64,000 nt of DNA from a virus (Duplodnaviria > Caudoviricetes): positions 12,734 through 76,733 of IMG/VR virus record IMGVR_UViG_3300005713_000004, one strand, 5' to 3'. A model generated the notes under the pieces. It was not told the DNA's origin. It searched no databases and worked only from the letters and a program-made list of their open reading frames with translations. The position numbers were made by a program, and so were the translations under genes. The stretch's first letter is position 1, and every line of letters begins with the position of its first letter. Of the stretch, positions 1 through 64,000 are shown one piece after another.

Positions 1-286
1 CCGCCTCGAAGACGACCAGCGTCTCCCCGAACTCGTCGGTCACGACGGAGGAGAACTCGCCCTCCGTGCGGGCGGCGAGGTCGAGGACCACGGCGAGCAT
101 CTCGTCCCGGCCGTTGACGTCGCCCATGGCGAGCGGCCACATGTCGTCGAGGTGGACGCCGACGCCCCACCGGTCGCCGCGCTCGTCCGGCACGACCTCC
201 GGAACGGCGTAGGTGGCGAGGGACTGGTACGCCATCAGGGCAACGGCGTGGCGGGGGGCGAGGGCGGGGCGGTCGGTGTTCGTCAT
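1..286 (-). CDS. Hypothetical leaderless protein (MTNTDRPAL...), truncated by window edge
   Basis: ATG 7 nt after TAATGT; open to position 1; absent from ORF track. Confidence 0.7.
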   Translation of the reverse strand, partial: MTNTDRPALAPRHAVALMAYQSLATYAVPEVVPDERGDRWGVGVHLDDMWPLAMGDVNGRDEMLAVVLDLAARTEGEFSSVVTDEFGETLVVFEA

Positions 287-293
287 GAGGTAG

Positions 294-321
294 ACATTAC
301 ACGACCCCCCGGGGATGTCAA
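294..321 (-). promoter_or_regulatory. Cassette promoter
   Basis: TTGACA-16-TAATGT. Confidence 0.8.
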
Positions 322-345
322 CACCCGGGGGGTCGGTGGTCTCGA

Positions 346-597
346 TCAGACGAGCGCCGAGACGAGGTCCCGCGCCATCGCGGGGGCCGCCTCGCGCGGG
401 ATCGCCGCGACGTCGCCGGTCCACAGGATGTGCCGCCCGTCGCGGCGGCTACTGCGGCTCCACACGGTCCGGCGCAGGACGAGCGTCGCCGGGTCGTCGG
501 CGACCCAGTCCATCTCGACGAGCACGTCCGGCGTGGAGACGAGCGTCGTCGCGTGGCGCTCGTCCCACCGGGGGTAGTCGGCGGCGGTGTCGGTCAT
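346..597 (-). CDS. Hypothetical protein (MTDTAADYPRW...)
   Basis: Follows upstream ORF by 4 nt, GC3-rich. Confidence 0.65.
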   Translation of the reverse strand: MTDTAADYPRWDERHATTLVSTPDVLVEMDWVADDPATLVLRRTVWSRSSRRDGRHILWTGDVAAIPREAAPAMARDLVSALV

Positions 598-601
598 GAT
601 C

Positions 602-811
602 TCAGCCCTTCGGGTGGACGGCGTCGCGGACGTCGAGGATCTTGCCGAGCACGCCCGCCCACTCCTGCGCCTCCGGGCCGCCGTAGCGGACCATGCGCTC
701 ACGGAAGGTCTCGACGCGTGCGACGAGGTCCGCGAGGTTCTCGGCGCGCTCGCGCTCCGCCTGCTGGCCTCGCAGGGCCGCGTCCAGGGCGCGGGATCCG
801 GTGCTCGCCAT
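602..811 (-). CDS. Hypothetical protein (MASTGSRAL...)
   Basis: AGGAGG SD, downstream of promoter. Confidence 0.7.
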   Translation of the reverse strand: MASTGSRALDAALRGQQAERERAENLADLVARVETFRERMVRYGGPEAQEWAGVLGKILDVRDAVHPKG

Positions 812-848
812 CGTGGGTTCCTCCTGTGGTGGTGGGGTGTTGAGATAG

Positions 849-876
849 AGACTACACGGCCCCCGTGGGATGTCAA
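849..876 (-). promoter_or_regulatory. Cassette promoter
   Basis: TTGACA-TCCCACGGGGGCCGTG-TAGTCT. Confidence 0.8.
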
Positions 877-906
877 CCCACGGGGGCCCTGTACGTGCTC
901 CCGCTA

Positions 907-1164
907 TTACGTGCCCTTGCCCCACTTCGTCCGTGGCGCCGGAGGCGCAGGCGGCGGCGTCTTCGGGCGGGGCGGGAGTGGGGCGCTCCGGGCCTCCCGC
1001 TGCTCGTACAGCAGCCGCGCCCGCGCGTTGTCCGCCTCCGCCCGCGCCATCGACCGGCGCGCCTCCGTGAGCCGGTCAGCCACCCCCACGACCGCGCAGA
1101 CGACGAGCAGCGCGAGGAAGAACGCGGACACCGGGTTCGCGGCGGCGAAGTCGAGGACGCTCAC
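907..1164 (-). CDS. Small membrane protein
   Basis: Hydrophobic FFLALLVVCAVVGVA; GTGA/stop coupling. Confidence 0.6.
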   Translation of the reverse strand: MSVLDFAAANPVSAFFLALLVVCAVVGVADRLTEARRSMARAEADNARARLLYEQREARSAPLPPRPKTPPPAPPAPRTKWGKGT

Positions 1165-1355
1165 CGTGGCCTACCCAGCAGACCCAGCAGCCCCCACCCC
1201 GCGAGCCACCACACGACCGCCGGGGTCGGGATCCCACCGGCGAGGATCTCCCACCCGGCGACCCACAGCAGCGACAGCGCGGACACCGCGAGGATCCCCG
1301 ACGAGGTCCCCCGGTTCTGCGCCCGCTGCTCGGCGGCCGGGCCCTGCGCGATCAC
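1161..1355 (-). CDS. Small membrane protein
   Basis: Two hydrophobic segments; coupled overlaps. Confidence 0.55.
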   Translation of the reverse strand: MIAQGPAAEQRAQNRGTSSGILAVSALSLLWVAGWEILAGGIPTPAVVWWLAGWGLLGLLGRPR

Positions 1356-1552
1356 ACGCCGTCCCGGCGGTCACGGGCGAGCGAGTGGAGCAGCGCCCGG
1401 AGGTCCGACTTCGTCGCCTGCGGGTTGTCCAGCCGGAGCAGGTGGAGCCGCTCCGCTCGCGTCACCCGACCCGCCTTCCGGGTCGACGCCTGCGCCCGGC
1501 GCTCCGTCGCCGCCGCCACCTGCTCCGGGGTCACCGGTCGGCCCCGGTCCAT
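1352..1552 (-). CDS. Hypothetical protein
   Basis: GC3-rich frame; stop overlaps next GTG; start uncertain. Confidence 0.5.
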   Translation of the reverse strand: MDRGRPVTPEQVAAATERRAQASTRKAGRVTRAERLHLLRLDNPQATKSDLRALLHSLARDRRDGV

Positions 1553-2072
1553 CGGAGGGAAGGGGGACGGGGCCGCTGCTGCTGCTCGGACCCGGGCCGG
1601 GGGTCGCTGTCGGAGCAGGGTCGCGAGTCGCTGGGCTCGTCGGTGGCTGCGCGGTCCGCGCGGGTGGGTCGGTGGGGTCTGCTCCCGCTCCGGGTCGAGC
1701 GCCACCGCTTCCCGGTGTCGCTGGTCCTGCTGCTGTCGTGGGGTTGGCACTGGTGGTGTCCTCCGTGATGTAGGGCAGGAGGACCGGGACCTCTCGGACC
1801 ACGGTCTCCGGGGGTGGTGGCGGGATCGTGACGACCAGCGTGGTTGCGGGCACGTCGGGCGGGAACTGCGGGACGGTGATCGGGGCGCCTTCGCCCCGGA
1901 GCAGGGCGCGGACGTCGTCGAAGGCGGAGAGCGGGCCCGCGAGGTGGGAGAGCCATCCTCCCCCGGCGAGGGCTACCGCTGCGGCGGTGAGGTAGCAGGG
2001 CCACCGGTACGCGTCGAGGTCGAGGCGCCTCCGGGGGACCTGCTCGATCTGCTGCGTGTCCACGCCCCCCAT
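1371..2072 (-). CDS. Membrane-anchored Pro/Thr-rich protein
   Basis: SD+ATG at 2072, TM segment, Pro-rich tail; 3' part overlaps next gene. Confidence 0.45.
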   Translation of the reverse strand: MGGVDTQQIEQVPRRRLDLDAYRWPCYLTAAAVALAGGGWLSHLAGPLSAFDDVRALLRGEGAPITVPQFPPDVPATTLVVTIPPPPPETVVREVPVLLPYITEDTTSANPTTAAGPATPGSGGARPGAGADPTDPPARTAQPPTSPATRDPAPTATPGPGPSSSSGPVPLPSDGPGPTGDPGAGGGGDGAPGAGVDPEGGSGDASGAAPPAPAGQPAGDEVGPPGAAPLARP

Positions 2073-2111
2073 CCTGCTCCGATCCACGGTACCCAGGTAT
2101 TGTATCGGCAG

Positions 2112-2130
2112 GCGTTCCACTTCGGAACGC
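2112..2130. promoter_or_regulatory. Inverted repeat in divergent intergenic region, putative operator of transfer module
   Basis: GCGTTCC-ACTTC-GGAACGC between divergent starts at 2072 and 2169. Confidence 0.45.
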
Positions 2131-2168
2131 GGGAGGAGTTCGGGGCATGGACCAGACGGGGAGGCCCG

Positions 2169-2384
2169 GTGGCGGAACCGGTAGTACCGCTGCTCGCGGA
2201 ACTGCGAGCGCTGCGGGAAGCGAGGGACCGGTGGCACAGCCGGGCGCCGGAGATCGTCCGGCTGCTGCGGGAACAGGGGGTGAGCCTGCCCGCGATCCGG
2301 GAGGCGACCGGGGTCGCGCAGGCGACCGCGCATCGGCTCGCGTCCTCCACGTCGCGCAACTCACGCTCGCCGGACCCCCGGTGA
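2169..2384 (+). CDS. Small HTH DNA-binding protein (putative transfer regulator)
   Basis: GGGGAGG SD + GTG; LREQGVSLPAIREATGVAQATAHRL HTH pattern. Confidence 0.65.
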   Translation: MAEPVVPLLAELRALREARDRWHSRAPEIVRLLREQGVSLPAIREATGVAQATAHRLASSTSRNSRSPDPR

Positions 2385-2494
2385 ACGTGTGCGACGAGCG
2401 GCCGTGGCAGGCGGCGGAGGCGGACGCGGAGCAGTGCCGCGCCTGCCAGACGAAGCAGTGGGTTCGGGCCGGGCGACAGGGAGAGACCCGATGA
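2381..2494 (+). CDS. Hypothetical 37-aa protein
   Basis: GTGA and ATGA coupling at both ends. Confidence 0.4.
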   Translation: MNVCDERPWQAAEADAEQCRACQTKQWVRAGRQGETR

Positions 2495-2685
2495 TCGCGG
2501 CGGCTGCGCTCGCCGTGATCCTGCTGGGCGTCCTGCTGTTCCGGGGCGACGCCGGGCGCGTCGGGATCCTCGTCGCGTTCGCCTGCGGCTCCGTGCTGTC
2601 CGGCGCGGCGATGCTGTGGGGTCTCGGATACGACCTGCTCGGCGTGGTCGTACAGGTGGCGTCGAGCGTGGCAGGGATCGGCTGA
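2491..2685 (+). CDS. Small membrane protein (Spd-like spread protein)
   Basis: Mostly hydrophobic; coupled to traA-like gene. Confidence 0.6.
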   Translation: MIAAAALAVILLGVLLFRGDAGRVGILVAFACGSVLSGAAMLWGLGYDLLGVVVQVASSVAGIG

Positions 2686-4298
2686 TGGCCACGTCCTCGA
2701 CGAGTCGCCGCGCGGACGCGACCCCGGCGGCTCCGCCCACCCCCCCGGCTTCGCGTCCGGCGCAGGGTCGGCCGCAGCGGACCGACGCCCCCGGCGCCGA
2801 CGAGGGCGTGGACACGAAGCGGCCCGGCCTGCCGGTGTGGGTCCTCGCGGTGCCCGCCGTGCTGGCCGTGGCGATGTGGATCGGGTGGGCGTTCGGGTGG
2901 GGGTGGGGTGTCGCGTTCGCGGTGGCCGCGCTGCTCGCCCTGCTCGTGTGGCGGCTGCTGGTCGCCCGGAAGGCCCGCGACGCGAAGAGCACGAAGGACG
3001 GGAAGGGCAGCCGGTCGGCCGCCCGGAGGGAGCGCAGGTGGAACAGGCGGACGACGGACGGGTCTACCCGTTCGGGACAGCCGGGGTCGGCTCGTGGTCT
3101 TCGGGGGCTGGCACAGCGGCTGCGTGCGAGGGCTGCGGGGAACCCGTTCCGTGGCGGTACCTCCGGTGGGGGCCGGTCGAGCGGGACGGGCGGGTCGTCG
3201 TCGAGCGGCTCGAACCGGCGTGGCACCCGGCGTGCGGGCGGCGGGCCGCGTGGCAAGGGCTCCGGGCTGATGTCGCGACGGCGCGGGATGCGGTCGTCCT
3301 CGTCGGGGAAGGGCTCGCCCGGCTCGTCCCGCCGATCGTCGGGGCCGTCGGGCCCGTCCTCGAAGCGGGGGTCCCGATCGTCGTCGAGCGGTTCGGGGTG
3401 GTGGTCGCGACTGCGCGGGAAGTCGGGCGCGTCCACCTCGTCCAGGCGCGGCGGGGGCTCCGGTGGGTCCGGGTCGACCGGGTCGGGCGGGCGGCCGGGC
3501 GGTGGGTCGGGGGGCTCGTCGTCCGGGTGGACGCGGCGCGGCAGGAGTGGGCGCGCGGGGTGGGCTACACCCGGGCGTGGCGGCGGGCACTCGACGGGGA
3601 CGACGAGGTGGGTCCCGTGGTGGCGGCGCCGGGGTGGCGCGGGTGGGACGTCCTCCCCGGGGGGGAGCGGTTCCGGCCGCTCGCGCCGGGGGAGTTCGAG
3701 CGGTGGGGGTTCCGGTGGGACGGGCGGCACGCCTCCGTCATCCGGCGGGACCCGGCCGCAGGGGAAGCGGGCCCGGCTTCGGGGGCGGGGGTCCTCGACG
3801 CCTTCCGGCGGTTCGACGGGATCGGGCCCAGCGGGCACGGGGACGTGGACACGCCGTCGCAGCAGCGGCGGCGCCGACAGGGCCGCAGGCCCGGACAGGA
3901 GTAGCGACATGCCGAAGAGCAGCAGCGCGCCGCGTGGGCGGCGGGGGACCGGGGCCGGGCCGTGGGGCCCGATGGTGGACGCGGCGGCGAACGTCGCCCG
4001 CGCGTTCTCCGACCCGGTGGCCATGGAGGGCGTGAACGCGCTCGACACGGCCGGGGACGCGTGGGAGCAGATGGGCCGGTCCGTCAAGGTTGTGGGCGCC
4101 ACGATCGCCGACGAGATCGATTGGGACCCGCGCGTGGCCCGGTTCTTCGAGGTGATGGGGGACGTCCTCATCCGGGCTGCGAAGCCCGCCCGCGACGGTG
4201 CCGCCGCTGTCCGGCGCGCGGAGCACGAGCGGATCAACAACGTGGAGGAGGGCGGCTCGCGCCGTCGCCGGTGGGATATCAGCGCCCACGACAACTAG
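2685..4298 (+). CDS. TraA-like transfer protein: 2 TM, long Gly/Ser/Arg linker, helical C-terminus
   Basis: Position directly before traB; architecture recalls actinomycete plasmid/AICE transfer proteins. Confidence 0.55.
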   Translation: MATSSTSRRADATPAAPPTPPASRPAQGRPQRTDAPGADEGVDTKRPGLPVWVLAVPAVLAVAMWIGWAFGWGWGVAFAVAALLALLVWRLLVARKARDAKSTKDGKGSRSAARRERRWNRRTTDGSTRSGQPGSARGLRGLAQRLRARAAGNPFRGGTSGGGRSSGTGGSSSSGSNRRGTRRAGGGPRGKGSGLMSRRRGMRSSSSGKGSPGSSRRSSGPSGPSSKRGSRSSSSGSGWWSRLRGKSGASTSSRRGGGSGGSGSTGSGGRPGGGSGGSSSGWTRRGRSGRAGWATPGRGGGHSTGTTRWVPWWRRRGGAGGTSSPGGSGSGRSRRGSSSGGGSGGTGGTPPSSGGTRPQGKRARLRGRGSSTPSGGSTGSGPAGTGTWTRRRSSGGADRAAGPDRSSDMPKSSSAPRGRRGTGAGPWGPMVDAAANVARAFSDPVAMEGVNALDTAGDAWEQMGRSVKVVGATIADEIDWDPRVARFFEVMGDVLIRAAKPARDGAAAVRRAEHERINNVEEGGSRRRRWDISAHDN

Positions 4299-4343
4299 GC
4301 CGCAGGGCCTAGGCAGTACCAACCACCACCACAGGAGGACCAC

Positions 4344-6644
4344 GTGTCGGAGACGCCTACCCGGATCACGATCCCGCCCGCGCTGGGCTACCCGGTGTTG
4401 GGCGTCCTCGTCGTGTTCATCGCCGGGTGGCTCTACACGTTCGCCGGGGCGGAGCACTTCGCGCCGTGGTGGCTCCTGCTCGCCGTGCCGGTGCTGGGCT
4501 TCCTCGGCGCCGCGCTCGCCCGGACCTTGTGGGCGGACGTCGCGTACGGGGTCGCCCAGCAGCGGGCGGCGGTGTGGTTCGCGTGGGTCGCGGCGGCCGG
4601 GGCGGGGGCGTGGCTCACGTGGGCCGGGCTCGTCACCCCGGGCGCCGCGCTCCCGCTGCTCGTGTTGGGCGCCCTGCCGTTGTGGGGGTGGTTCGCGATC
4701 CTGTGCCTGCGGGCGCCGAAGGCCCACGCCCGGCAGGTCGAGCGCCGGGAGGAAGGGCGGCAGATCGTCCAAGAACGGTCGTGGCGGACGATCCTCGACC
4801 GGTCGGGGTCGGAGGACGTGGTGATCACGGAGGTCCGAGAGCACCGGGCCGGGATGGTCCTCACGGTCGAGCCGGACCCGGACGCGGCGAAGTTCCCGAC
4901 GTACGACGAGTTCGCGGGCCGGGCGCCGTCGATGGCGACGCAGGCGGCGATGCACTACCGGCGGACCTCGAACACGCGGCTTCCGAAGAACTGCGTCCGG
5001 ACGGAGCCGGGCCGCGACGACGCAGAGTTCCTCGTCCACATCACGATGCGGGACGTGTTCGGGGCCTCGACGTGGTACCAGCCGGACGAGGTCCCGGGGG
5101 ACATCGCGGACCCGGTGGATCTGGGCGAGTACGAGGACGCGGCACGGCTGCTGCTCCCGCTGGACGCGAACACGAAGATCGTGGGGGCGACGGGGGCGGG
5201 GAAGTCCAACCTCGTGAACAACATCATCGGGCGGATCACCGGCACCATGAACGCGCTCGTGTGGGTCGCGGCCACGGACAAGTTGGTCCCGCTCGTGTGG
5301 CCGTGGCTGCGGGCGTGGCTGTCGGGGAAGACGAGCCGCCCGATCCTCGACTACGTCGCTGGGCAGGACATCGACTCCGTGTTGCGGCTGCTGCGGGCGA
5401 CGTACCGGCTCGTCTGCGAGCGCAACGCCCGACTTGAGGACGAGTCGAAGATCCGGCCGACGGCGGACCTGCCGGTGGTGTTCGTGATCCTCGAAGAGGT
5501 GTCCCACCTCACCGACTTCCCGGACACCATCCGGACCCACGACGGGATCGACTGCACGGCTTCGGACCTGCTCAAGATGATTGCGCAGGCGGACCGGTCG
5601 GCGGGGGTCCGGCTGTTCATGCTGTCGCAGTACGGGATCAACGCGGCTCTCGGCGACCGGGCGTCGGAGTTGATCCGCAACATCACGTGCAGGATCTGCC
5701 TTCGGACCATGGAATCCCACGACGGGTTCCGGACCCTGCCGGGTCTGCCGTCGACCGTGGACACGACCTCGCTCGCAAACTTCACGATGTACGTGCAGCC
5801 GAACACCGAAGAGGCGCGGGCGTTCCCGGCGAAGGCGCCGGAACTGGACGGCGCCGAGCAGGTCGAGCCGGTCGCGATCGGGAACACCCGGTGGCGCCCG
5901 GCCGGGGTCGAGCCGGAGGTGGCCGCGCTGCTCGGCCTCGACTACGAGCGGCGGTGGGCGTCCTCGCGCCTGCCGATCCTGGCGGCCCCGGTGGCGAGGC
6001 GCGGGTGGGAGTGGCCCGGCGAGCAGGTGGCGCCGGTCCCGGTCCCGGCGGCGCCGGTCGACGAGGTGGACGAGGGGTCGCCCGTGGCGGGCGGCCCGAA
6101 CGATGGGGGGGACAGCGTGGATACGACCATGAGTCCGGAGGACGAGGACGCGTTCCGGCGGCTGCTCGGCGGCGACGAGCCGGAGCAGCGGCAGGGACCG
6201 GCTGCGGCTGCGTCGGTCGCGGTCGACCGGGACGAGGACACGAGCGGGCGCGCGGCGCCGTTCGAGGTCCCCGACTTCGGCGCGGAGATGGCGGAGATGG
6301 AGGCGCTCGCGGCGGACATCGCGGCGAACCCGTTCGTCCCGGGTCGCGATCAGGACGCGACCCGGGAGGCTGGTCCGGGTCGCCCGGTCCCCGACCCGCT
6401 CGACCGGGTCGTCCGGTGGCTGGACTCCGTCCCGGTCGACGAGGACGCGTGGGTCCGGACGGAGGAACTCGTGTTCCGGATCGGGTGGGACCGGGACGCG
6501 GCGGCTCTCGGTCGGGCGCTCGCGAAGTTCCCGGGCGTCCGGTCGGACAACCTGCCCCGGCAGTTCGACCCGCAGCAGCGGAAGGGCTACCCGGTCCGGA
6601 TGCTTCGGGAGGCGGCGACCCGGTACCGGTTCGGGTCGCCGTAG
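4344..6644 (+). CDS. traB: TraB-type FtsK/SpoIIIE conjugative DNA translocase
   Basis: N-terminal TM helices, Walker A GATGAGKS, Walker B VFVILEE, C-terminal wHTH-like RTEELVFRIGW...LGRAL...RKGY; AGGAGG SD. Confidence 0.85.
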   Translation: MSETPTRITIPPALGYPVLGVLVVFIAGWLYTFAGAEHFAPWWLLLAVPVLGFLGAALARTLWADVAYGVAQQRAAVWFAWVAAAGAGAWLTWAGLVTPGAALPLLVLGALPLWGWFAILCLRAPKAHARQVERREEGRQIVQERSWRTILDRSGSEDVVITEVREHRAGMVLTVEPDPDAAKFPTYDEFAGRAPSMATQAAMHYRRTSNTRLPKNCVRTEPGRDDAEFLVHITMRDVFGASTWYQPDEVPGDIADPVDLGEYEDAARLLLPLDANTKIVGATGAGKSNLVNNIIGRITGTMNALVWVAATDKLVPLVWPWLRAWLSGKTSRPILDYVAGQDIDSVLRLLRATYRLVCERNARLEDESKIRPTADLPVVFVILEEVSHLTDFPDTIRTHDGIDCTASDLLKMIAQADRSAGVRLFMLSQYGINAALGDRASELIRNITCRICLRTMESHDGFRTLPGLPSTVDTTSLANFTMYVQPNTEEARAFPAKAPELDGAEQVEPVAIGNTRWRPAGVEPEVAALLGLDYERRWASSRLPILAAPVARRGWEWPGEQVAPVPVPAAPVDEVDEGSPVAGGPNDGGDSVDTTMSPEDEDAFRRLLGGDEPEQRQGPAAAASVAVDRDEDTSGRAAPFEVPDFGAEMAEMEALAADIAANPFVPGRDQDATREAGPGRPVPDPLDRVVRWLDSVPVDEDAWVRTEELVFRIGWDRDAAALGRALAKFPGVRSDNLPRQFDPQQRKGYPVRMLREAATRYRFGSP

Positions 6645-6761
6645 GCTGTCCGGGTCGTCCCGTCCTGCTACGCGACCCGCTACGTGGGTCGGGGCGACCC
6701 GGACAGCCACCGGCGCGCGGCGAGCCGGAGCGGGTCGCCGGACCGGGGTGGACGACCCGGG
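6644..6761. repeat. clt-like locus with GACCCG(G/C)N repeats
   Basis: 14-bp inverted repeat GGCTGTCCGGGTCG / CGACCCGGACAGCC (6644-6657, 6695-6708), each with GACCCGGA, plus further GACCCG copies. Confidence 0.55.
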
Positions 6762-6777
6762 AGAACCTGCTCCACGC

Positions 6778-6811
6778 GAGAGGCCCGGCCCCGACGGGGG
6801 CCGGGCCTCTC
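6778..6811. terminator. Bidirectional hairpin terminator
   Basis: GAGAGGCCCGGCCCC...GGGGCCGGGCCTCTC between convergent genes. Confidence 0.75.
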
Positions 6812-6823
6812 TGCTGTCCCGGG

Positions 6824-7165
6824 TTAGCGACCCGCGAGCCAATCGTTGAACCGGTCGCGAGCCTCTTCCTCGGACCCGGCGTAGTAGCCGCCGCCGGGGC
6901 CTTCCTCGAAGTAGCGTTCCGCCGCGCGCTCCGCCGCGATCTCCGCCCGGTGCTCGGCCTCCCATTCCTGCTGAATCGCCCAGCAGTGTCGGACGTGGGC
7001 AACGGTGGCGTGGCGGACGATCGCGTCCGGCCCGGTGACGCCGTAGCCCCGTTCGGTGTCGGAGCAGGATCCGCAGCGGACGCCGTCCGCTGTGCGCTCC
7101 GGGAGGCGGTAGTACTCGATCTCGTCGATCGGGCGGGCGGTGGCGGCCGTGGTGAGGGTCGACAT
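6824..7165 (-). CDS. Hypothetical protein (CxxC...HxxxC)
   Basis: GGAGG SD, own promoter. Confidence 0.7.
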   Translation of the reverse strand: MSTLTTAATARPIDEIEYYRLPERTADGVRCGSCSDTERGYGVTGPDAIVRHATVAHVRHCWAIQQEWEAEHRAEIAAERAAERYFEEGPGGGYYAGSEEEARDRFNDWLAGR

Positions 7166-7186
7166 CGTGTCCTCCGGTGAGGGTCT

Positions 7187-7257
7187 CTGTTGAGTTTTCA
7201 ACCGGACCCGGTGGGCCCGACACGAGAGACATTACACGGCGACCCACGACCACGCAA
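7187..7257 (-). promoter_or_regulatory. Cassette promoter with hairpin and boxA-like leader motif
   Basis: TTGCGT-17-TAATGT (7257-7229); TTGAAAACTCAACAG (7201-7187). Confidence 0.75.
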
Positions 7258-7418
7258 GCCCCCTGCGCGACCCGTTGCAGATCGAGACCCCACCGTGACC
7301 CGCAACGGTTGCGCAACCGTTGCGCCCAGCCGTGGACACGGCCAAAGCCCCCTCCCCACCTGCGAAAACACCGCGAGGGGGGAGAGGGCTCCGCGTGCAA
7401 CGGTTACAGCCGCAACGG

Positions 7419-7988
7419 TTACAGGACCAGCAATGCGACCCCCACCCACGACATCACCGACACCGGGAAGTACAGCCACGCGAGGCGGCTCGCTTCGACC
7501 TCGGACCCCGTCGAGAACACCCGCCCGATCCGCAGCCGCCCATCCCGAACCGCCGTGTAGTACCCCCGGTCGCGGCCGGGCCACGGGATCCCCGACATCG
7601 TCCGAGCGTCCCCCCACAGGTGGACGCAGCAGCCCACGAACACGCAGGCCCACCACCACACCGCCATGACCGGGCCGCCCAGCGGCGCCGGGACCAGCAG
7701 CGCCAGCAGCGCCACCGGGAGCCCGAACACCGCCGCTGCGGACCTCGTGTGCGTCCACCCCCTGTGCTCCACGAACAGGCACAGCAGCCACGACACGAGC
7801 CGCGTCGCCGGTCCGAGCGAGTGGGTCACCGTCGAGCCCGGGTGGTCGAGGTCCGGCAGGAGAGCGGAGTACCCGACGAGGATCCCGCCGAGCACGGCCG
7901 CCGGGAGCGGGACGCCCAGCCCGTGACCCGCCCCGGCGACCCACGACCCGGCGGCGAGCCCGGTCGTGAGGTGGCTCCGGGCCATCAT
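7419..7988 (-). CDS. Membrane metal-dependent hydrolase (YdjM/DUF457-like)
   Basis: MMARSH...ALLPDLDHPGS...HRGWTH...HLWGD motifs. Confidence 0.85.
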   Translation of the reverse strand: MMARSHLTTGLAAGSWVAGAGHGLGVPLPAAVLGGILVGYSALLPDLDHPGSTVTHSLGPATRLVSWLLCLFVEHRGWTHTRSAAAVFGLPVALLALLVPAPLGGPVMAVWWWACVFVGCCVHLWGDARTMSGIPWPGRDRGYYTAVRDGRLRIGRVFSTGSEVEASRLAWLYFPVSVMSWVGVALLVL

Positions 7989-8911
7989 GACGCGGACTCC
8001 GCGTCCTGCTCGACCGGAGCCGGGACGGGTCGCACAGCGGGTCGCGCGTCCCGGGCCTGCGCGAGCAGCCGGGTTGCCTTCGACCCGCCGCAACCCGCGT
8101 GCTCCCGGACCGCCTTCGCGGTCGGCGGGCGGCCGACCCGGTCCCACTCCGACCCGATCCACGCGACCGTCGCCGGGTCGTCCGGGTCGCCGACCCGGGT
8201 TGACCCGGCGGGTCGTGCCGGGTTGCGGGTCGCCGGGACCCGGGTCGGGGCCTTCCGGTCGGGACGGGTCGCCGGGTCGGCGACGGCCGGGACGGGTCGC
8301 GAGACGACCTGCTCGACCCGGGTCGTCGGGCGGGCGGCGAGCGCGGCGCCTACGGCGTCCCGGATCGCGTCCCGCTGCTCGACCCGGATCGCGTCCCGGA
8401 TGCGCTCCGGGTCGGCGGAGACCGGGATGCCGACGAGGTGGGTCACGGGCCACGTCGTGTCCACGTCCGCGCGCATCCGGGCGACGTAGTCGCGGACGCG
8501 GCCCAGCATGACGGCGACGAGTTCGAGGGTGACCGCGAACGAGATCGGGGCCCACACGGCGGCGGCGAGGCGGCCGACGCCCTCGCCGACGGACGGGGCG
8601 CCGAACGCGTCGGCGCTCGCGAGGTTCGCGGCGATGGTGCCGATGAACCCGACCCCGAACGCGAGCCACGGGACGAAGCCGATCGGCTGCTGCGCCCAGC
8701 GGCGGGAGTACATCACCACGAGCGCGGCGATCAACATCCCGTCGGTGGTGAGCGGGAGCCACGCGGCGCGGGACTCCGCCTCGCCGTAGGTCCGGAACAC
8801 CTCGTACGCGTGGTGGTAGGAAGCGACGGCGGCGGGCCCGCCGACGGACGCGAGGATCGCGGCGATACCGAGCAGCATCGCGGCGACCGCGAGAGCGGTT
8901 CGGGTGGTCAC
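7985..8911 (-). CDS. DUF2637/SpdA-like membrane protein with C-terminal HTH
   Basis: SYHH...WLPLTTDGMLIA...GTIAAN...AVWAPISF pattern; typical of actinomycete conjugative elements. Confidence 0.75.
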   Translation of the reverse strand: MTTRTALAVAAMLLGIAAILASVGGPAAVASYHHAYEVFRTYGEAESRAAWLPLTTDGMLIAALVVMYSRRWAQQPIGFVPWLAFGVGFIGTIAANLASADAFGAPSVGEGVGRLAAAVWAPISFAVTLELVAVMLGRVRDYVARMRADVDTTWPVTHLVGIPVSADPERIRDAIRVEQRDAIRDAVGAALAARPTTRVEQVVSRPVPAVADPATRPDRKAPTRVPATRNPARPAGSTRVGDPDDPATVAWIGSEWDRVGRPPTAKAVREHAGCGGSKATRLLAQARDARPAVRPVPAPVEQDAESAS

Positions 8912-9351
8912 GGGAGGATCTCCAGTCGGACGGAGCGGGTGATGTCGTGGCCGTTGTCGTCGAGCAGCGCGACCGGCTCCGCGCGAACCTCGATCAGGTC
9001 CGACGGCGGGCGGCGCGTGGTGGTGGCGGTGGCGCGCATGAGGGTCATGTGGTGGGCGACGGCGACCGCGTCGGCCGGGTCTTCGGCGATGTGGACCCCG
9101 ACGACCTGCTCGTCCGCGTAGTGGCCGACGAGCAAGATGTACGCCTGCGTGCGCGGCTGCTCCGGGTCGGTGGCGCCCAGCCGCTCCGCTTCGCGGGCGA
9201 CGGCTTCGCGGTAGGCGTGTCCGGTGTCGCGGACGATCAGGCAGGCGGCGCGGTGACGGAGCCCGGCGCCGGTGAGCCCGGCGCCGATCGGGCAGGTCAT
9301 CTCACAGTCGTCGCGGGCCTCGAAGTAGTTCGCGGGGGTGAGGGTGTCCAT
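8908..9351 (-). CDS. Hypothetical protein
   Basis: AGGAG SD; coupled to next gene. Confidence 0.65.
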   Translation of the reverse strand: MDTLTPANYFEARDDCEMTCPIGAGLTGAGLRHRAACLIVRDTGHAYREAVAREAERLGATDPEQPRTQAYILLVGHYADEQVVGVHIAEDPADAVAVAHHMTLMRATATTTRRPPSDLIEVRAEPVALLDDNGHDITRSVRLEILP

Positions 9352-9406
9352 CGGGGTTCTCCTGTAGTGGGGCCCCGGCCCCCGGGGTGGGGGCCGGGTC
9401 CGGCGG

Positions 9407-9535
9407 TCAGTTCTGCGCTCGCCACGCGGCGGCGTCGGCGCAGGTCTCGCAGTGCCCGTCGCACTGCGGGTCGCCGCAACCGGCGGGGGAGGTGTCGGGG
9501 CGGGGGATGTAGATCCGGTGGCCGCTGCTGCTCAT
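9407..9535 (-). CDS. Small Cys-rich protein (CGDPQCDGHCETC)
   Basis: Downstream of promoter, SD-like AAGGA. Confidence 0.5.
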   Translation of the reverse strand: MSSSGHRIYIPRPDTSPAGCGDPQCDGHCETCADAAAWRAQN

Positions 9536-9581
9536 CTGTCCGGTCCTTCCGTTGGGGCCGCTGTCCGGCCCGACACGACAG

Positions 9582-9645
9582 ACATTACACGCCCCCCGTG
9601 GGTCACGCAACCCCCTTGCGTGAACCCACGGCAGGCGTGTAACGT
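9582..9645. promoter_or_regulatory. Back-to-back divergent cassette promoters
   Basis: Minus TTGCGT-17-TAATGT (9610-9582); plus TTGCGT-18-TAACGT (9616-9645). Confidence 0.75.
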
Positions 9646-9652
9646 CTGCGGC

Positions 9653-9991
9653 ATGACGACACGGACAGCACAGCCCCCCGCCCCACCGAAGCCGGTCCAC
9701 CTCACCCCCGGCGAGACCCGGGGCACGTGGACGGCCGTTGACGGCCGGTTCACGATCACGACCTACCGTGCCGGGCGAGGCGCCACCGCCGACGAGCGGG
9801 AGCAACAGGCCGCCGGAGCGCTCGACATCGTGGACACGGCGCGGCGCAACATCCTCGGACACGTGGGTACCGACACCGCCCGCGTCTACGACCGCGAGGA
9901 CGCCGTGGGCGCCATCACCCGCGTCCTACGGATCGAGCACCGGGACGCGGTCCGCCTCGCCGAACTCCGCGTCGCCCGGCGGGTGATCTGA
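9653..9991 (+). CDS. Hypothetical leaderless protein
   Basis: ATG 7 nt after -10. Confidence 0.7.
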   Translation: MTTRTAQPPAPPKPVHLTPGETRGTWTAVDGRFTITTYRAGRGATADEREQQAAGALDIVDTARRNILGHVGTDTARVYDREDAVGAITRVLRIEHRDAVRLAELRVARRVI

Positions 9992-9993
9992 TC

Positions 9994-10221
9994 ATGTGCT
10001 CGAACACGAAGCGGCACTTCCGCGACGAGGGCCCTGCGCTCGCCGCGATGCACCGGATGATCCTCAACCCGCAGAACCGGCGCCACCACAACCCGTGCCG
10101 GGTCATCCCCTGCGACCGGCACTGCGGGGAGTACGTGCTCACCTCGTCCCCACAGCGGGCGACGAGCGGGCGAGGCAGGACGAACGGCGGGAAGGGCTCC
10201 CGCCGGAGCGGACGGAGGTAA
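9994..10221 (+). CDS. Small putative Zn-binding phage protein
   Basis: CRVIPCDRHCGEYVLTS resembles phage CxxCxxxHLTS family. Confidence 0.55.
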   Translation: MCSNTKRHFRDEGPALAAMHRMILNPQNRRHHNPCRVIPCDRHCGEYVLTSSPQRATSGRGRTNGGKGSRRSGRR

Positions 10222-10226
10222 CGACG

Positions 10227-10586
10227 ATGGGCCACACGATCGGGCAGGCCGGGACCCGCGAAGAGCAGCGGGTGTTCATGGTCGCCACGCTGGACGAGGA
10301 CGCGACAGTCCTCGTCTCCGGATACCACCGCAAGCAGGAGTGGCGCCCGACCCGGGTGGCCGCGACGTTCGAGCGGGACCGCCCGAACACCACCGGGCCG
10401 TGGAACTCGTGGACGATGATGTCCGCGCACGTGAGCGGGTTCAACCTCCGGAAGGACGGGTCCGCAGGCGCGGACCACCGCGAGCGGCTGTACAGCAACG
10501 ACCGGGGCGGCCCCGACGTGGCCGCCGCGCTCGCCGACATGGCCCGGCTCGTCGAGGCCCACGGCGTCGACCAGCCCGAAGCCTGA
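10227..10586 (+). CDS. Hypothetical protein
   Basis: GGAGG SD. Confidence 0.7.
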   Translation: MGHTIGQAGTREEQRVFMVATLDEDATVLVSGYHRKQEWRPTRVAATFERDRPNTTGPWNSWTMMSAHVSGFNLRKDGSAGADHRERLYSNDRGGPDVAAALADMARLVEAHGVDQPEA

Positions 10587-10597
10587 CCGGAACGACC

Positions 10598-10631
10598 AGC
10601 AGCCCCCGGACCACATGGTCCGGGGGCTGCT
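10598..10631. terminator. Bidirectional hairpin terminator
   Basis: AGCAGCCCCCGGACCA...TGGTCCGGGGGCTGCT. Confidence 0.75.
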
Positions 10632-10636
10632 TCGTG

Positions 10637-10747
10637 TCGCGGCGGTGGGACTCGAACCCACGACCTCCGGGGCCTCCCCCGGCGCGCTGCTCGTGATCCG
10701 CTGGTCGTACGCCCGGCGGGCGAGGCTTCCGGCTGCGCCACACCGCG
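10637..10747 (-). ncRNA. tRNA-Pro-like RNA lacking an anticodon loop, with 47-nt D-loop
   Basis: Acceptor CGCGGTG/CGCCGCG + A73, D stem GCGC/GCGC, T arm GTGGG-TTCGAGT-CCCAC, variable loop AGGTC; anticodon arm is CCGGGG-GAGG-CCCCGG. Confidence 0.7.
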
Positions 10748-10775
10748 AGCCCCCACAGTAGCCGTGGACACGGCC

Positions 10776-11633
10776 TCACGACCAGACGAGCCCCACGACG
10801 TTGACGTAGCCGCCTCCGGTCCCGAGGACGAGCGGGGCGGTCATCGTGATGGTGCAGCCGGTCGCGGTGAGCGTCCCCGACTTGAGGACCATCGTGATCG
10901 AGCCCAGCGTCCCGCCTCCGGGCTCGCGCAGGATCGCGATCGAGGTCGGGACGGCGCCTGCGCTGGTCCACGTGACCGCGACGTCGGTCGGGGTATTCAG
11001 CGCGAGCGCAGGCACCGCGACGCGGCCGTGGACGAGCCGGGGCCGGAGCGCTTCGAGCGCGGTCACGCGGGTGGTGAGCGCGGCGACCGCAGCGGCTGCG
11101 GCGTCGGCGGTGGTCTTCGCTCCGGCCGCTGTCGCGCCCGCTGCGGTCGCGGTCGACTGGGCGGCGGCTGCGTCCGTCTTCGCGGTGTTCGCCGTGGACT
11201 GGGCGGCGGAGGCTGCGGTACCGGCTGCGGTGGCGGTGGTCTGTGCTGCGGCGGCTGCGGTCGAGGCTGCGGCGGCTGCGGCGGTCGCCTCCGTGGCGCT
11301 CGTCTTCGCGCTGTCCCCGGTGGCCTTCGCGGTGTCGGCGGCCGTCTTCGCCGCAGCAGCGGCGGTCGAAGCGAGCGCGGCGGCTGCGCTCGCGGACTGG
11401 GCGGCGGTCGAGGCGGCTCCGGCTGCGGTGGTCGCGTCGGCGGCTGCGGTCCCGGCGGCGGTGGCCATGGTCCGGGCGTTGCTGGCCATGGTCCGGGCGC
11501 TGTCCCCGGTGGCCTGCGCGCTGTCGGCGGATGCCTGTGCCGCAGCAGCAGCGGCGGCGGCTTGAGCAGCGGCGTAGGACCGACGCTCAAGCTCGATCAG
11601 ACGTTCGGTGACCGGGCCGGTGATCTGGCGCAC
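10776..11633 (-). CDS. Ala-rich coiled-coil fibre-like protein with C-terminal beta domain
   Basis: GGGAGG SD + GTG; long A/T/S heptad-like run, then RVTALE and beta-rich C-terminus. Confidence 0.7.
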   Translation of the reverse strand: MRQITGPVTERLIELERRSYAAAQAAAAAAAAQASADSAQATGDSARTMASNARTMATAAGTAAADATTAAGAASTAAQSASAAAALASTAAAAAKTAADTAKATGDSAKTSATEATAAAAAASTAAAAAQTTATAAGTAASAAQSTANTAKTDAAAAQSTATAAGATAAGAKTTADAAAAAVAALTTRVTALEALRPRLVHGRVAVPALALNTPTDVAVTWTSAGAVPTSIAILREPGGGTLGSITMVLKSGTLTATGCTITMTAPLVLGTGGGYVNVVGLVWS

Positions 11634-11730
11634 GCTCGACCTCCCGTCGGCGCGGGCGGACACGAGGACAGGGTAGGGCGGGGCGCCGGGCGACGCACCT
11701 TCCCCACCGTGGATTACCTTGCCAAACCTT

Positions 11731-11822
11731 CCGTGGATTGTCAACCCGCCTGGTCCGATCGGGTGACAATCCACGGAATCCACGCAGGGGGCTTGCGCGT
11801 GTCCACGCCTTGCGGGTAATGT
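11731..11822. promoter_or_regulatory. Divergent promoter/operator region
   Basis: Minus TTGACA (11744-11739) within CCGTGGATTGTCA/TGACAATCCACGG inverted repeat; plus TTGCGC-18-TAATGT (11793-11822). Confidence 0.7.
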
Positions 11823-11862
11823 CTCTCATGTCAGGCAAGCCCCCCCCGCCACGGAGGACACG

Positions 11863-12555
11863 ATGAGCGACAACGACACCACCACCGGCCCCACCTACCG
11901 ACTCACCCGCGAGGACTGGTTGCACCGGGCGACCGACATCCTCCGCCCGATGTTCGAGCAGGTGGGCGCCACCCTCCCCGACGTGATCCACCTGTCCGTC
12001 GGCTTCGGCGGCTCCGGCGCCGGGAAGTACGAGCGGTTCGTAGAGGGCGTCACGTGGTTCCGCGCGGCCGACGCCTGCGGCCACAACCACGTGTTCATCT
12101 CCCCGACGCTGGGCGACACCGCCCACGTCCTCGAAGTCCTCGTTCACGAACTGTGCCACGTTGCCACGGACAACGTGGGTGGTCACGGGGGCGAGTTCGC
12201 GGAGTTCATGACCCGGCTAGGCATGACCGGGCGGATGACCACCGCGCAGGCGGACGTGCCGTTCATGGCGGAGCTGATGGTCATCGCGGCGGAGTTGGGC
12301 GACTACCCCCACGGGGCGCTCGACATGGCGCCCGTCAAGGTCGAGGCGCCGGTGGGCCCGGACGGGATCGAGATCCCGGTCGGGCGGCCGACCAGCGGCC
12401 CGAAGGCGCAGACAAACCGGTGGATCTCGTTCTCCTGCCCCGTCCACGACGCGCCGGTCCGGATGTCGCGGACGAAGGCGGCTCTCGGCGCCCCGTACTG
12501 CGGCCACCGGGACGAGCAGGGCGTCCCGTGCCTCACGGAGATGGTGGCGCGGTAG
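11863..12555 (+). CDS. SprT-like zinc metalloprotease
   Basis: VLVHELCH (HExxH) then GHGGEF; C-terminal CxxH/C ribbon; GGAGG SD. Confidence 0.85.
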   Translation: MSDNDTTTGPTYRLTREDWLHRATDILRPMFEQVGATLPDVIHLSVGFGGSGAGKYERFVEGVTWFRAADACGHNHVFISPTLGDTAHVLEVLVHELCHVATDNVGGHGGEFAEFMTRLGMTGRMTTAQADVPFMAELMVIAAELGDYPHGALDMAPVKVEAPVGPDGIEIPVGRPTSGPKAQTNRWISFSCPVHDAPVRMSRTKAALGAPYCGHRDEQGVPCLTEMVAR

Positions 12556-12651
12556 GCGGGTGGACACGGCCCCCCGGCTGCGGCCGGGGGGCCGTTCTGC
12601 GTCCTCGACCTGCCGCAGGTCGTGTCCACGGTCACGAGTCGGTCACGGGGC

Positions 12652-12680
12652 TTGCACTTCCCACGGTCGCCGGGTAATGT
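12652..12680 (+). promoter_or_regulatory. Cassette promoter
   Basis: TTGCAC-17-TAATGT. Confidence 0.7.
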
Positions 12681-12727
12681 CTCTCATGTCGGGGGGAACA
12701 GCCCCCCACCACCACCCGGAGGTCCCG

Positions 12728-13117
12728 ATGATCGCCACCACCGCCACCACCACCCCCTACGCCCCGGCGAAGTTCGCCCGGGTCGTTGCCGCCCTGGTCC
12801 GGCAGTTCGCCGGGCTGGTCGTCGGCGCCGAGTGGGTCTCCGGGCTCGCGCTGGGCTGGGATGTCGAGATGTGGGCGCCGAAGGCGGACCACCTCTCGCT
12901 CGCGCTGTGCCCGGTCGAGGAGGACGGGTCCACCGGCGCAGCCGTGCGCCGGGCGACGATCGTCCCGGGCCAGTACCGGGCGTGGGAGGTCGTGGCCGAC
13001 GGGATCGTGCTGGGCGAGTTCCACGGCCTCGACGCGGCGGTGAGCCACGCGCTCGACCACGTCGCGGTGCCGTGCTGGGCGCCGGTCCAGCATGACCACG
13101 ACGCGTTCGCCGTGTAG
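12728..13117 (+). CDS. Hypothetical protein
   Basis: GGAGG SD, own promoter and hairpin. Confidence 0.7.
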   Translation: MIATTATTTPYAPAKFARVVAALVRQFAGLVVGAEWVSGLALGWDVEMWAPKADHLSLALCPVEEDGSTGAAVRRATIVPGQYRAWEVVADGIVLGEFHGLDAAVSHALDHVAVPCWAPVQHDHDAFAV

Positions 13118-13146
13118 GCGAGCCGGGCCCCGGCTCCGGCCGGGGC

Positions 13147-13252
13147 CCGTGGGTTGTCACCCGATCGGACCACCTCCCCGGCTTGACTTCCCCCGGGTCG
13201 CCGTGTAATGTCTCTCTTGTCGGACACGGAGCCCGGCGGGACAACTCAACAG
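13147..13252 (+). promoter_or_regulatory. Cassette promoter with upstream inverted half-site and boxA-like leader
   Basis: TTGACT-17-TAATGT (13183-13211); GGGACAACTCAACAG (13238-13252). Confidence 0.8.
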
Positions 13253-13264
13253 AGGGAGTCAGGG

Positions 13265-13510
13265 ATGAGCGAGTTCACCCCCACCGGCCGCATGATCGTC
13301 TACGTTGAGTGGGACGTCCGGGCCGGGAAGCACGGGGCCTCCACCGGCGACGTGTGGGCGCGAGCGGACCTGATCGGCGGCGGGAAGGCGGAGTTCGCCG
13401 GGACCGACCAGCAGGTCACGGACTGGGCGCTCAACGTCATGACCGCAGCCGGAGCGCGCGGGATCGCCTGCGAGATCCGGGACGGTCGGGGGCTGGTGAC
13501 GCAGGACTGA
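13265..13510 (+). CDS. Hypothetical protein
   Basis: SD, own promoter. Confidence 0.7.
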   Translation: MSEFTPTGRMIVYVEWDVRAGKHGASTGDVWARADLIGGGKAEFAGTDQQVTDWALNVMTAAGARGIACEIRDGRGLVTQD

Positions 13511-13664
13511 CCGGGCGCGAGAGCCCCACTGCTTCGGCGGTGGGGCTCTCGCCGTGTCCGGGCCCGTGCGACCGGCTGAGCGGGCCGGTGCCGGGCGCAG
13601 CGGGCGCGGCTGGGCTCCGGGCCCACCGAAGCGGTCGCGGGCCGCAGGAGACCTCTCACGGCCT

Positions 13665-13771
13665 CCGTGGAATGTCACCCGATCGGACCATGGTCCGGGC
13701 TGGACAACCCACGGTCGACCGGGTAATGTCCCTCGTGTCGGGCCGGTCGGCCCGGCGGGACAACTCAAGAG
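13665..13771 (+). promoter_or_regulatory. Cassette promoter with upstream inverted half-site and boxA-like leader
   Basis: TGGACA-17-TAATGT (13701-13729); GGGACAACTCAAGAG. Confidence 0.75.
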
Positions 13772-13784
13772 AGATGGTGCAGAG

Positions 13785-13937
13785 ATGATCGAGGTCACCG
13801 TGGTTACCCTGCTCCGCCTGATCGCCGCTCGCGCGGACGGTCGGATCGCGGGCCCCACCGTTGACGCGAAGATCGCCGAACTCACCGCCCGGTTCACCGC
13901 CTCCGGCGAGATCGTCGCGGTCCTGAGCGCCGAGTGA
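13785..13937 (+). CDS. Hypothetical protein
   Basis: First ORF after promoter. Confidence 0.55.
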   Translation: MIEVTVVTLLRLIAARADGRIAGPTVDAKIAELTARFTASGEIVAVLSAE

Positions 13938-14002
13938 TCGAGCAGCCGCCCCGCTCCGGCGGGGCGGCTGCCCCTCTCCACCACCTCGACCAGCAGGAGG
14001 AC

Positions 14003-14431
14003 ATGATGGGCACGTTGATCGACAACCCGGACATCGGCTCGTGGCGGCAGCGGCTCGCAGGTCTGCTCGCCGGGTACGACCTCGCCGACCCGCGCGAGCG
14101 GCAGGCGGCCCACGAGGTCGTCGCGGAGGCCGCTGCCCAGACGTCCATGCGGGGTCTTCGGGACCTCACGTTCCGGTTGGGGTACCGGGGCTACTCGCCC
14201 CGGAGCCGGGGCGAGGCGGTCGCGAAGATCGTCGCCCGGTGGGCGGACCTGCCTGCCGAGCAGCGCCGGGCGCCCGACGCCACGGACGCGGATGTCGTGG
14301 ACACGCTGCGGCAGGTGGCGGACCTCGCAGCCGAAGCGGCGGCCGACTTCGAGGTCACCGCCGAGCAGGTGACCCGGCTCGCGCGGCTGGTCCGGTACCT
14401 CGTGGACGTCACGCCCGGGGCGCAGCGGTGA
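14003..14431 (+). CDS. Hypothetical protein
   Basis: AGGAGG SD (alternative GTG 13934). Confidence 0.7.
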   Translation: MMGTLIDNPDIGSWRQRLAGLLAGYDLADPRERQAAHEVVAEAAAQTSMRGLRDLTFRLGYRGYSPRSRGEAVAKIVARWADLPAEQRRAPDATDADVVDTLRQVADLAAEAAADFEVTAEQVTRLARLVRYLVDVTPGAQR

Positions 14432-14643
14432 GGGCGCAGCGGTGGGCGGACCGGCTGCTCGACGTCGCGGCCGACGAGGTGGCGGGGTCGCCGGTGTTTA
14501 GGCAGGTCCGCCGCGACATCGTGGCCGCGTACGCCCCGCAGGTCCGGGCGTCGGTGCTGCGGGAGGTGGGGACCCTGCTCCCCCGGACGAGCCTTCACCG
14601 GGCCGGGTGGGCGGGCGAGATCGCCCGGGACCTCGCCCGGTAG
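14428..14643 (+). CDS. Hypothetical protein
   Basis: GTGA coupling, followed by hairpin. Confidence 0.55.
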   Translation: MRAQRWADRLLDVAADEVAGSPVFRQVRRDIVAAYAPQVRASVLREVGTLLPRTSLHRAGWAGEIARDLAR

Positions 14644-14785
14644 CGGCTGGTCGAGCAGCGGAGCCCCCGGCGTGTCGCGCGCCGGGGGCTCCGGCGTGTC
14701 GCGGGGCGGCGAGGCTGTGACCTGCGAGAACCCGGGGAGGCGACACGCCCGGGTGCACAACACGCCGCGTCCACGCCCCCGGGTG

Positions 14786-14813
14786 TTGACATCCCACGGC
14801 GACCGTGTAGAGT
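14786..14813 (+). promoter_or_regulatory. Cassette promoter (leaderless)
   Basis: TTGACA-TCCCACGGCGACCGTG-TAGAGT. Confidence 0.85.
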
Positions 14814-14820
14814 CTCCCTC

Positions 14821-15225
14821 ATGAACAACGCAGCCGCCGCCCCCGCCCCCCTCGCCCCCACCGCCCCGGCGACCGTCGCCGGTGCTTCGACCCAGGAGGT
14901 CACCATGTCCGCTCTCACCGCCGCCCGCGCCGCCGTCGAGGCGATCGAGGCTGAGGTCCACGACCTCATGGCCTGCGACGACACCGCGTTTGACGCGGAC
15001 CTCGCCGACCGCCACGAGCGGGCCCTTGCCGCCCTCCGGGCTGCGGAAGCGCAGGTCACGGCGCCGCAGGCGGTCCGGTGGGTCGTCGAGGGTCGGCGGC
15101 TCGCGACCCGGCGGGTGCTCCGCTGGGCGGGCGAGGCGACCAGCCGGGCCGACGCGGTGGCGCAGGCACAGGCGAAGTGGGGCGCGGGCGCGCTGGTCGA
15201 CGCGGCGGGCGAGGTGATCCGCTAG
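14821..15225 (+). CDS. Hypothetical leaderless protein
   Basis: ATG 7 nt after -10. Confidence 0.75.
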   Translation: MNNAAAAPAPLAPTAPATVAGASTQEVTMSALTAARAAVEAIEAEVHDLMACDDTAFDADLADRHERALAALRAAEAQVTAPQAVRWVVEGRRLATRRVLRWAGEATSRADAVAQAQAKWGAGALVDAAGEVIR

Positions 15226-15332
15226 GGGCCCGGGGGTCCGGCTTCGGCCGGGCCCCACCCCCTCCGACCTGCGACGATGCGGCGAGCCCGGCGGCTGCGA
15301 CGCACGTCACCCGATCGGCCCACCCCCGGGGG

Positions 15333-15360
15333 TTGACTTCCCACGGCCACCGTGTAGAGT
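15333..15360 (+). promoter_or_regulatory. Cassette promoter (leaderless)
   Basis: TTGACT-TCCCACGGCCACCGTG-TAGAGT. Confidence 0.85.
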
Positions 15361-15367
15361 CATTCCC

Positions 15368-15733
15368 ATGACGAACACCACCGCCCCCGCCGCCCTCCCC
15401 GCCCGCCCGGCTCGCGCCCCCCGGGGCTTCGTTGCCGCCGACCGCTGCGGGACCTGCGACGGGCGCGGCGCCCACCTCGTCCCGGCCGTGGACGGGGACG
15501 GTGAGTTCGTCCTCGACGGGGAGGGCTTCGAGGTCGAGGTCCCCACCACCTGCGAGGACTGCGAGGGCCGGGGCTGGGCGCGGGACGAGCGGACCCCGGA
15601 GCAGGTCCGCGCGGAGGCGGAGGCGGCGAAGGCGGAGCGCATCGCCGATCACCTCGCCTTCGTGGCGGAGTTCGGGTACACCCCGGGTCGGGCCCCGTCC
15701 TGCGGGGGGAACTACTGCCGCTGCGAGCGGTGA
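15368..15733 (+). CDS. Leaderless protein with DnaJ-type CxxCxGxG zinc finger
   Basis: CGTCDGRG and CEDCEGRG. Confidence 0.75.
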   Translation: MTNTTAPAALPARPARAPRGFVAADRCGTCDGRGAHLVPAVDGDGEFVLDGEGFEVEVPTTCEDCEGRGWARDERTPEQVRAEAEAAKAERIADHLAFVAEFGYTPGRAPSCGGNYCRCER

Positions 15734-15811
15734 GGTGGGGCGGTGACCAGGGGAAACCCTGGTCACCGACACGCCCGGCCGGGCGACACGCCGGGGATCC
15801 CCCTCCGGGGG

Positions 15812-15839
15812 TTGACATCCCACGGCGACCGTGTAGAGT
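15812..15839 (+). promoter_or_regulatory. Cassette promoter (leaderless)
   Basis: TTGACA-TCCCACGGCGACCGTG-TAGAGT, identical to 14786-14813. Confidence 0.85.
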
Positions 15840-15846
15840 TACACCC

Positions 15847-16110
15847 ATGACGAACACCGGAACCCCCGCCCCCGCCGCCCCCGCCTACACCGACGCGGAG
15901 GCCCTCGACGAGTCGGTCCTGATGATGCTCCGCAAGGCCCGCCGGGTCGGCGTGCTGGACCAGGTCCGGGCCCTGCTCGGCGACGACGTGTGGGACACCC
16001 TCTGCGCCGCCGAGACCCGGGCCGACGCCCTCCGCTTCGCCGACGAGCGGCGCGGCATCCCCCTCTGCTCCCGCCCCTTCCCCGTTGCCGACGAGGACGA
16101 GGACGCCTGA
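15847..16110 (+). CDS. Hypothetical leaderless protein
   Basis: ATG 7 nt after -10; hairpin after stop. Confidence 0.75.
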   Translation: MTNTGTPAPAAPAYTDAEALDESVLMMLRKARRVGVLDQVRALLGDDVWDTLCAAETRADALRFADERRGIPLCSRPFPVADEDEDA

Positions 16111-16418
16111 CCGGGCGGGGGCTGCGGCCCCCACCTGCGGCCCCCGGTGCTCCGGCTCCGGGGGCCGCTTCGTGTCCACGGCCCGGAGGCGCTGAGCGAC
16201 CCTGTGCGGCCCGCTGCGGGGCGGGCGGGCGGGAGGGACCGGCGAGGGCTGAGAGGCCCGCAGCGGGCCTCTCACGGCTCGCGTGGGGTGTCTCCGCTGG
16301 GCGGCCGGAGCGGGCGGCAGGCGGGCCGCGCGTACGCGGTGACGGGCCCCCGGCGCGTGCCCGCTCCGGCCGCTGGCCAGGGTACCCGCCGGGCGGGATC
16401 GAGGTCGGTTACCTGTAG

Positions 16419-16513
16419 ACGATGCCACATCCGGACATCCCACGTCAACCGTGGGATGTCACCCGATCGTACGAACTTCCGGGCTTGACTTCCCACGGTC
16501 GGCCGGGTAATGT
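16419..16513. promoter_or_regulatory. Divergent promoter pair sharing operator inverted repeat
   Basis: Minus TTGACG-18-CATCGT (16448-16419); plus TTGACT-17-TAATGT (16485-16513). Confidence 0.7.
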
Positions 16514-16560
16514 CTTTCATGTCAGGGGGGAACGGCCCCCCGGGAAGATCGGAGAACATC

Positions 16561-16788
16561 ATGAACGCCGCCACCGCCGCCGCCCTCACCGCCACCCTCA
16601 CCGCCGCCGGGGCGACCGACATCCACGAGGTCTCCACCACCCGCCGCACGATCGTCGCCTTCACCGCCGCCGGTGACTCGATCTTCCCGATCATGGACGC
16701 CCTGCTCGTCGCCTCCGCCGCCGACCGGCACGCCGCGATCTTCACCCACGCCGACACCTCGACCGGCCGCTACCACGTGCAGGGCTGA
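16561..16788 (+). CDS. Hypothetical protein
   Basis: GGAG SD; hairpin after stop. Confidence 0.7.
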   Translation: MNAATAAALTATLTAAGATDIHEVSTTRRTIVAFTAAGDSIFPIMDALLVASAADRHAAIFTHADTSTGRYHVQG

Positions 16789-16846
16789 GCCCTCCGGGCT
16801 GGCCCCCGCCCTCCGGGGCGGGGGCTTCCTGCTGGTCCCGGCAGGG

Positions 16847-16975
16847 TTGACAACACCACGCCGATCGTGTATCGTCTACAGGTAACCGTGCTCGACCCCG
16901 CGACCCGGCTCCGTGGGACGTCACCCGATCGGACCATGGTTCGGGGTTGACTTCCCACGGCGTGCCGGGTAATGT
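16847..16975 (+). promoter_or_regulatory. Tandem promoters
   Basis: TTGACA-17-TATCGT (16847-16875); TTGACT-17-TAATGT (16947-16975). Confidence 0.8.
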
Positions 16976-17013
16976 CTCTCTTGTCAGCAGGGAACGAACA
17001 CCAGGAGGACACG

Positions 17014-17250
17014 ATGTCGAACACCACCGCCGCCCAGGTCACCACCACCGGCCGCATCGCCGCCGCCATCCGGGCCGCCGGGTTCACCATCTCCTACCTG
17101 CCGCTTCCCTCCGGCCGGACCGTGGTCCGGGTTGACGTCCCCACCCTCGACCCCCGGGTCTTCGACCTGATGACCGCCGTGGCGGACTTCGGGGTCACGG
17201 TCTTCCCGGCGGGCGACGGCGAGCGCTGGACGAACGTCGCGGCCATCTGA
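17014..17250 (+). CDS. Hypothetical protein
   Basis: AGGAGG SD; hairpin after stop. Confidence 0.75.
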   Translation: MSNTTAAQVTTTGRIAAAIRAAGFTISYLPLPSGRTVVRVDVPTLDPRVFDLMTAVADFGVTVFPAGDGERWTNVAAI

Positions 17251-17307
17251 GCCTGCGGGCTCCGGCCCCCGCCTCCGGGCGGGGGCTTTCCCGTGCGCCG
17301 AGTGGGC

Positions 17308-17488
17308 TTGACTTCCCAACGGCGACCGTGTATCGTCTACAGGTAACCGGGCTCGATTCCGGCAGGTCGTCGCCGGGACCTCCGTGGGATGTCACCCGAT
17401 CGGCCAACCCTTCGGGGTTGACAACCCACGGCGACCCACGTAATGTCTACATCACCGGGAGGGACACCCCGCCCGGACAACTCAACAG
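17308..17488 (+). promoter_or_regulatory. Tandem promoters, second with boxA-like leader
   Basis: TTGACT-17-TATCGT (17308-17336); TTGACA-17-TAATGT (17418-17446); CGGACAACTCAACAG. Confidence 0.8.
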
Positions 17489-17500
17489 AGGGAGGTTCCG

Positions 17501-17656
17501 ATGGGATCCGGAAACGGTGATCAGGAGGACATCACGGAGGACGGGACGTGGTCCTGTCCCATGTGCGGCGAGAGCGGCACATGCGTGACGGGTGACGAGG
17601 GCGCAGCCCTCACGGCCCACGTTGCGTTCGGGTGTCCGGCGGCGCAGGCCGACTGA
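17501..17656 (+). CDS. Small putative zinc-finger protein
   Basis: GGGAGG SD; CPMC...HVAFGC; absent from ORF track. Confidence 0.6.
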   Translation: MGSGNGDQEDITEDGTWSCPMCGESGTCVTGDEGAALTAHVAFGCPAAQAD

Positions 17657-17733
17657 TCACCACCCGCCCCCGGCTTCGGCCGGGGGCGGGACCGGGTCCC
17701 GGATCCACCCTCGCCACGAAGGGAGGGCCGGTC

Positions 17734-18306
17734 ATGGACTGGCGGCACGGCGCCCACTGCCGGGGCGCGAGCGAGCCGGAGGTGTGGTTCCCGGTCGACG
17801 AGGACCAGGGCCACGACGCGCCGGGTGTGGTTCGGGCGCGCCTCGCCTGCGCGCCGTGCCCGGTCCGGGCGGAGTGCCTGTCATGGGCCTTCGAGTCCGG
17901 GCAGACGGCCGGTGTGTGGGGCGGGATGTCGACGCCGGAGCGCCGGGCCCTGCGCGCCCCGGAGCGGCTCCGTGTGGCCGCTGCTGCGGCGTCGGACCGG
18001 CGAGCCCGGGAGGACGCACAGCGGGACGCACAGGAGGACGCAGGCGCCAGCACGGAGGGCGGGGCGGGGGACACCCTGCCTCGCCCTCGTCGGCGGCGGG
18101 GTGGCCAGCCGCCGGGGACGACGCGGGCCCACCGGTCCGGGTCGGTCGGCCGCTGCGCCACCTGCTCGAAGCGCCTCGACCTGCGCGCGGACGGGCGAGT
18201 CGTCCGGCACGACCGGGTGTTGGACGGGAAGCGTGGGCACTGCCCCGGCTCCGGCGAGGTGTCGGCGGTCGAGGCGCTTCCCGGGTCGGGGCGTGTCCAC
18301 GGGTAG
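17734..18306 (+). CDS. whiB: WhiB-family Fe-S transcription factor with C-terminal Cys/His extension
   Basis: C...WFP...CAPCPVRAEC...GVWGG. Confidence 0.9.
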   Translation: MDWRHGAHCRGASEPEVWFPVDEDQGHDAPGVVRARLACAPCPVRAECLSWAFESGQTAGVWGGMSTPERRALRAPERLRVAAAAASDRRAREDAQRDAQEDAGASTEGGAGDTLPRPRRRRGGQPPGTTRAHRSGSVGRCATCSKRLDLRADGRVVRHDRVLDGKRGHCPGSGEVSAVEALPGSGRVHG

Positions 18307-18333
18307 CCGTGACATACTCCGCATGGCGGGGGG

Positions 18334-18362
18334 TTGCGTAACCCCCGGCGAGCGTGTAGTGT
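18334..18362 (+). promoter_or_regulatory. Promoter
   Basis: TTGCGT-17-TAGTGT. Confidence 0.65.
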
Positions 18363-18418
18363 CATCTATGGTGGGAGAGGGTCTCTCGCCAGAACGAGAC
18401 GAGAGGGAGGGGACAGCA

Positions 18419-18796
18419 GTGGCAAAGCGCAAGGAACCGATGGCGCCGATCAGCTACAAGACGGCGGGCGCGGAGTGGGGCAACGCGGCTGCGGCTGCGG
18501 CCCTGTGCGTGGGCAGCGACGGCAAGGCGATCTCCGCCGACACGTTCCAGTGGTACGTGCGAACCGCCGACCCGAACGGCGACAACCCCCCGCCGAAGGC
18601 GGAGCGGGTGGACCCGCACACCCGGCAGAGCATGTACCGGCTCAAGCGGGTACGGGAGTGGCACGCGAAGCGGCCCGGCCGTGGGAATTGGGGCGGCATC
18701 GGCGCCCGCGCCCGCCTGCCGAAGGACCAGCAGGGCGAGCCCGTGGACACGCCCGCCCCGGAGGCGGGCGCGGAGCCCGCCTCGCAGGACGCGTGA
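18419..18796 (+). CDS. Actinophage HTH DNA-binding protein
   Basis: TFQWYV...PPP...VREWHAKRPGRG motif; GGAGG SD. Confidence 0.7.
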   Translation: MAKRKEPMAPISYKTAGAEWGNAAAAAALCVGSDGKAISADTFQWYVRTADPNGDNPPPKAERVDPHTRQSMYRLKRVREWHAKRPGRGNWGGIGARARLPKDQQGEPVDTPAPEAGAEPASQDA

Positions 18797-19047
18797 CCAG
18801 CATGCACGGGGCCCTCTCCTCGCCGGTGATCCTGCCGGTCGTGGGGAGGGCTCCGCTGTATCGGGATGCGGTCGCGTGGCTCGAAGCGCTGCGGGACGTC
18901 GCCGACGCGAACGGCCACGGGCAGGCGGCCCGGTACGCGGTCGCCGTGCTCGACCTCGTCGCCGCTGCGCACGACGCGGCCGACGCCGGGTACGGTCCGC
19001 CGGACCTGCTCGCCGCGCTGCTGCCCTTCCCCCGGTCCGCGCTGTGA
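18793..19047 (+). CDS. Hypothetical protein
   Basis: GTGA coupling. Confidence 0.55.
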   Translation: MTSMHGALSSPVILPVVGRAPLYRDAVAWLEALRDVADANGHGQAARYAVAVLDLVAAAHDAADAGYGPPDLLAALLPFPRSAL

Positions 19048-19457
19048 CCCGCTCGTGGTCGCACGCGGCGAGGACCATCGACGCGGTCCCGCTGTACCGG
19101 CTGCGGATCGAGGCGGCGCAGGTGGACCCGCTGCGTCACCTCGCCCTGCCGGGGCAGCGGGCCGGGTACCTCGAAGGGGTCGCCGCCGTGCACCTCGAAC
19201 CGGACGACTTCGGGTCGCCTGCCCATCGGGTCGAGTGGCGGGAGCAGCGGGGCGGCTCGTGGTTCACCATCGGGTACGCGGCCGACGAGCCGGGCGGCGA
19301 GCAGGATCCGGCGGCGGACCCGCGCGTCGAGGACGTGATGCGGCGCCTCGACCGGGGGCGGGTCGGGGTGCTGACCGGGGACCCGGTGTCGCTGCTCGCG
19401 GCGGAGGTCCGGCGTCTCCGTGGATTGTCACCCGATCGGCCCACCTCCGGGGTTTGA
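19044..19457 (+). CDS. Hypothetical protein
   Basis: GTGA coupling. Confidence 0.55.
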   Translation: MTRSWSHAARTIDAVPLYRLRIEAAQVDPLRHLALPGQRAGYLEGVAAVHLEPDDFGSPAHRVEWREQRGGSWFTIGYAADEPGGEQDPAADPRVEDVMRRLDRGRVGVLTGDPVSLLAAEVRRLRGLSPDRPTSGV

Positions 19458-19531
19458 CAACCCACGGCTAGCCGGGTAATGTCTCTCTCATCGGGCGGGG
19501 CGCTCCCCCTCCCGGGTTGATAACTCAACAG
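19418..19531 (+). promoter_or_regulatory. Cassette promoter with upstream inverted half-site and boxA-like leader
   Basis: TTGACA-17-TAATGT (19454-19482); TTGATAACTCAACAG (19517-19531). Confidence 0.8.
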
Positions 19532-19544
19532 AGATGAGGCGCAG

Positions 19545-19952
19545 ATGAGCAACACCGCGACGTACCGGATCCTCGGCACCACCGACGAGGTCACCCGCTG
19601 CGAGCACTGCGGCCGGGACGACCTCCGGTCCACCGTCGTCCTCGCCGCCCTTGACGACGAGGGCAACGACGACGGCGGCCGGGTGTACCTCGGCTCCACC
19701 TGCGGCGCGAAGGCCGCAGGCTGGACCAGCCCCCGGAAGTTCCGCGAGGACGCAGCCGCCGCCGACCGCGGGAAGGGCGCGGCGGTCCGCAAGGCCCGCG
19801 ACGCTCGGTTCGCCGAGTGGGTCCAGCGGACCTACGGCCTCACGGTCACCGGCCCCCGCGATCTCTACGGGATCCGGAACCGGGAGGTCACCGGAGCGGA
19901 GCCCACCGACGTTCTCGCCCGGTACCGGGCAGAGACCGGAGAGACCGCCTGA
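19545..19952 (+). CDS. Putative Zn-binding phage protein
   Basis: CEHCGR...TV...YLGSTCG. Confidence 0.75.
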   Translation: MSNTATYRILGTTDEVTRCEHCGRDDLRSTVVLAALDDEGNDDGGRVYLGSTCGAKAAGWTSPRKFREDAAAADRGKGAAVRKARDARFAEWVQRTYGLTVTGPRDLYGIRNREVTGAEPTDVLARYRAETGETA

Positions 19953-19954
19953 CA

Positions 19955-19992
19955 GCAAGCAACCCCCCGGCTCCGGCCGGGGGGTTGCTTGC
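19955..19992 (+). terminator. Hairpin terminator
   Basis: GCAAGCAACCCCCCGG...CCGGGGGGTTGCTTGC. Confidence 0.75.
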
Positions 19993-20030
19993 GTTACGGC
20001 GTGTCCACGGGGTACCCCTGCCGGGAGGTG

Positions 20031-20210
20031 ATGGACATGGTGTCCAGCAGGGGCGGGAAGTACGGCTTCGTCTACCGCGACGAGCAGGACCGGTATCGGG
20101 CCCTGCTCCGACAGCCGGGGATGACGAAGGCGAAGGCGGCGGCGATCTCGAACGCGGCCCACAACGGGACCCTCAAGCGGGGCGGCCGGAAGCGGCGACG
20201 CCGCCGGTGA
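20031..20210 (+). CDS. Small basic protein
   Basis: GGGAGG SD; YRALL..PGMTKAKAAAISNA, Arg-rich tail. Confidence 0.65.
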   Translation: MDMVSSRGGKYGFVYRDEQDRYRALLRQPGMTKAKAAAISNAAHNGTLKRGGRKRRRRR

Positions 20211-20673
20211 CGACCAGCGGCCGGAGCGCAGCAGCCGGGACGAACCACGCCCGGCGGTGGCCGTGCGGGTTCCGCTCCCACTCCGGCCGCTTCGCCGCCC
20301 TCCCGAGGATCGAGCCCCGGACCGTCATCGTCGGCGGCTCGCCCGTCACGAGGTAGAACCACCGGTCGTCCGCGTCGTTGTCCCGCACGATCAGGCACCC
20401 GTCCGCGCGGGCGGTGGAGCGGACCTCGACGTTCGAGCCCATGTCCGCGAGCGCGTGGAACGTGCCCACCGACGGGGACCAGAACCGGCCGACCGCCTTG
20501 CACAGGGCCATCTCACCGCAGGCGCCCACGACCTCCTGTGCCATCCGTTCGAGGTAGCCGCGCTGGTACGTGGACGCGTGGTCGTGTCCACGCTCCGACG
20601 ACTCGACGAAGCGTGCCATGCCCACCCCGGCGGCCGTCGCGAACTCGCGCGGGGTGAGCACAACCAGCGTCAC
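20173..20673 (-). CDS. Hypothetical, possible PD-(D/E)XK-fold protein
   Basis: GEMA...ADMG..VEVRS; GTGA coupling. Confidence 0.55.
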   Translation of the reverse strand: MTLVVLTPREFATAAGVGMARFVESSERGHDHASTYQRGYLERMAQEVVGACGEMALCKAVGRFWSPSVGTFHALADMGSNVEVRSTARADGCLIVRDNDADDRWFYLVTGEPPTMTVRGSILGRAAKRPEWERNPHGHRRAWFVPAAALRPLVVTGGVAASGRPA

Positions 20674-21206
20674 GCCGGGACCGGCTGCGCCTTCGGGGCG
20701 TACCGCGTCGGCCCGGTCTCCCCGGTCACGAGGTCCCGCCACTGCGGGCCGTCGAACAGCGCCCCGCCCCACAGCCCGTCGTACCCCCGGTCGAGCGCGG
20801 TCGCCCGGCACAGGTCCCGCACGGGGCACGCGGCGCACAGCCCCCGCGCGGCGCGGCTGCGCGCGTCCCGCTGCTCCGCCCGCTGCTGCTCGTCCACCTC
20901 GTCGTCGGGGTCCGGCTCCGGCTCGAACGCGGACGGCGGGAGCGGGACCAGCACGCAGCGGAGGTCCCCTCGCCGTCGCCACGCAGGCTCGTCCTCCGGG
21001 CGCTCCGCCGGGACCTGCTCGGCGACGTTGCCCCGGCGGGCGCGCGGGTCGGCGCCGCCGTTGCGGGCCCGCCACGACACGCAGGTGTCGCAGGCGCCCG
21101 GCTCGCGGTCGGCGGCGGTGGACAGGAGACCCGTCTTCCCGCCGCCGCTGGACCACGTCGCGCGGAGGCAGTACCGGCACAGACCGGCGTACGTCGGGAG
21201 GCTCAT
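20670..21206 (-). CDS. WhiB-like protein with N-terminal Cys-rich extension
   Basis: ARGLCAACPVRDLC...GLWGG. Confidence 0.7.
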   Translation of the reverse strand: MSLPTYAGLCRYCLRATWSSGGGKTGLLSTAADREPGACDTCVSWRARNGGADPRARRGNVAEQVPAERPEDEPAWRRRGDLRCVLVPLPPSAFEPEPDPDDEVDEQQRAEQRDARSRAARGLCAACPVRDLCRATALDRGYDGLWGGALFDGPQWRDLVTGETGPTRYAPKAQPVPA

Positions 21207-21613
21207 CCGGGGAACAGCCCTTCGGGTGGTGGGGGTGGTGTCGGGTCGGGGCGGCGCCGGATCCCGGTGGGCTGCGGCCGGGTCGCCTTCGGCCCGCGCT
21301 GCCACTGCTCGGCGCGTGGACACGACACGGCGTGGTGCTCGAACAGCAGCCACCCATCGGCGCGCATCCCCGCCGCGCGGCGGGCGTCACGACCTCGTGT
21401 CGGGAGGACGTCGCACACCAGCAGCCGGGGATCATCCGGCGCCGGGTAGGCGAGGACGTTCCCCCGCTCCGACGGCTCCGCGTCGAGCGGCATCCACTCC
21501 GTCCGCCCGGACGCGTTCGTCTTCGCCCACATGATGCGGCGCCCGCAGCCTGCGGGGCGGCGGCACTCCCGCTCGAATAGCTCGAAGTCGGCGAGGACCG
21601 GGCGGGCCGTCAT
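21203..21613 (-). CDS. Conserved phage Zn-binding protein
   Basis: CGRRIMWAKT...MPLDAEP..GNV...HAVSCP. Confidence 0.75.
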   Translation of the reverse strand: MTARPVLADFELFERECRRPAGCGRRIMWAKTNASGRTEWMPLDAEPSERGNVLAYPAPDDPRLLVCDVLPTRGRDARRAAGMRADGWLLFEHHAVSCPRAEQWQRGPKATRPQPTGIRRRPDPTPPPPPEGLFPG

Positions 21614-21987
21614 CGGCGGGCGGGGTCGGCGAGGTGGGACCGGAGCCGGTCGGCGAACCGGACCGCCTCCCACAGCAGCAGCGTAGGGACGTCGTCCGGT
21701 CGGGCCTGCGTGCGCTCGACCTCTGCGCCCAGGTAGGCGACCGCGTCTAGCGCTTCCTCGTAGGCGTCGGCGACGTGGTCGCGGGGCGAGTCGACTTGCA
21801 GCGTCTGCTTGTACTTGCGCAGCCCGTACGCGGCTCGCTCCCGCAGGTCCGCCGCGAGGGCGTCGAGCCCGATCGAGTCGAGTTCGACGGCGACGATCTC
21901 GTGGACGGACGCGGCGCCCGGCGTGTCCACGGGCGGGGGCTGCGCAGTCCGGGGCCGGTCGTCCCGGTCGGTGTCGAGGTGGCCCAT
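21610..21987 (-). CDS. Putative all-alpha NTP pyrophosphohydrolase-like protein
   Basis: R..YGLRKY...RDHVADAYEEALDAVAYL. Confidence 0.55.
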   Translation of the reverse strand: MGHLDTDRDDRPRTAQPPPVDTPGAASVHEIVAVELDSIGLDALAADLRERAAYGLRKYKQTLQVDSPRDHVADAYEEALDAVAYLGAEVERTQARPDDVPTLLLWEAVRFADRLRSHLADPARR

Positions 21988-22259
21988 CAGCGGGACGCGC
22001 GGGGGTAGGCGAGGGAGATTCGGTTCATCGCCCGATCGGCCGCTTCGGAGATCGCGGCGGCCACCTGCTCGGCGGTGTCCGGCTGCGGGTCCTCGACGTC
22101 GCGGGTCCGGTCGGCGGCGAAGCACATCCGGTGGTGGTCGTCTTCGGTGAGCGGCGAGCCGCGCCGGTCGGTGATGCGGACGATGACCTCGACCTCGACG
22201 TCCGGGCGGTCGTCCACGGAGCGGACGGCGCGGAGTCGTGGGTTCGTGTCGCTGTGCAT
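21987..22259 (-). CDS. Hypothetical protein
   Basis: GGAGG SD. Confidence 0.6.
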   Translation of the reverse strand: MHSDTNPRLRAVRSVDDRPDVEVEVIVRITDRRGSPLTEDDHHRMCFAADRTRDVEDPQPDTAEQVAAAISEAADRAMNRISLAYPRASR

Positions 22260-22280
22260 GATGCTGGTCCTCCGTGGTGG

Positions 22281-22517
22281 TTACGCGGGCGGCGGCCCGG
22301 CAACGGCGTCGGGTCCGAGTAGGTCCGCGACGTAGGCGCGCGGCAGGTCGTGGCGGGCGGCGGCCCGGTGGATGTCGGCGAGCGCGTCCGCGTTGCGGGC
22401 CGCGTCGGTGAGCCGGAGCCGGGCGAACTCGAAGCCGGGTCCGACGAGGTGGCGCCCGGCTGCGTCGAGGTTGCCCGCGAGGGCGTCGAACGTGCGGGCG
22501 GCGGAGGCGTGGTCCAT
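22281..22517 (-). CDS. Hypothetical protein
   Basis: GGAG SD. Confidence 0.55.
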   Translation of the reverse strand: MDHASAARTFDALAGNLDAAGRHLVGPGFEFARLRLTDAARNADALADIHRAAARHDLPRAYVADLLGPDAVAGPPPA

Positions 22518-22578
22518 GAGGTCTCCCAACGGGAAGGCCCGCCCCCGCCGTGTCCATCGGCGGGGGCGGGCGGGTCGG

Positions 22579-23199
22579 TCAGCCCCGGACGATCTCCGCG
22601 CGGAGCGGCTTGATCGTCTCGGCGAGGGCGGCGCGGGCCTGCGGTGGCAGACCGGCGGCGGCGAGGACGTCGACGAGCGTCCCGATCACGGCGTCGTACA
22701 CGTCACCGGTGATCGGCTTCCCGTCGGGGGTGGTGATGGTGCCGTGCTTGCGGCGGAGGAAGTCGATCGTCCCGGCGGTGAGGCCCTTGCTCGCGACGAG
22801 GTCGAGCGCCCGGAGGAAGTGGCCCTCTTGCCGGTTCCGGTCGGTCCGGTAGAAGTACGCGGCCACGGCCGGGACGCCGAGACCTCGCGTGTAGAACTCC
22901 CGGACGACGTCCGCCCACACGTTGTCCCGGTCGGGGTTGAGGTGGACGAGCATGTCCCGGACGTTGATGCCGTCGACCTCCGGGGCGGGGGTGACCTGAT
23001 CGGTCGGGTGGTACCAGCGGTCACCGACGCGGATCATCGGCCGCTGCTCCCGGCGGGGCGCGGCGGGCCGGGCGCGGGACGCGGCGCGGACCTGCTCGGC
23101 GAGCCGGTTCTGTCGGACGAGCAGGATCACGACCCCGATCGCGGCGGCGATAGCGGAGCCGTTCCCGATGCCGTCGAGGAACAGGAGGAACGTGGTCAC
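22579..23199 (-). CDS. Globin (truncated-hemoglobin-like), possibly with N-terminal TM anchor
   Basis: VVREFY...AYFYRTD...LRRKHG...ITGDVYDAV...L; alternative ATG about 23038. Confidence 0.75.
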   Translation of the reverse strand: MTTFLLFLDGIGNGSAIAAAIGVVILLVRQNRLAEQVRAASRARPAAPRREQRPMIRVGDRWYHPTDQVTPAPEVDGINVRDMLVHLNPDRDNVWADVVREFYTRGLGVPAVAAYFYRTDRNRQEGHFLRALDLVASKGLTAGTIDFLRRKHGTITTPDGKPITGDVYDAVIGTLVDVLAAAGLPPQARAALAETIKPLRAEIVRG

Positions 23200-23798
23200 T
23201 CGCCGCCCCCGCCGGAGGACGAGCCGCCGCCGGAGTCGGAGCCGCCGGAGTAGCCGCCGCCGCTGGACCCGCTGTCGTGGCTGCTGTGCCCGGACGAGTA
23301 GCCGCCGCCGGAGTAGCCGCCCCACGACGAGGACGAGCCGGAGTCCGTCGAGGGGTCGGGGGTCGAGTGCCGCTCCGGCGGCGTGTCCACGGCGCCGCCC
23401 ATGTAGTACGGGGACGCGGGGTTCGTCCAGCCCAGCGGCTCGACCGGCGGCGGGACGTCCGCCGCGCGGGCCGCCTGCGAGCGGGTGGTGTGGCGGCCGG
23501 TCGAGGACCCGCCGCCGAACACGCCGTCGGAGCGGATCGGCCGCCGCTCGCGCTCGTACATCCCGGGGTGGTACGGGAGGCCCTCCCGGGCGGCGCGCTC
23601 CCGGAGCGGCTGGTCCGTGTAGATCCCGGACGGCGGGTGGGGCATCGGGTCCCCGTCCTCGTAGCCGGGGCCGTCGGGGGTGGGGCCGGTCGTGTCCACG
23701 CTCTCGTCGGCCCGGCGGGACCGGACGACGAAGAACGCGACGACCGCGACGACGAGCAGTACGCCCGCCGCGAGGGTGATCGTCCATGCGGTGTTCAC
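23196..23798 (-). CDS. Single-pass membrane protein with Gly/Ser tail
   Basis: N-terminal TM; GGGYSGG tail. Confidence 0.7.
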   Translation of the reverse strand: MNTAWTITLAAGVLLVVAVVAFFVVRSRRADESVDTTGPTPDGPGYEDGDPMPHPPSGIYTDQPLRERAAREGLPYHPGMYERERRPIRSDGVFGGGSSTGRHTTRSQAARAADVPPPVEPLGWTNPASPYYMGGAVDTPPERHSTPDPSTDSGSSSSWGGYSGGGYSSGHSSHDSGSSGGGYSGGSDSGGGSSSGGGGE

Positions 23799-23855
23799 GG
23801 TGGTGATGTTCCCTTCGTGGTGATCCTCGCGCCCGCCGAAAGCGGGTGCGGGAGT

Positions 23856-24575
23856 TTAGGTGGCGACGGCCAGCGGGCGCAGTAGCTCCGCCTCGACCTC
23901 GTCGCCGACGAGCCCGTGAGCGTCGAGGTACATCCGGGCGCTTCCGCCCTGCGCGCCCCGGCGGGCCGCCTCCCGCAGCAGCAGGAACGCCCGACCGCCG
24001 GAGGTGACGTCCCCGTCCGCGCTGTGGTCTCCGACCGGGATGCCGCAGTACGTGGCGACGGCGCGGGCGGACAGGCTCGTGGTGCCCGGCTCGACCCCGA
24101 TCACCCCGGCCGCGTACGCGCCCAGATCGATCGGGTGATGGTGCCACTCCGCCGTCTTCGCGTGGGCGGGGTCGGAGAACTTGTGGCGGACGAACAGCCG
24201 CCGGAGGAACCCCTCGTCGAACGAGGGCTTGGACCCGACGAGCACGGGAAGCGGGAGCGCGTCCATCTCCGCGCGGGTCCCGACCCGGCCGCCGGACAGC
24301 ACCTCGCGGAACGCCTCGATCTGCGAGGTCGTCTCCCGGTAGGTGGGGCACGGCCCGTCGAGGGGGTACCGGTCGAGGAACCGGTTCACCCGCAGCGCCT
24401 TCGGGTCGGAGCGGGCGAGGAACGTGGACATGTCGGGGATGTCCGCGAAGAACTGGATGCGGTGCCCGGTGGTGAGGTTCCACGCGGCGACGTCCCACGC
24501 GTCATGCATCCGGTCGTCGAGCCCGTTCGTCTCCGTGTCCACGAACACGATGTCCCGGATCGGCTGGTCGTTCAC
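23856..24575 (-). CDS. DEDDh 3'-5' exonuclease (DnaQ-like)
   Basis: FVDTETNG, SFDEGFL, HSADGDV. Confidence 0.85.
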   Translation of the reverse strand: MNDQPIRDIVFVDTETNGLDDRMHDAWDVAAWNLTTGHRIQFFADIPDMSTFLARSDPKALRVNRFLDRYPLDGPCPTYRETTSQIEAFREVLSGGRVGTRAEMDALPLPVLVGSKPSFDEGFLRRLFVRHKFSDPAHAKTAEWHHHPIDLGAYAAGVIGVEPGTTSLSARAVATYCGIPVGDHSADGDVTSGGRAFLLLREAARRGAQGGSARMYLDAHGLVGDEVEAELLRPLAVAT

Positions 24576-24829
24576 TGCGGCGGCTCCGGCTTCCGGTGGC
24601 GGCAGGCGTCGAGGACGCTCACGAGGTGGGTCGTGGTGGTGGTGATCGTGAGGATGGTCCCGTTCGCGACGGCGGACACGACCTGCTCCGCCGCCTCACG
24701 GATCGCGGACTCGCGGGCGTGGCAGCCGTCGCGGCGGGCGATGCGGTCGAGCAGCCGGGCCGCGTCGGCGGGCGGGACCGGGGACCCGGTGGCGACGAGC
24801 GCGCGGACGACGTCCTCGACGTCGGTCAT
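24572..24829 (-). CDS. Hypothetical protein
   Basis: Coupled in operon. Confidence 0.55.
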   Translation of the reverse strand: MTDVEDVVRALVATGSPVPPADAARLLDRIARRDGCHARESAIREAAEQVVSAVANGTILTITTTTTHLVSVLDACRHRKPEPPQ

Positions 24830-25179
24830 CACTGCGGGCTTCCCTTCGGGCAGTGCTCGTGTTCGGCGGCGTAGGTGTAGATCGCGGCCATCGCGCCGGA
24901 CGCGGCGATCGAAGCGGGCGACCCCATCCCGGCGCGGGCGATCTCCGCGAGCGCCAGCCGGGACAGGACCGCGAGCGCGGCGTCCACCGTGGGCAGGTTC
25001 CCGCCGCCGGGGCGGAGCGAGGACGGGATGGGGTCCGGCTCCGCGTCGAGGATCTCGCGCAGGCGACGGCAGTCGTCGAGGTCGAGGAACTCCGGGCGGT
25101 GGTCGAGGTCGAGCCGGGCGGCGGCGGCGGCCACCTGCGCCCGCCACTCGCACAGCGCGGCGGAGTGGGGGGCGGTCAC
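24829..25179 (-). CDS. Hypothetical protein
   Basis: Coupled in operon. Confidence 0.55.
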   Translation of the reverse strand: MTAPHSAALCEWRAQVAAAAARLDLDHRPEFLDLDDCRRLREILDAEPDPIPSSLRPGGGNLPTVDAALAVLSRLALAEIARAGMGSPASIAASGAMAAIYTYAAEHEHCPKGSPQ

Positions 25180-25358
25180 GACGTCACGCCTTCGATGACC
25201 CATTCGATCACGCGGGGGCCCAGCCACGCGGCGAGCGCGGCGGCGATCACGGCGAGGGTGATCGCGGGTCCGTCGGCGAGTTCGAGCAGGACCGTGCAGC
25301 CGCCGTAGGTGATGCCTCCGGCGAGGACCGCGAGGAGGAAGCGAAGCGCGGCGGTCAC
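25176..25358 (-). CDS. Small 2-TM membrane protein
   Basis: Hydrophobic; GTGA coupling. Confidence 0.6.
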   Translation of the reverse strand: MTAALRFLLAVLAGGITYGGCTVLLELADGPAITLAVIAAALAAWLGPRVIEWVIEGVTS

Positions 25359-25990
25359 GCGTCCACCGCGCAGCACTCGTCGCGGGTCGCTTCGACCTGC
25401 TCGACCAGGACGAACGGGACAGTGATGGCGCCGCCGGTGACGATGCCCGCGTAGTCCCACAGGTCCGCGAGGGTGTTCGACGCGGCGAACATGTACACGA
25501 TGTCGTCGGGTGCGACACCCCCGAACGGGGGCCGGTCGAGCAGGGCGCCCACGGCCACCTCGCGGATCGTGACCCGGCGGCCGTCGAGTTCGAGCGCGGC
25601 CACCTCGCGGGACTCGACGCCGGAATCGTAGTGGATCACGAACGGGTCGTACACCGGTCGGGCGTTCGGCTGGGCGAAGTGGGCGAGCCACCCGGCGACG
25701 CAGCGGAACGTGCCGCAGTGGGCGGCGACCGCGTCGGAGTCCGAGTCGGGTAGCGGGTAGCGCACGGCCATCCATGTGCCCTGGTCGTGGCGCAGGGTTC
25801 CGATGGTGATGCCCGCGAGGACATCGAAGAGCAGCAGGACCGCGCGCTCCGTGGCGACGAGCGGGTTCCCGTGGGCCCAGCCCCGTTCGATGCGGGTCGT
25901 CACCTCCGCGCGGTGGTCGAGGATGGCGACCGCGAGCGGGGGGTCCGTCGTGGCGAGGTTGTCCAGCGCCTTGATCGTTGCGTCTCGCAT
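25355..25990 (-). CDS. Actinophage hypothetical protein
   Basis: HDQGTW...CGTFRCVAGW motif; GGAGG SD. Confidence 0.7.
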   Translation of the reverse strand: MRDATIKALDNLATTDPPLAVAILDHRAEVTTRIERGWAHGNPLVATERAVLLLFDVLAGITIGTLRHDQGTWMAVRYPLPDSDSDAVAAHCGTFRCVAGWLAHFAQPNARPVYDPFVIHYDSGVESREVAALELDGRRVTIREVAVGALLDRPPFGGVAPDDIVYMFAASNTLADLWDYAGIVTGGAITVPFVLVEQVEATRDECCAVDA

Positions 25991-26075
25991 GGTGTTGTGT
26001 TTCCTCCGTGTGGTGGACGGGGGTCCGGGGTGGGACTACGCGTTCCTCATGTCCCCGTGCCCCGGACCGAATGTG

Positions 26076-26105
26076 ATGCTACACGGTTTCCGTGGGAAGC
26101 GTCAA
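26076..26105 (-). promoter_or_regulatory. Internal promoter with operator palindrome
   Basis: TTGACG-CTTCCCACGGAAACCGTG-TAGCAT. Confidence 0.7.
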
Positions 26106-26605
26106 GCGGGGTCGAGCCCGAACAGCATCCGCTCAGACGCCAGCCTCGACGGGTGCACGAACCCCGGCACGAACCGACCACGCGGCGGACGGCACGCCAG
26201 CCCCGGCGCCATCCCGCAGCCGCCCACCGGAACCCCCGCCGGACCCGGTTCCCCATCGCACCCGACGTGCCGACCGCGCGGGTCGAACCCCCCGCCCAGC
26301 CGCTCGAACATCGACGGGAGCGGCGCGACGTGGACACGACGCGCGGCGGCGAAGTGGTCGGCCCGCTGCTGCTGCTCGTCGAGGGACAGCGGGGTCCGCC
26401 GGTACTCCTCCGGCTCCGCTGCGACGAGGTCGTCGGGGATCTCCTCCGCGCGGATCGGCTGCGGGTCCCACGGCTCCGGCTCCGGCTCGTCCTCGCCGAC
26501 CCACCCGCAGGCGGACCCGCCCCGGCAATCCTCCGCGCCGGAGCACATCGACCGCAGGCACGGCCACGACGGGTCGAGGTCCGGCGGCTGCTCGACCGCC
26601 GTCAC
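26102..26605 (-). CDS. Protein with C-terminal zinc finger
   Basis: C...C..APG..C...HPSR. Confidence 0.65.
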   Translation of the reverse strand: MTAVEQPPDLDPSWPCLRSMCSGAEDCRGGSACGWVGEDEPEPEPWDPQPIRAEEIPDDLVAAEPEEYRRTPLSLDEQQQRADHFAAARRVHVAPLPSMFERLGGGFDPRGRHVGCDGEPGPAGVPVGGCGMAPGLACRPPRGRFVPGFVHPSRLASERMLFGLDPA

Positions 26606-26811
26606 TGCTCGCCCCTGTGTCCGGCCATCCGCTCGCGCAGCCGGTCGAGGTACAGCGTGTGGCGGTGAGCGCTCCGCTTCGTCGCATCGTCCGCAGCGGC
26701 GAGAACCTCCCGCAGCACGGCGACCGCCTGCGTCACGCGAGGCGGTTCCGTGTCGCGGCCGACGAGATCGAGTTCTGCTCGGATCACGTCGAGCGCGTCC
26801 GCCGCCGTCAC
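26602..26811 (-). CDS. Hypothetical protein
   Basis: GTGA coupling. Confidence 0.55.
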   Translation of the reverse strand: MTAADALDVIRAELDLVGRDTEPPRVTQAVAVLREVLAAADDATKRSAHRHTLYLDRLRERMAGHRGEQ

Positions 26812-27251
26812 GCGAACACCGCCGGGCGGTGGGCCTCGACGAGCGCGCCGTCCGGGCCGTAGACCATCAGCCCGATCCGGGCGCGGCGAGCGCGGCGGAT
26901 GGTGTACCACGTGCCGGACCGCTGCTCCTCCACCCACGTACGCGGGCACGCGATCAGCACGGCCGACACCTCGACGATCCGGCGGTCCCGGTCGAGGTAG
27001 GGCAGCGGCGCGTCCGACTCGTCCGACGGGAACCACGCCCGGAAGCGCGGGTTCGTCGGCGGGTGCCCGATCACGCGGAGACCCAACTTGCGGGCGACCG
27101 CCGCCGCTGCTGCGTCCGCCTCGACGCAGTCGCCGTGATGGAACTCGTCGGCGCCGTGGTCGTCGCGCAGCATCCGCAGCCGGGACGCGACCACGCCGAT
27201 CTGTGCCGGGGTGATCCGGTGGCGCGAGCCGGTGAACCCGACGGCGATCAT
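26808..27251 (-). CDS. SLOG-superfamily (YspA-like) nucleotide-binding protein
   Basis: VGFTGSR, HHGDC.EAD, HPP, YLDRD, RSGTWYT. Confidence 0.8.
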   Translation of the reverse strand: MIAVGFTGSRHRITPAQIGVVASRLRMLRDDHGADEFHHGDCVEADAAAAAVARKLGLRVIGHPPTNPRFRAWFPSDESDAPLPYLDRDRRIVEVSAVLIACPRTWVEEQRSGTWYTIRRARRARIGLMVYGPDGALVEAHRPAVFA

Positions 27252-27487
27252 CGACGGGCCTCCGCCCACTCCACGAGGGCGACCCTCTCCCGACGCGTGG
27301 TGGCCGCCGCGTCCGAGTGGCCCACCTCGACGAGGAACATCCGGAAGGACGCCCACGTCTCCGCAAGCATCGCGGCCACCGGGTCGTCCGGGTGCTGCTC
27401 GCGGGCGTCGAGCAGGTCCGCCCGCGCCATCGCCCACTCCGGGTCGCTCTCGTACTCGTCCCGCGTGAGGCGGCTCGCCCCGCTCAC
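27248..27487 (-). CDS. Hypothetical protein
   Basis: Coupled in operon. Confidence 0.55.
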   Translation of the reverse strand: MSGASRLTRDEYESDPEWAMARADLLDAREQHPDDPVAAMLAETWASFRMFLVEVGHSDAAATTRRERVALVEWAEARR

Positions 27488-27975
27488 GCGCGCTTCGCCA
27501 TCGTCCGGGTCATGCTCGCTTCGAGCGCGGGGCGCACGTGCTCCGGCGCCTGCGCGAGGATCTCGCCCAGTCGGGCCGGGCCGCCCTGCTCGATCCCGGC
27601 GGGGCGCGGCTCCGCCCCGGTCTCCGCCCAGTGGTGCAGGACGCCCGCGACGTGGCGGGCCATCTGCTCGCGGTACCACTCCGGGTAGGTCATCCCGTCC
27701 GGGAGAGCGCCCGGGATGACGGGGTCCTCGAACGAGTCGGCCGCCTTCCGGCGGATCTCGCGGAGCCGGTCGGAGATCGCGGCCGGGGAGATCCGGGGGC
27801 GGGCCGCGTCGCGGGAGTAGTGCTCCACGATGACGCGGGTCACGGCGGCGCCGTCGTCCCACCGCTCCGCCTGCGCGACCATCTGCCACGCCTTGACGTC
27901 AATCTCCGAAACCTTGCGCTGGTCGAACGTGGCGGCGAGCGCCACGAGATCGACCATGTCGTCCCACTCGATCAC
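27484..27975 (-). CDS. Putative helicase loader/inhibitor (G39P-like)
   Basis: Directly after rep; DQR...VKAW...VEHY...ISPAAI. Confidence 0.6.
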   Translation of the reverse strand: MIEWDDMVDLVALAATFDQRKVSEIDVKAWQMVAQAERWDDGAAVTRVIVEHYSRDAARPRISPAAISDRLREIRRKAADSFEDPVIPGALPDGMTYPEWYREQMARHVAGVLHHWAETGAEPRPAGIEQGGPARLGEILAQAPEHVRPALEASMTRTMAKRA

Positions 27976-28907
27976 TATCCGGTCCTGCCTTCCGTGGTGG
28001 ATCCCCCGCGCTTGAGCGCGAGGACAGCGGAGACGCGCTCCGCCGTGGTGCCTTCGCCGAGACCACCGTTGACCGTGCGGTCCGGGCCTCGACGGGCCGG
28101 GGCGAGGGAGGGGGGCGGGTCGGAGTACCGGCCCTCGTTTAGCCACCGCGACGGGTGGACGATGAACCGCTCTTCCGTCCGGGCCGCCTGCCAGTACCGG
28201 GCGTACACCTCCATGCGTCGGGTCATCGTCGCGGCGTCGAGGTCACTCCGCTTGAGCGCCTTCGTGAACGCCTTCGCTGCGGCTTCCTTGCCCACCTTGC
28301 GGGGGCACGCTTCCCAGAACGCGGCGAACTCCGGGGAGTAGCGCACGTGCGGCGTCGAGCGCGGAGCGCTTGACGAAGTGTTTTCCGTAGTTGTTGGGAT
28401 GGGGAGGGGAGGGGAGGGGAGGGGTCGGTGTGACTCCCCTGTGACTCCGGCGTCCGTCACATCGTCGTCACGTGTGACATTCTCGTCGGTCACGCGTGAC
28501 CCGAACGTGACACCTCCGCCGGGTCCATCGTCGTCCGGGGGGCCGAACGTCCCGTTCGCCTGCCGCGCCCGCTCCCGGCTGCGCCGCTTGCGCTCCGCTC
28601 CGTCGGCCCGCGCCGCCTCGACCTGCTCGCGGGTCTTGTTCGACCCGGCCCAGTCGTGGAACCGGTACCCCTCGTCCTCGTCCGTCTTGTCCTCGACCCA
28701 CAGCCCCACGCGGACCAGCGCCCGCGCCATGTCGAGCGTCGGGTCCCACGACATCACGATGTAGTCGGGGACGAACCCGTCGGTGAGGTGGGCGCTCGCC
28801 CACGACCCGGCCGTGACCCACAGCCCGGAGGCGGCGAGGCGGTCGGCGCCCAACTTCGCGAACTTCCGGTGGCTGTGCATCTGATCATCTACCGCCATCC
28901 ATGGCAC
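27975..28907 (-). CDS. Phage replication initiator (lambda O-like)
   Basis: W..VDD..H.H.K...GLW...GFVP...GYRFHDW; C-terminal FAAFW..CPRKVGK..A..A. Confidence 0.85.
   Translation of the reverse strand: MPWMAVDDQMHSHRKFAKLGADRLAASGLWVTAGSWASAHLTDGFVPDYIVMSWDPTLDMARALVRVGLWVEDKTDEDEGYRFHDWAGSNKTREQVEAARADGAERKRRSRERARQANGTFGPPDDDGPGGGVTFGSRVTDENVTRDDDVTDAGVTGESHRPLPSPPLPIPTTTENTSSSAPRSTPHVRYSPEFAAFWEACPRKVGKEAAAKAFTKALKRSDLDAATMTRRMEVYARYWQAARTEERFIVHPSRWLNEGRYSDPPPSLAPARRGPDRTVNGGLGEGTTAERVSAVLALKRGGSTTEGRTG
28428..28512. repeat. GTGAC/GTCAC iteron cluster inside rep, putative origin
   Basis: About 8 GTGAC/GTCAC copies in 85 bp, next to a purine run and A/T-richer stretch. Confidence 0.6.
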
Positions 28908-28910
28908 GGG

Positions 28911-29153
28911 TCATGCTCCGATCGCGGTCGAGGTGGGACGTCCGCCGACGCCGCGCCCCTCGTGGGCCTCGCCCGTGAACTGCGCTTCGACCCACGCGAT
29001 GACGTCGGAGGTCTGGTACATCACGCGGCGTCCGACGTTCGTCCACTTCGGTCCGGGGCGCCCCGGCTGTCGGCGCCAGTACTTGAGCGTCTCGATCGGA
29101 ACGCCGGACAGCCGGGACGCCTCCCGGGCGTCGATCATCAGGGGGGTGGTCAC
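28911..29153 (-). CDS. Excisionase/AlpA-like HTH protein
   Basis: REASRLSGVPIETLKYWR..GPKW..VGRRVMY. Confidence 0.85.
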   Translation of the reverse strand: MTTPLMIDAREASRLSGVPIETLKYWRRQPGRPGPKWTNVGRRVMYQTSDVIAWVEAQFTGEAHEGRGVGGRPTSTAIGA

Positions 29154-29207
29154 GGCGGGGAACCTACCTCATGGGTGGTCGGGTGTCTACGGGTGGGGGA
29201 GGGGGTG

Positions 29208-29456
29208 TCAGGCGGCGAGGATGCGGCGGACCGTGTATTCCGTCGTGCGTGTCCACGCCCCGATCTCTGCGGGGGTGAGACCGTGCGCACGCAGGCTACG
29301 GAAGAGGGCCGCACGGTGGACGCTGGGCAGGCTTTCGGCCGGTTCCTGCCCGGCCCACACCCGCGCCCACAGGACGAGCGTGGGACCGCGCCAACGGGGC
29401 GGCTCCGGGATCCGGATCGTGAACTCGCGGACGAGCGGTTCGGGCGTGGTCGTCAT
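29208..29456 (-). CDS. HTH-containing protein
   Basis: GLTPAEIGAWTRTTEYTVRRI. Confidence 0.65.
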   Translation of the reverse strand: MTTTPEPLVREFTIRIPEPPRWRGPTLVLWARVWAGQEPAESLPSVHRAALFRSLRAHGLTPAEIGAWTRTTEYTVRRILAA

Positions 29457-29525
29457 CGGGCCTCCGAACGGGACGAGCCCCCGCGCCGGGGAAGGGCGCG
29501 GGGGCTCGTCGGTGGTGGTGGTCGA

Positions 29526-30416
29526 TCAGCGGCGGTGGCGGCTGTACGGCTCCGGCGCCGGACCGGAGAACACCGGCGCCTCACCGGTCCCGGCGTCGAT
29601 CTGCTCGACCACCGACCGGAACGCGGTGTCGATGGCCTCCGCCTTGCGGATGATCCGGAAGCCCAGCCGTACCCCGTCCTGCGCGGGCTTGACCCGCAGG
29701 CGCGCGGTGAACACCACGGGCTCCGTGCCCTCCCACACGGGGACGCGGAACGCGAACTCCTGCGGGATGTCGATCGAGGACTTCCCGCGCCCGGCCCGCT
29801 GCACGGTCTCCTGCTCCACGGAGAACGACATGTCGCCGTTGTCCAGTCGGGTCCGCGACGAGTAGTCGAGGGTCGTCTTCGCGGTGAGCGTGGTCGCGAT
29901 CTCCAGCATGGTTGCCCCGTCGGGGGTCTCCATGGTGTGGGCGAGCGCCTCGACGAGTTCGCCGAACCCCTGTTGCGTGAACGTCTCCCGGTCGGCCCGC
30001 GCCCACTCCGCCCAGTCGTCGGCGAGGACGAGGTCCAGCACGGCGCGGTGGTCCGCGTACCCGGCCGTCTGGTTCTCGGACGGGAGGTCGGTCTCCGCGA
30101 TGGGGTCGCCGTTGAACACCGCGACGAAGCGGCCGTTTCGCTTCGACCCAAAGATCACCGTCTCCGGAGTGGTGTTGCGCTGGACGAACCGGACGAACGA
30201 CTCCGGGTCGTCGAGGTTCGTCGTGCCCAGCGTGCGGGCCGGGCGGTCGAGCGCGTCGGACCAGTCGACCCGGTGGCCGCCGGGGTAGACCGCGAGTCCG
30301 CGCCGCTCGTCGAGGTGGATCGGGGTCGCGGACAGCGCGGCCACGGCTTCGGTGAGTTCGGCGGCGAGCGCGGCTCCGGCGCCGGGGGTGTCGCGGTAGT
30401 TGCTGATGATGTCCAT
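29526..30416 (-). CDS. DUF2303 (YfdQ-like) protein
   Basis: DDPESFVRFV, HRAVL, FTQQGFGELVE, IPQEF..RVPVWEG. Confidence 0.85.
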   Translation of the reverse strand: MDIISNYRDTPGAGAALAAELTEAVAALSATPIHLDERRGLAVYPGGHRVDWSDALDRPARTLGTTNLDDPESFVRFVQRNTTPETVIFGSKRNGRFVAVFNGDPIAETDLPSENQTAGYADHRAVLDLVLADDWAEWARADRETFTQQGFGELVEALAHTMETPDGATMLEIATTLTAKTTLDYSSRTRLDNGDMSFSVEQETVQRAGRGKSSIDIPQEFAFRVPVWEGTEPVVFTARLRVKPAQDGVRLGFRIIRKAEAIDTAFRSVVEQIDAGTGEAPVFSGPAPEPYSRHRR

Positions 30417-30448
30417 GGGTGTGAGTGGTTCTCCTGTCGGGTGGGTGA

Positions 30449-30817
30449 TCAGTCGCGGTCGCGGAACGCGTCGTCGCGGTGGGGGTCGTCGCGGGTGATG
30501 CCGCGCAGCCCGTCCGCGTAGAAGATCGACGCGGCCCGCTCGAAGCGGGGGCACTTCGCCTCGACCTTCCCGGAGATGAGGAGGACGCCGGTGTCCGCGT
30601 GGGTCTTCGGGTCCTGCGGCTCGACCTCGACCGTGAGGATCACCTTGCCCTTGCCGCTGGTCCGGCCGACCCATTCGATCACGTCCGCGAGCGCGGTCGT
30701 GGCGTCGTCGTGGACCTTGCCCCGGTCGAGGTCGAGCAGCGCGGCGGAGAACTCCCGCTCGTCCTGCTTCGCCTTCGGGGGGGTCTGCTGCGGGGTGTTG
30801 TCGGGCACGGGGCCCAC
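30449..30817 (-). CDS. Conserved DUF2303-partner protein
   Basis: GKGKVILTVEV...KCP...IFY...RDDP. Confidence 0.75.
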   Translation of the reverse strand: MGPVPDNTPQQTPPKAKQDEREFSAALLDLDRGKVHDDATTALADVIEWVGRTSGKGKVILTVEVEPQDPKTHADTGVLLISGKVEAKCPRFERAASIFYADGLRGITRDDPHRDDAFRDRD

Positions 30818-30905
30818 TCCCTTTCCGGTCTGCCGTCGCCGGGGTGGCGAGCGGTCACCCGCCCCCCGCCGGGCGGTCCCGGCGAGGGGCGGGGCGGATC
30901 ACCGT

Positions 30906-30935
30906 ATCATACACGGTTTCCGTAGATCATGTACA
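30906..30935 (-). promoter_or_regulatory. Internal promoter
   Basis: TGTACA-18-TATGAT, spacer has CGGAAACCGTG as at 26082. Confidence 0.55.
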
Positions 30936-30984
30936 TCTGCTGTGCACTTGCCCTGCTCCGCGAGCCCACGGCTCGCGTGGAACA

Positions 30985-31869
30985 TCAGAGCTTACGGGCG
31001 TGCTTGTCCACCGCCGACCGGAACCCGACCAGCGGGACCAGCACCCCCCACAACTCCCGGGACCAGTCCGCCGCCACCTCCGGCGGGACCTCGCCCAGCG
31101 ACGCGGCCCCGTGCTCCACCTGCTTGCCCAGCGCGGCGAGCGCCTCGATCAGCGGCGGCACGACCTCCGCGAGATCCACCGCCACCGGCGGCACGTCCGG
31201 CTGCGGCAGGACCACCCCGCCGCGCTCCGCGAGATCCACGACGTACCGCTCCGTCACGCCCAGCGTCGCCGCCGACTCCGCCACCGACATGCCCTGCGCG
31301 ATCAGCCGGGCCAGCGTCTGCCACTGCTGCCGCACAGCGGTCGGAGTGTCGTTCGCCCGCAGGGCCGTGTAGACCGTGACGACGTCCATCGCCCCGGCCG
31401 CCCGCGCCGCCAGCAGCGCAGCCGCGAACTCCTCGTCGTTCGCGTCGGCCATCGCGGCGCAGCGGCGTCGGACCTGCGTGTCGAGGCCCAGCGCCTCCGT
31501 CGCCGCCACCTCATCGAGGCGGGCGACGAGCCCGGTCACTCGCTCCGCCACCCGGACCGCCTGTTCCGCCGACGCGGCCGGGAGCCCCCGCGCGCTGAGC
31601 AGGTCCGCGACCGTGGCGACCCCGCGCCGGAGCGCGGCCACGTCCTCGAACGCGGACGCCGGGACCTGTCCCGCCTCGACGCACGGGCGGACCTGCTCGC
31701 GGTACGCCTCGACGTCCGCGAGCAGCGCGGCGCCCAGCGCAGCCGCCCCGGCCGCGCCCTCCCGGGGAACCGCCGTCCCGGCCGGGACCGTGGACAGCGG
31801 ACCGGGCCACACCGCAGCCGTGGACACGGCCTCCGGGGTTTTCTGCTCCGGGGTCTCCTGCTCGTTCAC
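30985..31869 (-). CDS. Helical protein with HTH
   Basis: QGMSVAESAATLGVTERYV. Confidence 0.6.
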   Translation of the reverse strand: MNEQETPEQKTPEAVSTAAVWPGPLSTVPAGTAVPREGAAGAAALGAALLADVEAYREQVRPCVEAGQVPASAFEDVAALRRGVATVADLLSARGLPAASAEQAVRVAERVTGLVARLDEVAATEALGLDTQVRRRCAAMADANDEEFAAALLAARAAGAMDVVTVYTALRANDTPTAVRQQWQTLARLIAQGMSVAESAATLGVTERYVVDLAERGGVVLPQPDVPPVAVDLAEVVPPLIEALAALGKQVEHGAASLGEVPPEVAADWSRELWGVLVPLVGFRSAVDKHARKL

Positions 31870-32675
31870 GCCTTCGCTCCGCTCTTCCTCGCCGGGGGCT
31901 CGTACCAGTAGAGGCCCTTCCGGGCCGCCGGGGTGTCGCGGGTCGCGCCACCCTTGATCTTGCCTGCCTTGACGAGGTCTCGGCAGGCGCCGCCGATCTC
32001 CGACGGCTGCCAGTCCTCCGGCAGGTCGTCGCCGATGTTCCCCGCGAGCCCGGCCGGGTTCATCCGCGTACCGGGGTGGGCGGTGAACCACGCGAGGGCG
32101 GCCCGCCGGATCACCTCCGCCCGGGACAGCGGCTTCGCCTTCGGCTTCGCGACCGGGCCCGCGCTGCGCAGGTGGCGGACCTCCGCGCGAACCTCGTCCA
32201 GCGCGGCGCCCTGATCGGCGATCGTCTCCGCCTGCGCGATGACCCGGCGGTCCGCTTCGGCCAGCATCCCGGCGAGCGCGTCGCAGGTCTCGGACACCTT
32301 GCGGACCATCTCCCGGAGTTCGGCGCCCTCGCGCCGGGTCATCGCGGGGGAGATGTCGGGGACTCTCTCGGCCGTCATGGTGGTGGGGTCCTCCTGCTGC
32401 TTCGGGGGGCCGGGCTTCGGGGTCGGCTTCGTGCGCTCCGCGAGGATCGCCCGGACGTCGATCCCGGCGCGGCGAAGATCGGATATCTTGTTCGCCATCC
32501 CGGACGAGGTCCGGAGTCTGATCGACGAGAAGAACACCGGGGACGTTCCACGGTTGGGCGGGTACACCCGGTACGTGGTGCCGTCGAGTTCGACGCGGCA
32601 CCCCTCGACGGAGCGGCAGATGTCCGCGAGTTCGTCCGGGGACAGGACCGGGACCGCGGCCACAGCGGCACTCAC
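31866..32675 (-). CDS. HicA-like N-domain, coiled coil, wHTH-like C-domain
   Basis: YRVYPP...V...N.ISDLRRAG. Confidence 0.55.
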   Translation of the reverse strand: MSAAVAAVPVLSPDELADICRSVEGCRVELDGTTYRVYPPNRGTSPVFFSSIRLRTSSGMANKISDLRRAGIDVRAILAERTKPTPKPGPPKQQEDPTTMTAERVPDISPAMTRREGAELREMVRKVSETCDALAGMLAEADRRVIAQAETIADQGAALDEVRAEVRHLRSAGPVAKPKAKPLSRAEVIRRAALAWFTAHPGTRMNPAGLAGNIGDDLPEDWQPSEIGGACRDLVKAGKIKGGATRDTPAARKGLYWYEPPARKSGAKA

Positions 32676-33787
32676 TCCCCACCGTCCGACGGCTCGACCA
32701 GCGCGGCGAGCGTCTCCGCCGTGGCGGCGGCGAGGTACTCCCGGACGATCTCCGCCTCCGTGGTGGTGATGTCGTTCGTCGACCCGATGACCGGCTCGTC
32801 CGGGTTGCGGTCCACGATCGCCCGGAGGATCGCGAGCCTGCGGTCCCGGACGTCCGCGCCCCGGCCGGACACGCCCAACTCGCCCAGTCGCGCGAGGATC
32901 CCGTTGACCGCCTGCCGCGACGCGGGCGGCTCGCCCGTGGACACGGCCTCGCCCTCGACCGTGTCGGGCCGCTGGTCCGCGTTGAGCGTGTTCATGATGT
33001 CCGTCGTCGAGCGCGGCTGCGGCTTCCGCTCGAACTCGTCTTCGAGGGAGGACTCACCGATCCGGATGGACTGCCCGATCACGGTCAGCGTCGCGAGATC
33101 GACTTCCGTCCACGAGTCGACCGGCGCCCCGATCCGGCGGATGAGTTCCTCCCGCCGCGCCCCGATCGCCTCGAACGTCTCGACCATCTGCCGCCGCCGG
33201 TCCTCGATCGGCTTCCCGCCGCCCTGCTTCGCGATGGTCTCGGCACACCACCCCTTGCCCATCTCCACGAACCACGGCGGGAGCGCGGCTAGGATCTGCT
33301 GCCGCTCGACCCGCGACCCGGCGGACTGGTTGTTCTCCCGGACGTCGCGGACCGCGACCAGCGTCCGCGCCGGACGGGGTCGTCCGTCCTCGCCCTGCTC
33401 CGGCGTGTCGGTGTATCCGGAGTGGGGGGACACGAACGTCGTCCGCCGTGTGAAGTTCGTTTCGAGGTCCCACGCGAACGCGACCACCGTCGACTGTCCA
33501 GGCCGCCGCTCGATCTCCGCGCTCCCGGAGGTCATGTTCCCCCAGCAGCGGGCCGCCTCGATCGCGAAGCGGATCGTCACGTCGGTGAGTCGCTTCCCGC
33601 CGCGCGGGTAGTTGTAGAACGCCCGCTGCGCGAACTCCATCCGGACGCACGACCGCTTGAATCGGGCGATGGCGAGGTCTTCGTCCCGGGGTCGCTCCGC
33701 AGCAGCGAAGACGGACGCGGCCACCTCCGCGACCGCGCGGGCCTGTTCGACCTGCGTCGCCTGCGTCGCGTTCTCGGTCATGTTCAT
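32672..33787 (-). CDS. Putative single-strand annealing/recombination protein
   Basis: EQARAVAEV...RPRD...AFYNYPRGG...ARCWGN; next to RecE-like gene. Confidence 0.65.
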   Translation of the reverse strand: MNMTENATQATQVEQARAVAEVAASVFAAAERPRDEDLAIARFKRSCVRMEFAQRAFYNYPRGGKRLTDVTIRFAIEAARCWGNMTSGSAEIERRPGQSTVVAFAWDLETNFTRRTTFVSPHSGYTDTPEQGEDGRPRPARTLVAVRDVRENNQSAGSRVERQQILAALPPWFVEMGKGWCAETIAKQGGGKPIEDRRRQMVETFEAIGARREELIRRIGAPVDSWTEVDLATLTVIGQSIRIGESSLEDEFERKPQPRSTTDIMNTLNADQRPDTVEGEAVSTGEPPASRQAVNGILARLGELGVSGRGADVRDRRLAILRAIVDRNPDEPVIGSTNDITTTEAEIVREYLAAATAETLAALVEPSDGGE

Positions 33788-33789
33788 GG

Positions 33790-34083
33790 TCACTGCTCGA
33801 TCTCCTCGTATGTGGCGCGGTACCGCTCGTCGGACAGGATCCGGACGGTGGACGCGCGGGGGTCGAACACGACCCACGATCCGGGCTCGACCCACAGGTC
33901 CCGGCCCAGTGCTTCGATGACGAGGACGGAGCGGCTACCGGTGCCCTCGCCCAGGTGGGATCCGAACCGGACGCGGATCTCCAGCCACGCGAGCATCCGG
34001 CCCACGTTCGCCATGTCGGTGTCCGGCGTCCACCGCATGGCCTCGAACTCCGGCCGCCGCTCGACCACGATCCGGGCGGTCAC
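33790..34083 (-). CDS. Hypothetical protein
   Basis: EAMRWT motif; GTGA coupling. Confidence 0.55.
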   Translation of the reverse strand: MTARIVVERRPEFEAMRWTPDTDMANVGRMLAWLEIRVRFGSHLGEGTGSRSVLVIEALGRDLWVEPGSWVVFDPRASTVRILSDERYRATYEEIEQ

Positions 34084-35123
34084 CGGATGTCCAGCGCGCC
34101 GGATGCCCACTGGTCCTCCAGCGCTCGCGTCGACCAGCGCGGCAGACCTACCCGCATCGGCTCCCCGACGGCGAGCCCTTCGAGGCCCATGTGGTCGGGC
34201 CACTCCCCGGTGCCGACGCAGCGGGCGTAGCGGTCGAGCGCCTCGCGGACCTTGAGTCGTCCCCACTGCTGCGCTTCGTCGTCCATCTCCACGACGGTGA
34301 CGAGGTAGGGGTACCGGGTCTCTTGGAACACGAACAGGAACACGGGGTCCTGCTCGTCGTCGAGCAGCGCCCGAACACCATCCCGATAATACGCGTCCTG
34401 CGTGTAGTACCAGAAATCCCACAGCGCCTTCGCGATCCCCTCGCGATTGACCTGCGACCCCCGGGACTTCACGTCCACGATGGCGAGGCGGCCGTCCGCG
34501 AGTCGGCACGTCCAATCCAACTTCGCCCGGCGCCAGACCCCGAACTCCTCGTCGTACCAGAACATCGCGCGCTCCGGGGTCCCGCGCTCCCGCTCGAACA
34601 GGTGGCCCGTCCGGGGGTTCGAGCGGATCGCCTTCGCCATCCCCCGCGCCTTCGCGTCCTCGCGTTCGAGGATCGGCACGCGACCCGCCTCACGGGCGGC
34701 GGCCCGCTGCTGCTGCGCCGCCTTCCCCCGCCAGTCCTTCGCGTGAACGACCTCGATCTCCGCGCCGACGCCCAGCACGTAGAAGTGCACGGCGTGACCC
34801 AGGTCGAACGCGTCTTTCGGCTCGCGCGGGTGGGTCCCGTCCAGCGACGCCCGGTAGAACGCGGGCGAGTCGGTCATGAGGGTCTTCATCCCGGAGTGGG
34901 ACAGGCTCCCCGCCTTGACGGGGTCCCGGTGGTACACCTCGTCGGACATGCCGTCCACGACGCAGGGCTCCGTGATGATGTTCGAGCCGATGCCCTGAAT
35001 CGCGGCGATCACCACGTCCGGCGCGTCGGCTACAGTGGGCCCCGGTGTCGCTTCGGCGCGCTCCATCGTGGTGGATGGTTGGACGGAGCCCTCGTCGCCT
35101 TCGGGTGTCGGGGGCTTCGTCAT
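34080..35123 (-). CDS. RecE/exonuclease VIII-like PD-(D/E)XK nuclease
   Basis: YH..SLSHSGMK, LGHAVH, RAKLDW, IVDVKS, YYTQDAYY. Confidence 0.9.
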   Translation of the reverse strand: MTKPPTPEGDEGSVQPSTTMERAEATPGPTVADAPDVVIAAIQGIGSNIITEPCVVDGMSDEVYHRDPVKAGSLSHSGMKTLMTDSPAFYRASLDGTHPREPKDAFDLGHAVHFYVLGVGAEIEVVHAKDWRGKAAQQQRAAAREAGRVPILEREDAKARGMAKAIRSNPRTGHLFERERGTPERAMFWYDEEFGVWRRAKLDWTCRLADGRLAIVDVKSRGSQVNREGIAKALWDFWYYTQDAYYRDGVRALLDDEQDPVFLFVFQETRYPYLVTVVEMDDEAQQWGRLKVREALDRYARCVGTGEWPDHMGLEGLAVGEPMRVGLPRWSTRALEDQWASGALDIR

Positions 35124-35479
35124 GCCGGAGGCGGGAAGTCGGAGCCGTGGACGAGGTCCACCCGGGACGGGTGCTCGGCGGCCGGGACGGGCGGGAGCGC
35201 GTCGGGGTTGAGCGCCCCGGGCGGCGGCGCCTTCGAGATCCCGGGGAGCCACACGATCTCCTCGATCGCGAGCCCGGGGATCTGCTCGTGGATGCGCCGG
35301 GCGACGGCGGCCGTGGTGGGCGCCCCGGCGAGCATCCGGCCGACGGTCGACTCGTGGACGCCGACGCGTCGCCCGAACTCTGCCTTCGACCAGCCGAGCA
35401 CGCGGCGGGCGAAGTTGAGGACGGGGCCGTTCACGAGGTACGACGCGCCGTCGGGGGCGGACTCGAATGCCGCCGTCAT
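35120..35479 (-). CDS. Cro/XRE-like HTH regulator
   Basis: LGWSKAEFGRRVGVHESTVGRML; first gene of leftward operon. Confidence 0.8.
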   Translation of the reverse strand: MTAAFESAPDGASYLVNGPVLNFARRVLGWSKAEFGRRVGVHESTVGRMLAGAPTTAAVARRIHEQIPGLAIEEIVWLPGISKAPPPGALNPDALPPVPAAEHPSRVDLVHGSDFPPPA

Positions 35480-35522
35480 GGGGCACCTCCGGGGGTCGGG
35501 GTAAGTCTCGATCACGGCACCG

Positions 35523-35586
35523 ACAATACCCGGCGCAAGCGGGTTGCGCAAGCCGCTTGCGCGACACCACGGCGGCCGGGTATCGT
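35523..35586. promoter_or_regulatory. Divergent switch promoters with operator inverted repeat
   Basis: Minus TTGCGC-17-TATTGT; plus TTGCGC-18-TATCGT; GCGCAAGCGG-N10-CCGCTTGCGC. Confidence 0.75.
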
Positions 35587-35593
35587 CTCCGCC

Positions 35594-36016
35594 ATGCCCC
35601 ACACCACGATGCGCCGGGACGCCGCGCGGACGCTGGTCGTCGCCGCGCTCGCGCTGCTCGTCCTCATCTCCGCGTGCTCCGGCGGCGAGCGCCCGCGCCT
35701 GTCCACCTGCGGATCCGCCGACACCCCGCCGATCGCCCTCGACCGCGCCGCCTGCGACGGCCACCCCGCCACCGGCCGGTGGTACAGCGGATGGGCCGAC
35801 GACCTCGACGAGCCGGACGAGCGACCCGTCACCGGCGAGCCGCTGGACGAGGACTGGTGGGACCCCATCGCGCAAGCGGACCTCGACGATCCCGGCCACC
35901 GCGTGTCCACGCCCCGCGCCACCGCGCCACCCCGGGTGACCACCGCCCCGAAGCCGACGCCCGCGCCGCGCGCCACCGCAACCCGGGCGCCCCGCACGAC
36001 GAGCAGCAGCCGATGA
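35594..36016 (+). CDS. Leaderless lipoprotein
   Basis: Signal peptide with lipobox ISAC; ATG 7 nt after -10. Confidence 0.75.
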   Translation: MPHTTMRRDAARTLVVAALALLVLISACSGGERPRLSTCGSADTPPIALDRAACDGHPATGRWYSGWADDLDEPDERPVTGEPLDEDWWDPIAQADLDDPGHRVSTPRATAPPRVTTAPKPTPAPRATATRAPRTTSSSR

Positions 36017-36198
36017 CCGGCCGCGAGGACGAGGACCGACCCCGCCGCGTCCGGCTGTCCCTGCGCGTCCGCGTCGGGATCACCATCGCCGCCCTGCTGC
36101 TCGGCGGCCTCGCCTTCGCCGCCGTCGTCCCCGACGACGATGACGACGACGACCGCGAGCAGCAGACGGAGCAGGTCGTCTACGAGGACGAGGACTAA
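36013..36198 (+). CDS. Small membrane protein with acidic tail
   Basis: TM then poly-Asp. Confidence 0.65.
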   Translation: MTGREDEDRPRRVRLSLRVRVGITIAALLLGGLAFAAVVPDDDDDDDREQQTEQVVYEDED

Positions 36199-36202
36199 CG
36201 CC

Positions 36203-36472
36203 GTGGCCGAGACCCTCACCGACATATACGACCGGCTGCGGAAGATCCGGCGCCCGAAGCGCCCGGTCCGCATCGCCGCCGTGGTCGCCCTCGTCGTCGC
36301 GCTCGCCGGATGCTCGACCGGGCAGGCGGAGTCCGTCGGCCGCGCGCCCGACGGGTGGCAGTGGACGAACGTCTCCTACCTCATGGAATCGTGCACATCC
36401 CACGGCGACCGTGTGTACGCCTACTACTCGACCGGCGCGCTCGCGGTCGTCGCCGGGGGGTGCAAGTCGTGA
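36203..36472 (+). CDS. Small lipoprotein
   Basis: Lipobox LAGC. Confidence 0.7.
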   Translation: MAETLTDIYDRLRKIRRPKRPVRIAAVVALVVALAGCSTGQAESVGRAPDGWQWTNVSYLMESCTSHGDRVYAYYSTGALAVVAGGCKS

Positions 36473-36921
36473 CCGTCGAGATCACCCCCGTCCTGCGCCA
36501 CGCGTGGCAGGGGCAGGCGCCCGGCATCACCGACGACGAGATCCGGCTACTCCTCCCGATCGTCCAGTCCGGCGGCTCGTGGGTCCTGCGGCTGCTCCGC
36601 GCCTACCGGGCCGGGGTCGCCGTCCACGACCCGGCGCAGCAGCCGGACACCGTGAGCGGCGACGGCTGCCCGGTGTGCGGCTCGACCTCCGCGCGGTCCC
36701 TGCTGTGGCAGGTCGTCCAGCGGGACGAGCGGGTGGCGCTGCTCGCCGGGGTCGCCCCGTACGCGGTGATGTGGACCCGCTGCGCCGCCTGTGACGCCGT
36801 GTACCGCGCCGCGACCGGCGAGGTCTGGCCCCGACCGGTGGACGGCCTGCTCGAAACGGAGCCGACCGCCCAGCCCACCACCGACGAGATCGTCCGACCC
36901 CTCCCGGAGGGCCCAGTATGA
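36469..36921 (+). CDS. Zn-ribbon hypothetical protein
   Basis: CPVCG...CAACD. Confidence 0.6.
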   Translation: MTVEITPVLRHAWQGQAPGITDDEIRLLLPIVQSGGSWVLRLLRAYRAGVAVHDPAQQPDTVSGDGCPVCGSTSARSLLWQVVQRDERVALLAGVAPYAVMWTRCAACDAVYRAATGEVWPRPVDGLLETEPTAQPTTDEIVRPLPEGPV

Positions 36922-37040
36922 GCGACACCACCACCGCCGCAGACGCGGCCCTTGACCGCCTCGACCAGATCGACCGGCCGTGGACCACCGAAGAGGCGGA
37001 GTTGGCAGCCGCCGCCCGCCGCGCCGGTGGGGGCCGGTGA
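36918..37040 (+). CDS. Hypothetical 40-aa protein
   Basis: GGAGG SD, coupled both ends. Confidence 0.5.
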   Translation: MSDTTTAADAALDRLDQIDRPWTTEEAELAAAARRAGGGR

Positions 37041-37438
37041 CCCTGCTCCGCCGACCCGTCGAAGGGCTGACCGTGTCCACGACCTGCGTCACCGACACCC
37101 GTACCCGGATCATCAGCAGCGACAGCCTCCCGTGGGCGGACATCCCCACCCCGGCCGCCGCGTTCGCGCCGGAGCGGGTCGCCGCCACCTACCACGGGGC
37201 CGTGGCCCCGGACGGCCGGATCGCGTGGATCGTCAACGCCCACGTCACCGGCCGCCGCCGGGGGAAGACGGGCCGCAAGGTGGGCGAGGTGCAGACCGTC
37301 TGGTACCTCGCCACCCCCGACAACCACGACGAGCGCGCGACGTGGCCCGTGTGGCTCGTCGCGTGGTTGGAGAAGTACCACCCCGACCGGCCCGGCGGAT
37401 GGCTCGCCGACGAGGACCCGCACGGGGGCTACCTGTGA
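37037..37438 (+). CDS. Hypothetical protein
   Basis: Coupled in operon. Confidence 0.6.
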   Translation: MTLLRRPVEGLTVSTTCVTDTRTRIISSDSLPWADIPTPAAAFAPERVAATYHGAVAPDGRIAWIVNAHVTGRRRGKTGRKVGEVQTVWYLATPDNHDERATWPVWLVAWLEKYHPDRPGGWLADEDPHGGYL

Positions 37439-37656
37439 TCGACCACCACGACGAGGACGAGGAACACACCGCCATGCGCAAGTTCGGACTGTCCCTGCCC
37501 ACCGACGACGAGCCGGACGCCCGGGGCACCGTGCACGGCTCCCGCTCCGACGCGCTCGCCGCCGCCCGCGCGCTGGACGAGCGGACCGGACGCCACCACC
37601 TCGTCCAGCCGGACGGCGCCGTCGTCGCGCCCGCCCCCGGCACCCACAGCCGATGA
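37435..37656 (+). CDS. Hypothetical protein
   Basis: Coupled in operon. Confidence 0.55.
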   Translation: MIDHHDEDEEHTAMRKFGLSLPTDDEPDARGTVHGSRSDALAAARALDERTGRHHLVQPDGAVVAPAPGTHSR

Positions 37657-37832
37657 CCCCGCAGGGCTACCCGCTCACCTGCCGCACAGCGGACGGGTGG
37701 TTCTTCGTCATCGGGTGGGAGGCGACCCCGAACGGGAAGTACACGCCCGTCGGGGTCCCGATGAACGGCGGCGGCGAGCCGGTCGCGCTGCCCCGGAGCG
37801 AGATCACCGAATGGGACGAGGTCATGCCGTGA
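37653..37832 (+). CDS. Hypothetical protein
   Basis: ATGA/GTGA coupling; absent from ORF track. Confidence 0.55.
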   Translation: MTPQGYPLTCRTADGWFFVIGWEATPNGKYTPVGVPMNGGGEPVALPRSEITEWDEVMP

Positions 37833-38341
37833 CCCCGGACGAAGCGCTCGCGGAGATCGTGCGGATCTTCGACCTCGAACCGATGGGGACCCAGCCGGAC
37901 GGGAAGGCGACGTGGGACGACGCGGTCGCCTACGTCGCGAAGCGGGCCGGGACCGCGCGGTCCGCGCTCGACACCATCGCCCGCCGGAACGAGTGGCTCG
38001 CCGAAGCGCTGGGCGTCCCCGCCGACACGCCGTACCGGACGATGGTCGAGCGGGTCCGGCTGTACCGGACGAACGTCACGCTCGGCGGTCCGCCCCCGGC
38101 GATCGACTCGACGTGGGGGAACCGGGCCGACCCCGGCCCGCCGCCCAGCGCCGGGGACGCGGCACCCGAAGCGCTCCGCCAGGTGATGCGCTGCCCGGCG
38201 CCGCCGCAGGGCTGCGGCCACATGTTCAACCGCCACGACCCGGACGGGCAGGGGTGTCACGTCCGGATCGAGGTCAACCACGTGGACGGGGTCGCGCAGG
38301 GCTTCGACCTGTGCGGCTGCACGGAGAGGCGGCCGAGATGA
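37829..38341 (+). CDS. Protein with C-terminal Cys/His cluster
   Basis: C..CGH...H...C...CGC. Confidence 0.6.
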   Translation: MTPDEALAEIVRIFDLEPMGTQPDGKATWDDAVAYVAKRAGTARSALDTIARRNEWLAEALGVPADTPYRTMVERVRLYRTNVTLGGPPPAIDSTWGNRADPGPPPSAGDAAPEALRQVMRCPAPPQGCGHMFNRHDPDGQGCHVRIEVNHVDGVAQGFDLCGCTERRPR

Positions 38342-39213
38342 TGTGGGACGAGCCCCCGGACTACCACACGGTTCCCGGGTTCCGGACGACGACGTTCCAC
38401 GCGGAGATCATGGCGGGCCGGATGCCGATCTCCCGTGACCTGCTGGACGATCCCCGGACGTCGCGGTTCCGCCACGAGATCATGGCTCGCGGCCGGGAAC
38501 AGGCCATGATGGTCGTCGAGCGGGAGGTGTGGAAAGCGCGCCTCCCCACCGGGACGCAGACGATCCCCGTCGAGGTCGAGGTCCCGTACTCCGTGGCCGT
38601 GCCGATGACGTGGCCCCGGACATGGTGGCAGCGGATGCTCGGACGCCCCCGCCGCGTCGAGGTCGTCGAGGTGGGCGGGACGGTGACCGCGCGAGCCACG
38701 GTCCGCGTGGATCTCGAGGCGGAGTTCCGGTACCCGGACGCGAACGAGCGTCTCGGACCCGCGATCCCCACGGGGCAGGCGAGCGCCCGGCCGGGACGGG
38801 CGCTCGTCGAGGTGGTGTCCACCTATCCCGGGTTCGGCCCGCACGCGGCCGTGTCCACGGCCCGGCTCCGCTGCCCGGACGACGGGACCGGCTGCGGTCA
38901 TCACGTCCTGTCTCACATCCGGCCCGACGTGTTCGAGCACGGCGGGTGCACCATCGACGGCTGCGACTGCCGCCGCTACTTCGAGGACCACGGCGCCCCG
39001 GTCGTCCGCGCGTCGTGGGCGGCCGACCCGGAGCCTGTCCCCGGACACTGCACGGCCCGGCTCGACCACAACCACGGGGTCACCCGCTGCGGCGAGGTGG
39101 GCCCCCACGACGAGCATCGCGGGCTCTGCGCCGCGTGCCTCGAAGACGACCCCGCCGACGCGTGGCTTACCTGGCGCGGCGCCGGACTCACCAGGATGGA
39201 CGAGGTGGACTGA
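38338..39213 (+). CDS. Protein with multiple Cys/His clusters
   Basis: CGHHVLSH...CDC; HC...CGEVGPHDEH. Confidence 0.6.
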   Translation: MMWDEPPDYHTVPGFRTTTFHAEIMAGRMPISRDLLDDPRTSRFRHEIMARGREQAMMVVEREVWKARLPTGTQTIPVEVEVPYSVAVPMTWPRTWWQRMLGRPRRVEVVEVGGTVTARATVRVDLEAEFRYPDANERLGPAIPTGQASARPGRALVEVVSTYPGFGPHAAVSTARLRCPDDGTGCGHHVLSHIRPDVFEHGGCTIDGCDCRRYFEDHGAPVVRASWAADPEPVPGHCTARLDHNHGVTRCGEVGPHDEHRGLCAACLEDDPADAWLTWRGAGLTRMDEVD

Positions 39214-39215
39214 TC

Positions 39216-39902
39216 ATGCCGACCATGCACCCGCACACGAAGTGGCGCGCCATCGCGCGGGACGCCGGGATCCCTCGCCACCTGTCCGACCCGCCGTCCG
39301 ACTCCCCGATCGGCCAGTGGCTCGCCGCCCTGTCCCTCTTCATCGGGGCCCCGGACTCGACCCTCGACGTCCTCGCCGGGTACATCATCGAGCGCTTCGA
39401 GCAGGACCGGCAGGGTCCCCACCCGAAGGGCGTCGGGCAGCGCGAGGACCCCTGCGTCCTGTGCCCGCATGTGCGGTGGGACCACGGCTCGCACACCGGC
39501 TGCTCCCGCTGCGACTGCCGGGGCGGGACCCGGGACCAGCCGTTCGGGCAGATGCAGATCCGGCGGCCGGAGGCGGCCGACAACCCGGGCGACGCGCTCG
39601 TGATGATGCAGCAGATGTACGACCGGCTCGCGCCGCTGCTCGACTTCGTCGGCGGGTCGGTCGATCGGGACGACCTGCTCGCCGCGCTGGGCGTCGTCGC
39701 GCACGGCGGGAGCATGGTGTACCTCGCGAGCGCGCAGGACCGGGAGTCCGGGGATCGCGTGATCCTGGGCGTGTCCACGACCGGCGAGGGCGCGACCGCG
39801 TACATCGGGGCTGCGTGGCTCCGCGACCGGGGAGAGCTGATCAACCCGGAGGTTCTCGCCCTCGAACTCGACGACCCCACGGGGAAGGTGGTCAAGCAGT
39901 GA
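39216..39902 (+). CDS. Hypothetical protein with Cys/His cluster
   Basis: CVLCPH...H..CSRCDC. Confidence 0.6.
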   Translation: MPTMHPHTKWRAIARDAGIPRHLSDPPSDSPIGQWLAALSLFIGAPDSTLDVLAGYIIERFEQDRQGPHPKGVGQREDPCVLCPHVRWDHGSHTGCSRCDCRGGTRDQPFGQMQIRRPEAADNPGDALVMMQQMYDRLAPLLDFVGGSVDRDDLLAALGVVAHGGSMVYLASAQDRESGDRVILGVSTTGEGATAYIGAAWLRDRGELINPEVLALELDDPTGKVVKQ

Positions 39903-40267
39903 GGTACGACCAGACGAGCGAGGCTCTCGACGACCTCGACGAGCCGCCGCCGATCGAGCGCCGGGACTGGCGCGAGCCGGACCCGGACCGGCTGCGGGAG
40001 CTACAGGACAAGCAGCGCCGCACGGTCCGGATGGCCTCGATCGAGGCGGGCGAACTCGCGGACCTGCTCGCCGGGGCGACCGTCCGCCGGGACCTGCTCG
40101 CGCTCCGCCGCCGCGTCGAGGGGTGGGCGATCGACTGGATCGCGAACCACGGCGAGGACCCGGGCCGGGGCGAGGACGGGGACGCGATCATCATCATGCG
40201 CGACATCGTGACCGCGCTGGACGAGCGGCTCTCCGACCGGGGCGCGATCGAGCGGGGGACCCGATGA
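39899..40267 (+). CDS. Hypothetical protein
   Basis: GTGA coupling. Confidence 0.55.
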   Translation: MRYDQTSEALDDLDEPPPIERRDWREPDPDRLRELQDKQRRTVRMASIEAGELADLLAGATVRRDLLALRRRVEGWAIDWIANHGEDPGRGEDGDAIIIMRDIVTALDERLSDRGAIERGTR

Positions 40268-40650
40268 GCGCCGGGCGCTCGTTCGACGAGCAGGTCCGCC
40301 AGCAGCGCGACGACCTCCGGGATCGGCTCGCCGCGCTCGACTACGTCGCGGAGCAGAACGCGCAGGCGGAGAAGGATCCGGGGAACGCGAAGGCCCGCGA
40401 GCGCGGCGGGATGGTCCTCGACCCGGTGGACCCGACCCGCGCGATCGTGCCGCTCGTGTGGCTGCGGACGCTGCTCGTGTCCGCGCGGATGGGCGGGTAC
40501 GGGGCGCTCGCGAACGACGCGACCACGGTCGCGCTGGTCGCCGAGTGGAACGCGAACTACGGCGGCAAGACGGGCGACGAGTTCGAGCCGCTCCACCGGG
40601 AACACCCCGAACTCGCCGACGCCCTCCGCGCGTTCATGGGGATTCTGTGA
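40264..40650 (+). CDS. Hypothetical protein
   Basis: ATGA coupling. Confidence 0.6.
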   Translation: MSAGRSFDEQVRQQRDDLRDRLAALDYVAEQNAQAEKDPGNAKARERGGMVLDPVDPTRAIVPLVWLRTLLVSARMGGYGALANDATTVALVAEWNANYGGKTGDEFEPLHREHPELADALRAFMGIL

Positions 40651-40859
40651 CCGGCGGCGAGGTGGACGAGGTCACGGCGGGGGAACTCGCGACGCTCACG
40701 TTCTGGCCTGCCGCGATGATGTTCTACCTCCTGCCTCCGTCGGCGGGGATGGTTCCGACGATGCTGACCGGGGTGGTCATGATGGGCTGCGCGTCGCGGC
40801 TCGCTCCGGCTGTGCTCGATCGGATCTTCCGGAAGGCGCCGAGTCTGCCGCCCCGGTGA
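40647..40859 (+). CDS. Small membrane protein
   Basis: Hydrophobic; GTGA coupling. Confidence 0.5.
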   Translation: MTGGEVDEVTAGELATLTFWPAAMMFYLLPPSAGMVPTMLTGVVMMGCASRLAPAVLDRIFRKAPSLPPR

Positions 40860-40863
40860 ACGA

Positions 40864-40901
40864 CGAAGCGGCCCCCACCTCGTGAGGTGGGGGCCGCTTC
40901 A
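40864..40901. terminator. Bidirectional terminator between convergent operons
   Basis: GAAGCGGCCCCCACCTC...GAGGTGGGGGCCGCTTC. Confidence 0.85.
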
Positions 40902-40967
40902 CGCGTCGACCGGCTATGCCGCTCAGCGGGTGCCGGGTGGTCGCCCGGCAGACGATCATCCGCTCAG

Positions 40968-41795
40968 CTATGCTACCACACGGTATCCGTGGGTCTCCAA
41001 CTTCGCCCACGTCGCCGGGCCCACCACGGCGTCCGCGTCCAGCCCGGTCCGCCGCTGGAACTCGCGGACCGCCGCAGCGGTCGCCGGACCGAAGTCGCCA
41101 TCGACGACCAGCCCGCCCGCGTACGACGGGAACACCCGGCGCATGAACGACTGGAGAGCCGACACCGCCGCGCCGGTCGAGCCCTCCCGCAGCAGCGGGC
41201 GCCCGCCCGTCGAGGTCCCCGGCGTGGACACGCCCAGCGCTGCGACCCGGGCCCGGCGCCACCCCATGTCGTACCGGGGATCCGACTTCCGACCGGGCGC
41301 CCACTCCCGATGCCCGACCACGTTCGCCGACCCCACCCGACACACGTCCAGCACGGCCCGGAACAGCACATCGTGCGCCCGGTGAGCCGCGTCCGTGTAG
41401 GGCTCCGACACGCCGTCGTTCGCGGCCTCCGCCCCGTAGAGCCACGAGTTCCCGGAGTCCTTCGGGGCGCCCAGCAGCGGCCCGCCCTTCCCGGCGTGGT
41501 TCGCCCGCCCGGCCGCGACGACCGCGACCCGTGGGCGGCCGTCGAGGCAGCGGCCGATCTGGAACTGCGCGAGCGGTCCCGACACGTCCGGGCGCCCGTC
41601 GCGGATGATGCCCAGCGCGCCCCACTCCCCCGACTTCCGGGTGGACGCGTCGTGGTGGTCGACGATCCCCCGGGGGACCCTCGTCCAGTCCGCGCCGCGC
41701 GTCGCCCAGCCGGGGACTTCGAGCACCTCGACCCCACCCGCGCGCAGGCGGGCGATGATGTCGCGCATCCGCGCGACGTCCGCGCTACTCGCCAT
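40968..41795 (-). CDS. Endolysin: N-acetylmuramoyl-L-alanine amidase + peptidoglycan-binding domain
   Basis: IVDHHDAS, GAEAAN, VVGHREWAPGRKSDP; LREGSTG...LQ...DGDFGP...FQ. Confidence 0.92.
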   Translation of the reverse strand: MASSADVARMRDIIARLRAGGVEVLEVPGWATRGADWTRVPRGIVDHHDASTRKSGEWGALGIIRDGRPDVSGPLAQFQIGRCLDGRPRVAVVAAGRANHAGKGGPLLGAPKDSGNSWLYGAEAANDGVSEPYTDAAHRAHDVLFRAVLDVCRVGSANVVGHREWAPGRKSDPRYDMGWRRARVAALGVSTPGTSTGGRPLLREGSTGAAVSALQSFMRRVFPSYAGGLVVDGDFGPATAAAVREFQRRTGLDADAVVGPATWAKLETHGYRVVA

Positions 41796-42042
41796 CGGGG
41801 AGGGTCCCGTCCCACTGCCCGGCGAGCGGCGCCACGTCGTGGGCGTCGCCGCCCGTGCGGGCCGGAGCGCCCGGCGACCAGACGTAGGTCATCTGCCGGG
41901 CGATCTCGTCCACCTGCTCCGGGTCGCCGCAGTCCCCGACGAGGTCGAGCGTGAGCCGCTCGTGGGCGTCGCGCCATTCCTCGTCGGTCACGGTCGCGAG
42001 GTCACCCGCGAGGTAGTCGGCTCCGATGGGGGTCGCCATCAC
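41785..42042 (-). CDS. Hypothetical protein
   Basis: Coupled in lysis region. Confidence 0.55.
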   Translation of the reverse strand: MMATPIGADYLAGDLATVTDEEWRDAHERLTLDLVGDCGDPEQVDEIARQMTYVWSPGAPARTGGDAHDVAPLAGQWDGTLPDGE

Positions 42043-42455
42043 GTCTCCTGTTCAAGTCCGGGCGGGGGCGGCGGGTACGGGATCTCGTGGTCGGCGAGGA
42101 TCCGCAGCAACTGCCGCGCGTACGACGTGAGTTCCCGGATCCGGGCCCGGTCGCGCTCCCGGCCGTCTTCGAGTTCGTCCACGCGAGCCCTCAACTCCTG
42201 CGCTGTCCGCCGCTGCCTCTCAGCGTCCTCACGCAGGTCTGCCAACTGCTCGCGCAGCGAATCGACGTGCTCGTCCCACGTCTGCCGCGCGCTCTCGTAC
42301 GCCTGCGCGTCCACCTTCGTGCGTTCGAGCGCGGCCGTCCGCTCCGCTGCGGCGCGGGTCGCGCGCTGCGTGAACCGTACCCCCATGAGGGTAAACAGCG
42401 CGGCGAGGACAACCCCGCCCGCCGTGATCAGTGCCGTGATGATCGTCGGATCCAC
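42039..42455 (-). CDS. Membrane-anchored coiled-coil protein (lysis accessory)
   Basis: N-terminal TM then coiled coil. Confidence 0.7.
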   Translation of the reverse strand: MDPTIITALITAGGVVLAALFTLMGVRFTQRATRAAAERTAALERTKVDAQAYESARQTWDEHVDSLREQLADLREDAERQRRTAQELRARVDELEDGRERDRARIRELTSYARQLLRILADHEIPYPPPPPGLEQET

Positions 42456-42461
42456 GGGGCC

Positions 42462-42914
42462 TCACTTCCTCGTGGCGACGTCCGGGTCTGCGTCCGGCCA
42501 TCCACTGATCAGGGTGACGACGAGCCACACGAGCGCCCACACGGCCGCGCCGGAGATCGAGTTGATCCGGCCCGTGTCCCCGGCCGTCGCGACGTAGGAC
42601 ACCACGGACGTAGCGTAGAAGATCGACCACACCCCGGGGGGGATGAGCAGGGCCACGAACCCCGGTGCATCGGCACGGGACCGGATCCGAAGCGCGCCGT
42701 TCACCGTGGCGACCAGCCCACCCACGATCCACATCAGCCCCCACGCCGGATCGTCGAGGATCGGGCCGATGACCGGGATCGCCGTGAACCGCTGCGAGCG
42801 CAGCGACAGGTACGAGACCCCGATGGCCACGTACACCAGCCCGAACATCATCAGGAACACGCCCCGGCGCCCGAACATCCGGATAAGCGGGCCCGGTGTC
42901 CCGTCGAGGCGCAT
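42462..42914 (-). CDS. 4-TM membrane protein (holin-like candidate)
   Basis: Four hydrophobic helices upstream of lysin. Confidence 0.65.
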   Translation of the reverse strand: MRLDGTPGPLIRMFGRRGVFLMMFGLVYVAIGVSYLSLRSQRFTAIPVIGPILDDPAWGLMWIVGGLVATVNGALRIRSRADAPGFVALLIPPGVWSIFYATSVVSYVATAGDTGRINSISGAAVWALVWLVVTLISGWPDADPDVATRK

Positions 42915-43084
42915 CACGCCACCGGCGGCGGAGCGAAGCGGACGCCCAGCGTCTCCAGTTCCGCGTCTACCTCCGCGAGCCGCTCGACCTCGTCGGGCAT
43001 GACCCCGCCGTCGCTGTCGATGATCCGGGTCCGCTCGTGGGTGAGCGCGCGGATCCGTGCTCGGACCTCGCCCTCGTCGTCCAT
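42914..43084 (-). CDS. Hypothetical protein
   Basis: AAGGGCAGG SD-like; coupled. Confidence 0.55.
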   Translation of the reverse strand: MDDEGEVRARIRALTHERTRIIDSDGGVMPDEVERLAEVDAELETLGVRFAPPPVA

Positions 43085-43141
43085 GCGCCCTGCCCTTCGT
43101 AGTGGTCCGCCGTGGACACGATGTCACCTCCGGCGGAGGTT

Positions 43142-44323
43142 TCAGGCGGGTACGCCTGCGCGCCACCCCGGAGACGTGGACACGTCCCCGGCGGACCAGC
43201 CTGCCGACACGACCGGGGTACCCGCCCGCAGCGGGCGCACGAACTCCGGCGGCGGCGGCTCCGACTGCGTCGCCACGAGCGTGCCCACTGCGGACGGCGC
43301 TGTCCCGGACAGCGCGCCGGGGAACCCCGCCGTTGCGACGAGCGTCCCGACCGCCCGGGGCGCGGACCCGGCGAACTCCGCGAGGTTGTCGTCCGTCTCC
43401 TCGACGTCGCCCGTGAGCGCGCCGACCGCGCGGGGCGCCGACCCGGCGAGAGCGGCCGGGGTCGTCTGCGTCGCGGCGAGCGAGCCGGTCGCGCGAGGGC
43501 TCGAACCGGCGAGCGCGCCCGGGTCGGTCTGCGTCGCCGCGAGCGAGCCGGTCGCGCGGGGCGCCGCTCCGGCGACCGCGCCGGTCGTGGTCTGCGTGGC
43601 CGCGAGCGCGCCCGTCGCCCGGGGCGCCTGCCCAGCCACGACCCCATCGTTCGACGGGATCGTCCGCGCGAACACCGTCATGACGCCGGTGTGCTGGTCC
43701 GCCGTGCCGCCCGCCCGGTCGAACGTCACGGACACCGTGTCGCCCTTCGTGACCGGCGCCGTCGCGATCCACAGACCCGCCTGTCCACCGCCGGATGCGG
43801 TGGCCCGGCGGGCGGTGAACGTGTGCCCGGTCGACGAGGTCCACGACACGGTTCCCTGCGTGTTCACGGAGTCCGCCGCGACGGCCGCGATCGCGAGCCC
43901 GGTCTCCGTGGCGACCAGCCCGGTGAGCGCCACGGAGGTCACGTCGGAGCCGGTGGTCTCGTTCGTGACGGAGCCCCACCGGGCCCACGCCCCGGTCCCG
44001 ACGTCGTCGGTGAGTTCGGCGACCCAGACCTGACACCCGGCGGTGTTCGAGGTGATCGACCCGGAGATCACGGTCTCCCCGCCGTCCGCTGTCCCGTAGG
44101 CGAGCGCGAACGTGACTTGATCGGCGGGGGAGCCGGTGCCCTTGAGCAGGTAGGGGAGGTTCGGGGTGTCGGTGGGCTGCGTGACCGTCCCGGAGTTCTT
44201 GTCGCCGCCCAGGATCCACAGCAGCGCGTTCGGGGACGTCGCCCCGGCCGACAGCGTCGCGGCCATGGTGAGGTTCGCCGCCCCCGGCGAAGCGGTCGCC
44301 GTCTGGACGATCGACACGGTCAC
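43142..44323 (-). CDS. Minor tail/virion protein with tandem repeats
   Basis: Beta-rich N-domain; repeats GxAPRA(T/V)GxLxATQT. Confidence 0.75.
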   Translation of the reverse strand: MTVSIVQTATASPGAANLTMAATLSAGATSPNALLWILGGDKNSGTVTQPTDTPNLPYLLKGTGSPADQVTFALAYGTADGGETVISGSITSNTAGCQVWVAELTDDVGTGAWARWGSVTNETTGSDVTSVALTGLVATETGLAIAAVAADSVNTQGTVSWTSSTGHTFTARRATASGGGQAGLWIATAPVTKGDTVSVTFDRAGGTADQHTGVMTVFARTIPSNDGVVAGQAPRATGALAATQTTTGAVAGAAPRATGSLAATQTDPGALAGSSPRATGSLAATQTTPAALAGSAPRAVGALTGDVEETDDNLAEFAGSAPRAVGTLVATAGFPGALSGTAPSAVGTLVATQSEPPPPEFVRPLRAGTPVVSAGWSAGDVSTSPGWRAGVPA

Positions 44324-44379
44324 GTTAAATCACCTCCCCCGATGTAAAGCCCTGCCCGGTCAGACGTTAAAAGCCCAGG

Positions 44380-44793
44380 TCAGGGGGTGCCCTGCGGGAC
44401 GGTGATCGTGCCGCCGGTGATGTCGACCGTGGTCCCCGACACGACGGACGTCGAGGCGAGGGTGAGGTCCCCACCGCCGCCGGTCGCGGTGACGCTCCCG
44501 TCGAAGCACGCGGCGCCGTTCGAGTCGAGCGCCCGGAACCACGACGCGGTCCCGGTCGCAGCAGCGGTCACCCCGGCCGGGTCGGAGATCGTCGCGGCCC
44601 CGGACGACGCGGCCCCGAACGCCGGGTCGGCGCACGTGACCGTGGCGAGCAGGGTCCCGGTCGCGGTGGTCGCCGGGTCGGCGGGCCGCGTGCCGCTGCG
44701 GATCTGGATCGTCCCGGCGCCGGACCCGGCGTCGAGGCTGTCGACGATGATGTCCGTCATCGCGTTGCGGATGGCGGTCGTGAGCGTGAGCAT
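44380..44793 (-). CDS. Virion structural protein
   Basis: GTIQIRSGTRPA...ATGTASWFR...DGSV. Confidence 0.75.
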   Translation of the reverse strand: MLTLTTAIRNAMTDIIVDSLDAGSGAGTIQIRSGTRPADPATTATGTLLATVTCADPAFGAASSGAATISDPAGVTAAATGTASWFRALDSNGAACFDGSVTATGGGGDLTLASTSVVSGTTVDITGGTITVPQGTP

Positions 44794-44806
44794 GTCCGGT
44801 CTCCTC

Positions 44807-45217
44807 CTACCTCGTGACCTCGTGAATGAGGGTGATCGTCCCCGGCCGGGTGATCTGGTGGGGCTCGCCGGTCGTGTCCACGACCTCGACGTCCCACCAG
44901 ACCACGCCCTCCCCGAACGAGCCGGGCCAGGTGACCCGCCAGTCGGAGGTCTCCGCGCTGGTCGCCCAGATCCGGAGCGCCCCGGTCGCGCCGCCTTCGA
45001 GCGCAGCGTTTGGGGGGTCCGCCTCCGTGTCGAAGACGAACAGGATGTCCGGGGAGTCCACCGACGGCCGGACGTGGACACGCCCACGGAGCAGGTCGTC
45101 CACGTCCACCGCCGCCCCGGTCCCGTCGAGGATCGGGACCGTGACCTCGAACGGCTGCCCCGCCAGGTGGGTGATGTTCCACCGGTCGGGGACGGATCCG
45201 ATCTCGCGGGTCGCCAT
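44807..45217 (-). CDS. Putative virion/tail-associated protein
   Basis: In tail operon. Confidence 0.6.
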   Translation of the reverse strand: MATREIGSVPDRWNITHLAGQPFEVTVPILDGTGAAVDVDDLLRGRVHVRPSVDSPDILFVFDTEADPPNAALEGGATGALRIWATSAETSDWRVTWPGSFGEGVVWWDVEVVDTTGEPHQITRPGTITLIHEVTR

Positions 45218-45220
45218 CGC

Positions 45221-45916
45221 TCACCCCACCATGAACAGGTCGAGGTTCGCCCACTCGCCGGAGTTCGGCTCCACGACCCGCTGTCCGCCGGTGCCGTTGA
45301 AGATGAACACCGCGAGCGTCGTGTTCGCCGGGAGGTAGCGGGTCCGGTTCGGCTGCAACGTCCGGGGCAGCCCCTCGCGCCTGCCGCCGTCGACCGCCAC
45401 GACCGTCTCGAAGTTCGTCCCCCCGGCGAGGTCCGCCCGGATCGAGCAGGACACCTCGCCGCCGGTCGAGGTCGAGGCGATCCGGCACGACGAGCCGCAC
45501 GCCCAGATCCCGCCCGCGAGCAACTGGAACTTGTGGCCTGCGCCCTGCGTGCTGCGGGTGATCAGGTCCCCGTCGTCACCGTCGGGCAGGGACAGGATGG
45601 TTCCCGGCCCGCTGGTCGTGTTTGGGATGTTCTGCGCGGACGACTGCTCGAAGTGGGCGCCGCCCGACGTCCCCCCGCCGCCTCCGCCGAAGGGCTGCCA
45701 GACGGAGCCGTTCCAGTAGTACGGGGCGTCGAGGTCGGAGTCATAGATCAGGAAGCCTTCGGGCACGCCGACGGGGCGCCCGGCGGTCGGGTAGGACTTG
45801 AGCCGCGACAGCAGCGCGTCGACCGCCTCCGCGAGATCCTTCACGGCGTCGGGGCCGTCCGGCTGGTCGTCGAGTCCGGGGTAGGGCAGCGAATGCCGCG
45901 TGGTGAGGCCCGCCAT
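45221..45916 (-). CDS. Minor tail protein
   Basis: LPYP...DLAEAVD...EGFLIYDSD...YWNGSVW. Confidence 0.75.
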   Translation of the reverse strand: MAGLTTRHSLPYPGLDDQPDGPDAVKDLAEAVDALLSRLKSYPTAGRPVGVPEGFLIYDSDLDAPYYWNGSVWQPFGGGGGGTSGGAHFEQSSAQNIPNTTSGPGTILSLPDGDDGDLITRSTQGAGHKFQLLAGGIWACGSSCRIASTSTGGEVSCSIRADLAGGTNFETVVAVDGGRREGLPRTLQPNRTRYLPANTTLAVFIFNGTGGQRVVEPNSGEWANLDLFMVG

Positions 45917-46293
45917 CACGAAGCCAACGGGTAGCGGATGATGTACGCCCCGGCCGGGAGTTCCCAGTCGTCGCCGGAGATGACCGGGCTCGCGGTGATG
46001 AGCCCGGAGATCCGGAACGTCCCGCCGCTCGACAGCGTCCAGAACGATGCGTGGGTGTAGTCCTCGGACCCGGCGACACCGGGCCACGAGAGGTCGTTCG
46101 TGTGGGTCATCTCGACCGCGACCCCGACGAGGGCCGGGGTGTCCCACGTGACGGACTTCCGGTCCGTCTCGGCCGCGATGTTCGCGGTTCCGTTGGGGCC
46201 GGGTGCCCCGATGTGCAGTTGCATGTAGAGCGCGCGGGTCGCGAGGTCTTCGAGCAGGTCGATGGCCTCCGCCTGCGACAGTCCTTCCGCCAT
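45916..46293 (-). CDS. Virion structural protein
   Basis: YMQLHIGAPG...ETDRK...THASFW...GG. Confidence 0.75.
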   Translation of the reverse strand: MAEGLSQAEAIDLLEDLATRALYMQLHIGAPGPNGTANIAAETDRKSVTWDTPALVGVAVEMTHTNDLSWPGVAGSEDYTHASFWTLSSGGTFRISGLITASPVISGDDWELPAGAYIIRYPLAS

Positions 46294-46310
46294 GCGGTCC
46301 CCCTCCCTTC

Positions 46311-46556
46311 CTATCCGGGCTTCGTGATGCGTCCGAGGATGATCGGAGCGCCGGGTGTGATCAAGAGCAGGACGCGGCCGACCGCGAGCGCGGCGGGGTC
46401 GCCGACGAACGCGAGGTTCACGAACTCCTGCGTCCCGGAGAACAGGACGCGGTTCGCGCCGGTGAGCGGGTCCCACTCGGACATGTAGCCGGGCATGATC
46501 TGCTGCTCCCCGCCGCCCGGCTGTCCGGCGAGGTACTGGCCCAGTCGCTGCCCCAT
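46311..46556 (-). CDS. Small tail-associated protein
   Basis: In tail operon, coupled. Confidence 0.6.
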   Translation of the reverse strand: MGQRLGQYLAGQPGGGEQQIMPGYMSEWDPLTGANRVLFSGTQEFVNLAFVGDPAALAVGRVLLLITPGAPIILGRITKPG

Positions 46557-48472
46557 CAGGCGTTCGGCTTCGTGTAGACGCGAACCCACGCCATGTCGAA
46601 CTTGCAGCGGCGCGGCTTCCCGCCGAAGTGGTCGAGTTGGAACGTGAGGTGCATCGACCCGGGGGCCTCCGCGACCCGGCCGCGTCCGTCGTAAACCAAC
46701 TTCCCGTCACACCACGTCTTGAGCGTGCGAGCCTTCGGGTTCCACTCGCACGCCATGTTGAACCACTTCGTGATATCCACAGGGAACGTGTAGTGATCCT
46801 GTCGATATGGCGTGTGGTTCGGGAGGTGCATAAAGCCACCACCCTTGTTGTCACCCTCGTCGCACTCCAGGAAATCGTATTCCGCGCCTTCGGGCCACTC
46901 GTCGGAGTCGGGCCACAGGATGAGCACGGGGTGATAGTTGTCCGTCCGACCAGGGGATTCACCGTCGCGGTACACCCGGACCCGGCACTCTACACGGTAG
47001 CCGTAGGACTTGTACCGGAACGCGGCGCCGCCGGACTGGTTGTTATTGTCCCCCGTGATCGTGAGCATTCCATCGTGCTGCGAGAACGCAGCCGGACGCC
47101 GCGTCCCGTTCCCGGAGTGACCCGGACCGTTATAGAGACCCCACTTCGAGGTGTCGATCGTGTTGCCCACGAACTCGTCGGAGGCGGACAACTTCGTCCC
47201 CCACCCGTTGAGAATCGCCGCTTGGATCCCGTCCTCCGCCGCGCCGCCGCCCGTCCCCGGACCAGGGCCCGGATCGGGGTCCGGGCCGGGGCCCGGCTCC
47301 GGCTCCGGCTGCGGGTCCGTGGTGATGTCGTCGACCGGGTTCAACGTCCGCGTCTTGAGCGCGAGTTCCCCGCCGCCGACGAGCGGGACCGCCACCTCGT
47401 CGAGGACCCACGTCCCGAACCCGTTCGAGGTCGGGGCGCTCACCACGTCCAGCGGCTGCAACGCCGGGTTCGGCACGACCCACAACCCGGTCTCCTCCGG
47501 GAGCCCGGTCGAGCGCGCGAGGATCGTCTCCGCCGCCGCGTCCGCCTGTTCGCTCGTCTCCAGCAGCGGCGAGGCGTAGTAGCGGACCCGGGGCCCGATC
47601 GGGCCGTTCCATCGCAGCGGCGAGGACGGGGCTTCGTTGTACGCCAGCCGGTAGCCCGTCTGGAACGCCGGGTCTGACCCGGTCGCCCGCACGATGTTGT
47701 AGACGCCCTTCCGGCTGACCTTCCGGGAGCGGCGGACCAGCGTCCCCGTCTTCCCGGCCCGGAGCGCGTAGACCGCCGGGGCGTCGAGCGGCGGGTCCCT
47801 GCGCACGACCGCGAGTTCCCCGGTCGGCAGGAACCGCAGTTGCGCGCCCTGCGCGTCGACCAACTTCGCGAGGAAGTCGTACGCGGACCCGTCGACCACC
47901 TGCTGTCCGCCGACGAGCGTGGTGTCCGGGTTGTACCCGGCGTTCGTCCAGATGATCGGGACCTGCGGGCCGCCCTGCGCCGCGTACATCCCGTACGTGC
48001 CGGAGCCCGTGGACACGCCGTTGACGAGAGCGTTCACCACCGTGCGATGGCTGGTCCCGTCCGGGATCTGCCACGGGTAGACGACCCTCGTGTCCACGAG
48101 CCGGAGCGTCCGGTCGTCGGAGGTGATCGTGATCGGGCCGTACGGGGCGTCCGGCTGCTCCGGCTCGTCGATGGGGAAGTAACCCAGCGGGACGAGTTCG
48201 GTCCGGCCGTCCCCGAAGGCAACGCCCCGGGCGGCGAAGAACTCGTACCCGTAGGGCTGGACCTCGTCCCACCAGTCCCCGGGGATCGATGCGCTGAGCT
48301 GCGCCTTGACGTCCGCCGTCCCGTAGAGGGTCACGGCCGACCCTTCGAGCATCGGGACCTCGTCGCCCTCCGGGTTGGGCCCGAACTGGACGGACTTGCA
48401 CAGGACCAGCCGGGCCACCGCCCGGTGGCTTCCGGTCACGACGTCGAGGAACTCGTCCGACACGTCCCACAT
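46556..48472 (-). CDS. Minor tail (hub-like) protein fused to GH16 glycoside hydrolase
   Basis: N-terminal tail domain, EP/GP linker, DEF.G...KW..Y and catalytic EYDFLE. Confidence 0.85.
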   Translation of the reverse strand: MWDVSDEFLDVVTGSHRAVARLVLCKSVQFGPNPEGDEVPMLEGSAVTLYGTADVKAQLSASIPGDWWDEVQPYGYEFFAARGVAFGDGRTELVPLGYFPIDEPEQPDAPYGPITITSDDRTLRLVDTRVVYPWQIPDGTSHRTVVNALVNGVSTGSGTYGMYAAQGGPQVPIIWTNAGYNPDTTLVGGQQVVDGSAYDFLAKLVDAQGAQLRFLPTGELAVVRRDPPLDAPAVYALRAGKTGTLVRRSRKVSRKGVYNIVRATGSDPAFQTGYRLAYNEAPSSPLRWNGPIGPRVRYYASPLLETSEQADAAAETILARSTGLPEETGLWVVPNPALQPLDVVSAPTSNGFGTWVLDEVAVPLVGGGELALKTRTLNPVDDITTDPQPEPEPGPGPDPDPGPGPGTGGGAAEDGIQAAILNGWGTKLSASDEFVGNTIDTSKWGLYNGPGHSGNGTRRPAAFSQHDGMLTITGDNNNQSGGAAFRYKSYGYRVECRVRVYRDGESPGRTDNYHPVLILWPDSDEWPEGAEYDFLECDEGDNKGGGFMHLPNHTPYRQDHYTFPVDITKWFNMACEWNPKARTLKTWCDGKLVYDGRGRVAEAPGSMHLTFQLDHFGGKPRRCKFDMAWVRVYTKPNA

Positions 48473-49947
48473 CAGCCGATCACCTCCCCCCACGTCTCGA
48501 ACGCTTCGAGCACCTCGCCCCACGTCTCGTACTGTTCGAGCAGGATCGCCCACGTCATCCCGGACCCCACGACCGACGGCGGCGGCGGCGCAACCTCCGT
48601 GACCTGGACCTCCGTGATGTAGGTCCGGCCGTTGCGCGCCTTCCCGATCCGCCGCGCCCGGATCGAGCCGATCGCGACGTACATCGACGGGAACGGCACG
48701 GACTCCGGGACTTGCAGGAACGCCGGGGCGCCCTGCGTGAGCGCCCGCTTGAGCGCGAGCCGGTCCGCCTCCGTGTGGGTGGCGAACCGGACGGTCGTGG
48801 ACACGCTGTCGTGCACGTCGGTCACCACGATGGGGTCCGACCGGCCCGCGACCCGGTGGACCACGTTGCGGCTCTCCTGCGCGAGTTCGTGGAGATCGGC
48901 GATGATCTCCACCTTGAGGTTCGTGTGCGGCGCCGGGATGAACTTGAGCCACGACTGGTCGAGCGTGTCTTCGAGGTCCGCGAACGCCGTTTGCACGACC
49001 GCCTGCGGCTGCACGTTCTCCGGGCTCGACAGCGCGTCGATCCGGTATTCCACGCCTCGCCCGGCTTGCCACTCGTAGTCGTCGACCCGGCGGACCGTGG
49101 TCCCGGCGGCGACGGCCACCTTCCCGCCCCGCACGGGCCGCCACCGGGACGTCCCCTTCGCGCGGCTGTAGACGATGACCCGGATCACCTCCTGCGCGAG
49201 CCCCTGGATATCGAGCCGGATCCGGCCGCGCCGGTCGTCGTACGTCGCGGTCGCGAACAGGCCCGTCGAGGCGAACGGCGGGAGCAGGTCCGCCGCGCCG
49301 GTACCCCGGGAGGTCCGGACACCCAGCCCGAACGCTGCGGGCGTGTCCACGACCGTGAGCCCGGTCGTGGGCGGGTCGGTGTCCCACGTCGAGGTCCCCT
49401 GCCCCGGAGTCCCGTCGTCCCAGACGGCGCCCGGCGTGTCGCCGTCGAAGTAGTTCGCGCCGAGCACGGAGTACGCGAGCGCGGCTTCCGCCTCCGGCAG
49501 GGTGTCGAACTCCTCGACCATGTAGGCGGTGACCTGCGCCTCGCCCGTGATGTCGTTGAGGGTGCCGGTCAGCCGGACCGCGTTCACCGGGGCCTGTCCG
49601 AGCACGGCGAACCGGTTCGTGGTGTTCGCCGCCTGCGAGAACGTGGGGCCCTGCGTCGAGGGGGACAGGAACACGTTCCCGCCGGTGTACCAGTCGATGT
49701 TCATCTGTCCCGACGCGCACGGGGCGATGAACCGGACGGACACGGAGACGACGTAGTACTTCCCGGCGGTCACGGCCGCGCGGGTCATGGCGATCTGCCC
49801 GCTGCTGGGCGCTGCTGCGCCCCGGAACGCGGTCGAGCGCGGCAGGCTCGCGTGAGCGCCGGTGATGCGGTCCCACGCGGACGGGAACCACGTCGTGTCA
49901 TCGACGCCGAGAGCGGGGTTGATCGCGAGGTTGCGGCGGATCGTCAC
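48472..49947 (-). CDS. Distal-tail-like minor tail protein with carbohydrate-binding-type N-domain
   Basis: Directly after tape measure; RNLAINP...YFDGDT. Confidence 0.75.
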   Translation of the reverse strand: MTIRRNLAINPALGVDDTTWFPSAWDRITGAHASLPRSTAFRGAAAPSSGQIAMTRAAVTAGKYYVVSVSVRFIAPCASGQMNIDWYTGGNVFLSPSTQGPTFSQAANTTNRFAVLGQAPVNAVRLTGTLNDITGEAQVTAYMVEEFDTLPEAEAALAYSVLGANYFDGDTPGAVWDDGTPGQGTSTWDTDPPTTGLTVVDTPAAFGLGVRTSRGTGAADLLPPFASTGLFATATYDDRRGRIRLDIQGLAQEVIRVIVYSRAKGTSRWRPVRGGKVAVAAGTTVRRVDDYEWQAGRGVEYRIDALSSPENVQPQAVVQTAFADLEDTLDQSWLKFIPAPHTNLKVEIIADLHELAQESRNVVHRVAGRSDPIVVTDVHDSVSTTVRFATHTEADRLALKRALTQGAPAFLQVPESVPFPSMYVAIGSIRARRIGKARNGRTYITEVQVTEVAPPPPSVVGSGMTWAILLEQYETWGEVLEAFETWGEVIG

Positions 49948-52622
49948 TAGTAGCTCACCCCCGGCCCGGCTCCGGCGCGCTGGATCGTTTCCCGTTCGGA
50001 GTCGTCCACCTCGATCCGGACGATGCCCCGGAGTTCGGTGTCCCCGATGTAGACCCGGACGTCGGGCGGGGGCGTGTCCACGCTGCGGCCCATGATGTCG
50101 GCGAGCGCGGCGGACCCGGCTCCGGCGGCCTGCGCCGCCTGCGCGGTGAGCGAGGCGGTCACCGGAGCGAGGTCGAGCGAGAGCCCGGTCACGGGCGCGG
50201 CCATGTTGTCGACCGCTGCCTGTCCGAGAGCGCGGGCGCTCGCGATCACGTCGCCGGTCATGTCAGTGATGCCGAGCGAGAACCCGGAGCCCACGTTCCG
50301 TCCGACCGTGAACCGCATGAGCTTGGACGGGGAGGCGATCCCGAAGAACTCTTGCATGGACTGCCACGCCGAATTGGCGAGATCCTGGGCGGCCTGCCCG
50401 ACGGCACCGATTCCGTCCTTAATTCCCTGGACGAATCCGTCGATGATTTCCTTAGCGATATCAGCGACCTTGCCGGGCAGTTCCTTAATCCACTTAATGA
50501 ACTCGTCGACGAGTTCCTGTGCTTTTTCTCCCGCCTGCCGGACGAGGTCCTGGAATCCGTTTACGGCCTGCGTGATCATGTCGTTGATCCACGTCATGAC
50601 CTGTCCGGGCAGCCCGGAAATAAAGCCGATCACGCCGGTGACGAGTTCGCCCGCCTTCGCGACCGCCTGTGTCACCATGTCGGTGAACCCGGTCACCACG
50701 TCCGTGACCAGCGTCGTTACCCACTCGATCGCGCCGGTCACGAGATCGGCGAAGAACTGGATCACCTGCGGGACCCAGCCTGCCAGGCCCGTAAGAACGT
50801 TGTTGATCAAGTCGAGGAAGAACTGAATAACGGTCGTCACGAATCCCACGACCGACTCGATAACCGCCGCCGCCATTTCGACGAACACGGCGATGATCTG
50901 CGCCGCGAACTCGATTATCGGAGTGATAATTGTGATGATCGCGGTCGCAATGGAAATGATCGCCTCGACCATAGGAATGATCGCGGGGACCACAGAAATG
51001 AACGCATCGACCAGCGGAGGAATGACGGTGGTCGCCAGATTGGAAATAATCGGAAGCAGTGGAATAAGCGCCTGGACGAGTTGCGAGAACCCATCGACGA
51101 TCACCGGGACCAGCGGAGCCACCGCGTCCAGCGCCCGCGACAACTGCTCCGCCACCACCGCGGCGATCTGCTCGATCACCGGCCGCAGCGCCACGAACAG
51201 CGGTTGCAGCGCTTCGAGCGCCCCGACGAGCAGTTGCGAGATGATCCCGGCCGCTTGCTCGATCACCGGCGCCAGCACGGCGAACGCCTGCGCCAGGGTC
51301 TGCCCGACCATGTTCACGATCGGCGCGAGCGCGCCGAGCACCGGGGCGATCGCCGACACCAGCGACGAGAACAGCCCCACCGCCGTCCCGAGGATCGACG
51401 CGAACGGCCCGGCGAGGGCGGAGATGAGCGGCCCGATCCCCTGCTCGATCAGGTCCACGAACGCGCCCGCCAGCAGCGGCAGCACAGGCGCGAGCGCGCC
51501 GGACAGGACGTTCGCTAGCTGAGTGAGCACCGGTCCGAGCGTGGACACGAGCGACCCGGCGATCAGTCCGAACGCGGACGCGAGCGCCATCACCAGCGGG
51601 GCGACCGCCTGAATCACCGGCCCGATGGCTTGCAGCGTCGCGAGGAAGAGTTGCCCCATGATCGCGGAGACCGTGCGGAGCACCTCGCCCAGCGCCTGTA
51701 GTGGGCCCTGCGCAGCGGCCGACTCGAAGAACGCCCGCATCTGCGTCGTGAGCGCGGCGAGGTTCGCCAGTGGCGAACCGGTGTCGCCCGCGAGCCCGGA
51801 GAAGATCGCGCCCAGCGTCGCCCCGACGTTGCCGAGGATCGTGCCCAGGTCCCGGAACCCCTGGATCCCGCCCGCGATGAAATCGCGGACCGCCTGCGGG
51901 TTCGTCTCCACGAACTCGCGGAAGCGGGCCGCCGCCCCGGCGATCCCGCCGGTCAGCCCCGGGAGGAAGTCGGACCCGATGTTCGCGACCCGCAGCAGCG
52001 CGGCGGCCATGTCGCCCAGCGCCGGGCCCGTCCCCTGGATCGTCTTCGAGGTGTTCCCGAGGATCTCATTCAGATCCTCCGACGCGCCGTCCGCGTCGCG
52101 CAGCAGCGCAGCGACCGACTGCTGTCGGACGCTGGCCATCGCGGTAGCGACCCCGGTCATGCCGCGCTGCACGTTGGGCAGGAACTCGCCCGCGAGCGCC
52201 TGGAGATCGTCGTTGAACCCGGTGAAGAACGCCTGTTGGACGGACTGCCGGAGATCCTTGATCGGCCCGTCGTTCAACGCCTTGACGCCGAGAGCCGCCT
52301 CCCGCGCGGCCGGAGCCAACTTCGCGAGCGCCTCGACGTCGCCGCCCACGGCGTCGGTGAACCCAGCCGTCGCGATAGCGAACGTCGCCTTCGCTGCTGC
52401 GAACACCGCGAGCGCGCCGACCGCGAGCGGCGCGACCCCGGCGAGTTGCGAGAGGGCGGCGGTCAGCCCGCCGATCGCGGCCACACCGGCGCCGACCCCG
52501 GCGATCCCGGCGAGCCCCTTCCCGACGCCCGCGATCGCCTTCGAGGCGATCCGGGCGGCGGCGACGAGACCCTTCGTGGTCCCATCAAAAATGATGTTGA
52601 TCGTGGACCGGGTGTCCGCCAT
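49947..52622 (-). CDS. Tape measure protein
   Basis: 891 aa Ala/Leu/Ile-rich helical repeats in tail operon. Confidence 0.9.
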   Translation of the reverse strand: MADTRSTINIIFDGTTKGLVAAARIASKAIAGVGKGLAGIAGVGAGVAAIGGLTAALSQLAGVAPLAVGALAVFAAAKATFAIATAGFTDAVGGDVEALAKLAPAAREAALGVKALNDGPIKDLRQSVQQAFFTGFNDDLQALAGEFLPNVQRGMTGVATAMASVRQQSVAALLRDADGASEDLNEILGNTSKTIQGTGPALGDMAAALLRVANIGSDFLPGLTGGIAGAAARFREFVETNPQAVRDFIAGGIQGFRDLGTILGNVGATLGAIFSGLAGDTGSPLANLAALTTQMRAFFESAAAQGPLQALGEVLRTVSAIMGQLFLATLQAIGPVIQAVAPLVMALASAFGLIAGSLVSTLGPVLTQLANVLSGALAPVLPLLAGAFVDLIEQGIGPLISALAGPFASILGTAVGLFSSLVSAIAPVLGALAPIVNMVGQTLAQAFAVLAPVIEQAAGIISQLLVGALEALQPLFVALRPVIEQIAAVVAEQLSRALDAVAPLVPVIVDGFSQLVQALIPLLPIISNLATTVIPPLVDAFISVVPAIIPMVEAIISIATAIITIITPIIEFAAQIIAVFVEMAAAVIESVVGFVTTVIQFFLDLINNVLTGLAGWVPQVIQFFADLVTGAIEWVTTLVTDVVTGFTDMVTQAVAKAGELVTGVIGFISGLPGQVMTWINDMITQAVNGFQDLVRQAGEKAQELVDEFIKWIKELPGKVADIAKEIIDGFVQGIKDGIGAVGQAAQDLANSAWQSMQEFFGIASPSKLMRFTVGRNVGSGFSLGITDMTGDVIASARALGQAAVDNMAAPVTGLSLDLAPVTASLTAQAAQAAGAGSAALADIMGRSVDTPPPDVRVYIGDTELRGIVRIEVDDSERETIQRAGAGPGVSY

Positions 52623-52625
52623 GGC

Positions 52626-53072
52626 CTACGCCCCGAAGTCCCGGACGATCGCCGCCGCCATCTCCTGATGGGCGACCCGGATCTCCGGCTGGTACGCCCG
52701 GTACGTGGGCCAGAACCACCGGCCGGGGTTCCCCGCCTGCCGGGCCGGGAACTGCCCGAAGCCGCCCCGGTAGCGGGGGTGAGCGAACCACCCGAACCGC
52801 CGCCGCGCGCCGAACTCCGACCCCATGAGTCGGATCTCCGGCCCGGCGACGACGGTCGGGGTACGACCTCGCGCGACCCGCACGGTCCGAGCAGCCGCAG
52901 CAGCCTGCCGGGAGAACCCGCGACCAGCCGCGCGGATCCCGTTCGCCATCCGCCGGGCGAGTCGCTCGGACCCGTCCTTCAACTCGCGGTTCGCCTGCCG
53001 GGGGAGCCGGTCGAAGGCCCGCGCCACCTCGCGATCGTTCCGGACCGTCACCCGGAATCCGTCACCCGCCAC
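52626..53072 (-). CDS. HK97 gp10-like protein
   Basis: Basic; EFG...G.WFWP. Confidence 0.6.
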   Translation of the reverse strand: MAGDGFRVTVRNDREVARAFDRLPRQANRELKDGSERLARRMANGIRAAGRGFSRQAAAAARTVRVARGRTPTVVAGPEIRLMGSEFGARRRFGWFAHPRYRGGFGQFPARQAGNPGRWFWPTYRAYQPEIRVAHQEMAAAIVRDFGA

Positions 53073-53516
53073 GCCTTCGCCCCCTCTCCGCCTTCCGCGC
53101 CGCTTCCGCGAGGATGGCGAGCGCTGTGTCCAGCACGCGCCCGTGATCGCTCGCCATGCCAGGGGCCCACTCGCGGACCGGGATCCCCGTCTGCATGGCG
53201 AGGTGCACGACAGCCCTCGTTAGGCTGTCCGGAGGGTAGGGTCCAGCAGCCCGGCGTCTCCGTCCTCGTCGTCGTCCTCGTCCTCGACGGGACGGATCGC
53301 GACCCCGACCCGGAAGTCGGCGAGGTCCCCGGTCCACCGCTTCGTGCGGGAGCACGCGAGCCACGCGAGTTCCGCGAGGTCCGTCATCCGGGGCGTGTTC
53401 TGGATCATGCCCAGGTGGCGCCCGGCCTTGCGGACCTCCCACGCGATCACGTCGCGGGAGTCGGCCTCGATCTCGAACGGGTCACCCTCGTCCGGCTTGC
53501 ACTCGAACTTGATCAC
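53062..53516 (-). CDS. Tail assembly chaperone pair (G 53220-53516; GT by putative -1 frameshift to 53062)
   Basis: ORF ending ...LLDPTLRTA overlaps a -1-frame ORF (PYPPDSLTRAVVHLAMQTGIP...W). Confidence 0.65.
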
Positions 53517-54025
53517 GCACTAGCCCCGATCACTACCACGTCGTACGACACCGACGTTCCCGACCCGGAGTTCGTGACCGTGAGCAGGTCACCCGTCCCG
53601 GCTGTGACGGCATACCCGGTCGTGTCCTCGTCGCCAGCAGCGACGGCGAGGAACGCGCCGGGACGCAAGATGATCTGATCGCCCGCAGCGGAGAACAGCG
53701 ACGCGAGCCCGTTCGACGCGGGCCGGGACACCAGGACGTTGTTCGTGTTCCCGGCCGCCGCGACGACGACGAGCGCCTTCACGCGGGCGAGGATGAACGA
53801 CCCGCCCAGAGCGTCCAGCAGCGACCCGGCGAGGTCGAGGTCTTCGGTCGCGGACGCGGCGAGCGTCCGCGTGTCCGCGAAGATCCGGTTCGCCTGTCCG
53901 GCGCCCGTCCCGTCCGTGAGGTTGATCGACTCGTTGAGGCTCGTCGGAGCCACGGCAGTGCCCAGGTCGAGGGCGTTCCGCAGGCTCGCCGCGACGGCGA
54001 GCCGGATCGAGGACGTGAGGGGCAC
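53513..54025 (-). CDS. Virion structural protein
   Basis: Beta-rich, DLDL...LLDA.G. Confidence 0.7.
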   Translation of the reverse strand: MPLTSSIRLAVAASLRNALDLGTAVAPTSLNESINLTDGTGAGQANRIFADTRTLAASATEDLDLAGSLLDALGGSFILARVKALVVVAAAGNTNNVLVSRPASNGLASLFSAAGDQIILRPGAFLAVAAGDEDTTGYAVTAGTGDLLTVTNSGSGTSVSYDVVVIGASA

Positions 54026-54063
54026 CGGTGGCTCCGATCAGGGGGTGGGGACGTGTCCACGCC

Positions 54064-54477
54064 CTACGGGCGCGACTTGACGGGCTTGCCGTTGCACGTG
54101 AGCGTGGTCGCGGTGATCTCCGTCGTCCGGATCTCGCCGCCCACGTTCGGGGCCTTGATCAGAACCTCGCCGTTGAAAATCACGTGCTCGGCGGGGATGT
54201 CCGGGTGGTGGTCGATCTGAAACGGGACGGTCTCCCCGTCGTTGTCCCAGAGCCAGTCGGACACCCCGGCGACCCGCCAGTCCGCGTAGAACTCCAGATC
54301 GAGCGCGTACGCGTCGTCGGCCGCCTCGACGAACCCCCCGTTCACCGGGTCGAACGTCGCGAAGGCTTCCGCGTCGTCGGTGTTGTTGACGACCTCCGCC
54401 TTCCGGCACTGGATCTGGAACTCGTTCCCCCCGATGTCGAGGGTGAGGATGCGGAGCTTCCGGTTGTGGGCGGTCAT
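54064..54477 (-). CDS. Major tail (tube) protein
   Basis: Position; FQIQC...LDLEFYADW...LW...G.TVPF. Confidence 0.7.
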   Translation of the reverse strand: MTAHNRKLRILTLDIGGNEFQIQCRKAEVVNNTDDAEAFATFDPVNGGFVEAADDAYALDLEFYADWRVAGVSDWLWDNDGETVPFQIDHHPDIPAEHVIFNGEVLIKAPNVGGEIRTTEITATTLTCNGKPVKSRP

Positions 54478-54863
54478 GACGTCGCGATCTCCGTCCGGAC
54501 GAAGTAGCAGGGGAGGTCAACGTTCCCGGAGCGCCAGACGCCGGGAGTCGCGGACAGGACGGACGCGTCGAGGTTCTCCGCGTCGTCGATGGCGGTCGTG
54601 ACGATCGGTAGCAGCGCGAACAGCCGCTCGATCGCGAACTCGTCGGCCGCGACCGCCACGACGACCTCGAACACGGCTTCCGTGGGCGCGCGCATCACGG
54701 CGTCCCACGTGAGTTCCGGCGGGGGGATGTAGACCGTGGGCGGGTTGCCCAGCGGTCCGGGCTTGCGCTCGACCCGAAACCGCTGCTTCGCCGGGGCAGC
54801 AGCGGACGCGGCTTCGAGGACCACGGCGAGCCGCTCGTGGGCGGCCTGGTACGAGCCGCTCAT
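54474..54863 (-). CDS. Tail terminator-like protein
   Basis: Position before tail tube gene. Confidence 0.6.
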   Translation of the reverse strand: MSGSYQAAHERLAVVLEAASAAAPAKQRFRVERKPGPLGNPPTVYIPPPELTWDAVMRAPTEAVFEVVVAVAADEFAIERLFALLPIVTTAIDDAENLDASVLSATPGVWRSGNVDLPCYFVRTEIATS

Positions 54864-55243
54864 ACGATCATCGACCCGCCGTACCGGCCCATCTCCAACA
54901 TCCGCTCAAGATCGGAGTCAAAGCCGGGGATCGTCTGCGTCCCGACGTCGCCCATGGCGATCACGCCGTCCGGGGACCGGCGCCGCGACACCCACCGGTT
55001 CGCGAGCCGGACGGTCCCGAGGACCATCTCCGGGCCGGGGGGTTCGAGCGCGGACAGCGCAGCGAACGCGTCCGTCCCGAACTCGTACCGGCCCCGGTGA
55101 ATGCGCATGACGAAGCCCTTCGCTGCGGCGAGTTGCCGCGTGAGCATGTCGTCTTGCCGGGTGTCGTCGCGGTCGATGTCGAGATCGTTCTTGAGGTCGT
55201 CGAGGGTCGGCGGCCACGTCAAGATCGTGTCATCGGACAGCAC
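54860..55243 (-). CDS. Head-tail adaptor
   Basis: TLDDLK..L...D..L...A; RR.SP.G...D.D. Confidence 0.75.
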   Translation of the reverse strand: MLSDDTILTWPPTLDDLKNDLDIDRDDTRQDDMLTRQLAAAKGFVMRIHRGRYEFGTDAFAALSALEPPGPEMVLGTVRLANRWVSRRRSPDGVIAMGDVGTQTIPGFDSDLERMLEMGRYGGSMIV

Positions 55244-55309
55244 GGGCCACCTCCCTTCGATCGCCGACCGGCCCGGCGGTAGGGAGCGCCGCCGGGACGG
55301 CCGGGCTGG

Positions 55310-55726
55310 TCACGGACGAACGACCGGGTAGCTACTCGGCGAGCCGAACAGCCACAGAGCCTGAACCGCGCCTCCGGTGGTGACGCCGGTCGAGGTGATC
55401 CGGACGCGGAGGAACGGGGCGGTCCCGGGGTCCGGGATGACGCCCATCTCACCGACGGCGTTCGCCGCGTTGAGCGCGATCGAGCCGATCCGCCGGTCGG
55501 CCGGGACGTCGGTCCACGAGCCGGAGCCGGTGGGGCTCTCCTGCGGGACCGCCGTGTACGTGCCGTCGGTGACCGCCCCCGCCGCGACGACCAGCATCGC
55601 GGTACGGAAGTCGGCGCCGGACTGGTCGAGGCCCACCGACGAGCCGTCGGTGTTCGTGTTCGTCGTGATCGACGAGTGGTTCAGCGCCCGGACGGCACGG
55701 ACCCGGTTGACGAGGGTCTCCTTCAC
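55310..55726 (-). CDS. Putative capsid accessory/decoration protein
   Basis: After capsid; QES...WTDV...RVRI. Confidence 0.65.
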   Translation of the reverse strand: MKETLVNRVRAVRALNHSSITTNTNTDGSSVGLDQSGADFRTAMLVVAAGAVTDGTYTAVPQESPTGSGSWTDVPADRRIGSIALNAANAVGEMGVIPDPGTAPFLRVRITSTGVTTGGAVQALWLFGSPSSYPVVRP

Positions 55727-56064
55727 GAGGTCCCCGCCTTCGAGTCCTTCGAGGGCGTGGACACGCTCCCGGTGCCCTTCGGCGCCGGGGGCTCGTCCGC
55801 CCCCTTCCCGGGGGTGGTCGTGGACACGCGCGACGAGGTCGCCTTCCGGCGGGTCCCCGGCGCCGCGTCCGCCGTCTCGTCCCCGGCGGGCGAACCCTCC
55901 CGCTGCGGGACCAGCGTCCGCCGGACGGTGACCGCGCCGAACAGCGACTCCCGGCCCTTCACGACCGGGTCGTCCGCGTAGTAGAGGTCACCGACCCCGA
56001 CGGACACGGGCACGCCCTGAACGTCCGCCGAGAACGGCTCCCGCGCGGAGACGATGTCGGCCAT
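55723..56064 (-). CDS. Hypothetical protein
   Basis: In head operon. Confidence 0.6.
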   Translation of the reverse strand: MADIVSAREPFSADVQGVPVSVGVGDLYYADDPVVKGRESLFGAVTVRRTLVPQREGSPAGDETADAAPGTRRKATSSRVSTTTPGKGADEPPAPKGTGSVSTPSKDSKAGTS

Positions 56065-56070
56065 GATCGA

Positions 56071-56367
56071 TCAGTCCTCCGACGACGGCCCGGCCTGCGG
56101 GCCCCGACCGTGCGGGCCCTCCGACCGGTAGACCGTGGTTCGCGGACCCGACGGCGGGTCCTCGTGGTCGGAGTCGTCGCCCGGCTCGCCGCCGTGGATC
56201 TGCTGCGGCTTGAGCGGGACGTCGTCGAACTTCGGGGCGTGCCGCCCGGTCCGGTTGTCGAGCCGGGGGTCCACCTCCGGCTCGTTCTTCCGGCTGCTGC
56301 TCTCGTTCTCGGCCACGGTGACGGGCCCCTTCCCTGGATCGGCTGCTCTGTCCGTACGAGGTGCCAC
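56071..56367 (-). CDS. Hypothetical protein
   Basis: In head operon; start uncertain. Confidence 0.5.
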   Translation of the reverse strand: MAPRTDRAADPGKGPVTVAENESSSRKNEPEVDPRLDNRTGRHAPKFDDVPLKPQQIHGGEPGDDSDHEDPPSGPRTTVYRSEGPHGRGPQAGPSSED

Positions 56368-56401
56368 GCGGCGACCCCCGGTCGGGGGCGGGGGTCGCCG
56401 C
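56368..56401 (-). terminator. Hairpin after capsid gene
   Basis: GCGGCGACCCCC...GGGGGTCGCCGC. Confidence 0.7.
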
Positions 56402-56419
56402 GTGACGGTCAGGGCTCGA

Positions 56420-57973
56420 TCAGGTGACGTCGAGCATCCGGAACGCGGAGTCGTTCACGGAGTCCGCGCCGTGGCGGACGTACGCGTACCAGCCGCGCTG
56501 CCCCGTCGGCCGGTTGTTCGCCCCGAAAAGATGCGGAATGAACTCGACCGTCATGCCGACCCGGTCGGCGATGACGTAGTTCTCCCAGTCGCCGAAGATG
56601 AGCGCCAGGTTCGCCTGCGACGCCGTGATCACGCCGTCCATGTCTTCGGACTCCATGACCGGCTTGCCGAGCAGACCCTCCGGCCGCCCGTCGCCCAGCG
56701 TGGCCCACAGGCCCGCGCCTCCGGCGGTGTCGAACTGCCGGATCCGGTTGTAGATGAGCCCGTTCGCGAGCCACCCGGTCGTGGGCATGTTGCGGTACCG
56801 GGCCGGGAGGGCGCCGTGCAGCGCGTAGACGTCCGCGAGCGCGAACGTGTCCGTGGTCGCGGAGTTCACGACCGACGAGCCGCCGGTGAGGGCGGTCACG
56901 ATCCCGGTGGGCTGCCCGGAGCCGGAGCCCAGCGCGAAGGCGTTCGCCTCCAGCACGTCCTTGCCGAACGCGAGCAGCCGCCCGACCTCGCTCGTGACGT
57001 TCTGGGCGTCGCCCATGGCCTCGATCGAGATCGGGACGAACCCGGCCGCCTTGTAGATCGGCACGGTGGGCTGCGCCAGGGTCGGGGCATCGTCGGAGAC
57101 CTGCGACGCCTCCGCGTCGTACGACCACGACACCGCGCCGGACGAGACGCCGTTCCACACGTCGCCGGTGGCGACGACCTGCCGGGCGAGCCGCCGGATC
57201 TGGTTGACCGACCCGTTCGCGGTGATGATGACCGTCGGGTCCAGCTGGAACGGGACGAGGTAGCCACCGGCGGTGTCGGTGAGGGACATCGCGCGGGCCG
57301 CCTGCTGGACGCGCTCCACCGCGATGTTCTCGTCCGCCGACAGGTTCGGCAGGTGGGGGGAGCGGGCCATCTTCGACCACGCCCGGAGGTACGTGGGCTC
57401 CGACAGGGTGAGCGCCAGCCGGGAGAGGCGGCCGTCCTCGTCGTCCCACTGCTCGATCAGGTCCGTTGCCGCCGACCGGATCCGGTCGGTCGCGCCCTGC
57501 ATCCGCTCCACGGCGGACAGGGCGCGGGCCCGGATCTCGCGGGTCACCTGCTCCTGCGGGCGGTCGAACGTCCGCATCTCCGACAGGTTCCACGGGTTGC
57601 GGAACCGGCGCAGCTCCACGGAGTCCGGCTCCGTGATCGAGTCCACGTCCATGGTGTCCATCGACCCGCGCCCGGCGGCCGACCCCGGCTCCGCGCGCCC
57701 GACGCGGCCGAAGCGGGTCGAGGCGGTCCGGAGGTCCCCGTCCGTGACCTGCGCGACGCGCGCCCGCGCGGCCTGCCGTTCGAGGTGCTTCCGCCAGTCG
57801 TTCACCTCGTTGAACTCGGCGGTGGCCTGGTCGAACCGGGCCTCTTCCTCCGTGGTGGGGGAGTCCAGTTCGGCGAGGCGGCCGATCTCCGCGTCGAGGT
57901 CCCGCAGCCGGTTCACGGCCTGCGGGTGGGTGAGGGCCGGACCCGTGCGGGTGCCCTTGTCGTCCTCGTCCAT
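56420..57973 (-). CDS. Major capsid protein, HK97 fold with delta domain
   Basis: GGYLVP, YDAEA, FVPISIE, E..AF..G.G.GQP.GI, FGDW, R.G. Confidence 0.95.
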   Translation of the reverse strand: MDEDDKGTRTGPALTHPQAVNRLRDLDAEIGRLAELDSPTTEEEARFDQATAEFNEVNDWRKHLERQAARARVAQVTDGDLRTASTRFGRVGRAEPGSAAGRGSMDTMDVDSITEPDSVELRRFRNPWNLSEMRTFDRPQEQVTREIRARALSAVERMQGATDRIRSAATDLIEQWDDEDGRLSRLALTLSEPTYLRAWSKMARSPHLPNLSADENIAVERVQQAARAMSLTDTAGGYLVPFQLDPTVIITANGSVNQIRRLARQVVATGDVWNGVSSGAVSWSYDAEASQVSDDAPTLAQPTVPIYKAAGFVPISIEAMGDAQNVTSEVGRLLAFGKDVLEANAFALGSGSGQPTGIVTALTGGSSVVNSATTDTFALADVYALHGALPARYRNMPTTGWLANGLIYNRIRQFDTAGGAGLWATLGDGRPEGLLGKPVMESEDMDGVITASQANLALIFGDWENYVIADRVGMTVEFIPHLFGANNRPTGQRGWYAYVRHGADSVNDSAFRMLDVT

Positions 57974-57974
57974 C

Positions 57975-58967
57975 TCAGTCCTTCGAGGGGAGGGAAGCGA
58001 GGACGGAGTCCAACGTGTCGCGGACGGCCGCTCGCTTCGATGCCCAGTCACGCGGACGCGTGATACCGGTGGGGGACGAGTGCTCACCGGCTGCATCGGC
58101 TCCGGTGGATCGCGGCTCCGTCGAGTGCGCTCCGGCCGGGCTCGCAGTGGTCTGCGGCTCTGTGCTGTCCGTGATCGTAGACGACGTGTCCACGCCCTCG
58201 CCAGCCACGGACGGGGGGACCACCTGCTCGCGCTCCGGGACGGGGCGTGGACACGCCCGGTCGGCGAGCGCGACGGCGCGGGCGAGGCTCGACCGGCCGC
58301 GCTCCGTGCGCAGGTCGAGACTGCCCAGATCGATCACGAACGGGGACTCCGACGAGCGGACCCCGACGGAGGTCTGCTCGTACGCGGGCCACGCAACCGG
58401 GCCCACCTCCGACACCTTGACCTCGTTCAGCGTCCGCAGCAGCGGGCCCCGGTCCCCGGCGCCGTACCACAGCAGTTCGAGCAACTCGTCATCCTTGACG
58501 CGCTTGCCCTCGACGTCGGTCCACGTGTCCTTCACGACCGCGAACCGGAAGCTCATCCCGGTGATCCCGCCGCCGTTGCCCTCCGGCCCGGCGATGGCCT
58601 GCCGGACCGGCTCGATCAACCAGTTGTCCGACAGCCGCCCGACCACGTGGAGCCCGTGGTCGTCCTCCTCCGTGATGTCCCACCGGCCCAGCGGGATCGA
58701 GCCGATCAGCGGGTGGCGCCCGTGGTCGTACTGCATGACCGGCGTCCGCTCGCGGAGCGACTTCCGGAACGCGCCCTTCGCGATCTGCTCGTCGAAGATC
58801 CCTTCCCACGACTCGATCCGGGTCGTCTGCCCGAACACCGCGCCGTACCCGTCGATCGTCCGACCGTCGGGGTCCGCCTCCCCGGTGTCGGCCCGCAGGG
58901 TGAACCCCACCTCGCGGATGAGGTCGGTACGCGCGATCTCGCGCGGTCGATCGAGCGTCCTAGACAC
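57975..58967 (-). CDS. HK97-type prohead protease
   Basis: GYGAVF...E.I.KGAF...YDH...GMSFRF...EV..V.WPAY. Confidence 0.92.
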   Translation of the reverse strand: MSRTLDRPREIARTDLIREVGFTLRADTGEADPDGRTIDGYGAVFGQTTRIESWEGIFDEQIAKGAFRKSLRERTPVMQYDHGRHPLIGSIPLGRWDITEEDDHGLHVVGRLSDNWLIEPVRQAIAGPEGNGGGITGMSFRFAVVKDTWTDVEGKRVKDDELLELLWYGAGDRGPLLRTLNEVKVSEVGPVAWPAYEQTSVGVRSSESPFVIDLGSLDLRTERGRSSLARAVALADRACPRPVPEREQVVPPSVAGEGVDTSSTITDSTEPQTTASPAGAHSTEPRSTGADAAGEHSSPTGITRPRDWASKRAAVRDTLDSVLASLPSKD

Positions 58968-60375
58968 GGGCGATCTCCAATCGAGCAGCCGCACGGCCGC
59001 TGTCGTCTTCGGGGTCCGGCTCGTCGAGGGACGCGCCGTCGGGGGAGGTCCCCGGCTGCTGTAGCTGAACGGACAGGCGGCCGGTGTGGACGAGGAGAGA
59101 CATGTCCTGCGCCACCACGGCCTCGACGACGGAGTCCGGCTCGAACCCGCCGTCGACGAGCGTCCGGATCGTCTGCGCCTGCGTGAACGCAATCGACGCC
59201 GCGTCCTTCGAGTCCTCGCGCAGGAACGGGACGTCCCGGACGTCGTACCAGAGCCGCGACCCCGGGGGGGTCGGCATGATCTGGGCGAGGCTCCCGGCCG
59301 CGTTCGTCCACAGCGGGTGGAGCGTGCCGTCCGCGAAGCGGCGCCGCGCCTGCCCGTAGTTGGAGTACGTCGCGGACTGGAGACCTTCCGACAGGCCCAC
59401 GATGATCGGCGGGGTCCCGGCCGCAGCAGCGATCCGCGTCTCTCCGGCGCCCTGAACCGCGCGCAAGTCGATCTGCTGCATGTCGCGGCCCACGACGGTG
59501 AGGTCCGCGCCGCCGCCGATGTGCATGGTCTTGCCTGCGTTGTCGGGTCCGGCGTACTCCTCGTCGAGGGCCGCCTTGAAGAGTTTCGCCTGCGCGGGGG
59601 TTACCTGCGGGGCGTGCTTGATCACGATGTTGGGGGTGGCCGCGTTCCGCATGAACCGGGTCTTGTGCTCGGTCATCGCGGAGTCGGCGAGTTGCTCGCG
59701 GATCACGGGGGTGAGCCACGACATGCCCCGGTAGGTGGCGGTGGGGTCGGGGATGGGCGCGAAGTGGGCCACCTCCGACGGGAGGAGGATCGTGGGGTCC
59801 TCGTGGCGGGCGCCGTCCTCGTAGTAGGCGTATCCGATCTTGCGCCAGCCCAGCGTGAACAGGTCTTCGGAGAACTCGTCGCGGACTACACGCGGTTCCA
59901 GGATGATGTCAACCCAGTCGGGCCGCAGCCGGGTCAACTCCCCCGGGAACCGGTTCGTCACGTACGCGTTCCCGGCGAGGTCTGCGTCCGTGATCATCTT
60001 CGCGAGCAGGTCCGCCGTCGTCCCGCCCTCCCACGGCCGCTCCATGATCGCGAGCGACGCGTCCCCCCACAACGTCGTCGGGCGCCCCGCCCGCAGCCGC
60101 TGGTACTGGATCCGCGCCTGCGAGAACACCGACAGCCGCGCCAGCAGACACGCGAACACCACCGACGACGAGCCGAACATCCGTCGCGACATCCCGGCGA
60201 AGTCGGCCGGAGCCTGTTCCGCCGCCTGCGGGTGCAGCGTCTGCGTCACCCCCGGGATCGGCTGCCCGAAGAACTGCGCCTCCGCGATCGCGGCGATGTA
60301 GTCCTCAATCGAGGTGATCTCCCGGACGTCCACCTCCGCCACGCGCGGCCGGGCCTTCCGGTACAAGGTCGTCAC
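58960..60375 (-). CDS. Portal protein (HK97 family)
   Basis: VFAC, LAGNAY, LRPDWV, RGMSWL, FMRNAATP, TYSN. Confidence 0.95.
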   Translation of the reverse strand: MTTLYRKARPRVAEVDVREITSIEDYIAAIAEAQFFGQPIPGVTQTLHPQAAEQAPADFAGMSRRMFGSSSVVFACLLARLSVFSQARIQYQRLRAGRPTTLWGDASLAIMERPWEGGTTADLLAKMITDADLAGNAYVTNRFPGELTRLRPDWVDIILEPRVVRDEFSEDLFTLGWRKIGYAYYEDGARHEDPTILLPSEVAHFAPIPDPTATYRGMSWLTPVIREQLADSAMTEHKTRFMRNAATPNIVIKHAPQVTPAQAKLFKAALDEEYAGPDNAGKTMHIGGGADLTVVGRDMQQIDLRAVQGAGETRIAAAAGTPPIIVGLSEGLQSATYSNYGQARRRFADGTLHPLWTNAAGSLAQIMPTPPGSRLWYDVRDVPFLREDSKDAASIAFTQAQTIRTLVDGGFEPDSVVEAVVAQDMSLLVHTGRLSVQLQQPGTSPDGASLDEPDPEDDSGRAAARLEIARV

Positions 60376-60584
60376 AGGCCCGGCACCCTACGGCCCGCGC
60401 GAGGGTCCTCCGGCTCGACCGACTCCGGCGCCGGGTCCGTGTCCACGCCGAAGAACAGGACCGCCGCCGACGCAGCAGCGCCCAGGACCAGCGCCGGACC
60501 GACCAGCCCGAACCACATCCACACGCCCAGCGCGGCGACCAGCCCGCAGGCCCACAGTCCGAGCAGGACCAGCAGCGCCCTCAC
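60372..60584 (-). CDS. Small membrane protein between TerL and portal
   Basis: 2 TM; GTGA coupling. Confidence 0.7.
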   Translation of the reverse strand: MRALLVLLGLWACGLVAALGVWMWFGLVGPALVLGAAASAAVLFFGVDTDPAPESVEPEDPRAGRRVPGL

Positions 60585-62275
60585 GAGGTGAACACCCACT
60601 GCTCAACGACTTCCTCAACCACTAGCGCCCCTTCCTCGACGGCTCGTTTCCGGCCCCACGTGCCCAGGACCCCGGCGATGAACGCGTCGATGTACCAGCC
60701 CGCGCGCTTCTTCACGATCTTGACGTACCGGCGCTCGACCGCCCCGTCCTCGCCCTCCCGGGGCGGCTTGAGCCCCCCGAACGCGAGCGAGGCGTTCCCC
60801 GCGTGCTTGCGGACGTCCGGGTCCCCGTCGTGGGTGAACTCGCCCGGCCCCACCTTGTACGCGTCCTCGAAGTTGATCCACGCCTCATCCATCCGGCGTT
60901 CGGTGTTCGTCGGGAACTCGACGACGACCGGCTTCCCCTTCGGGTTCGCCCCCCACTCACCCGCCTTCCGGCTGAGCACGGTTTGCCAGCGGTACGGGTC
61001 GGCGATCATGTGCCAGACCTCGTATGCCTCCCACGCGTCGTCCATGGCCTGTTCCACGAGGTGTTCCGGGACGCGGCCGGGGAGACCGTGCTCCCGCTCG
61101 AAGTCGGTCCGGTAGTCCTGCGGAGCCCAGACGCCCAGCCGGAACCACCGGCCGTCCCGGATCCGGACCGCGATCAACGCCGTCCGGTCCAATACACGGC
61201 TTCCGTCGAAACCCAGAACGACGCGCTCGCCGGGGAGGAGTTGCGTGTCCACGTCGTCCGGGTTCGGCTTCCGCGCGAGCGCGGCCCACCGCGTCCCGTC
61301 GATCGCGTCCCGCTCGCCCACCGTGATCTCGTCGAGGTAGAACCGCCGCGACTCCGCCTCACCCGTCGCGCCGTCCCGGACCTGCGCGAGCTGGCTCTCC
61401 AGATCGACCCAGCCGCCCGCCTCCCGCAGGCTGTCCCCGTACTTCACGACGATCCGCTCCCGGACGAGGTCGTCGTTCGCGAACTCCTCCTTTGTGAGGT
61501 TCGCCAGCCCCGTGCCCCGATGGTCGAGGTACACGCCCGGCGCCTTCGCCTCCGCCGTGGTCTGCGCCGCGCTGTCCTCCGTCGGGTCCCACGCGTTCGT
61601 CACCTCCGACCACGAGCCGCCGATGCCCGCGAGGTTCCGCTTCATCGCCCGGATCATGGGGCGGCCCTTGTTCCGGTCCGTCATGAGGTGGGTCTCCGTG
61701 AACGACGCGTACGTGATCGGGTTGCCCAGCCGCGAGTCCGCCGACATCGTGACCGTCTCGATCCACCCGTCCCCACCCGGGAGCTTGATCGTCGTCAACC
61801 CCGGGTCGAGGCCCGGCGTGTCCGCGAGCGGGCCTTCGGTGACCATCCGGTAGGTGGGCCGGAACGTGTTGTCCGTCTGGTCCTCGGACGTCGCCGCTAT
61901 CTGGATCCACGGCGTGGACACGGGCTTCCCGACCGGCTCTCCGGCCGCGTTCCACCCGTCGAACTGGACCGGCCCGAACGCGTGCGCGCAGACCTTAGCC
62001 GCGTTGAACGGGTCCTTCCCCCACTTCTGCGGGCGCCGCAACTGCGTGCCGTAGTGGACGAGCCCATCCACCGGACGCGGTCGTCGTGGGTGAACGACCG
62101 CGTCCGGGTGGAGCCGGTAGACGTGGACGAGGTGGGACCACATCTCGTCCGTGAGCAAGTACGGCTCTCCCCGCTGCGACTGATCGGGGACGATGCAGTA
62201 CTCCTCGATCCACTCGCCCACGACGTAGCCCAGCGTCGGGAACTCGCCCCGCTCGCGCGGACCCCGCCACGGCAT
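60581..62275 (-). CDS. Terminase large subunit
   Basis: RRPQKWGKDP, IAATSEDQT, FTETH, LGFDGS, IDAFIA. Confidence 0.95.
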   Translation of the reverse strand: MPWRGPRERGEFPTLGYVVGEWIEEYCIVPDQSQRGEPYLLTDEMWSHLVHVYRLHPDAVVHPRRPRPVDGLVHYGTQLRRPQKWGKDPFNAAKVCAHAFGPVQFDGWNAAGEPVGKPVSTPWIQIAATSEDQTDNTFRPTYRMVTEGPLADTPGLDPGLTTIKLPGGDGWIETVTMSADSRLGNPITYASFTETHLMTDRNKGRPMIRAMKRNLAGIGGSWSEVTNAWDPTEDSAAQTTAEAKAPGVYLDHRGTGLANLTKEEFANDDLVRERIVVKYGDSLREAGGWVDLESQLAQVRDGATGEAESRRFYLDEITVGERDAIDGTRWAALARKPNPDDVDTQLLPGERVVLGFDGSRVLDRTALIAVRIRDGRWFRLGVWAPQDYRTDFEREHGLPGRVPEHLVEQAMDDAWEAYEVWHMIADPYRWQTVLSRKAGEWGANPKGKPVVVEFPTNTERRMDEAWINFEDAYKVGPGEFTHDGDPDVRKHAGNASLAFGGLKPPREGEDGAVERRYVKIVKKRAGWYIDAFIAGVLGTWGRKRAVEEGALVVEEVVEQWVFTS

Positions 62276-62278
62276 CGA

Positions 62279-62737
62279 CTACGCCGTGTCCACGCCGTCG
62301 ACCGCGCGGATCCGCCGCGACCGGGTCGTCCCCTTCGCCGCCGTGCCGCCCTGCTCCCGCGAGTTGCGCTGCTCCGCCACCTCGTCGCCCGGGATGTTCC
62401 ACATCAGCGTGCGGAGCGCCTTCGGGTTCAGACCCAGCCGATCGGCGAGTTGCCGGGCCTCCGACGCCGCGTCCCGGTCGAGGCTCTCCGCCTTGATCGA
62501 CCATCGGACGTACATCGCCACCTCGCGTTCGGAGCGCATCCGCTCCCACGCGACCGCCTGCGGGGTGGCCCACAGCGCGGCCCACAGCGCCGTCTCACGG
62601 AGCCCGGTCGCTTCGTCCTTCGCCTCCGACAGCGGCCACGCCGGAGCCTTCCCACGGCGACCGTGGGCCGGGAGGTCCACCGGGCCGATGCGGGCGTTGC
62701 GCCTGCGGGCGTTCGGGTTCGCAGCAGCAGGCATCAC
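62279..62737 (-). CDS. Terminase small subunit (putative)
   Basis: Directly before TerL; LW.TPQAVAW...LGLNP..LR.L.W. Confidence 0.75.
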   Translation of the reverse strand: MMPAAANPNARRRNARIGPVDLPAHGRRGKAPAWPLSEAKDEATGLRETALWAALWATPQAVAWERMRSEREVAMYVRWSIKAESLDRDAASEARQLADRLGLNPKALRTLMWNIPGDEVAEQRNSREQGGTAAKGTTRSRRIRAVDGVDTA

Positions 62738-62955
62738 GAACCCCCGTCGGCGAGTGGATCCGTGGCGACCTGCCGGACGAAGCGGAGGACATCACCAGTG
62801 AGGTCCGCCATCACGGCGCCCGTGCGCTCCGCGAGCGACTCGCCCGCGGCGTGCACCCGGGCCGTCCGGGTCGAGGCGCAGGTCTTCGCCCCGCCGCCGA
62901 CGGGGCACGTCACGGTGACCGTGATCTCCGCTACCTCCGGCAGGATCTGTGCCAC
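62734..62955 (-). CDS. Hypothetical protein
   Basis: Coupled in operon. Confidence 0.5.
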   Translation of the reverse strand: MAQILPEVAEITVTVTCPVGGGAKTCASTRTARVHAAGESLAERTGAVMADLTGDVLRFVRQVATDPLADGGS

Positions 62956-62957
62956 GG

Positions 62958-63206
62958 CTACCGCCCCCCTCGTCCGGCGATGCTCGCCCGGACCGCGTCG
63001 TCCTTCGCGGACACCAGCGACCGGAGCGCGACGACGAGGTCCGGCGTGTCCACGCCCACCGCGCCGAGCAGGTCCATGGCCGCGACCGCGAACACCTGCG
63101 CGACCGCCCGCTCCGGCCCGGTGAGCGCCGGGTTCACGTCCAGCCACCGGGCCACGCCCACGACCTCCGGCCGCCGGTCGGCGGCGGTCGCCTCGACGGG
63201 CCCCAT
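62958..63206 (-). CDS. Conserved small phage protein
   Basis: VALRSLVSAKDDAVRA motif. Confidence 0.7.
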   Translation of the reverse strand: MGPVEATAADRRPEVVGVARWLDVNPALTGPERAVAQVFAVAAMDLLGAVGVDTPDLVVALRSLVSAKDDAVRASIAGRGGR

Positions 63207-63424
63207 CACTCGTCCAGCCACGCGAGGGAGCAGCCGTCGTGCATGAACAGGACGTCGGTCGCGCTCGCGAACACCACCGGCATCGGCTGCTCCGCCTCGA
63301 CGTCCAGCACGGCCGCCGACCCCGGCCCGGTCGCGGTCACGAACTCGACGCCCAGCGCGACGACCTCGCCGTCCGCGTCGGCGCCGCGCCGGACCTCGAA
63401 GCGGCGCAGACGGTTCGGACTCAT
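63206..63424 (-). CDS. Hypothetical protein
   Basis: RRFEVRR..D...GVEF; coupled. Confidence 0.6.
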   Translation of the reverse strand: MSPNRLRRFEVRRGADADGEVVALGVEFVTATGPGSAAVLDVEAEQPMPVVFASATDVLFMHDGCSLAWLDE

Positions 63425-63690
63425 CCGAGACCCCGGGGCCGGACCGGGTCCACCTCGACGAGCGAGGGGGACCCGGACGGGCCGACCGGCGAGGACGCGA
63501 CCGACGTCACGACCGACAGCAGCGCGGCGGCCCCGGCGACGCCCAGCGACCCGGCCCAGTCGATGCCGACGAGGTCGAGGACGTCCCCGCTCGCCAGCCA
63601 CGCGGCGCCCAGCGCCTGCGCGAACGTCTTCGCCGCGCGCTCCGCCGCCTGCCGCCAGAACCCGCCCGTCACCAGCGGTGATGTGCCCAT
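63421..63690 (-). CDS. r1t-type holin
   Basis: FWRQAAERAAKTFAQ...IDW...LLSVVTSVAS. Confidence 0.85.
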   Translation of the reverse strand: MGTSPLVTGGFWRQAAERAAKTFAQALGAAWLASGDVLDLVGIDWAGSLGVAGAAALLSVVTSVASSPVGPSGSPSLVEVDPVRPRGLG

Positions 63691-63719
63691 GATGATCAGC
63701 CTCCCCGATCCGTCACTCT

Positions 63720-63799
63720 CCGTGGAATGTCACCCTGCGTGACACCCGCGCTTGATCCACTTCGCCCCTCACGCTCCGTGGCATGTCACCCTGCGTGAC
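63720..63799. repeat. Two 24-bp direct repeats upstream of late operon
   Basis: CCGTGG(A/C)ATGTCACCCTGCGTGAC at 63720 and 63776. Confidence 0.8.
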
Positions 63800-64000
63800 C
63801 TGTGGAGCGTTCGGATGCATCCGAGACCCCGCCGAAGGGGTCCGGAGGCGCCCCACGGGCCCGACCGTTCGGCGATCCACGGTCCGGAGGGGTTGCCAGC
63901 CCGGCTGACAAGCCCCTGACCTGCGGAAACGTCCCACGGAAGCCGTTGGTCCGATCGGGGCAACTTGCGGCTGGGGGTTGCGTACGCCCGGCCGCCGACG

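What the first reader, a model, noticed from the sequence alone, without database searches (positions are those of the whole stretch)
7187..19531. rRNA boxA-like antitermination motif behind a hairpin in five phage leaders
Seen: leaders carry a GC hairpin followed by TTGAAAACTCAACAG (7201-7187, minus), GGGACAACTCAACAG (13238), GGGACAACTCAAGAG (13757), CGGACAACTCAACAG (17474) and TTGATAACTCAACAG (19517). Known, from memory: the actinobacterial rrn boxA core is TTGAGAACTCAA(C/T)AG, preceded by a boxB hairpin. Inference: the phage may use the host NusB/NusE rRNA antitermination machinery without an N protein, to read through its many cassette terminators.
Basis: partly seen in the sequence, partly recalled or inferred. 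Interest (0 to 1): 0.8.

Follow-up and report, generated by a model that had tools for sequence, protein, structure and literature searches.

The report
Partial rRNA-leader mimic in phage leaders
Seven short mRNA leaders of a high-GC actinomycete phage carry a copy of the back half of the signal that the host's ribosomal RNA operons use to load elongation factors. The front half, which defines a true boxA, is missing, so this is probably a NusA-type docking site placed right before the ribosome-binding site.

Summary
AACTCAA(C/G)AG occurs 5 times in the window (0.48 expected) and twice more just upstream in the same 76.7-kb virus record. All 7 copies are sense-oriented in predicted 5' leaders, and there are no degenerate copies.

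The likeness to the actinobacterial rrn leader is real. Streptomyces-type rrn leaders carry the same word 110-200 nt before 16S, and three Streptomyces genomes have it only 6-7 times each.

The phage copies keep only the 3' part (GA-N-AACTCAACAG). All 7 lack the 5' half that NusB/NusE recognise, and 4 of 7 also lack the invariant TT. They therefore fail the boxA test. The part they keep is, by recall, the segment M. tuberculosis NusA binds.

The hairpin is not specific to the box, because box-less sister leaders have it too. Four box leaders head a short ORF, then a strong GC hairpin, then promoter-less genes, which fits read-through. One box-less leader has the same layout.

Full-length rrn-type boxes occur in 108 cultured Streptomyces phages and many IMG/VR contigs. 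This scan had already noted that on other DNA, and I found no paper on it.

Verdict: a new variant of a known kind, with the mechanism unproven. Interest is 0.55.

The parts
7185..7201 (-). Box copy, type I (TTGA-A-AACTCAACAG-AG). It ends 19 nt before the ATG at 7165-7163.
13240..13254 (+). Box copy, type II (GA-C-AACTCAACAG-AG). It ends 10 nt before the ATG at 13265.
13759..13773 (+). Box copy, type II, with one change (C to G). It ends 11 nt before the ATG at 13785.
17476..17490 (+). Box copy, type II. It ends 10 nt before the ATG at 17501.
19517..19533 (+). Box copy, type I (TTGA-T-AACTCAACAG-AG). It ends 11 nt before the ATG at 19545.
7229..7257 (-). Predicted promoter (-35 to -10, TAATGT type) feeding the box leader at 7185-7201.
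13183..13211 (+). Predicted promoter (TTGACT, 17 nt, TAATGT) feeding box 13240-13254.
13701..13729 (+). Predicted promoter feeding box 13759-13773.
17418..17446 (+). Predicted promoter (TTGACA, 17 nt, TAATGT) feeding box 17476-17490. A second, TATCGT-type promoter lies about 100 nt upstream (17308-17336).
19454..19482 (+). Predicted promoter (TTGACA, 17 nt, TAATGT) feeding box 19517-19533.
13785..13937 (+). First ORF (50 aa, no family) behind box 13759-13773.
13942..13971 (+). Strong GC hairpin (13-bp stem, no U tract) directly after the stop of the 50-aa ORF. An SD and ATG at 14003 follow 31 nt later, with no room for a promoter.
14003..14643 (+). Promoter-less genes downstream of that hairpin (14003-14431, then to 14643). 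Reaching them from the box promoter requires passing the hairpin.
17501..17656 (+). First ORF (51 aa, four Cys) behind box 17476-17490.
17663..17690 (+). Strong GC hairpin (12-bp stem) directly after the 51-aa ORF.
17734..18306 (+). Promoter-less gene behind the hairpin. It encodes a WhiB-domain protein (PF02467, E 1e-17).
19545..19952 (+). First ORF (135 aa) behind box 19517-19533.
19955..19992 (+). Very strong GC hairpin (17-bp stem) directly after the 135-aa ORF.
20031..21686 (+). Run of co-oriented genes behind the hairpin with no recognisable promoter of their own. The first, 20031-20210, is a DUF7218 protein.
13265..13510 (+). First ORF (81 aa) behind box 13240-13254. An imperfect hairpin follows at about 13518-13550, and then the next box promoter.
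6824..7165 (-). First ORF (113 aa) behind box 7185-7201. It ends at a 15-bp-stem hairpin (6778-6811) shared with the convergent TraB/FtsK-like gene.

Best explanation
The box is an RNA signal copied from the host's rRNA-operon leader, but only its 3' half. Shown: it is transcribed-strand specific. It is as conserved as the -10 element while the neighbouring hairpin varies. It equals the most conserved word of the Streptomyces-type rrn leader, a word that host genomes use nowhere else. Inferred: as the leader emerges from RNA polymerase, the box is bound by host NusA through its KH domains, the interaction described for the M. tuberculosis rrn nut-like site. NusB/NusE are not needed, because their 8-nt core is absent. 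Tethering NusA to the leader keeps it from helping hairpin-dependent pausing and termination and protects against Rho. Polymerases started at box promoters would then run past the U-less GC hairpin that follows the first short ORF into promoter-less genes, among them a WhiB-like regulator. Polymerases from box-less sister promoters would make one gene and stop.
For: Seven copies against 0.48 expected, with none degenerate. All are sense-oriented in leaders, and box columns are invariant while the hairpin tops differ. The same 13-mer class occurs 6-7 times per 7-8 Mb Streptomyces genome, always as the rrn version, and lies upstream of 16S in the six loci checked. The variable position N in GA-N-AAC (C, A or T in the phage) is also variable in host rrn leaders (G, A or C). 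Unrelated actinophages carry the box behind strong promoters, either full-length in long leaders (Zemlya and 107 other Streptomyces phages; IMG/VR) or 3'-half only next to the SD. That spread points to a conserved host factor rather than a phage-specific protein. Layout: box promoters at 13701, 17418, 19454 and G7233 feed a short ORF, then a strong hairpin, then promoter-less genes. Four box-less leaders feed one ORF, then a hairpin, then a new promoter. M. tuberculosis NusA binds specifically to the rrn segment just 3' of boxA via KH1/KH2 (PMC2724277, citing Arnvig 2004 and Beuth 2005). Precedent for N-independent phage use of an rrn-type box: T7 early leader (PMC3709561).
Against: There are no binding or transcript data. 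The host is unknown. The exact NusA-bound oligonucleotide is recalled from memory, because the two primary papers are not held. One box-less leader (P9588, minus strand) also feeds a short ORF, a hairpin and promoter-less genes. Three box units (13183, 7229, G8290) are not obviously followed by promoter-less genes. The hairpins lack U tracts and may not terminate at all. By recall, rrn-type antitermination in E. coli acts mainly on Rho-dependent terminators, not intrinsic ones. The long late operon has no box. The box abuts the SD in all 12 short-type cases, which a purely transcriptional signal does not require. In one other phage the box cassette ends in a canonical U-tract terminator followed by its own promoter.
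Confidence: 0.35

Rival explanations
1. Start-associated translation element. The box acts on the mRNA at the ribosome-binding site, as an unstructured A/C-rich standby or S1-binding enhancer, comparable in position to the start-associated sequences of Cluster K mycobacteriophages. It boosts or times translation of the first ORF and has no effect on transcription.
For: The box ends 10-13 nt before the start codon in 6 of 7 copies, while its distance from the promoter varies. In five unrelated phages the same word runs straight into the SD, with the ATG 10-16 nt later. Three of the seven box leaders have weak SDs, whereas box-less sisters mostly have GGAGG (read from the sequences). SAS/ESAS are a published precedent for conserved asymmetric repeats at the starts of non-structural phage genes (PMC3203893). 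By recall, E. coli S1 binds boxA RNA specifically (Mogridge and Greenblatt 1998).
Against: The identical word sits in rrn leaders and in long phage leaders about 100 nt or more from any start codon. Host mRNAs do not use it. It has no special complementarity to 16S rRNA: duplex energy -12.3 against -12.9 +/- 1.9 for shuffled boxes. Compact leaders leave no other untranslated place for a signal.
Confidence: 0.2
2. Nus-factor-mediated repression. As in the E. coli suhB 5' UTR, where boxA lies 6 nt from the SD, host elongation factors bound at the box loop the leader to RNA polymerase and keep the ribosome off. Translation of the first ORF falls and early termination rises, which couples these phage genes to the host's growth state.
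For: The box sits next to the SD. The suhB mechanism is published (PMC5725501). A strong hairpin follows directly behind each first ORF.
Against: The suhB effect needs a functional NusB/NusE core and the complete Nus complex, and the phage boxes lack that core. Repressing seven strong promoters' products this way has no evident benefit.
Confidence: 0.15
3. DNA-level site. The box is an asymmetric operator or 'stoperator' bound by a phage or host DNA-binding protein that blocks or modulates elongation from these promoters, as in Cluster A mycobacteriophages.
For: There are seven copies of a 13-15-bp asymmetric word, all in one orientation relative to transcription and lying between promoter and gene start. 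In one K-like prophage the sub-word recurs around the promoter in direct and inverted copies (L307/L337). The phage encodes a WhiB-like protein and a DNA-binding-protein hit (PHROG 597).
Against: The word is shared with unrelated phages and with rrn leaders across a phylum, whereas repressor sites are usually phage-specific. There are no inverted copies in this genome. A different, better operator candidate, a 14-mer upstream of the -35, is repeated at these promoters.
Confidence: 0.1
4. Decoy. Abundant short transcripts from seven strong promoters soak up the host factor that normally binds the rrn leader. This depresses host rRNA synthesis or frees the factor for phage use. The effect acts in trans, not on the carrying transcript.
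For: The phage carries as many copies in 33 kb as the host has rrn operons. Only the factor-binding half is kept.
Against: This is pure inference. Other phages carry a single copy. The fixed place before the SD is not explained.
Confidence: 0.05
5. No function of its own. The box is a passenger of a duplicated promoter-leader cassette, or an RNase processing site of no regulatory consequence.
For: The cassettes are clearly paralogous. The four plus-strand box cassettes also share the exact upstream 14-mer.
Against: The box is invariant while the adjacent hairpin tops have diverged, and no decayed copies exist. It occurs in different cassette subfamilies, since the minus-strand copies lack the 14-mer. 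It recurs in unrelated phages.
Confidence: 0.1

Closest known systems
Actinobacterial rrn leader nut-like site (boxB hairpin, boxA, overlapping 'boxC'; studied in M. tuberculosis with NusA, and with NusB/NusE)
   Same: The 3' segment GA-N-AACT-x-A-A-Y-AG is shared, and the Streptomyces version is identical to the phage box at every position except the one that also varies among hosts. In both it lies on the transcribed strand behind a strong promoter and after a hairpin.
   Different: The phage lacks the 5' half (G-x-T-C-C), and 4 of 7 copies also lack the TT. The phage box sits 10-13 nt before a start codon rather than over 100 nt before a structural RNA. There are seven copies in 33 kb.
Full-length rrn-type box in early leaders of Streptomyces phages (e.g. 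Zemlya, Likavirus) and many uncultured actinophages; not annotated, and no paper found
   Same: It uses the same host word behind a TTGACA/TAGAGT-type promoter and a hairpin.
   Different: Those phages keep the complete boxA core. They have one copy per genome, in a long leader about 100 nt from the first gene.
Phage T7 boxA downstream of early promoters A1-A3, and E. coli rrn boxA
   Same: A phage uses the host rRNA antitermination signal without an N protein (PMC3709561).
   Different: T7 has a canonical NusB/NusE boxA in one leader. Here the canonical core is missing and the signal is iterated.
Lambda nutL/nutR (boxA, boxB, N protein)
   Same: Both are an RNA signal in a phage leader that combines a hairpin with a Nus-factor word.
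   Different: The order here is hairpin then box, as in rrn. No Arg-rich N-like protein follows the boxes. The hairpin is not box-specific.
E. coli suhB 5' UTR boxA
   Same: The box lies a few nucleotides from the SD (PMC5725501).
   Different: The suhB box is a canonical boxA and represses. The direction of the effect here is unknown.
Start-associated sequences (SAS/ESAS) of Cluster K mycobacteriophages; stoperators of Cluster A
   Same: These are iterated asymmetric 13-bp words, in one orientation, at the starts of non-structural genes (PMC3203893).
   Different: The sequence differs. SAS contains the SD itself and has no host counterpart. Stoperators are repressor sites. The present word is a host rrn word.

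Membership tests
rrn-type boxA (NusB-NusE binding site) | An 8-nt core read base by base by NusB, with U8 held by NusB and NusE. In actinobacteria this is the G-x-T-C-C-T-T-G stretch. | tested here: not met
   Definition from PMC3177189. Host consensus. The phage copies have C/G-rich hairpin bases at positions 1-5 in all 7, and G-G in place of T-T in 4 of 7.
rrn-type boxA (NusB-NusE binding site) | Binding of NusB-NusE and Nus-dependent antitermination. | not testable with these tools
   This needs EMSA or anisotropy measurements and reporter assays.
Actinobacterial rrn nut-like site, 3' (NusA KH-binding) segment | Sequence GA-N-AACT-x-A-A-Y-AG immediately 3' of the boxA core. | tested here: met
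   All 7 copies match, 6 of them exactly in the Streptomyces-type form and one with C to G.
Actinobacterial rrn nut-like site, 3' (NusA KH-binding) segment | Single-stranded presentation on nascent RNA downstream of a promoter. | tested here: inconclusive
   The copies are sense-oriented behind predicted promoters. Predicted unpaired probability of the box is 0.51-0.68. Type I copies can form a weak 4-5-bp mini-hairpin. No TSS data exist.
Actinobacterial rrn nut-like site, 3' (NusA KH-binding) segment | Specific high-affinity binding by host NusA. | not testable with these tools
   Known only for the M. tuberculosis rrn RNA (PMC2724277). The primary papers are not held.
Lambda-type nut site | A boxB hairpin recognised by a phage N-like arginine-rich protein. 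| tested here: not met
   The hairpin tops are not conserved and occur in box-less leaders. The first ORFs are acidic or neutral, with R+K at most 0.16 in the six read in frame (the seventh, the ORF at 6824-7165, was read out of frame there). The whole genome was not searched exhaustively.
Cluster K SAS/ESAS | The 13-bp SAS consensus that contains the SD, 3-8 bp from the start codon, with or without 17-bp inverted repeats. | tested here: not met
   The sequence is different and there is no inverted-repeat pair. Only the positional logic is shared.
Cluster A stoperator | An asymmetric site bound by the phage immunity repressor, with one copy overlapping the early promoter. | tested here: inconclusive
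   The orientation bias is met. No copy overlaps a promoter. No repressor was identified and binding is untestable here.

The most novel reading that the evidence does not exclude
The seven boxes are a natural 'NusA-only' processive antitermination (or NusA-sequestering) signal. An RNA word that engages just the KH domains of actinobacterial NusA, without NusB/NusE and without any phage protein, would be enough to reprogram RNA polymerase past U-less hairpins and Rho. This would be a minimal antitermination signal not described in any bacterium. It would also dissect the actinobacterial rrn nut-like site into two separable halves.
Probability: 0.2. Interest if true: 0.8.

Novelty: new variant of a known kind. 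Interest (0 to 1): 0.55.

Why it matters
Transcription elongation control in Actinobacteria (Streptomyces, mycobacteria) is poorly understood, and no antitermination system of an actinophage has been described in the papers I could search. This phage offers a natural experiment: the same promoter cassette exists with and without the box. The box is the rrn leader word stripped of its NusB/NusE core. Simple reporter and binding assays could therefore tell what the conserved 3' half of the actinobacterial rrn signal does on its own. A short portable leader that changes read-through or translation in high-GC hosts would also be a useful part for Streptomyces engineering.

Tried and rejected
- Rfam at gathering threshold found nothing in the window, and there are no tRNAs.
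- No 16S gene lies in the record, so the host's own leader could not be read.
- I found no close relatives of this phage. There was no DNA match in INPHARED or PLSDB. TerL is at most 38% identical to Streptomyces phage Kromp. Protein-seeded locus searches with TerL and the TraB-like protein found nothing in genome contigs, and TerL found nothing in viral contigs. Host genus and conservation of the boxes in sister phages therefore remain unknown.
- A promoter-plus-box pattern scan of IMG/VR returned only low-GC chance hits.
- 16S complementarity of the box is no better than shuffled boxes, so the base-pairing enhancer idea was dropped.
- The box is read in different frames in different leaders (checked by eye on two leaders), so a conserved leader peptide is rejected.
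- Hairpin covariation: the consensus fold gives only an invariant 5-bp base with no compensatory changes. Leader folds are only marginally better than shuffles, with z -1.2 to -1.8.
- The canonical terminator scan found no U-tract terminators in 6-22 kb.
- Arnvig 2004 and Beuth 2005 are not held, and a literal search for the RNA oligo in papers found nothing relevant.
The T-variant was instead seen in the unbiased rrn sample (L396).
- My first family searches of the ORF at 6824-7165 used a start that was one base off. The Pfam search was repeated in frame and again found no family.
- Two unpublished genomes (G009, G026) were left out of the analysis.

Full report
**What is there**

The window is bases 12734-76733 of a 76,733-base IMG/VR virus record. 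The record is 73% GC, and CheckV estimates it to be complete. It encodes a terminase, replication proteins, a TraB/FtsK-like pump and many small ORFs without family.

Dinucleotide-preserving shuffles give a mean of 0.48 and a maximum of 3. Two more exact copies lie just upstream of the window in the same record. Relaxing the 14-mer to three mismatches adds no copy, so the motif is either intact or absent.

All seven copies lie on the transcribed strand. Each sits between a sigma-70-like promoter (TTGACA-like -35, 17 nt, extended TAATGT or TAGAGT -10) and a start codon. The box is 30-45 nt from the -10. It ends 10-13 nt before the ATG, or 19 nt in one case.

An alignment of the seven promoter-leader units shows three conserved blocks: the -35, the extended -10 with the first transcribed bases, and the box. 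The tops of the intervening hairpins differ.

The common core is GA-N-AACTCAA(C/G)AG-AG. Three copies are preceded by TT (type I) and four by GG or CG (type II).

**The hairpin**

Each box leader folds into a GC hairpin near its 5' end. At least six further promoters of the same family carry no box. At least four of those with leaders have such a hairpin, and some share the same base. Three further promoters are leaderless.

The consensus fold shows an invariant 5-bp base and no compensatory change. The hairpin therefore belongs to the promoter cassette. It is not a boxB-like partner of the box.

**Comparison with the host signal**

The host is unknown, so I tested the recalled rrn element directly.

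- The 15-mer occurs in at least 120 genome contigs, mostly of Actinomycetota genera: Streptomyces, Kitasatospora, Micromonospora, Nocardioides, Amycolatopsis, Rhodococcus and others.
- In all six loci checked it lies 110-190 nt upstream of a 16S gene.
- In three complete Streptomyces genomes the 13-mer class occurs only 6-7 times, always in the rrn form.
- An unbiased sample of 23 rrn leaders across the phylum gives the consensus G-x-(T/A)-C-C, then TTGA, then N, then AACT, then x-(A/C)-A-(C/T)-AG-(C/T)-G. TTGA is invariant in all but two weak matches, and N is G, A or C.

The phage box thus equals the Streptomyces-type version at every position except N, which also varies among hosts.

The 5' half is absent from all seven phage copies, and four of them also lack the TT. 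NusB-NusE read boxA nucleotides 1-8, and U8 is the base held at the NusB-NusE interface (PMC3177189). In actinobacteria that core is the G-x-T-C-C-T-T-G stretch. The phage copies therefore fail the defining test of a boxA.

What they keep is the stretch just 3' of it. Prasch et al. (PMC2724277) report that in M. tuberculosis rrn this neighbouring 'boxC' region is a specific NusA site bound by the two KH domains. They also report that E. coli NusA prefers boxA plus its 3' spacer. My recollection that the crystallised oligonucleotide begins at position N of this very word could not be checked, because the two primary papers are not held.

**Other phages**

The exact host 15-mer occurs in about 40 distinct high-GC IMG/VR contigs, never next to a 16S gene. 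Most of these copies have the 5' core consensus.

A Streptomyces rrn leader segment also finds 108 cultured Streptomyces phages. In Zemlya the element lies at the right genome end, in unannotated DNA: TTGACA, 17 nt, TAGAGT, a hairpin, the full box, and about 100 nt later the first gene.

This scan had already noted the same thing on other DNA (e1-5873017), and I confirm it here. I found no paper describing it.

A second, 'short' form resembles the present one: the 3' half only (one copy has the full 15-mer), running straight into the SD, with the ATG 10-16 nt later. It occurs as a single copy in five unrelated high-GC phages or proviruses. The present phage is unusual in having seven copies.

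**Layout**

Nearly every small gene in this region ends in a strong GC hairpin without a U tract.

Behind four box leaders the hairpin follows a short first ORF of 50, 51, 135 and 51 aa. It is itself followed within 30-40 nt by the SD of further co-oriented genes that have no promoter of their own. One of these genes encodes a WhiB-domain protein.

Four box-less leaders (-10 elements at 11816, 12674, 16507 and 16969) each feed one ORF, a hairpin and then a new promoter.

This pattern is what a read-through signal would predict, but it is not clean:
- The box-less promoter at 9588 (minus strand) also feeds a 42-aa ORF, a hairpin and promoter-less genes.
- Three box units do not obviously lead into promoter-less genes.
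- The 24-kb late operon has no box.
- In one other phage the box cassette ends in a canonical terminator followed by its own promoter.

**Reading**

The most likely explanation is a host-factor docking site on the nascent RNA, borrowed from the rrn leader, that works through NusA and not NusB/NusE. I put about 0.5 on host elongation-factor binding of some kind. Within that, I put 0.35 on the specific outcome of termination- and pause-resistant transcription into downstream genes.

The closeness to the SD keeps two translation-linked rivals alive. One is an enhancer or standby site like the start-associated sequences of Cluster K phages (PMC3203893). The other is repression as at E. coli suhB, where boxA lies 6 nt from the SD (PMC5725501).

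A DNA operator is less likely, because the word is shared with unrelated phages and with rrn leaders across a phylum. Complementarity to 16S rRNA is no better than for shuffled boxes.

**Novelty**

Phage use of rrn-type boxes is known for lambda and T7. The actinophage case appears unreported, but this scan found it before. The new points here are the truncation to the non-NusB/E half, the sevenfold iteration, and the existence of box-less sister cassettes that serve as built-in controls.

Noticed in passing
window 11755-11768 (-), 13155-13168, 13673-13686, 15305-15318, 16457-16470, 16919-16932, 17390-17403, 19426-19439: A 14-mer (TGTCACCCGATCGG, usually preceded by CCGTGG-x-x) is repeated about 25-40 nt upstream of the -35 of many cassette promoters. 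The four exact plus-strand copies are exactly the four plus-strand box promoters. It is a likely operator for a phage regulator.
   Followed up: partly
window 858-888; G000:C1:8927-8964, 9437-9472, 11420-11455, 12673-12705: These are perfect 12-15-bp-stem palindromes whose loop holds the -35 hexamer (TTGACA) of a minus-strand promoter. At least two of these promoters drive leaderless genes, with the ATG 6 nt after the -10. The palindromes could act as terminator and promoter at once, or as a dimeric operator.
   Followed up: no
window 16847-16875 with 16943-16980, and 17308-17336 with 17418-17446: Tandem promoters occur about 100 nt apart (a TATCGT-type, then a TAATGT-type) within a duplicated 110-nt unit. 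The 14-mer operator candidate lies between them.
   Followed up: no
window 17734-18306: A WhiB-domain protein (PF02467, E 1e-17) with a roughly 115-aa C-terminal extension is encoded behind a hairpin with no promoter of its own.
   Followed up: partly
window 4344-6644 (+) and 7985-8911 (-): A TraB/FtsK-SpoIIIE-like 766-aa protein (PHROG 31069) and a DUF2637 protein, both typical of Streptomyces conjugative plasmids, lie inside a tailed-phage genome. Other notes of this scan cover them.
   Followed up: no
after many hairpins, e.g. window 13551-13560, 19999-20012, 12600-12610: The word CGTGTCC(A/G) recurs just 3' of the cassette hairpins and inside promoter spacers. It is probably the genome-wide pseudo-palindrome that another first-reader note of this scan flagged.
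   Followed up: no
L307 and L337 (IMG/VR proviruses of isolate genomes), about 110 nt upstream of the box: A Cluster-K-like provirus has the type I box directly before the published SAS word and start codon. The sub-word of the box is repeated in direct and inverted copies around the promoter. This could link the box to the ESAS elements of Cluster K phages, whose consensus I could not read because it is given only in figures.
   Followed up: partly
L388 1940-2060 (minus orientation as analysed): In another provirus a second, paralogous promoter-hairpin cassette follows the box cassette and carries a decayed version of the box. So the box can be lost from sister cassettes.
   Followed up: no
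window 43273-43639 and 11145-11573: There are in-frame tandem repeats of 63 nt (minus-strand structural region) and 21 nt (Ala/Gly-rich gene).
   Followed up: no
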